Source: Octopus bimaculoides (Eukaryota). Taken from it: 35,154 nucleotides of DNA. The notes beneath the pieces are model-generated. The model was not told the origin of the DNA. It saw only the letters and a list, made by a program, of their open reading frames with translations, and made no database searches. The stretch covers positions 6,076,070-6,111,223 of the forward strand of contig NC_068982.1 of assembly GCF_001194135.2 (NCBI RefSeq), in the 5' to 3' direction. Positions 1 through 35,154 of the stretch are shown here, one piece after another. The first letter of the stretch is position 1, and every line of letters begins with the position of its first letter. The position numbers and the translations under genes were made by a program.

Positions 1-212
1 ATATATATATATATATATAATAATATAATGCATCAAGTTGAGTAAAAAGTAAGCAATGTTTTGAACTATGAACAATTTGTACCGGATTTTAGCAGTTTTG
101 AATTTTTTTAAACATAATTTTGCAGTTGTTTGATAATACAGACATAGACCTGCCCAAATGCATCAATAAATTAACATTGATATTTTTTGCACTTTTGTTA
201 GAGTCAGCTGAA

Positions 213-957
213 ATGGAAATGTCAAACCGCGATATTAGAGCAATTTTGATATTCAACTTCAAAAAAGGACGTAATGTAGCTGAAACTGCTCGCGATATCA
301 AGGAAATGTTTGATGAGGAAATGACCAGTGAGTGGTCAGCTCGAAAATCGTTTACACGATTTTGCAGTGGATACCTGAGATTTGAAGATCGTGAGCGTAG
401 TGGACGCCCATCCGTCATCGATGGCAGTCAATTAAAGACCGTCATTGAGAAAGATCCACGTAAAACCATTCGAGAACAGGCAAAAGAATTTCAAGTTAGC
501 TAGAAAACTGCATGCAACCATTTACGTGCGATCGGAAAATCAAAACAGCTCGATAAATGGGCACCACGCGATTTGAATGAAAATCAGAAAATGAGCAGAT
601 ATGAAATTTGTTCGTCGCTTCTTCTCTGTAACCAGACCGATCCATTTCTCGACTGTATTGTAACGTGCGATGAAAAGTGGATTCTGTGCAATAATAAAAA
701 ACGTTCGTCGCAGTGGTTGGATCAAAATGAAGGACTGAAAACCTTCCCTAAAGAAAGTTATGGCAACTGTTTGGTGGAGTATCCGGAAAAACCATTACTG
801 CAGAAACATATTGCTATGAAATTGCCAAAATGAATGAAAACCTGCTACTCTTCCGTCCGAGACTGGTCAACAGAAAAGAGTCAATCATTCTTCATGACAA
901 TGCTCGAACACACTAATGACGACCCAGAGGTTGAGGAACTTAGCTACGAAGTATATA
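213..957 (+). mobile_element. Decayed mariner (Tc1/mariner) transposase, running into an assembly gap
   Basis: Reads MEMSNRDIRAILIFNFKKG..TARDI..GRP (HTH), WAPRDL (WVPHEL-like), TCDEKW and LHDNARTH. Has an in-frame stop at 501-503, frameshifts and an internal deletion after TFPK. Confidence 0.93.
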
Positions 958-1522
958 NNNNNNNNNNNNNNNNNNNNNNNNNNNNNNNNNNNNNNNNNNN
1001 NNNNNNNNNNNNNNNNNNNNNNNNNNNNNNNNNNNNNNNNNNNNNNNNNNNNNNNNNNNNNNNNNNNNNNNNNNNNNNNNNNNNNNNNNNNNNNNNNNNN
1101 NNNNNNNNNNNNNNNNNNNNNNNNNNNNNNNNNNNNNNNNNNNNNNNNNNNNNNNNNNNNNNNNNNNNNNNNNNNNNNNNNNNNNNNNNNNNNNNNNNNN
1201 NNNNNNNNNNNNNNNNNNNNNNNNNNNNNNNNNNNNNNNNNNNNNNNNNNNNNNNNNNNNNNNNNNNNNNNNNNNNNNNNNNNNNNNNNNNNNNNNNNNN
1301 NNNNNNNNNNNNNNNNNNNNNNNNNNNNNNNNNNNNNNNNNNNNNNNNNNNNNNNNNNNNNNNNNNNNNNNNNNNNNNNNNNNNNNNNNNNNNNNNNNNN
1401 NNNNNNNNNNNNNNNNNNNNNNNNNNNNNNNNNNNNNNNNNNNNNNNNNNNNNNNNNNNNNNNNNNNNNNNNNNNNNNNNNNNNNNNNNNNNNNNNNNNN
1501 NNNNNNNNNNNNNNNNNNNNNN
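958..1522. other. Assembly gap (other gaps: 2192-2942, 3117-3126, 3702-4028, 17527-17696, 19923-20023, 23914-24438, 27486-27751, 32396-32733)
   Basis: Runs of N, almost all bordered by (TA)n, (TG)n, (GA)n or (ATT)n. Confidence 1.
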
Positions 1523-1595
<73 letters not shown>

Positions 1596-2942
1596 ATATA
1601 TATATATATGAATATTTCTTATCAGTTTCAGCTCAGAGCTGTGGCCATACTGTGGCCATACTGTGGCACCGCCGTTTTGCTACACGGATATTATTGAGAG
1701 CCTCCTCTGATATATAGCATTTGATGAATAAAGTTGTTTGATGTCACTGCCATCATTTTGAACAGAGAGTAATTTTAATTTGAATTTAATCTGATTTGAA
1801 ACAGCGTTAATTTAAAAACGTCAACAACATTAACTTAAAAACGTAATACTATAGGGTGTTCAGGCATCTCACCCCCAAAGAAATCTATTCCATGTGCGTC
1901 ACAAATAGTCCCGTATGAAAAGAAGTCCTCTTGTGGAGGGATTACGGTTTAACCATCTAACTTAGAGATATCAAATATAAAATATATAAGAATAAGGGCA
2001 GGGAATCGTCAATTAATAATAGAATTAATAATTAACAATTTTGCCAAGTAGTTCAGTATGAAAAAACCTTTATCGGTAAAACCATTTATCATCATAAATA
2101 TACAGGGATTAGCATTGAGTTGCTTCTCCAACATACTGAAAATTTAGAAATAGCAGTCAAAGAACTACTGATTCTAAACTACAAATTTTTCNNNNNNNNN
2201 NNNNNNNNNNNNNNNNNNNNNNNNNNNNNNNNNNNNNNNNNNNNNNNNNNNNNNNNNNNNNNNNNNNNNNNNNNNNNNNNNNNNNNNNNNNNNNNNNNNN
2301 NNNNNNNNNNNNNNNNNNNNNNNNNNNNNNNNNNNNNNNNNNNNNNNNNNNNNNNNNNNNNNNNNNNNNNNNNNNNNNNNNNNNNNNNNNNNNNNNNNNN
2401 NNNNNNNNNNNNNNNNNNNNNNNNNNNNNNNNNNNNNNNNNNNNNNNNNNNNNNNNNNNNNNNNNNNNNNNNNNNNNNNNNNNNNNNNNNNNNNNNNNNN
2501 NNNNNNNNNNNNNNNNNNNNNNNNNNNNNNNNNNNNNNNNNNNNNNNNNNNNNNNNNNNNNNNNNNNNNNNNNNNNNNNNNNNNNNNNNNNNNNNNNNNN
2601 NNNNNNNNNNNNNNNNNNNNNNNNNNNNNNNNNNNNNNNNNNNNNNNNNNNNNNNNNNNNNNNNNNNNNNNNNNNNNNNNNNNNNNNNNNNNNNNNNNNN
2701 NNNNNNNNNNNNNNNNNNNNNNNNNNNNNNNNNNNNNNNNNNNNNNNNNNNNNNNNNNNNNNNNNNNNNNNNNNNNNNNNNNNNNNNNNNNNNNNNNNNN
2801 NNNNNNNNNNNNNNNNNNNNNNNNNNNNNNNNNNNNNNNNNNNNNNNNNNNNNNNNNNNNNNNNNNNNNNNNNNNNNNNNNNNNNNNNNNNNNNNNNNNN
2901 NNNNNNNNNNNNNNNNNNNNNNNNNNNNNNNNNNNNNNNNNN

Positions 2943-2984
<42 letters not shown>

Positions 2985-3126
2985 TATATGCACATATATA
3001 TACACATAAATATATACATACATATGTACATATATATATATATGTGTGTGTGTATGTGTGTGTATGTATATAATATATATTATACACACACACACACACA
3101 CACACAAACACACACANNNNNNNNNN

Positions 3127-3180
<54 letters not shown>

Positions 3181-3186
3181 ACATGT

Positions 3187-3345
3187 CGCTGTGTGGTAAG
3201 TAACTTGCTTCTCAACCACATGGTTCCGGGTTCAGTCCCACTGTGTGGCACATTTGGCAAGTGTCTTCTACTATAGCCTTGGGCCGACCAAAGCCTTGTG
3301 AGTGGATTTGGTAGACGGAAACTGAAAGAAGCCCGTCGTATATAT
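3187..3345 (+). mobile_element. tRNA-derived SINE family A, 5' half
   Basis: A-box-like GCTGTGTGGTAAG, B-box-like GGTTCAGTCCC, body TTGGCAAGTGTCTTCTACTATAGCC..GAAACTGAAAGAAGCCCGTCG, then (TA)n. The same body recurs at least seven times in the window. Confidence 0.85.
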
Positions 3346-3349
3346 ATAT

Positions 3350-3664
3350 TAAGGTTACGATGACGAGGGTCACAGCTGATAAATCAACGGAACAACTTGC
3401 TCGTGAAATTAGCGTGTAAGTGGCTGAGCACTCCACAGACACCTGTACCCTTAACGTAGTTCTCGGGGAGATTCCACGTCACACAGAGTGTAACAAGGCT
3501 GGCCCTTCGAAATACAGATACTACTCATTTTTGCCAGCTGAGTGGACTGGAGCAACATGAAATAAAGTGTCTTGCTCAAGGACACATTACGTCGCCAGGA
3601 ACTGAACTCACGACCTTACAATCGTGAAGAAAATGCCCCTAACCACTAAGCCACGCACCTTCAC
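3350..3664 (-). mobile_element. tRNA-derived SINE family C (CORE/V-like central segment)
   Basis: Minus strand starts GTGAAGGTGCGTGGCTTAGTGGTTAGGG (A box), then GTGAGTTCAGTTCC (B box) and GTGTCCTTGAGCAAGACACTT. Confidence 0.75.
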
Positions 3665-3669
3665 TATAC

Positions 3670-3701
<32 letters not shown>

Positions 3702-4111
3702 NNNNNNNNNNNNNNNNNNNNNNNNNNNNNNNNNNNNNNNNNNNNNNNNNNNNNNNNNNNNNNNNNNNNNNNNNNNNNNNNNNNNNNNNNNNNNNNNNNN
3801 NNNNNNNNNNNNNNNNNNNNNNNNNNNNNNNNNNNNNNNNNNNNNNNNNNNNNNNNNNNNNNNNNNNNNNNNNNNNNNNNNNNNNNNNNNNNNNNNNNNN
3901 NNNNNNNNNNNNNNNNNNNNNNNNNNNNNNNNNNNNNNNNNNNNNNNNNNNNNNNNNNNNNNNNNNNNNNNNNNNNNNNNNNNNNNNNNNNNNNNNNNNN
4001 NNNNNNNNNNNNNNNNNNNNNNNNNNNNAGTGGGTGGTTAAGCTGCACGGTTTACAAACACTCGGTTATAAAATTATTATTATTATTATTATTATCATTA
4101 TTATTATTATT

Positions 4112-4676
4112 CTGTTTATTCTGAAAGACTCTCGGATAGTTCTTAATTACCGGTTATTCTTTACCTGAAAGCAGACAATAACAAATCACCGAAGGTTTCG
4201 AGTAGTGCCTTCCCCTGTGACTCAAAGAGACAATACTCTCCTTAGAATGCGAGCTGTACCCAACAATGCTGTCTTCTGGATCACCTCGAGCCTGACTGCA
4301 GCTCCAATATTCTTAATATGCTTTTCAAAGCCCTTGGAAACTGTTCCTAATGCTCCAATTACCACCGGTATCACCATTACTTTCCTCATGCCCCATATCT
4401 TTCCTATCTCGTCCCACAGTGACTCGTATTTCTCAATCTTCTCAGTTCCTTTACATATCACCCTCGAATCGCCTGCAGCATCTATTATCTTTACTTTTTT
4501 TTCATTTTTATGGATGAGCATGATATCTGGCTGTCTCGCTTCTATGACTTGGTCACACTGCATTTTAAAATCCCAGAATATTTTATAATGCTCTTTTTCC
4601 ATTACTCTCTCTGGCTTGTGTTCATACCACTGTTCGGTTCTCTCGTGGTTTCCTTTACCGCACAACAGCCAGTGGA

Positions 4677-4677
<1 letters not shown>
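4112..4677 (-). mobile_element. 5'-truncated R4/Dong-like non-LTR retrotransposon (restriction-like endonuclease C-terminus plus 3' UTR)
   Basis: Open frame WYEHKPERV..KIFWDFKMQCDQVIEARQPDIMLI..EKIEKYESL..VIPVVIGALG..QKTALLGTARILRRVL ends in a stop at 4222-4224. Flanked by (ATT)n at 4073-4111 and 4678-4720. Confidence 0.88.
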
Positions 4678-4720
<43 letters not shown>

Positions 4721-4724
<4 letters not shown>

Positions 4725-5330
4725 GAAAACAGGCAGGTGTTACTGTAAAGGTGGCAGTGGGAGTAGCACCAGCAACAGTGACGGAAGCTATGGTAGCAGA
4801 AGCCACAACAACGACAACTATCGCAAGAAAACCAGAGCAAACAACACCAGAAGAAAACATACAAGACACGGACACCTCCATGCATCCAAGTGATGATGAG
4901 AGGGAAGTCCAAAAGTCTAACAAAACAAGAAAGAGACACAGAAAAAAATGGAGAAAGCTAAGAAACGGCAAACACAGGCACACCACGATCACCAGCATCA
5001 TCACAAACACCCGCAACGGAATCAAAAACACAATAAACTTTAAAAAGAAAAATGTCACTACAACAACAACAACCGTCCGCGTAGCAGCGGAATTTCTTGC
5101 CAGTGATGACGAAACTTCTTACACCATCAACTACAGATTCGCCCGCAGCACAGTAAGAATGACAGCAGCAGTAACAACAACAACAACAACAACAACAACA
5201 CCGACAGAAAGAACGTCAACTGAAATACCTTTCAGAGCAACAATAGCAAAAGCCAACATCAGAACAGTTCCGACCTCTACCACTACAGACAAAAGTGGCC
5301 CTCCGTCTTCTGTAGACCTACCAGCACGCA
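4721..5330 (+). mobile_element. Probable LINE ORF1 low-complexity tail fragment (Ala/Thr-rich, acidic, then Lys/Arg-rich, then Thr-rich)
   Basis: Stop-free, A-rich frame with the same compositional order as the ORF1 tail at 28960-29450. No true start codon; the ORF-track start lies inside the Dong-like element. Confidence 0.4.
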
Positions 5331-5419
5331 ATAAGCTTCAAGCTCACATTATACATGCACTTTTCCCCCTTGATTTAAGCCGAGATCTTGTGCGACAAAG
5401 GTAAAAAGAAACCGTTCAA

Positions 5420-5639
5420 ATTATCTTGTCTACTCTACGCACAAAGCCCGAAATTTTTGGGAAGGGGGCAAGTCGATTAGATCGACCCCAGTACGCAACT
5501 GGTACTTAATTTATCGACCCCCGAAAGGATGAAAGGCAAAGTCAACCTCGGCGGAATTCGAACGCAGAATCTAAATACAGACGAAATAACGCTAAGCATT
5601 TTGCCTGGCGTGCTAACCTTTCTGCCAGCTCTCCGCCTT
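5420..5639 (-). mobile_element. tRNA-derived SINE family B (MetaSINE-like central domain), near full length
   Basis: Reverse complement of GGCGG-GAGCTGGCAG..GCCTTTCATCCTTTCGGGGGTCGATAAATTAAGTACC..TTTGTGCGTAGAGTAGA. Confidence 0.85.
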
Positions 5640-5657
5640 AAAAATAAATTAAGTATA

Positions 5658-5819
5658 ATTTTTCTACTCAAAGCACAAAGCCAGACATTTTTGGGGAGGG
5701 AGTCAGTCGATTAGATCGACCCTGGAAGGATAAAAGGTAAAGTCGACCTCGGCGGAATTTGAAGTCAGAACGTAAAGACAGACGAAATACCGCTAACCTT
5801 TCTGCCAGCTCGCCGCCTT
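5658..5819 (-). mobile_element. SINE family B copy with two internal deletions
   Basis: Same consensus, but about 32 nt are missing between ATCGACCC repeats and about 21 nt between GCTAA repeats. Confidence 0.85.
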
Positions 5820-6001
5820 CGTTCAAATGATCTTTGTTAGATCAAAGAGAAACATATGCAACAAAAAGTCTGTCCCAAATTGAGAGCCTACTTGAAGGAA
5901 AGCAGAAAAGAAGTTAGTTATCAAAGACCAACATGCTCGCGATTACAATAACGATATAAGCAACAAATCACAAATACGACATCCACATTTGTTGAAAAAA
6001 A

Positions 6002-6029
6002 GCCGCAATAATTTTGCACCAACCCAATA
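6002..6029. repeat. Solo mariner terminal inverted repeat plus TA
   Basis: GCCGCAATAATTTTGCACCAACCCAA-TA is nearly identical to the TIR at 15213-15238. Confidence 0.75.
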
Positions 6030-8406
6030 AGAGAAATCATTAGGTTGATATAGTCGACTGTACCTCTCCTACAAAATCTCTAGCCTTGTGCCTGCTTAAG
6101 AAATTGTTGTTGTTTTTGCTGCAGTGCTGTTAATGTTACTGCTTGCCACTCTTGTTTGGAAACTATTTTATCTGTTACAAAACCAACCCACAAATTTGAC
6201 AGCTGAAAATGGCTGTTTAACATAAGTGTAAATTTTTTCGATTCGGTCTTCGCTGACACTTAAACAACTTTAGATCTAAGAGTACATGCTGACACTGACG
6301 TCATTTTTGGTCTATTTCATGGCAAGACTTGGTGGTTGTGGTTGATGACAATAACGATGTTGTCTTGCAATATACTAACACAATTACGTACCTTATAACA
6401 CCGAGATAATATTTGAAAAAGAATGGAGTATCAAGTTTCGCAGATGGCTTAAAGGTGGTGGGTAAATTATCTGGGCCTTTAATATTTTAAAGCGATATAG
6501 CGATCTCTTTGCTATAAAACCCCACCTCCACCCAAAATGCAACTTGTACCACCAAAGATAATATTTGAATTAAGTCTCATGTTTCGTTGATAGAAAAAGG
6601 TTCCCCTTTTCATTTATAGTTTATAAGATGGATTAACCCTTTGTGTCTTAATTTTTATTAATACTTTTAATACTGCACTAACTTATTTTGGAAGCCTTAT
6701 CAGACGTTTAATCGCCGTTTGTTCGCTGTTCAGCACGACTTGTTGAAAGGTGCTGAGACGAAAACGCTCGCTTGTATATATTCGAAGTGACATGCTTCGA
6801 ATAACAACAGCTGTGCAATCTGTTTAGGCGTTTGTATTGACAACAGGATCTGTTCTCCAAGACGGAGAAACTAAATGGTAACGACACTGGCAGCAGAAAT
6901 GATAACAATATCGAGAGTTGCAGTGCGGTGAACTCCTCGTTTCCTTCTCTGACATGCATAGTAAGAGAGGAGTCTACCACACTGCCGCCATCTTCTTGAT
7001 TTTCGTTTCCTTACGAGTAACAGAACAAATGGAAAAAAAAAAGAAAACAATAAATAAACGACATGGTTAGGAGTTGCTGGAGAAGACCATAAAAACCACA
7101 CGAAAGTCATGTTCGGTCGTGTGAAGAAAGGAACGTTGGTTGAGGCAACGGAGTGACCTTTGTTGCCAGTGCTTCTGTTCGCCTTGAATGCTGACTTTAA
7201 AATCTCTTTATCAACGAGATGAACCAACGCTGAAGCCTCTACACGATAGCTCTATAAACGGGAAATAACAGCCAAATCGCCCTCAGCACAAATCGTGCTG
7301 TCTCTAAAAAATAAAGATACTTAAGATAAGGCAGGACAGAGTGCATATGACTTAAAGAAAGCTGTGATGAACTTTTTTACTCGTTGAGAGCCAACTGAGG
7401 GATAAGAAAGAACATTCTCCTCCTCCTCTTCATCATCATCATCGTCATCATCATCAACAATAATGAAAAGGTCTGCCAAGTAACATGTACAGCGGTAGAG
7501 AACGACTAGAATTTGTTTATAATCAACATTTTGTGGTCATTTGTAAAGGAACACTATCGAATAAGCAATTTCTCCCGACGAAAGAAAAGTAATAAACTGC
7601 AGCTTCGATATTTACTGTGCATGCTGCGAAACCCCATCTCTTGCAGCAGTGTGGCTTTTGAAAGACACGGTCTGCTCCATCTAGTTTTCCACGAACGAAT
7701 CTAGCACCGAGTGTACCGCGACTGAGTATACCACAAGCAATGCCGATAAGTAACTTCGTTTTTGAGACACGACAGGCCCCGGCTTTGTGTGCATGTATTA
7801 TTGTTGGTTATCTCACTTCTTTTGCAGGAAGGAATCGCAAAAACATTTGTACTGCTGCAGCAAGCTGTAAGACTGGGTTTTCCCTCACATGTCAGTGAAG
7901 TCTTAAAAGACGGCCTATTTCTCCGACTGTATGTGTGTGTCAGTATTTGTTCCAGTCCACCTCCTTACCGCCCGCCAAGAGCAGATTGCTAACTGAGGGC
8001 ATATCCGTGGCAAATAACGAACGACACTGTGTCGTCTGTAAGTTGCACTGTCTCCAGAAAACAGCCGACTCTTAAATTTTCTTTGCAGACCCTTTGCTCA
8101 GCGTTGAAGTATGTGACAGCATCACTACACCCACCGCCGCTGGAAGGGCAACGGTGGTTGTTGTTTTCGTCGTCGCCATTGTCAGCAGACGGTAGTAATA
8201 TTCCATTAGCGAAACGTACGTGCGATTAGATCGAAGTCTATTCTATGAGCTCTTTTTGGGGGTCATTGTTTTCAAGATAGACTGCTATCGAAATTAATGA
8301 CCACCATGAACTCTTGTAACGCCAATTGTTAAGTTTTCACTCTTGAAAAATCACTAAATCGTCCTCATCCACCCGTAGGTACGCATACGACGGAAATTGT
8401 CGACGA

Positions 8407-9582
8407 TACGAGATTGATCCAGATAATGGTTATATGCTTGTTTTAATGCTTAAGTCAAGGGAAGGAAACCCATTCATTAAAGAATGGTGAAACTGAGATA
8501 TGACTTATAAATTAAGATATAGAATTAGCGAATATATTTCTCACCAGAAAAAAAAAAAACTGACTTGTGACTAGTCCAGAGTTACTTCATGCAGCTGAAT
8601 GTGCAGTCATGTGTTCATCTAGCGGTATGCAGCTGATCTGCACGTTTCCTCTAGGAATGTTCTTTACCAAGTTTCCGAGGCAGCTGGTATGTTAACTACA
8701 AACAAATTAGAATACTAAAAAGTAAGTGCCACCAGCTGGCAGACAAAAAGCATGGAAATGATGGAAAATGGTCCACGCCTCAGGTATCTATCGCTGTTAA
8801 CAAGACAAATGCTAAAGGAAGAAATTCTTTTCTACTCTAGGCACAAGGCCCGAAGTTTTGGGGGAGGGGGCCAGCACGTCGCCTTGTGCCAAAGGAAGAA
8901 ATTGGAGCCATTCTTATTGCGACACTGAAGGTGAAATTCTCGGACCACCACAAAACACACTTTAGATACAACATGAAGAGAGCACGGTCGCTTCAATGAA
9001 GCTCGAAAGTCGGAGGTCGGAAGGAAATCAGATTCATCTTAGATCTCTTTATAATGCAGAATGGCACGGCTCGGAACCCTCGGAAGGAACTGTAATTGGC
9101 CTCGGTAGGAGTATGGTTAGAAAGCAGAAATTAGAGGAATTGAAGGAAAGAGCATTGCTTGCAAGAGACGTTCCAGTTAAATTTGACTCGACATGAGGAA
9201 ATTTTGGCAGTTTGGTCAATATCAAGTGGTGTTTGATATTTCTTAGACGTTGGAGCGAGCTAGTTTGTTCGCCCCGATAACAGACGAATCTTCGATTCGC
9301 TTCGTGTGAGACCGGTGTCTGTACGCTGTTGCAGACGAGTTAGTCGATGGAAAAACGTAGAACTTTCTAGATGGGCGGGAAGCTGAAAACCGAACTGCAC
9401 ATTGCAGATAACAAGTTTATACGTCAGCGAGTGCACGCGTGCTACTTTGGAGATGTCATCGGGAACGTTTTCTGGCGATTAAATTTTCCTAGAAGTGTGA
9501 CGGCAATGAAACCTTTAGGCGGCAGGCTTACTGCTGCTGCCAATACCTTGAAACGCAGACAAATCTGCAGCGGAGGACGTTA
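8407..9582 (+). pseudogene. Highly degenerate, internally deleted 18S rRNA relic spanning the 5' to the 3' end
   Basis: 8407-8460 matches the canonical 18S start TACCTGGTTGATCC..TTAAGCCATGC at 38/54 ungapped. Further motifs in order: GTGAAACTG 8487, CAGAGTTACTTCATGC to 8592, AAATTAGAATACT near 8704, GCATGGAAATGATGG 8750, AGGTGAAATTCTCGGACC 8929, CGAAAGTCGGAGG 9004, GGAGTATGGTT..AGGAATTGA..GCA 9108-9154 (40/47), AATTTGACTC 9180, CCGATAAC 9274, GCACGCGTGCTAC 9433, 3' hairpin and end at 9554-9582. Confidence 0.88.
8827..8890 (-). mobile_element. SINE B 3' fragment inserted in the 18S relic, 13-bp TSD
   Basis: AAAGGAAGAAATT at 8814-8826 and 8891-8903. The insert matches the SINE B 3' end. Confidence 0.85.
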
Positions 9583-9950
9583 AACCAACTTGTTTTGTTA
9601 GTTTTTCTTTTATAGCCAATTATTTGCTCCTGTACCACAAAGCAAAAACAAATGCAACTTGTAACTCCCGAGATAATATCTGAAGAACAATTGAGTTTCA
9701 GATTTCGTTCACAGAAAAATAAGATCGTTGACCCTTTTTCTTTTTTCATCTTTCTTTTGCAACATATAAGAAGATTGTTTAACTCTTTGAAGTTCAACTT
9801 TTACATATTCTAGTGCAGCTTCAGAATACTTTGGCCAATTTTGATAAGAATATCTGATGTTTAATTATCCAGCATTTTGTAGATGTACTTTAAGCTGGTC
9901 CAACGAGTAGCAAGTTAATTAAAACCAATCGGAAATTCTTTTATCATTAA

Positions 9951-10188
9951 ATCTTTTTCCAAGTTTCATTCATTCGAATACGGTCATGCTGGAGCACAGC
10001 CTTGAAATATTTTTAGTCGAATGAATCGACCCCAGTACTTTTTTTTGTTTTTGTAAAGTTTGGTACTTATTCTATCGGAGTCTGTTGTCGAACTGCTAAG
10101 TTATGGGGACGTAAACTCACCAACAACGGTTGTTAAGCGGTGATGAGAGATATATACAGACACAATATCTCATGCACATGCACACACA

Positions 10189-10235
<47 letters not shown>

Positions 10236-10408
10236 GTGCTCGCGTGCGCGACGGGGTTTCTTTCAGTTTCTGTCTACCAAATCCACTCACAAGGCTTTGG
10301 TCGGTCCGAGGCTATAGTAGAAGACACCTGCCCAAGGTGCCACGTAGTGGGACTGAACTCAGAACCATGTGGTTGGGAAACAAACTTCTCACAGCCACTC
10401 TGGCGCCT
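9951..10408 (-). mobile_element. SINE family A, full length with internal (CA)n
   Basis: 3' end CGGTCATGCTGGAGCAC, internal microsatellite, and head ending GCGCC on the plus strand. Confidence 0.85.
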
Positions 10409-10531
10409 AATTATTCGACTCTCTGTTGTCCAAAGGATGCTACTTAAAGGGATGCCGCGTATATTGTTGGTTATTCTCTCAACTTTTGAAATGCGCTGCG
10501 ATAAAAATAATATCGTCCTTAGTGTTATTAA

Positions 10532-10754
10532 CCCATTAAGTCCCAGAGTACTTAAATTTCTGAATATTATTTTTAAATTTTTACAGATGATTAAAAATAG
10601 GTTAAAATGAAAAAAATAATTAGTAAAACTCCTTTACTTCAAGTAGAAATGGAAATACTCAGTGTCCTATAAATAGGACGCTGAGACAATGTGATACAGC
10701 TTAGTTAATGTTCTCATTTAGTGTCCTATTTATAGGACAGTAGGACTTAATAGT
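10532..10754. mobile_element. piggyBac-like MITE
   Basis: TTAA at 10528-10531 and 10755-10758. Left end CCCATTAAGTCCCAGAGT matches the reverse complement of the right end at 13/18. Palindromic subterminal repeats GTCCTATAAATAGGAC (10664-10679) and GTCCTATTTATAGGAC (10723-10738). Confidence 0.65.
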
Positions 10755-10963
10755 TTAACGAATTTGATTATCTATTTGCAAACTTCCAATATATGCCATC
10801 AGAAATTTTTGGTAAAAAACCTAGTTTTGTAGTTTTTAAGAACTCTGTGTTTTGTTTTTGTTGGTAACTTTTTATATTGTCGGAATCTGAAAATTTGCAT
10901 TTGCGAAAGTGACTTCTTCATGAAATTTGAACTTCTCTTTCAAGTTGCATTTTAACGAATCTA

Positions 10964-11018
10964 GCAGCTACGATGAAATGAATTCATGTTTCGTGTAAAT
11001 AGTCGAATCACTTGAAAC
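10964..11018 (+). pseudogene. Possible degenerate 5.8S rRNA core
   Basis: GCAGCTACGATGAAATGAATTCA and TCGAATCACTTGAAAC resemble 5.8S GCAGCTAGCTGCGAGAATTAATGTGAATTGCA and TCGACACTTCGAAC, and lie between the 18S-like and 28S-like relics. Confidence 0.4.
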
Positions 11019-11068
11019 CCGAAGATATATTTCTATCACCAAAAGGCAATATTCTTTTAGTCTTGGCT

Positions 11069-11289
11069 TTCTTTTCTATTCTAGGTACAAGGCCCGAAAT
11101 TTTTTTGATGGGGAGGAGGCCAGTCGATTTGATCGACCCCAGTACGCAACTGATACTTAATTTATCGACCCCGAAAGGATGAAAGGCAAAGTCGACCTCG
11201 GTCGAATTTGAACTCAGAACGTAAAGACGGACGAAAAACCGGTAAGCATTTCGCCCGGCGTTCTAGCGTTTCTGCCAGCTCGCCGCCTT
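11069..11289 (-). mobile_element. SINE family B, full length
   Basis: Matches the family B consensus from tail to head (GCCGCC at 11282-11287). Confidence 0.88.
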
Positions 11290-11292
11290 ACT

Positions 11293-11467
11293 ATATTCTT
11301 TTCTACTCTAGGAACAAGGACCGAAATTTTGGGGGAAGGGACCAGTCGATTAGATCGACCCCAGTACGCAACTGATATTTAATTTATCGACCCCGAAAGG
11401 ATGAAAGACAAAGTCGACCTCGGTGGAATTTGAACTCAGAACACGACAGACGAAATACTGCCAAGCA
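11293..11467 (-). mobile_element. SINE family B, 5'-truncated
   Basis: Second tandem copy of the same consensus lacking most of the head. Confidence 0.85.
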
Positions 11468-11510
11468 TGTAATTATTTTCAATTCCAATTACAATATTTT
11501 AGTGAAAGCA

Positions 11511-11617
11511 AGACGGCGAGCTGGCAGAGACGTTAGCACGCCGGGCGTACTGGGGTTGATCTAATCGATCGGCTCCCTCCCCCAAAATTTCGGGCCTTGT
11601 GCCCAGAGAAGAAAAAG
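11511..11617 (+). mobile_element. Internally deleted mini SINE B with 18-bp TSD
   Basis: Head joined directly to tail (GGGCG|TACTGGGG). AATATTTTAGTGAAAGCA at 11493-11510 and 11618-11635. Confidence 0.85.
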
Positions 11618-12010
11618 AATATTTTAGTGAAAGCACGAACTATTTTGAAAAGCAATGTTCTGTTGCATAATTACCATATTATTAGATTATTCACTAAAGA
11701 TATGATTAGTGTTGTAATATCTGACATTATATTTACGAGAGATATTAGCTTTTCGCCGTTCTCTGAAGTTGTTTAGCAGGCTGTAAGTGTAGTAAGCAGG
11801 TGGGAAGTAATGAGAACGGATCAACTTGGAATAGGATTATCTTTATTTTCATTGTTTTACATGTGATTTCAATACAGGTTGGCTCAGAAGGTTAGATCTG
11901 TCTTGAAAGTCAAGAGAATGAACTTAAAACCAATTGCAAAATACATGAAACTGTATATATGAATTATATAAAATTATGTACTATTTTATCTTTAATCTTT
12001 TAGTCTTGGT

Positions 12011-12101
12011 TTTATTTTATACTCTAAGCACAAGGCCCAAAATGGGGGTTTTTTGCTGAGAGAAGGCCAGTCGATTAGATCGACCCTAGTACGCAGCTGA
12101 T
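12011..12101 (-). mobile_element. SINE B 3' fragment
   Basis: ACTCTAAGCACAAGGCCC..CAGTCGATTAGATCGACCC. Confidence 0.8.
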
Positions 12102-12135
12102 AGCCATAACATGCCGGCTGCGAAATAGCATCGCT

Positions 12136-12630
12136 AGGTGAGACTGGCTGAAACTTAAGCAGCATCGCTGATTGACAGGTAGCGGTCTCCTTCATGGCGC
12201 CCCCTCCTCCTGGTTCGAAGGCTTGTACCACCAGAGATCGTCGGCTCTGGCTGCTGGAACTGAAACTAACACGACACTGTTGGAAGGCAGGTTTTGAGAA
12301 GGCGCGGGCTAAGATTACACGCCCTTCCATTGGTCAGTTCAAGTTTAGACAGTGTCACGTGACAACTTGCTGGTGCTGGCTGCTGGAGCCTACCAGCGAG
12401 TATTTGAAGGAAAATTTGACAGGATGATCAGTCACCCGCATCGAAGAGGCCAGGGAACAGAAGAAAGAAGGAGAAAGAAGAAATGCACTCAACACCAGAG
12501 CTGAAGACACCACCGAAAAATGGTCGAGGAGTAGGGGCCGAAACCGAGCGTGGTTCCTCCTGAAGATGTCTTTAGCCACTAGATCCTATCTGTTGAGCTG
12601 TTGAGGTAGCAAACCACGAAACACGGTTGG
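12136..12630 (+). pseudogene. Degenerate, massively deleted 28S rRNA relic
   Basis: Collinear LSU motifs: GCTGAAACTTAAGCA 12147 (cf. CCCGCTGAAYTTAAGCAT), GGAACTGAAACTAAC 12256 (cf. GGAAAAGAAACTAAC), AGTATTTGAAGGAAAATTTGACAG 12399 (cf. AGTACCGTGAGGGAAAGTTGAAAAG), CCGAAAAATGGT 12513 (cf. CCGAAAGATGGT), TGGTTCCTCCTGAAG 12551 (cf. TGGTTCCCTCCGAAG), CCACTAGATCCTATCT..TAGCAAACCAC 12576-12617 (cf. CCACTGTCCCTATCT..TAGCGAAACCAC). Confidence 0.65.
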
Positions 12631-12632
12631 AA

Positions 12633-12994
12633 TTCTTATCCTTTACATGTTTCAGTCATTAGATTGCGGCCATGCTTGAAGAATTTTTTTTTGTCGAATG
12701 AATCAATTCGAGTAATTTATTTTTACAACCTGGTACGTATTCTATCGGATTCCTTTGTCGAACCGCTAAGTAACGAGGACGTAAACACATCAACACTGGT
12801 TTTTAATCAGTGATGAGAAACAGACACAAAGACAAACACACACACACATACTTATATACGACAGGCTTCTTTCAGTTTTCGTCTATCAAATCCACTCACA
12901 AGCTATAGTAGAAGACACTTGCCCAAGGTATCACGCGGTGGGACTGAACCCGGAACCATGTGGTTGGGAAGTAAGCTTCTAACCACACAACCAC
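12633..12994 (-). mobile_element. SINE family A with small internal deletion
   Basis: Family A tail, (CA)n and head, with about 20 nt missing after CCACTCACA. Confidence 0.85.
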
Positions 12995-13020
12995 CTTTAG
13001 GGTATCTATGAGAAAGTTAT

Positions 13021-13023
<3 letters not shown>

Positions 13024-13066
<43 letters not shown>

Positions 13067-13095
13067 CTCTCTCTCTCTTTCTTTCTTTCTCTCTC

Positions 13096-13126
<31 letters not shown>

Positions 13127-13133
13127 TTCTCTC
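13024..13133. repeat. (CT)n/(CTTT)n microsatellite
   Basis: Direct reading. Confidence 0.95.
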
Positions 13134-13304
13134 ACTCTGTTAATTATCGTAATTTACGGAAGAAGAAAATTGTAACTTCTACAATATTGGAGTTTGCATC
13201 AAATGGTGCTTTATTCTTAAATAATTGTATCTTAATCCTTAAATAAGTGTAACATTTTAGAAATTTCTGTCATACCATAATTCCAGTTGTGTCACAATGA
13301 TAAA

Positions 13305-13361
13305 TTCTTTTATTCTTGTATTTCTTTCAGTCATTTGACTGCGGCCATGCTGGAGCACCGC
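13305..13361 (-). mobile_element. SINE A 3' fragment, followed by a T31 run at 13371-13401
   Basis: CAGTCATTTGACTGCGGCCATGCTGGAGCACCGC. Confidence 0.8.
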
Positions 13362-13367
13362 TATGAA

Positions 13368-13402
<35 letters not shown>

Positions 13403-13872
13403 TGGTTCGGGTATTTTAACATCTTTATTGCATTTATTAGACCCGGCAAATTTTTATGATGGAAACTGATTGAATTACAGGCTTTTTTTTTCTTTTTTCA
13501 ATTTTTAACATCCAAATGTCAAGATTCTCACCCACAGTTGTTGTTGTTTTAACATTAAGTGGAGACTTCGTGCTGATATAGCTATTTCACATTTATAGGG
13601 GATAAATCCCTACAAATGTGAAATAGCGATATGATTGAACTATTTCTGTGACTTAGTCATAAGAGATGCTTGAGAAACTAGTTGCTCACTGAAATATAAT
13701 ATATTTATCATATTCTCGCATGTCATTTTTCAGTGTCTCCAAACGACATAAATCTCTGAAGTAGAAATGATAAAGATTTCACCGCACTACTCCAGAATTC
13801 TGTAACGATTCTTCCAAATCTCTATATAGTTACCTAAAGCTAGTCTTCAAAATTTCATTATTAGTTCTGTAG

Positions 13873-14293
13873 ATAAGGCGGTGACCTGGCAGAAACGTTA
13901 GCACACCGGGCGAAATGCTTAACGGTATTTCGTATGCCTTTACGTTCTGAGTTCAAATTCCGCCGAGGTCGACTTTGCCCTTCATCCTTTCGGGGTCGAT
14001 AAATTAAGTACCAGTTACGCACTAAGGTTGATGTAATCGACTTAATCCTTTGTCTGTCCTTGTTTGTTCCCTCTATGTTTAGACCCTTGTGGGAAATAAA
14101 GAAATAAGAAACATTAGCACGGCGGGCGAAATGCTTAGCTGTCTTTACGTTCTGAGTTCAAATTCCGCCGACATAGATTTTGCCTTTCATCCTTTCGGGG
14201 TCGATAAATTAAATACCAGCTGCGTACTGGCGTCGATCTAATCGACTGGTTTCCTCTCTCATAATTTCTGGCCTTGTACTCAGGGTAGAAAAG
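13873..14293 (+). mobile_element. Tandem SINE B dimer (alternative-tail copy plus standard-tail copy) under one 16-bp TSD
   Basis: ATTATTAGTTCTGTAG at 13857-13872 and 14294-14309. The first copy ends in a different tail (TTAATCCTTTGTCTGTCC..). Confidence 0.85.
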
Positions 14294-15004
14294 ATTATTA
14301 GTTCTGTAGTTCTTCAAAATAAAATATGCGTGAAGCAGGGAAGCGCAATTTTTATTAGATACTTTCTTTTCTTCATGAAATTGTAAAGATGAAACAAGAA
14401 AGAGAAAAAATATATGCCAAACAATCTTGGTGGCCTCATTACCATTCCCAGTTTAGCCTGGGAAACATTATAACTCGATTCAGTGACTCACTAAAAAGGC
14501 TATTTATTTTGTTATGCTACTTGTTTATATATTTTTTATTTGTCAGGTCGTTCATTATTTTTTTTTTTACTAGAGATTCAAAGTCTGTTTGGAAAATATA
14601 AGTTCTAGCTGTCATAGAGATAAATCTAAGAATGCGTGATGGAACAGAGAGGCTGGTGCTAACCTGAAAGTACGGGGGCTTTAAATAATCACAAACGCAC
14701 GCACATGTGCACAAACACACATATGCATTTATGTCTTTAAAATTTATATATGCGTGTGCGTGTATACATATGTATACATATATATTGTATATACACACGG
14801 ATATATATATACATACACGCATGCGAAGGTTATATAGAAAGCAATGCCAAGACGGGTATAAGTATTTTAACAATTGACATTGATCGTTCAAATTTTGATA
14901 GAATAATTATTCTTCTATACAAAGTTACTACTCAACATAGACTCTTTCATAACTGATGCATTTGTGCCATCGTTGAGCCCAATTTTCGAATTCTCTTTGA
15001 AATA

Positions 15005-15238
15005 TTGGGTTGCTGCATAATTATTGCGGCTTTTTTTTTCAACAATAACAACAATATTTAACAAAAACATCTTTAAATGATGGTCTTACTGTCTGCCAAG
15101 CAAATGGGAAGCAGTAATTGAAGTAGGTGGTGAATATGCTCCAGAATAATCATTTAAAATGTTTTTGTTACATGTTGTTATTGTTTTTGCTGAATAAAAT
15201 TTATTGAAAAAAGCCGCAATAATTATGCACCAACCCAA
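15005..15238. mobile_element. Mariner-derived MITE
   Basis: TIRs TTGGGTTGCTGCATAATTATTGCGGC and GCCGCAATAATTATGCACCAACCCAA (25/26), TA at left. The core encodes the transposase C-terminus LPSKWEAVIEVGGEYAPE-stop. Confidence 0.88.
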
Positions 15239-15240
15239 TG

Positions 15241-15373
15241 TGTACACCTTAGTAGGCACTTCTTCACAACCACTCTCATCTCGCCTGTGTCATCCAAACA
15301 TTTTCATCGAATACTCTCTTTCATTGGACTGAAAACGTTGAAGTCGGGAGAGCGCCAGATCCGGGCTGTACGA
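15241..15373 (-). mobile_element. Mariner transposase fragment (YSPDLA..DF region)
   Basis: Minus strand SYSPDLALS, frameshift, then DFNVFSPMKESIR. Confidence 0.8.
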
Positions 15374-15629
15374 CTATATTTTGTTCCGCATACGTCTCTC
15401 CTGGAGCAATCATAGTATAAACATTACCTTAGTTGTCTTCATTTTTATTGTCAGTCCAAAAGTAGGCACAGGAAAACAGTCTCATAATTTTCTGAATATC
15501 TTGTTCCGAGTGAGTCACAAGCTCACAATTGCCAGCATACTTCTAGAAGCAGAATTATAATGTCATTGGTTTAGCTATAAAACGAATCAGAATAAACTAA
15601 TGCTGAGCGATGGCGGACAAAGTTGTATA

Positions 15630-15792
15630 CACCACACTTCTTAAACGCATGATCAATCACTGGATCGACCTGCCCGGAAGGGCGCATATCTGCGCCCTCC
15701 CTACAAGCTTCTCCACGACACGCGTCAACCTTTTTGCTAACACCTTGGCCAAAATCTTTAACTCTACATTGAGTAGAGTTATGGGCCTTTGT
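15630..15792 (-). mobile_element. L1/Tx1-like reverse transcriptase fragment
   Basis: QRPITLLNVELKILAKVLAKRLTRVVEKLVGRAQICALPGRSIQ is homologous to the RT at 31680-31830. Confidence 0.85.
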
Positions 15793-15873
15793 TCGGCTAG
15801 ACGGGGCGCTGCTAAATTCCCGTTCGAATTATATATAGTTTTCAAAGTGACAACTAGTCACTGATTTATAAAT

Positions 15874-16177
15874 TAGAAAATTACTATTTTTTAATCTCAC
15901 AACGTGAGATATTCAGCAACAGTATTTTGGAGTAAAGATTGTTTTCCAACATAACATGGCAGTCCTGGTTTAGGACTAATGTTGCTGTAATTTAGCCCCC
16001 GGAGACGTCGTCTCCAGCTGGCTATACGACATGAACTGTGTCCTTACATTTTCAAACAAGGGAATCTAGCACCCCCACCCAGCTCAAAACAATATATCTA
16101 TAAATCAAAACAATATATTTATAAAGTACTGTTGATGAATATCTCAGGTTGTGAGATTCAAAATTAGGTATTTTCTA
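15874..16177. mobile_element. MITE-like element with long imperfect terminal inverted repeats
   Basis: 15893-15924 versus the reverse complement of 16127-16158 match at 30/32, extending about 19 bp outward with mismatches. No TSD identified. Confidence 0.6.
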
Positions 16178-16249
16178 ATCTGTGGGTCTGTTCAACAATC
16201 ACATAATATTCACTGCTCTCAGTCATCCCAGCAGTGAAAAGTTACGGCC

Positions 16250-16425
16250 CTGCAATAATTCTTGTTTTGAAATGTTCCATCCTAGATAAATTAGGGTCGA
16301 GCAATTTCTGGTGTAAGTTATACTTGATGCCAGAAAGTTCAAATATTTCTGAGTTAGTTTCATCAAATTCATCCATGTGTTTACGTGTCTTGAATTCCAA
16401 CATATTGGTAGCAATGGAATAACAT
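16250..16425 (-). mobile_element. RTE(BovB)-like LINE EN-RT linker fragment
   Basis: LEFKTRKHMDEFDETNSEIFELSGIKYNLHQKLL resembles the RTE motif TRKHQDWFDEND.EI..L..K..LH. Confidence 0.55.
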
Positions 16426-17198
16426 TACAAAGTTTCATTGTGATCAGACAGAGGAGGTATTAACTAGAGCTTCATGAAAAAATGCAAATATTGCTGAGTC
16501 TAAGAGTTTGCCAATTTCCAGCTGTTTCGGAACTTAAGAATTATTTGTTGTAAACTTTTCTCTAATAATCAGCTACAGTTTTACCGGTTCTAAGTAATCA
16601 CCTGTCCAACACAGCTTCACTCCAAAATTAAACGCAGCAGTAATTACAGCTGTCACGTTTTCGCATTATGACAAAGTAATTTTATGCCGGAAATTCTGGC
16701 GAAACAATATAGTGTCTGCCGGAACACACCGTAACTGCAACAGCTGTATAGAACTACCATTCATTCTACCGATGCCGAAACATCCTATGCTGTAAACTAT
16801 GCATGTCGCCGTGAACTGCGCAGAATAGTGCACGCTTTTAGCAATACATTCGTGTTTCCTTTCATTGTTTGCATCTAAGTTTTTAAATTAATTGTTGTAA
16901 ACTACATGTCTCGCCGTAGATTGCGCAGCTGGACGTGTAAAGCAATGCTAGGGACGTCATTTTTAATCTCTCCCCATAAGTAGATGAGCAGTAGCTTCCC
17001 TAACACAAAGTTGCTCAGTTACAAACGATTCTACTCTGGCTGATAGTAAATATCATTAAAAATCACCTTCAGAACTTATGATGCAGTCTTACAAACGTCC
17101 AAGCATACATTTTAGAACACAAACAGATACGTAAATACATTCACGCAAGCGCATACGCGCATATATACGCATACGCAAGCTATGTGTATATAATTATA

Positions 17199-17392
17199 TC
17201 CTTTTATTTGTTTCAGTCATTTGACTGCGGCCATGCTGGAGCACCGCCTTTAGTCGAAAAAAATCAACCCCAGGGCTTATTCTTTGCAAGCCTAGTACTC
17301 ATTCTAACGGTCCCTTTTACCGAACCGCTAAGTGACGGGGACGTAAACACACCAACATCGGTTGTCAAGCAATGTTGGAGGCACAAGCACAA

Positions 17393-17439
<47 letters not shown>

Positions 17440-17472
17440 TATGATAAATAGTAAATATTATATATACTATAT

Positions 17473-17506
<34 letters not shown>

Positions 17507-17696
17507 GATAAATAGCAAATATTATANNNNNNNNNNNNNNNNNNNNNNNNNNNNNNNNNNNNNNNNNNNNNNNNNNNNNNNNNNNNNNNNNNNNNNNNNN
17601 NNNNNNNNNNNNNNNNNNNNNNNNNNNNNNNNNNNNNNNNNNNNNNNNNNNNNNNNNNNNNNNNNNNNNNNNNNNNNNNNNNNNNNNNNNNNNNNN

Positions 17697-17739
<43 letters not shown>

Positions 17740-17985
17740 TATGATAAATAGTAAATATTATATATATTATATATATATATATACATATATATGATAAATA
17801 GTATATATATATATATATATATACAACAAGCTTCTTTCAGTTTCCGTCTATCAAATCCACTCACAAGGCTTTGGTCGACCCGAGACTGTAGTAGAAGACA
17901 CTTTCACAAAAGTGCCACGCAGTGGGTTTGAACCCGGATCCATGTGGTTGGGAAGCAAGCTTCTTATCAAATAGCCACGCCTGCG
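17199..17985 (-). mobile_element. SINE family A with expanded internal AT-rich micro/minisatellite spanning a gap
   Basis: 3' half at 17199-17395 and 5' half at 17826-17985. The unit ACATATATATGATAAATAG is repeated between them. Confidence 0.8.
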
Positions 17986-18003
17986 AGTTTGTGCATAATT
18001 CGT

Positions 18004-18215
18004 TTCTATTCAAGGCACAAGGCCCGAAATTTTTTGGGGAAAGGGCCAGTCGATTAGATCGACCCCAGTACGCAACTGGTACTTAATTTGTCGACCCCAA
18101 AAGGATGAAAGGCAAAATCGACCTCGGTAGAATTTGAACTCAGAATGTAAAGACAAACGAAATATCACTAAGCATTTCGCCCGGCGTGCTAACGTTTCTG
18201 CCAGCGTCCTGCCTT
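18004..18215 (-). mobile_element. SINE family B, full length
   Basis: Consensus match from tail to head. Confidence 0.88.
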
Positions 18216-18869
18216 GACTTCGTACATAATTAATAAAATTATAATAAACGTGGTGTTAAATATAAACATCCAAATGGAAATCATATAAAGAATCTTACAA
18301 ATATAATCCTAATCAACGGTTCAAATGAAATTACAAGAATTCTCCAACCATCTTAGCTTTTATGGAAGCTCGTCTGAGATCCTTTAGTCGATCTGCAAGT
18401 GTTTCAACTCTGCAGAATAGATTTTCAAATGGAAAACGTTAACAAACTGTTACAAAAGGAAAGAACATCACTGTGTGTTGCAAGGCAGACGACCGCGATT
18501 AAATAACAAAGGTACAACGCAACTTTGTTATGAAAAGATGTATATATATTGAAACCGTATACAGAGCGGTTTTATAAACATATATTCAATTTCACTGTGA
18601 AAATACAACCTGTGGATAAATCACAGAATTTAGGGCAGCCATGAATGCGGAAACTTCCAATTAGTCCCCTCGTGCTTAAATTTGAATATTATTTTATTAA
18701 ACATACTCTATATGATTTCCTGATACGTACATACTTACATATATATATTCATATATGTATGTATATTTGTGCATAAATATACGTATACACATCTATCTAC
18801 ATATATATTGTGTTTGTTATATATAAGAAGTGAGAGTGCTCAATAACGGTTTAGTAGAGTCTATTATAA

Positions 18870-18907
<38 letters not shown>

Positions 18908-19422
18908 GAGAGACAAAGGAAAATAAGACAAGGTAGAAAATGCTAGAATAATTTTATCATGAAAAACATTTTAGTACCGGTTTCAATGTTTGCGGCTTTT
19001 CAACTTAGAGTAAAGTATGAAAAACAATTGGGGAAAAATTAAATGAAATGTTTTTAAAAAATATTTCCTTAGTTTTCAAATGCAAGGGACATTTTCCTCT
19101 TTTCTCTGTCTGACTCCATCTTTGGTTTTTTTTACTCTCGTGGGTTCTAGGTGGTTAATAGCAGCTACTGTGATATGAATTCTAGTTTTCAGAAATCCAA
19201 TTTCATATTCGACAATATTCCCAAGAAATATACGAAAAGGAACATATGTGATTCTATTTTCTTAAATCGCTAAAACAACTCCTTTGCGATGCAAGTGGTC
19301 TCTCTCTCTCTCTCTCACTATATACGCACATACGCTAACACACATATACAGGCATACGGACGCACTTACATGCAGATACATACATACAAACATAGAACAC
19401 ACACACTCACGTGTATATGCGT

Positions 19423-19795
19423 GCGTGTAGGTGAATAATTCAGGGTTCAATCCTACTGCGTGGCACCTTGGGCAAATATCTTCTACTATAGCCTCTGGCC
19501 GACTAAAGTCTAATGAATGGATTTGGTAGACGGAAACTGAAGGAAGCCCGTCGTATGTATGGGTATATACATATATATATCTGTGTGTGTGTATGTGTGT
19601 GCTTGTCACCCACCACCGCTTGAAAACCGGTGCTGTTGTGTTTACGTCCTCATAGCTTAGTGGTTAGGCAAAAGAGACTGATAACATACCAGACTTTAAG
19701 AAAATAAGTACTAAGGTCAACACGTTCGACTGAAATTTCAAAGTGGTACCTCAGCTTGACCGCAGTCAAACGACTGAAAGAAGTAAATGATAAAA
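19423..19795 (+). mobile_element. SINE family A, diverged, A box lost
   Basis: GGGTTCAATCC..GCACCTTGGGCAAAT..internal microsatellite..GACCGCAGTCAAACGACTGAAA. Confidence 0.8.
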
Positions 19796-19881
19796 CACAT
19801 ACATATATATGCATATATATATTACATATATATATATCTTATATACACACATATATATGCATTTACATATCGATATGTGTA

Positions 19882-19922
<41 letters not shown>

Positions 19923-22029
19923 NNNNNNNNNNNNNNNNNNNNNNNNNNNNNNNNNNNNNNNNNNNNNNNNNNNNNNNNNNNNNNNNNNNNNNNNNNNNNN
20001 NNNNNNNNNNNNNNNNNNNNNNNATATATATAGGCTGTCTATAAATATTACCTTTACATTTTGAAAAATTCAGAAGAAAATGAAACATAATGGTAACTCA
20101 AGAAATTTTATTGGGAAGCATTGACAAACAAATAAAGTTTTATTACAAAGACCAGAACACTTCTACGTGATTGTTTCACAAAGCTGTCTTTAACCGCAAT
20201 GGCGGTCTCAATGTCGTGACAGAAGCGACTCCATGACTGGTTTACGTTCATACTGTCCATCACATCCACGATGGTCAACTTCAAAATACCTTCCCTATTG
20301 TGAATCTGTCGGCTGGACAACCTCTCTACGACTTACCAGATGTATTACTCCATGGGTTTAAAAAAAGAGAGGTTGGAGTCACAGGGTCACATCTTGAAAA
20401 TTTTAGCCAGTCACTAATGAGTTGTGAGGACTATATGTCAAAGAGCAGGGACGTGCTATATAAGTATGGCCTTCCAATACTTAACTACCGTATTCACTGC
20501 CTAGATGGAGAGGCATTGACTCTGAGGGCCAGCTAAGATAGTGAGTTGCACGATATTGGTCTTATTACACGCGACCACTTTGACCATGAAAATCGGTGTG
20601 AATATCCGGGGATACCACTGTTGTGTCCGCAAAGATCCATCTATTGTATCCACAGTTCATTTTCCAATCTTGATCTAAGGTCTTATTGAAGAAGAAACAA
20701 TGTGACGGGTCATATGGAATGCATGAATGTGTATTGCAAGTGTTTTCATTTGATCAAATGGTTCTCTCGGGCCGAACACAGACGTTCCCCTTCCCATCAT
20801 GAAGAACATGTTCCTGGCGTCTCCATGTACAATGCGTCAGATAATGGTCTCTGCCCTCAGGAATAACTCGATGATGCCGCCTATTCACTTGCAGGAATCG
20901 TCGTTGTTGAAGTTTTGATGATTAGATTCACTGCAAGAACTAGGCTGTCCTGATAACATCTGGCTGCTGAAAATGTCTCTTTGTCTTGGCTATGAATGAC
21001 ATGTCCCTGCCAGGGACCTGCAACGCTTTCCTGAAACTAAAATCAAGGACTTGGTCACGTTCAAAGAGCAGTCGATCTTCGCATTGCTCTGTTTGACTGT
21101 TATAGCCACTAGCATCACGTGCTCTGACGTTTTTAAAGTTAAATTGATATCTGAGATGTTGATGCTATCAATACAACTGGAAAAGAAAAGAGGAAATTAA
21201 AATTTGACGCATACAGCATATCGTTATGTTTCGTTGGTTTCTATATACTGCCTCGCCAAAGTATATGTGTGTGCGTGTGTGTAAATGTATGTAGAAACAC
21301 AGAGGTTGTTTGAATGGTAGTGAAAATTTTGAATGTGAGAGATACACACGTGCTAAAATAACATCCAGTTTATTCTAATGGAATAAAATATATAAACATT
21401 AAAACAAAACCTGTGGAATAGTTTTGGGGTTAGGTGCTTTGTCGAAACGGAAATATAAAGACTTAAGAAAAGAGGAAAACGTCCATGTGACCAACACTTC
21501 AAATAGACACGACTATCGTATTGAATAGGCAGACTAAATGGACGGCGTTCACTGTGAGTATCATTACAAAAGTAGTTGTCAAAAGGATTCGCATAACGTT
21601 TCAGTTTTCAATTTAATGCTTTGGTACATTGGCATAGAAGAATTTAAGTTTAGTGGAAATTGTAAACATCTCATCAATTTATTGACACTTTCATGGTGTC
21701 AGTAATACAAAAACTCTCTTTTAGCACACAAAAGCTAACGACATTTTATTTGTCTTGAAACCTTAACTAATCCAGTTCTATTCCGCTCTACTAATTTCTT
21801 GAAATACAATACACCACAAGCAATATTTCTTGACTTCAACATATGTATACTCTAAAGTTGACTTTGAGGATATGTAAAACAGCTACAGAACATTTAAGAT
21901 AAGCAATTCATTTAAAAGTCGTCGGATGGTGGTGATATATATACATGACTAGATACATACATACGTACGTACGTACATACATGTATACGTAACATATATA
22001 TCTGTATGTTGTCCATCCATCCGCTTATA

Positions 22030-22215
22030 TATATATGTAACCACGTGTGGATCGTTGGCGATTTTTTCCTCTGTCTTCCTTTTCTCTTGGACTTCTTTCC
22101 GTCTTCTGTTTCTGACGAAGAGCTTTGCTCGAAACGTAAAACCACCTTTCTTTCCTTCCCTGAGCGTCTGCTAATACTTTGCATATACCACATACTTCCG
22201 TTGTTGTATTTTTTT
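22030..22215 (+). mobile_element. Penelope-like pseudo-LTR fragment between microsatellites, containing a hammerhead motif
   Basis: Pyrimidine-rich segment bracketed by (TA)n and (CA)n, with a minimal type I hammerhead. Confidence 0.5.
22108..22142 (+). ncRNA. Minimal type I hammerhead ribozyme motif
   Basis: GTTT-CTGACGA-A-GAGC(TTT)GCTC-GAAA-C-GTA-AAAC. Helix I is GTTT/AAAC, helix II is GAGC/GCTC, helix III is the palindromic ACGT, and the cleavage triplet is GUA. Confidence 0.7.
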
Positions 22216-22255
22216 GTGTTTGTTCTTCGTTTTTTTTTGTGTGGTGGGGGATTTA

Positions 22256-22337
<82 letters not shown>

Positions 22338-22865
22338 ATAAATGACAGAGAAGTAGTCTGATGAAATTTTATTTAACAATAAGAAAATTCTAATATCAAA
22401 TTGTTTCGCAACTTAAAAACATGTAAATAATTTATATTATTATATTCAATAGTGAATAAATTACTTAGATGCGAAGTGAGTACTACCGAATTATTTGAAT
22501 CTATATATTGTGACACACACACACACACACACACATATATATGCTTTTTTCAGGTCAAAACCTCCAAGTCCCTGTCACCTATCTTCTTGTAGCAGCATAA
22601 TAAGTGTTACTTTACCATAAATTGGTTAATTCTTCAGTTTACTGTCGCTTTTATTAGAACTCAACTTAAAAACAAATACTAGTAGATATATATCTGTGTG
22701 CGTGTGTGTGTATATTTACTAGTGTACTATGAGACATACATACATACATACATACATACATACGCACACAAATACATACATACTTAGACATTAAAACCCG
22801 CAAGATTCTGGACAAGCTTGGATTTTCAGAAAAAGAACAAGTAGAAGTAATAAGGCAAAAGACAA

Positions 22866-23080
22866 GGCGGCGAGCTGGCAGAGTGGTTAGCACGCTGGGC
22901 GAAATGCTGAGCGGTATTTCGTCTGTCTTTACGTTCTGAGTTCAAATTCCACCGAGGTCGACTTTGCCTTTCATCCTTTCAGGGTCGATAAATTAAGTAC
23001 CAGTTGCGTACTGGATCCATCTAGTCGACTGGCCCCCTCCCCCATAATTTGGGGGCTTTGTGCCTAGAGTAGAAAGGAAT
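22866..23080 (+). mobile_element. SINE family B, full length
   Basis: GGCGGCGAGCTGGCAGAGTGG..GAGTTCAAATTCC..GCCTAGAGTAGAAAGGAAT. Confidence 0.88.
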
Positions 23081-23173
23081 AACGTAAAGGGAAACAGAAA
23101 AGATCGCCGGACTAAGCCTTGGAAATGTATCCGCATCTCAGGAGAATGAATAAGACTGTTTATGTACGTATGT

Positions 23174-23236
<63 letters not shown>

Positions 23237-23855
23237 AGCGCGTGAGTTCAAATGAAACTTGAAAGAGTGTGGCTTAAGGGAAAAGGAAAAGGGACGAAGA
23301 AGGAATCCCTAGATAACAGATCAAGTCTAAGGAGTAGATGCTATTTGTGACAGAGTTGGCTTACAATGAAAGGCGTACTTTCCGTGACCATCAATGTTCA
23401 ACGTGCGTTTGTTTATTTAAGACAGTCGTGGGTGATTTCGACATATTTTGCTGATGTTTCTAGAATGACGAGTGAATGTAGTCTCCAAAAGGGTCTATGG
23501 CCCTTAACTTACCCCCGGAAAGAGTCAGAAGAGGTGGTCTGAGAACTTTGACGACCTCACCTGCCCCCAACGTCTGATCTCCAAATTACCCCGATTGCAA
23601 TCACATGGTCTATGACAATGGTGGATTCTCCGTCGGTTTCGACAATTAATACTCACTGCTCTATCAAATGAGAATTCTGATTCGTGAAAGTCGCAGAGTA
23701 TCCTGCAGACACGTGTAATTCTTAGCGTAATTCTTGGGCTGACTCCACGTGAAACTATGCAGCACGGCTTCACCTTTGGAATATATTGGTACAACGCAGA
23801 AGAGAAAGAGAGTGCGTGCAGGTACACACACGGGAGCGAGTGAACAAATGAGCTT

Positions 23856-23913
<58 letters not shown>

Positions 23914-24438
23914 NNNNNNNNNNNNNNNNNNNNNNNNNNNNNNNNNNNNNNNNNNNNNNNNNNNNNNNNNNNNNNNNNNNNNNNNNNNNNNNNNNNNNNN
24001 NNNNNNNNNNNNNNNNNNNNNNNNNNNNNNNNNNNNNNNNNNNNNNNNNNNNNNNNNNNNNNNNNNNNNNNNNNNNNNNNNNNNNNNNNNNNNNNNNNNN
24101 NNNNNNNNNNNNNNNNNNNNNNNNNNNNNNNNNNNNNNNNNNNNNNNNNNNNNNNNNNNNNNNNNNNNNNNNNNNNNNNNNNNNNNNNNNNNNNNNNNNN
24201 NNNNNNNNNNNNNNNNNNNNNNNNNNNNNNNNNNNNNNNNNNNNNNNNNNNNNNNNNNNNNNNNNNNNNNNNNNNNNNNNNNNNNNNNNNNNNNNNNNNN
24301 NNNNNNNNNNNNNNNNNNNNNNNNNNNNNNNNNNNNNNNNNNNNNNNNNNNNNNNNNNNNNNNNNNNNNNNNNNNNNNNNNNNNNNNNNNNNNNNNNNNN
24401 NNNNNNNNNNNNNNNNNNNNNNNNNNNNNNNNNNNNNN

Positions 24439-24506
<68 letters not shown>

Positions 24507-24754
24507 GGGTAGCTAGACATATGTGTACATACACAATCATATATTCCTTTTACTAGCAAGCACAGATGTATTCCCAAGTTCTGCTTCCCAAGACTTTTTT
24601 GTAGGTTTTTAAGTAGGTTGTGAGCAGAATTATTTGTTTGTAACTTAAGGGAAAGGATGCCGATGAGGGTTATTTAGTAAGATGTGGAGTTATAATAGGG
24701 GTGCCAAACGAATGTGTGTCGAGTAGATAATAGGTGACCTAAATACAAATGTCT

Positions 24755-24779
24755 GTCTATCCATCCCTCTATCTATTTC

Positions 24780-24820
<41 letters not shown>

Positions 24821-24866
24821 ACTATCTATCTATCTATCTATTTAACTATCTATCTATCTATCTATA
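24755..24866. repeat. (ATCT)n tetranucleotide microsatellite
   Basis: Direct reading. Confidence 0.95.
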
Positions 24867-24937
24867 CTTAATTCAAATCACACACGAAGTGCAGAAATAT
24901 ACAAATTATAAGGTGGAAATAACTTAGAATTATGATC

Positions 24938-24941
<4 letters not shown>

Positions 24942-25033
<92 letters not shown>
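24942..25033. repeat. (CA)n microsatellite
   Basis: Direct reading. Confidence 0.95.
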
Positions 25034-25035
<2 letters not shown>

Positions 25036-25102
25036 GCACACATACACACGCGCACACGTATAAGCATACATATGAATATGTATGTATATACATGTATATA
25101 TA

Positions 25103-25477
25103 TTCTTTTACTTCTTTCAGTCATTTGACTGCAGCCATGCTAGAGCACCGCATTTGGTCGACCAAGTGGACCCCAGGACTTATTCTTTGTATGTCTAGTA
25201 CTTATTCTATCGGTCTCTTTTTGCCGAACCGCTGCACAACGGGGACATAAACACACCAACAACGGTTCTCAAGCGACGGTGAGGGGACAAACACACATAC
25301 ACACACATATATACGATGGGCTTCGTTCAGTTTCCGTCTACCAAATCCACTCACAAGGCTTTGGTCGGCCCGAGGCCATAGTAGGAGACACTTGCCCAAG
25401 GTACCACGCAGTGGGACTGAACCCAGAACCATGTGGTTGGGAAGCAAGCTCCTTACCACACAGCCATGCATGCGCCT
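25103..25477 (-). mobile_element. SINE family A, full length
   Basis: Tail, short internal (CA)n and head ending GCGCC. Confidence 0.88.
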
Positions 25478-26071
25478 ATATACTCCTATGTACAAAAAAA
25501 AAATGAATCACCATAGAGCAACTAGTTTCATGATACCAAGTTATGTGATATATATATATAGAATATGAGGGGTTTAGGTCACTAATGAACTAAATGAATA
25601 GGTACGCTGATTAAGTGCTATAATTGGTCATCCGTTAGGTTCCAAGCTGATAGTTGGGTCTGGAGCCAGGGATCCGTAATAGGCTTCCGAATTAGCAGGT
25701 ATATATTAAAGGAAACTGGACAACAAAACCACAACCTCGTTTAGGCTTAGCAGCCCATCCTGTTTGTTTTGTTTTACATCTGTGTCTTTCGTTGTTCGAA
25801 AGAATAGTTCATGTTCCATGCACTCGTGCTTCGTATTTTATTTTTGTTGTACTCGTTTCATGACGTCCTGTGCCCACAAATGCATATATATATACGTATA
25901 GATGTATGTACATATACGTATATATATATATATATATCCCAGAAACAGCTGTAAGACATTCATTACTTCTACTTCCCCATTTTTTGGTTCACCTTACTCT
26001 AATTAAATATTCTAAATGATCCGATATACTCGTTCTGCTTTGTTTTTGTTGTCCATTTTTCTATAATATAT

Positions 26072-26123
<52 letters not shown>

Positions 26124-26600
26124 CTACATGTAGACCATAAAGAGTGAGGAGGTATGAGAGGTGAATATATTTATTTAACCATTTGATATCCGTAGGATTG
26201 CAGCCGTTTCGCAGCTTTGGTTAAATAAATATACTCCCCTCTTCAAACCTCTTAACTTTTCATGCTGTATACTCCTCACGAAATAATTTTATTGATTGGA
26301 TCTTCTGGATTTCAGCTGTCCTATACTCTTCAGTATTGGATAACTATGTGGTATGGTAGCCGGATCCACTAGAGGAGCTTTCTGTGACTGCCATAAGATC
26401 TTATGAATCCATATATTGCACTACAAATCTACAAATAAGGTTTGAGGGACTGGAGAAAAATTTCGAATCAATTGAAAAGGCCCGAAGAAAAGTGCTCCAG
26501 GGTCGATAACAGAAATGTCACAAATTGAACAAAACATTGCCGGATTCTTAGAATCTCTGTATGAAAGAAATCGTGTGCGACCAGTATTTTAAGGCAAATG

Positions 26601-26760
26601 TTTCGATGTTATTATATGCCCACGGGCATATAATAACATCGAAAAATACCTTAGGAATGAGAACCCATGTTCGAAATCTCCCCAAAACACCCGATGAAGG
26701 CTGGAGGGTATGACAACAAACAAGATGAGGATAAATATCCGTTAAATGTAAATAATAAGG
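26601..26760 (+). mobile_element. Deleted copy of the hammerhead element (family D) with a 5' palindrome
   Basis: Shares AAAAATACCTTAGGAATGAGAACCC..GATGAAGGCTGGAGGGTAT..CAAGATGAGGA with 29815-29960. The 3' half of the ribozyme is deleted. Confidence 0.8.
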
Positions 26761-26767
26761 TTAATTA

Positions 26768-26850
26768 ATTCGACTAAAATATTCTTCAAGGCGGTGCCCC
26801 AACATGGCCGCAGTCTAATGATTGAAAGAAGTAAACAATAAAAAGTAAAA
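26768..26850 (+). mobile_element. SINE A 3' fragment
   Basis: AAGGCGGTGCCCCAACATGGCCGCAGTC. Confidence 0.75.
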
Positions 26851-27144
26851 AATAATCACATCATCGAAATCTGGAAGCTACGAGATAATGCATGATTAAT
26901 TGCAAACGATGTGGATTAATAAGGATTACATTTGACAGAGTAATCTGAATGCGAGAGGATTAAAGCAAAGATTCCTGGCTGAACCCAATTTCAAAGCAAA
27001 AGGTTTTTGCCCGACGAATCGACAGTCTATTGACTTCTTGCGGCCTGTTTAAGTGATTAGACGCCCACTTGTATTGGCTGACAGTTTCTGTCAGGTCTTC
27101 TTTGTTTTCATCCATCTCAGCAGGGAAGGATAAGGAGAGACGTT

Positions 27145-27244
<100 letters not shown>

Positions 27245-27953
27245 TGGGGATGAGTGAGAGGGGTAGATATAGGTTGTGATATTCGCATCGCAAATGTATC
27301 AGATAAATTCTGCATAACAGAACACGAATAACATACACCACTTTATCGTAGAAATAACGAGAAAAACAGATGACACCAAGGAGAAATATTGATAATTGTT
27401 GTTGCTATTGTTATTATTATAACGAATTAATTATTGAAAAAAAAAAAAAAAACGAATTTATTATTATTATTATTATTATTATTATNNNNNNNNNNNNNNN
27501 NNNNNNNNNNNNNNNNNNNNNNNNNNNNNNNNNNNNNNNNNNNNNNNNNNNNNNNNNNNNNNNNNNNNNNNNNNNNNNNNNNNNNNNNNNNNNNNNNNNN
27601 NNNNNNNNNNNNNNNNNNNNNNNNNNNNNNNNNNNNNNNNNNNNNNNNNNNNNNNNNNNNNNNNNNNNNNNNNNNNNNNNNNNNNNNNNNNNNNNNNNNN
27701 NNNNNNNNNNNNNNNNNNNNNNNNNNNNNNNNNNNNNNNNNNNNNNNNNNNGTGTATTTTTGTTGAAAGAAAGAATAAAAAAGACAGCAGAGCCAGGAAA
27801 AACAACGGTTCCGTTTTCGACAACATTGTGCGAAATAAAAACAGCAATTTCGAAAATATAAACAATGAGGGCCCATTCGTGAACGAAGCAGGGGACGATG
27901 CGAGTACTAGTAACAACAACAACAACAACAGCAGCGCCATCAACAATAACAAT

Positions 27954-28166
27954 ACTTTTCTACTCTAACACAAGGACCGAAATTTTGGGGGAGGTGTCAG
28001 TCGATTAGATCGATCCCAGTACGCAACTGGTACTTAATTTATCGACCCAGAAAGGAGGAAAGGCAAAGTCGACCTCGGCGGAATTTGAACTCAGAACATA
28101 AAGGCATACGAAATTCCGCTAAGCATTTCGCCCGGCGTGCTAACGTTTCTGCCAACTCACCGCCTT
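27954..28166 (-). mobile_element. SINE B inserted in the LINE 5' region, 15-bp TSD
   Basis: ATCAACAATAACAAT at 27939-27953 and ATCAACAACAACAAT at 28167-28181. Confidence 0.88.
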
Positions 28167-29559
28167 ATCAACAACAACAATTGTAAAGGTGACAACAACA
28201 GCAACAACAACAATGATAAAATCACCGAAGGAACCGACTAACAAACCAGTGTAACGCCTTGGAAAGGTTCTAAACCTTCTTTTGCTGGAGTAGCCAAGTC
28301 ATCTCTGCAGAGAATACAATTCTTTGACGAGGAACTTAAAGATGCCAGACACCTAGTCGAGAGAGACGGAATCGCTGTAAATCTAAATGCCCCACCTGAG
28401 ACAATCCAGGACACGATACGCCGAACAGCCACGTGCCGTGCAATCGGTTTCAAATCAAGGAGGGTGGAAAGAACCACAGAGGCACAAATACAAAAATCTT
28501 TAGGTTCCGTCTAGAGTCTAAAGTGACATATACAAAAAGGACGGGTCTATGGAATGGTGGACGTGAGATTCCACACCGAAGAAGAAGCCAAATTCCACTC
28601 TCTGCAAGGAGCTGTTGTTAGTTCCTTTCTATCGCGGCCAGAGACTGACCAAAATCATCATTCAACAAGTGCCACCAGAAATAGCTATTCCTTGGCTAAT
28701 TGCTACAGTGACGATAGACATCGAGGAAAACTCGAAAAACCTCGAAATCTATCAGAACAAAAAGGAGATCTGGTCTGGGATGACCATAGAACTCCTCATA
28801 CAAACGACACAAAAGAACGTGGATCTCATCCCGGACCTGATCCTTCTTCCTGGAGGCAGTATAATTCCAGTCATGGTAGATGGAAGGAAAGCAAAGTGCC
28901 ACATTTGCTTTTCAACTAATCATTTAAGAGCCTTCTGTCCCAGACTAAAGGAAAATGAGAGACGGGCATCTCTCCTCGCTACACCAACAACAGCCACCAG
29001 AACTCCAACGATAGCAGCACCATCACCATCAGCAGATTCAGCCGTGGCAGCACCAGCATCAATACCAACAACCCTATAGACTCCGAGTTTCCCCAAACAA
29101 TTTTCAGCGCCCGATGCGTAGCGGGGAGAGTCAGACCACGATGAGGAGTGGAAGTTGAAAACTAAAAAAAGAGAGACAGAAAAAAGAAACAACAACAAAC
29201 ATATGGACAAACAAACAACATCCACACAAAAAGTAGAAATAAAAAGAAATTAAAACAACAAAAACAAATACACTCAAAACAAACACTTCGTCGACACCAA
29301 CACCGCTAACACCTGAAACACAAGCCATCCCACAACCACCAACACAGCAACAACAACAACCACAGCAACAGCAACAACAACAACAAACACAAATTAGAGA
29401 CACTAACATTACAAACTACATGGCTAATAAGCGCAAAAACTGCTGAATTAATGAAGTACGTAAAAACACATACAAACATTACACCGAAAGATTTTGTCAC
29501 AGTCATAATCTCCCTTCCTGCACACATACAAATCATTCAAACGACACAAGACACTATTT

Positions 29560-29707
29560 ACATTATTTACATTTGATGGATATTTGTCCTCATCTTGTCT
29601 GTTGTTAACACAACGTTTCGGATGATATAATCTCCAGCCTTCATCACGGGCATATGGCGTAGTGGTTCTCATTCCTAAGGTATTTTTCGATGTTATTATA
29701 TGCCCGT
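29560..29707 (-). mobile_element. Inverted, rearranged fragments of family D
   Basis: Reverse complement of the family D 3' end and partial hammerhead (29608-29646), a short plus-strand head (29648-29665), then an inverted internal segment. Confidence 0.8.
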
Positions 29708-29993
29708 GGGCATATGGAGTACTGGTTAAGAGCGCAAGCTACTAACCCCAAGATTCTGAGTTCGATTCAAGGGAGGGACCTGAATAATAATAATAATAAT
29801 AATGACAACAACAACATCAAAAAATACCTTAGGAATGAGAACCCAGGTTTGAAATTTCCCCCAAGACACCTGATGAAGGCTAGAGGGTATATTAGCTGAA
29901 ACGTTGTGTTAACAACAAACAAGATGAGGACAAATATCCGTCAAATGTAAATAATGTACATTATTCCTCTCATCTCTTAAATATAGATCTGTA
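29708..29993 (+). mobile_element. Family D: tRNA-headed non-autonomous element carrying a hammerhead ribozyme
   Basis: A box TGGAGTACTGG 29715-29725, B box GTTCGATTC 29760-29768, (AAT)n, hammerhead 29866-29909, palindrome AATAATGTACATTATT 29950-29965. Confidence 0.8.
29866..29909 (+). ncRNA. Type I hammerhead ribozyme motif
   Basis: ACAC-CTGATGA-A-GGCTA(GAGGGTATAT)TAGCT-GAAA-C-GTT-GTGT. Helix I is ACAC/GTGT and helix II is GGCTA/TAGCT. Confidence 0.72.
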
Positions 29994-30189
29994 ACACAAA
30001 ATTCATACACACACTTAAAATCCGAATTCCCACAGGAAATCGAAGATTTTCGAGGGAATATCACCAAAAGAATTCTTGATGATTTACTGCTGGAAACACC
30101 CCAAGCCAACAGGAGAGACGAGCAATCCGCCCCTCCAAACAAAACCAAGTAAGTTTTCCTTCTCTTTTCTTTTTTTTTTCCCAACAACG

Positions 30190-31937
30190 TTAGCGTACAG
30201 TATAAGCAGCGTGAATGTACGTGGCTTGGGGTCGCCTTGGAAGCGTGGTCGCCTTGGAAGCCGGGTCGCCTGCACAACGACCTCAGGGAACTAAATGACG
30301 ACGTGGTGGCCATTAGTGGAACCAGAATTTCCGACTCACGGGATTTCCGACCTATTTTCGGTGGCTGTGAAGTGTATGCATTTCCAAGTCATCCGGGAGC
30401 AGGAAGCGGAGTCGCCGTGAAGGTTCGGAAAAATCTGGGTCTTACAATGTGGACGATCGCCCTGGATCAGGAAGGTAAGTCGGTGGCCATGGACATGACG
30501 GACAGCAAGGGACCTACTTTCAGGCTAGTTGCCGTCTACGCCCCGACAGGGGCAGGACGACCAGATTTCTTCAGACGTCTGGAAAATTTCCGCTCTATAA
30601 TGTTAGTGAGGTATTGGAACGGAGTTTTAGATATAAGGTGGGACTGTGTAGATTTAGCAGATAGGAGAGACGAGTGCAAAAGCTTCGCAAACCTGCTCAA
30701 CTGTCTGATAAGTATTGACTGGATTTCCCGAATGTGCAAATGTGGACCTGCTCAAACCGCATCGGGTCATCCAGATCGTATCTAGATAGGGTATTCTGAA
30801 GAGTCGCAGATAAGGATAGCAAAGGTTGTCCACAATTTAAAGAAGTCGACTACACAGACTAGAGGTTTGTGATCTGTACAGTCGACTTAGATAGGCTTCA
30901 TAGACAGGGACCCGGTTACTGGAAGCTGAACACGTCGTTGCCAGCGCGTAAAGATTTCAGAGACCGGATTAGTGAACTAGTTAAGAGGGCATTGACGAGG
31001 AAAATAATCAACAATAAATGACGGTTCACCCAATAAGGTTTAGCAAAGGACTAGCAGGAGAAAGAAACAGAGTAGAGACAGAGCTCGTCAAGAAGTTAGA
31101 CAAGGCCTTTAGAAAAGGTATCGCGACCGACATGCTTGCAGCGAAATTGGCACTCGACCAATTCTTCAACGCAAAACACGAAGTTTGCGTTGTCAGAACT
31201 AAGGCACGAGCACTTAGACATGAAAAGATGAAAGCAGTTCAGTGGGCCACGGTGTGGCAATAAATCCACGATCCGATCCCTTCTGAATCACGAAGGGCAA
31301 ATGATAACTGATCCGAGACAGAAGAGTACGGCCTTTCAGCGGCGCTTTGCTCAACTGTTCAGGAGCAAGGGTGAGCAGGGCCGCCGGATGGATTTCACAT
31401 CCTACCCCACGGGCTGCCGCGGCTCTCGGCGACGGAGCGCTGCGAAAGGCCGATAACAGCCTATGAAATAGGGGAAGCAATGGCTAGCTGAACGAGGGGT
31501 AAATCGCCTAGTTTGGATGGCCTGCCATTCGAGCTTTACGCTTGCATGCCAGACTTGTTCGGTGACCTCTTAACAAACGTTTACTGCAACTAGCCATAGA
31601 ATGAGAGAATTCCCAGTTTTGTGAGACGAAGAATGGTGGTGTTGCTAAGAAAAGACCCGAATAAGGGGGATTGTATTGACAACTTTAGGCCCATAACTCT
31701 GCTGAATGCAGAGTTCAAAATTTTGGCCAAGATGTTAACTACGAGGTTGGTGCTGGACGTCGGGAATCTGATAGGCGAAGTACAGACATGTGCCATCAGG
31801 AAAAGATCCATCTCCGACAACCTCCACTTCATACGATACAACATTGAGAAAGTGGCTAAGGAACCTGGTACGGGTGGGACCATGATCAATTTAGATCAGT
31901 CTCAAGCTTTTGATAGGGTCGACCATCTATACCTCTG
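30190..31937 (+). pseudogene. LINE ORF2 (APE endonuclease plus N-terminal RT), disrupted
   Basis: EN and RT motifs as listed above. A 15-bp internal duplication GGTCGCCTTGGAAGC near 30229-30262 shifts the frame. Confidence 0.9.
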
Positions 31938-32353
31938 GTATATCTACAGGCATTTCAGAATATTTATAGATTTATATACCTACGAGTTATCTCTTCCATG
32001 AATATATTTATCTTCTTTGACTCTGAGAAATATTTTGTTACTTTAGCAAACTGTAATGCCTCTGCATTTTAAATTACACAGGAATATCCCTAGAGTGTTT
32101 TTCTTAATGAACCTCCCAAGACACAGCAATTTTTTTTCTTATAATTATATGAAAATAGTTTTTGCGTAATGAAGAATAGATTAAGGTCACGTGTATGAGG
32201 GTTTATATTTTTATAGCTTCTATGAGTTATGTGCGTGTATGTGTGTATGTGTGTATATATATATATATACATACGTATGTATATATGTTTTTAAACTTGC
32301 CTGTACGGTTTATGCTTTGGATTGCCACTGATAATATTATTTATTATTAATAG

Positions 32354-32395
<42 letters not shown>

Positions 32396-33559
32396 NNNNN
32401 NNNNNNNNNNNNNNNNNNNNNNNNNNNNNNNNNNNNNNNNNNNNNNNNNNNNNNNNNNNNNNNNNNNNNNNNNNNNNNNNNNNNNNNNNNNNNNNNNNNN
32501 NNNNNNNNNNNNNNNNNNNNNNNNNNNNNNNNNNNNNNNNNNNNNNNNNNNNNNNNNNNNNNNNNNNNNNNNNNNNNNNNNNNNNNNNNNNNNNNNNNNN
32601 NNNNNNNNNNNNNNNNNNNNNNNNNNNNNNNNNNNNNNNNNNNNNNNNNNNNNNNNNNNNNNNNNNNNNNNNNNNNNNNNNNNNNNNNNNNNNNNNNNNN
32701 NNNNNNNNNNNNNNNNNNNNNNNNNNNNNNNNNTTTGTTGTCTACACTACCTGTCTTCATCTTTTTTTTTTTGTGTGAATTCTCCCTATACATATATCGA
32801 AAATAAAGATATTTTATTCCACACGGGTAGAAATATAAGAAAAATAGAAGTTGAAAATTCACTGAGAATAGTTAAAATATTTTTTATTAAAATATTTGAA
32901 GCTTTAACCGGTTTTGCAGTTTACACTGATTTTCAAAAAGTTCAAATAGAAAGACCTGGCTTATGTCGCGACTGTCATGCTTCTGATTCGTGGTTGAAGC
33001 TTGCCTTATTTTTATAGGGAGTTCATGGCTCAAATCAGTATCTGTTTTGAATAGGATTTGATTGGTAGAGGATAGTCACATGACTGGTCTTAGAAATGTT
33101 TGTAGTTTCCTCCGCTACGTCTGTGTGTTAGTATCGAGTGACAATGTTTGGCGTCGTAAGTTAAAGATGACACGGTTGACTGAACAAACAAGTCCAAACA
33201 CTCAATGCTCTGAATGTTTTCTGTTAAGTGTTTGTAGAGAATGAACACATGATTAAGTTTCTAACCTTTTGTACCTTTGACTATTATTCCGTGCACTAGT
33301 GTCACATGACAATATGTTTTGCGCCTAAAAGGAGGTCCGACACGGTTGAGTGAACATGTCACGCAGTTACTAACTCTGGGATTACACTGCGAAAATTCGT
33401 AAAACAGCAATAATTTCATATAGTAGCAATGTTATAAATCGTAATATGTTCCTAGAAAAATATATTTATAAAATTTATAACGCTCTGTACTTCAGCTGTA
33501 GTTTGTGGGCTGATAGCGGAGTACTTGAAATTTTGCGCCATACAAGTGCATATATATCT

Positions 33560-33682
33560 ACGAAGGGCTTCTTTCAGTTTCCGTCAACCAGATCCACTCA
33601 CAAGGCTTTGGTCGGCCCGAGACTATAGTAGAAGACACTTGCCCAAGGTGCCACGTAGTGGAACTGAACCCAGGACCATGTG
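33560..33682 (-). mobile_element. SINE A 5'-half fragment
   Basis: GGGCTTCTTTCAGTTTCC..GCCCAAGGTGCCACG..GAACTGAACCC. Confidence 0.82.
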
Positions 33683-33712
33683 TGTATACATGTGCATATA
33701 AATAATTGTGTG

Positions 33713-33715
<3 letters not shown>

Positions 33716-33792
<77 letters not shown>
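33716..33792. repeat. (TA)n microsatellite
   Basis: Direct reading. Confidence 0.95.
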
Positions 33793-33793
<1 letters not shown>

Positions 33794-33795
<2 letters not shown>

Positions 33796-33955
33796 GACAG
33801 ATTCTTTCAGTTTCTGTCTACCAAATCCACTCACAAGGATTTGGTCGGCCCGTGGCTATTGTACTTAGACACTTTCCTAAAGTGCCATGCAGTGGTACTG
33901 AACCCGGAACCATGTGGTTGGGAAGCTTCTTGCAAAACAGCCACGACTGCGCCTA
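33794..33955 (-). mobile_element. SINE A 5' half
   Basis: Body through head ending GCGCC at 33949-33953. Confidence 0.82.
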
Positions 33956-34829
33956 CACGTTTTCTTTTAATTTCAATATCACTTGATGTCGTTTTAAGGA
34001 TTGTCAAAAGACTGATTCAGAAAACAGACAATCTCTGTACACGCTGATGTGAGGATTATTGTGATCAAACACGAGTCCTCCTAAAACTACAACAAAACAA
34101 ATACGATACTGCCCAGTCCTCACGCGGGCACACACACACATACACATACACGCACACACAGACACATAAACATACAAACTCTCACACGCACATCTCTTTA
34201 CTGAAAAGTTAAATTAAATTAAAAGTAGAACAGGAAGTCCTTGGGTCACACACGAAATGCTAGCAATAACAGCGAAATATCCTCTGCATCACAACCTACC
34301 ATCTTAAAAATGCGAACGACATCCGTTTTCGCTTTTATTATCTTACTCATTCTGTAACCATTTCTATAGCCTGATTTCTCTATATTTATCAAAGCTGTTG
34401 CTTTCTCAAGCTTGTTTCACGCATCGTTTCTTTCTCTCATTAAAATTTTCGAGGGAACAGTTTTCTCTATCCTCACCCCAATCCCATCTCTCTCTTTCTC
34501 TCTTTCTCTCTTTCTCTCTCACACACACAAAAGTGTACGGTAAATACGAATCCCCATTAATAAAGTTCTTCAAACCGAGTGTGTGTGTGTTTAAACTTGC
34601 TCTCATGGAGTAAACATTTTAATACACAAGTGTGTAGTCTTCGTTACTATATATCCGCTTATATATGTGTGCGCATGTGCTTACACACGTACCACACACA
34701 CGCAAGAGTAACAAAATGGAGTATGGAAAATTCGGTCTACATATGTTTCATAGCGAGTGGAATTTCAGAAGCGGCAAAATCCAAGTGATTTTTTTAAAAA
34801 GGTTTAATAAAAATTAAAAAAATAACTGA

Positions 34830-35154
34830 TTAATCAATAATGTATTCACCCTTGTTGTTTACAACTTCTTCCCAGCATTCAACAAGATTTTCAATACCTC
34901 GTTGGTGAAATCACCCTATTTCGACTCGAAAAATTGATCCAACCAAGCTCTCAATTCTGCATCAGTATTGAACGAAACTCTGCACATAGCATTTGAAAGA
35001 GATCGAAAGAGGTGGAAATTCATTGGTGCAAAATCAGAGAGTATGGCGAGTGTGGCAGCACTTCCCTGCCATGCGTTTGAATGGCTTCCTTGGTCATATT
35101 GGCGATATGAGGGTGGGCGTTGTCGTGCAGCAGAAGAACTCCATGCTGCCAATT
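34830..35154 (-). mobile_element. Decayed mariner transposase C-terminal part (DD34D type), continuing beyond the window
   Basis: LLHDNAHPH..PHSPYS, 1-nt deletion, DFAPMNFHLFRSL, frameshift, RGIENLVECWEEVVNNKGEYIID-stop. The third catalytic position, 34 residues after D2, reads N. Confidence 0.92.

What the first reader, a model, noticed from the sequence alone, without database searches (positions are those of the whole stretch)
8407..12630. Fossil, miniaturised rDNA transcription unit (18S - 5.8S - 28S) hidden among SINEs
Seen: conserved SSU motifs from the exact 5' end to the exact 3' end occur in order on the plus strand in about 1.1 kb (excluding a SINE). A weak 5.8S-like core follows, then six LSU motifs in order within about 0.5 kb. 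Subtracting recognisable TE insertions leaves spacers of roughly 0.7 kb and 0.5 kb, plausible for ITS1 and ITS2. Known: eukaryotic 18S is about 1.8 kb or longer and the LSU span covered is over 2 kb, and GGTT..AAAGC at 9115-9125 fits the animal rather than fungal/plant h27 form. Inference: an old orphan rDNA unit, about 25-35 percent diverged even at near-universal positions, predating the SINEs in it. Alternatives are a once-functional divergent rDNA class or an integrated foreign rDNA. Standard rRNA annotators would probably miss it.
Basis: partly seen in the sequence, partly recalled or inferred. Interest (0 to 1): 0.8.

Follow-up and report, generated by a model that had tools for sequence, protein, structure and literature searches.

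The report
Decayed 18S rRNA pseudogene, no 5.8S/28S
The window really does hold an old, broken, single-copy copy of the small-subunit (18S) ribosomal RNA gene that is decaying as junk DNA. The claimed 5.8S and 28S parts are not there, so it is an ordinary rRNA pseudogene, not a hidden miniature rDNA unit.

Summary
Partly confirmed. A decayed 18S-like sequence lies on the + strand from 8407 to about 9465. My SSU profile, built from six metagenomic eukaryotic SSUs, hits 8634-9287 at 85.9 bits (E=1.3e-27), or 91.7 bits after repeat removal. Weaker colinear hits cover the exact 5' end and SSU ~1340-1490. Colinear chain score is 154.5; the shuffle maximum is 80.3.

The rest fails. No 5.8S or LSU signal appears with nhmmer, Smith-Waterman or motif chaining. 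The 'LSU' stretch 12100-12630 is a dispersed repeat with tens to hundreds of genomic copies. The last ~320 nt of 18S are undetectable, so the 'exact 3' end' is unsupported.

The relic is single-copy and has no RNA-seq reads in three libraries. Three related species hold it at about 4-6% divergence, the same as its flanks. Only 57% of consensus rRNA base pairs survive, which matches the random expectation of 58.6%; real SSUs keep >=95%. Substitutions run towards A+T. A SINE fragment with a perfect 13-nt target duplication interrupts it.

Best reading: a neutrally decaying SSU-only rDNA pseudogene (orphon), a known kind (Robicheau et al. 2017, human). Low interest.

The parts
8407..8522 (+). Relic of the SSU rRNA 5' end (SSU positions 1-113 of reference L036). 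It starts at mature position 1: TACGAGATTGATCC against TACCTGGTTGATCC.
   Evidence: nhmmer 8412-8458 to profile 6-51, E=0.0014 region-limited, 0/100 shuffles give a hit. Alignment identity is 72% over 47 nt, then 68-87% in the next blocks.
8523..8651 (+). Collapsed stretch standing where SSU ~114-710 (about 600 nt) should be. It includes an A-run at 8548-8560. Homology here is not demonstrable.
   Evidence: Only tiny, over-fitted blocks in the cheap-gap global alignment. No nhmmer hit.
8652..9287 (+). Core of the relic: SSU central domain and start of the 3' major domain (SSU 711-1339), interrupted by a SINE fragment.
   Evidence: nhmmer 85.9 bits, E=1.3e-27; 91.7 bits, E=1.8e-30 after repeat removal. 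Block identities 70-89%.
8827..8890 (+). 64-nt 5' fragment of the abundant SINE family, inserted into the relic. It is flanked by a perfect 13-nt target-site duplication AAAGGAAGAAATT (8814-8826 and 8891-8903).
   Evidence: Read directly. Read depth about 2,400 per orientation against ~1 for the neighbours. Contigs of species B, C and D break at the same place.
9317..9465 (+). Weaker relic of SSU ~1340-1490, including GCAATAACAGGT and GCACGCGCGCTACACTG equivalents.
   Evidence: nhmmer 9363-9465 to profile 1694-1806, E=0.0032 region-limited, 0/100 shuffles. Blocks.
9466..9590 (+). Homology is not demonstrable.
   Evidence: Smith-Waterman against the last 60 or 150 nt of SSU is no better than shuffles. 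No nhmmer hit.
9591..12099 (.). Supposed ITS1-5.8S-ITS2. It is a mix of single-copy AT-rich DNA (9591-9950, 10760-11060, 11620-11990), SINE copies (about 9950-10410, 11060-11620, 11990-12100) and a moderately repeated palindrome-bearing element (10487-10760). There is no 5.8S.
   Evidence: No 5.8S hit. Depth profile. SINE copies (families D12, D14, D15, D16, D19).
12100..12630 (.). Supposed LSU block. It is a mosaic of dispersed repeats, not rDNA.
   Evidence: Raw DNA read depth is about 110-1,400 (both orientations summed) against ~0-5 for single-copy bins. Contig word depth is 940-209,900 against 11-20. No LSU similarity. No Pfam domain in its ORFs.

Best explanation
Window 8407 to about 9465 (+) is a single-copy, non-functional, neutrally decaying pseudogene of the nuclear small-subunit (18S-type) rRNA gene: an rDNA 'orphon' fragment.

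Shown:
- It is homologous to eukaryotic SSU rRNA from mature position 1 to about position 1490.
- It has lost about a third of that length, mostly in one region.
- It has about 22-38% substitutions, biased towards A+T and placed without regard to rRNA base pairing.
- It carries a later SINE insertion.
- It is not transcribed in the libraries examined.
- It is shared by at least four related species, in which it diverges at the same rate as its flanks.

Inferred:
- A piece of the host's own rDNA was displaced from an rDNA array, or captured at a break, long before these species split. On substitution counts this was roughly an order of magnitude earlier than the split.
- That piece was SSU only, or SSU plus spacer that is now unrecognisable.
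- It has drifted since then and does nothing today.
For: Homology: nhmmer 85.9 bits, E=1.3e-27, with colinear 5' and 3' side hits, and 91.7 bits after repeat removal. Chain score 154.5 against a shuffle maximum of 80.3.

Loss of structure: 92/162 (57%) of consensus pairs are canonical, against >=95% in all 52 panel SSUs. The null mean is 58.6% (95% range 53-64%) when the relic's states are permuted among paired columns. This also explains why Infernal finds nothing.

Mutational decay: G/C>A/T 82 against A/T>G/C 44; transitions 89 against transversions 68; GC 0.50 in real SSU, 0.43 in the relic, 0.39 in the window.

Single copy: contig word depth 11.4-12.8, as in the flanks, and raw-read depth ~0-5.

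No transcription: 0 reads in unique parts in RNA runs X24, X25 and X26. 15 likely-RNA runs of the species (kind guessed by the index) hold 0.00 of its words.

Orthology and neutrality: species B differs at 49/852 and 57/1161 positions. Species D differs at 12/251 (flank plus start), 30/633 (relic) and 9/213 (downstream). Species C differs at 33/549 and 29/632. A 15-nt segment after 9217 is present in B and D and absent here, so indels are still accruing.

SINE insertion with a perfect target-site duplication inside the SSU alignment.

Such degraded, displaced rDNA is documented in the human genome (PMC5381670) and in fungi (PMC5555474, listed).
Against: Host origin is therefore inferred from context and from the animal-type h27 motif, not tested.

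The mode of origin (DNA fragment or retro-copied rRNA) is open.

The absence of 5.8S and LSU means either that they were never there or that they were deleted, and these cannot be told apart.

The RNA evidence covers three libraries read at about 6% each, plus an index look-up. It does not cover all tissues.
Confidence: 0.85

Rival explanations
1. One reading: a whole fossil 18S-5.8S-28S unit, with 5.8S and LSU remnants present at about 10960-11020 and 12100-12630 but decayed or shrunk below detection.
For: The prior is reasonable, because a real SSU relic lies 2.5 kb upstream on the same strand. Two short LSU 5'-end-like strings occur in order. 12135-12161 matches L041 LSU 12-40 (24 of 30 alignment columns, 4 of them gaps) and 12256-12271 matches LSU 55-70 (14/16).
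Against: Those matches are not significant (fraction of shuffles >= observed is 0.06 and 0.39). They lie 95 nt apart instead of 15. They also sit inside a dispersed repeat with tens to hundreds of copies.

No other LSU or 5.8S signal exists with nhmmer --max at E<=100-1000, before or after repeat removal. The chain score equals that of shuffles and of the minus strand.

5.8S and the LSU cores are at least as conserved as SSU. At the same age they should be as visible as the 86-bit SSU hit.
Confidence: 0.07
2. Same pseudogene, but made through RNA: a reverse-transcribed copy of mature 18S rRNA inserted by retrotransposon machinery, which would explain why no spacer, 5.8S or 28S follows.
For: Homology starts at mature SSU position 1. 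Only SSU is detectable in the 35-kb window. The genome is full of active-looking SINEs, so reverse transcriptase was available.
Against: There is no poly(A) tail or flanking target-site duplication at the presumed ends. However, about 30% decay could have erased both.

The pattern here is a complete 5' end with an undetectable 3' end. That is the opposite of the usual 5' truncation of LINE-mediated copies.

The reference holds no ETS, so the start at position 1 may simply be where comparable sequence begins.
Confidence: 0.2
3. Integrated foreign rDNA, for example from a parasite or symbiont, transferred into the host germ line.
For: None specific. The host rDNA was not available for comparison. 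The relic is about equally distant (52-56.5% in a forced alignment) from all 52 panel SSUs.
Against: It is single-copy, embedded in host SINE-rich DNA, interrupted by a host SINE, and orthologous in four species.

Its divergence is explained by structure-blind, AT-biased decay rather than by a divergent functional source.

It carries GGTT/AAAGC in h27. From my own knowledge this is the animal form. All 47 panel sequences that show the motif have it, but the panel was selected with an animal-type pattern, so this does not discriminate.
Confidence: 0.03
4. A once-functional or still functional divergent rRNA or non-coding RNA gene.
For: None beyond its persistence in several species.
Against: Base pairing is at the random level. 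About 600 nt of the 5' domain, including the region of the decoding 530 loop, are collapsed. A SINE is inserted in the central domain. No RNA reads were found. Divergence between species equals that of the flanks.
Confidence: 0.02

Closest known systems
Displaced, degraded rDNA pseudogenes ('orphons') of animal genomes, as described for human by Robicheau et al. 2017 (PMC5381670)
   Same: rDNA-derived sequence away from detectable rDNA neighbours in this window, strongly degraded, apparently without function and on its way to random sequence. It is found only with sensitive sequence comparison.
   Different: The human cases include near full-length 45S+IGS units. Here only about 1 kb of SSU is recognisable, with no 5.8S, 28S or identifiable spacer. 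The chromosomal position (centromere-proximal or not) is unknown.
rRNA pseudogenes that escaped concerted evolution in fungi (PMC5555474; title and start of abstract only, seen)
   Same: rRNA gene copies that escaped concerted evolution.
   Different: I did not read that paper beyond its title and the start of its abstract, so I make no detailed comparison. The copy here is a solitary, very old, fragmentary one in an animal genome.
Functional eukaryotic SSU rRNA gene (Rfam RF01960)
   Same: Colinear sequence homology over SSU 1-113 and 711-1490. Many near-universal strings are recognisable, for example GGTGAAATTCT, CGAAAGT, GGAATTGA, TTAATTTGACTC and CCGATAAC.
   Different: It fails the covariance model entirely (no hit at E<=10). 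43% of consensus pairs are broken, about 600 nt of the 5' domain are missing and the 3' end is undetectable. It is also single-copy and untranscribed.
rRNA-derived SINEs (e.g. SINE28, PMC4994717, listed)
   Same: Genomic sequence descended from rRNA.
   Different: Those are multi-copy mobile elements. This relic is single-copy and shows no sign of mobility.

Membership tests
rRNA pseudogene / rDNA orphon | Statistically significant sequence homology to an rRNA gene | tested here: met
   nhmmer 85.9 bits, E=1.3e-27 against an SSU profile. Chain score 154.5 against a shuffle maximum of 80.3.
rRNA pseudogene / rDNA orphon | Lies outside a functional, homogenised rDNA array (solitary copy in non-rDNA context) | tested here: met
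   Single-copy depth equal to the flanks. No other rRNA signal in 35 kb. The chromosome-scale position is unknown.
rRNA pseudogene / rDNA orphon | Disabled: structure broken, large deletions or insertions, not expressed | tested here: met
   57% canonical pairs, equal to the random expectation. SSU 114-710 collapsed. SINE insertion with target duplication. 0 RNA reads in 3 libraries.
rRNA pseudogene / rDNA orphon | Evolves neutrally | tested here: met
   Divergence from species B, C and D is about 4-6% in the relic and in the flanks alike. Substitutions are AT-biased and transition-rich. The counts are small and partly come from truncated lists.
Complete rDNA transcription unit (18S-ITS1-5.8S-ITS2-28S) | 18S present from end to end | tested here: inconclusive
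   The 5' end and positions up to ~1490 are present. The last ~320 nt are undetectable.
Complete rDNA transcription unit (18S-ITS1-5.8S-ITS2-28S) | 5.8S downstream on the same strand | tested here: not met
   No nhmmer hit at E<=1000. Smith-Waterman fractions are 0.125-0.945.
Complete rDNA transcription unit (18S-ITS1-5.8S-ITS2-28S) | 28S/LSU downstream on the same strand | tested here: not met
   No nhmmer hit. Motif chain is no better than shuffles or the minus strand. The candidate block is a dispersed repeat.
Complete rDNA transcription unit (18S-ITS1-5.8S-ITS2-28S) | Spacers homologous to host ETS/ITS | not testable with these tools
   Host rDNA could not be retrieved.
Rfam RF01960 SSU_rRNA_eukarya | Covariance-model score at or above the gathering threshold (50 bits) | tested here: not met
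   No SSU hit even at E<=10 in 5-kb and 1.2-kb searches. The same tool scores real SSUs at 1,600-1,760 bits.
Processed (retro-copied) rRNA pseudogene | 3' poly(A) and flanking target-site duplication; absence of spacer sequence | tested here: inconclusive
   No A-tail or duplication is visible at the presumed ends. The 3' end itself cannot be located, and decay could have erased these marks.

The most novel reading that the evidence does not exclude
The relic might be the last visible part of a whole ancient rDNA unit or a vanished nucleolar-organiser array edge. In that case the surrounding single-copy DNA (8300-8406, 9466-9950, 10760-11060, 11620-11990) would be fossil ETS/ITS/IGS. This would make the locus a dated marker of rDNA array relocation, and a yardstick for neutral substitution and deletion rates in this lineage. 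An even less likely variant is that the source was a foreign (parasite) rDNA.
Probability: 0.08. Interest if true: 0.35.

Novelty: new member of a known kind. Interest (0 to 1): 0.15.

Why it matters
It matters little biologically. It is one more example of rDNA escaping its array and turning into junk DNA.

It has some practical value:
- It shows that a structure-aware annotator (Infernal/Rfam) can completely miss an rRNA pseudogene that a plain sequence profile finds at E~1e-27. The cause is that random decay breaks base pairs.
- Such relics can mislead 18S-based barcoding or contamination screens.
- A single-copy relic with a known, near-invariant ancestor sequence is a clean internal gauge of neutral substitution spectrum, AT drift and indel accumulation in this genome.

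Tried and rejected
1. Rfam cmscan on the whole window (gathering), on 8000-13000 and on 8390-9600 at E<=10 gave only chance-level snoRNA/miRNA-type matches and no rRNA. The sequence-only profile showed it to be a false negative for SSU.

2. The first chaining script timed out. It was rerun with a coarser seed.

4. A scan of viral contigs for a non-animal-type 18S motif, to obtain an outgroup, gave 0 matches.

5. A forced MAFFT alignment of the relic with 52 panel SSUs gave 52-56.5% identity to all of them and no informative nearest relative.

6. Pfam on four ORFs in 11992-12579 gave nothing above threshold, only a sub-threshold Thyroglobulin_1 match at E=0.016.

7. ARAGORN found no tRNA-like gene in the window, so the tRNA origin of the SINE heads was not shown.

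8. The 5.8S-like string I saw by eye at about 10960-11020 (ACGATGAAATGAA ... GTAAATAGTCGAATCACTTGAAAC) was considered. It was rejected as not distinguishable from chance by nhmmer or Smith-Waterman.

9. The string GTGCCACCAGCTGG at 8726-8739 looks like the 530-loop motif. It aligns instead within SSU ~780-805, colinear with its neighbours. As a 530-loop match it would be out of order.


Full report
Observation.

Rfam/Infernal found no rRNA family in the window at gathering thresholds. It found none at E<=10 in 8000-13000 or in 8390-9600 alone, only chance-level snoRNA/miRNA-type matches of 17-21 bits. Taken at face value this would refute the finding.

By eye, however, long strings resembled 18S closely. 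One example is GGTGAAATTCTCGGACC ... CGAAAGTCGGAGGTCGGAAGGAAATCAGAT ... GGAGTATGGTTAGAAAGCAGAAATTAGAGGAATTGAAGG ... TTAAATTTGACTCGACATG. I therefore fetched real rDNA.

A metagenome scan with an animal-type 18S string gave 120 loci. Rfam delimited complete SSU, 5.8S and LSU genes in several of them. L036, for instance, has SSU 427-2235, 5.8S 3338-3492 and LSU 4093-7803.

The SSU relic is real.

A sequence-only profile of six of these SSUs hits window 8634-9287 (+) at 85.9 bits, E=1.3e-27. Every other hit in 35 kb, on both strands, scores below 0 bits. Region-limited searches add two further hits. The first is 8412-8458, matching profile columns 6-51, the very 5' end (E=0.0014). The second is 9363-9465, matching columns 1694-1806 (E=0.0032). 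Both are colinear, and 100 dinucleotide shuffles of each region gave no hit at all.

A chain of colinear BLAST HSPs against L036 SSU scores 154.5. The shuffle maximum is 80.3, other window segments reach 67.6, and the minus strand scores 58.8.

A cheap-gap global alignment gives this map:
- 8407-8522 corresponds to SSU 1-113.
- 8523-8651 is a collapsed ~130 nt standing for SSU ~114-710.
- 8652-9287 corresponds to SSU 711-1339.
- 9317-9453 corresponds to SSU ~1340-1487.

Identity in the solid blocks is 68-89%. At 415 columns that are invariant in 52 distinct panel SSUs, the relic agrees at 62%. That figure comes from a MAFFT alignment, so it is a lower bound.

The rest of the claimed unit is not there.

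The last ~320 nt of SSU cannot be found. There is no nhmmer hit beyond column 1806 of 2148. Smith-Waterman scores against the last 60 or 150 nt are at or below the shuffle median.

For 5.8S there is no nhmmer hit at E<=1000 in 9590-12100. Smith-Waterman against three references gives fractions of shuffles >= observed of 0.125, 0.835 and 0.945.

For LSU there is no nhmmer hit in the whole window, in 11600-12700, in 9590-13000, or in the repeat-free concatenate. The 'six motifs in order' test on 12100-12630 gives chain scores of 47.0 and 67.6 against two LSUs. The shuffle medians are 52.2 and 55.8, and the minus strand scores 42.8 and 65.8.

The only suggestive item is a pair of LSU 5'-end-like strings at 12135-12161 and 12256-12271. 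They are not significant (0.06 and 0.39). They are also wrongly spaced and lie in repeated DNA.

Read depth settles what 12100-12630 is. In a raw DNA run of the same species it has about 110-1,400 reads of depth, where single-copy bins have 0-5. Contig word depth is 940-209,900 against 11-20. It is therefore a mosaic of dispersed repeats. Its ORFs have no Pfam domain above threshold.

Nature of the relic.

Copy number. Contig word depth over the relic is 11.4-12.8, the same as the flanks. Only the 64-nt SINE fragment at 8827-8890 is deep.

Expression. Three RNA-seq libraries of the species give zero reads on the unique parts. Fifteen likely-RNA runs of the species (kind guessed by the index) hold none of its 31-mers.

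Orthology. Contigs of three related species cover the relic at single-copy depth.
- Species B differs at 49/852 and 57/1161 positions.
- Species D differs at 12/251 (flank plus start), 30/633 (relic) and 9/213 (downstream).
- Species C differs at 33/549 and 29/632.

This is a uniform 4-6%, with no slowing inside the relic. A 15-nt piece (CACGATCAGATTCTT, after 9217) is present in B and D and absent here, so indels continue to accrue.

Structure. I derived 206 consensus pairs with RNAalifold on 15 panel SSUs. All 52 panel sequences keep >=95% of them as canonical pairs. The relic keeps 92 of 162 scorable pairs (57%). Permuting its states among paired columns with the same consensus base gives a mean of 58.6% (95% range 53-64%), so pairing has had no influence on which substitutions survived. 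This explains the Infernal failure. It also rules out divergence as a functional rRNA, whether as a divergent host class or as a fast-evolving foreign rRNA, as the source of the differences.

Mutation spectrum. G/C>A/T changes number 82 against 44 for A/T>G/C. Transitions number 89 against 68 transversions. GC falls from 0.50 in real SSU to 0.43 in the relic, towards the window's 0.39. CpG falls from 6.8 to 4.8 per 100 nt. This is what in-place neutral decay produces.

SINE insertion. The insert at 8827-8890 is bounded by a perfect 13-nt duplication, AAAGGAAGAAATT, at 8814-8826 and 8891-8903. It sits inside the SSU alignment. Contigs of B, C and D break at the same point, so the insertion is probably shared.

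Mechanism.

Shown: this is a disabled, silent, neutrally evolving, single-copy SSU rDNA relic that predates the split of at least four species.

Inferred age: about 0.3 substitutions per site on the relic's branch (Jukes-Cantor, from about 27% difference in solid blocks), against about 0.027 per lineage between species A and B. This suggests an age some ten or more times that split.

Inferred origin: a piece of the host's own rDNA was displaced from an array or captured at a chromosome break. The process is described for human by Robicheau et al. 2017, who report highly degraded rDNA units at many sites and a graded 'rDNA-like signal' on the way to random sequence (PMC5381670).

A retro-copy of mature 18S rRNA is a live alternative for the route of origin (my estimate 0.2). 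Homology starts at mature position 1 and nothing but SSU is detectable. However, there is no A-tail or target duplication, and the pattern of complete 5' end with missing 3' end is the reverse of the usual truncation.

Nothing requires it. The locus is embedded in host repeats, is orthologous across species, and carries the h27 form GGTT..AAAGC. From my own knowledge that is the animal form. My panel cannot discriminate, because it was selected with an animal-type pattern.

Comparison and verdict.

The relic works like, and qualifies as, an rRNA pseudogene or rDNA orphon. All four defining features I could test are met. It is not a member of Rfam RF01960 by score. It is not a complete rDNA unit either, since the 5.8S and LSU features were tested and not met.

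The extension to a 'miniaturised 18S-5.8S-28S unit' with ITS-sized spacers is over-reading of short motifs in repeat-derived DNA.

Novelty: a new member of a known kind. Interest is low. It has minor methodological value as an example of a covariance-model blind spot for decayed RNA genes, and as a neutral-rate gauge.

Noticed in passing
window 8000-13000 (against 12, 13): Infernal/Rfam reports nothing at E<=10 for a sequence that a plain nhmmer SSU profile scores at 86-92 bits (E about 1e-27 to 1e-30). Random decay has broken 43% of the base pairs, which probably costs the covariance model its score. This is a general blind spot for old RNA pseudogenes.
   Followed up: partly
window 10487-10760: A moderately repeated element. 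Raw DNA depth is about 10-100, and it is also present in RNA reads. It carries two copies of a palindrome-like string GTGTCCTATAAATAGGAC / GTGTCCTATTTATAGGAC (about 10663-10680 and 10721-10738). It looks like a MITE-type or hairpin-bearing repeat.
   Followed up: no
window 12314-12400 and 12488-12661: Inside the repeat mosaic, many DNA and RNA reads join 12398 back to 12344 ('goes back 55', about 165 DNA reads). Other genomic copies therefore carry a tandem duplication of this ~55-nt piece. The copy number differs sharply between neighbouring sub-blocks, from about 110 to about 1,400 reads.
   Followed up: no
window 5451-5806, 11060-11620, 11990-12100, 13868-14049(-), 18028-18215, 27979-28166: Many copies and fragments of one very abundant SINE-like family (core GCCAGTCGATTAGATCGACCCCAGTACGCAACTG...). 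Read depth reaches about 20,000-40,000 per orientation, and it is abundant in RNA-seq. Two head-to-tail copies and an inverted fragment are clustered at 11060-11620. ARAGORN finds no tRNA-like gene in the window.
   Followed up: partly
window 9950-10410, 12640-13000, 17828-17977, 25318-25466, 33565-33947: A second abundant SINE-like family (core GCTATAGTAGAAGACACTTGCCCAAGGTGCCACGCAGTGGGACTGAACCC...) that regularly carries an internal (CA)n/(TG)n microsatellite. Depth reaches about 37,000 per orientation at 12923-13000.
   Followed up: no
window 8827-8890: The SINE fragment inside the relic stops after about 50 nt of SINE head and then runs into CACGTCGCCTTGTGCC. Its last 10 nt are the reverse complement of GGCACAAGGC at 8840-8849, giving a small hairpin-like inverted repeat at the truncation point. 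This may be a trace of an aborted or snapped-back insertion.
   Followed up: no
window about 1000-1500, 2000-2940, 3500-4030, 17527-17700, 19925-20020, 23915-24470, 27490-27900, 32395-32740: Runs of N (assembly gaps), typically next to AT/GT/GA microsatellites. GC reads 0-0.2 in these 500-nt bins. The very long 'inverted repeats' reported are N-runs matching N-runs, not real repeats.
   Followed up: partly
window 9217/9218 (orthologues in species B, C and D): A 15-nt segment CACGATCAGATTCTT is present in species B and D but absent in the window's species. Species C has separate 5-nt and 1-nt deletions at 9218-9224. The same few bases of the relic have been hit by independent indels.
   Followed up: partly
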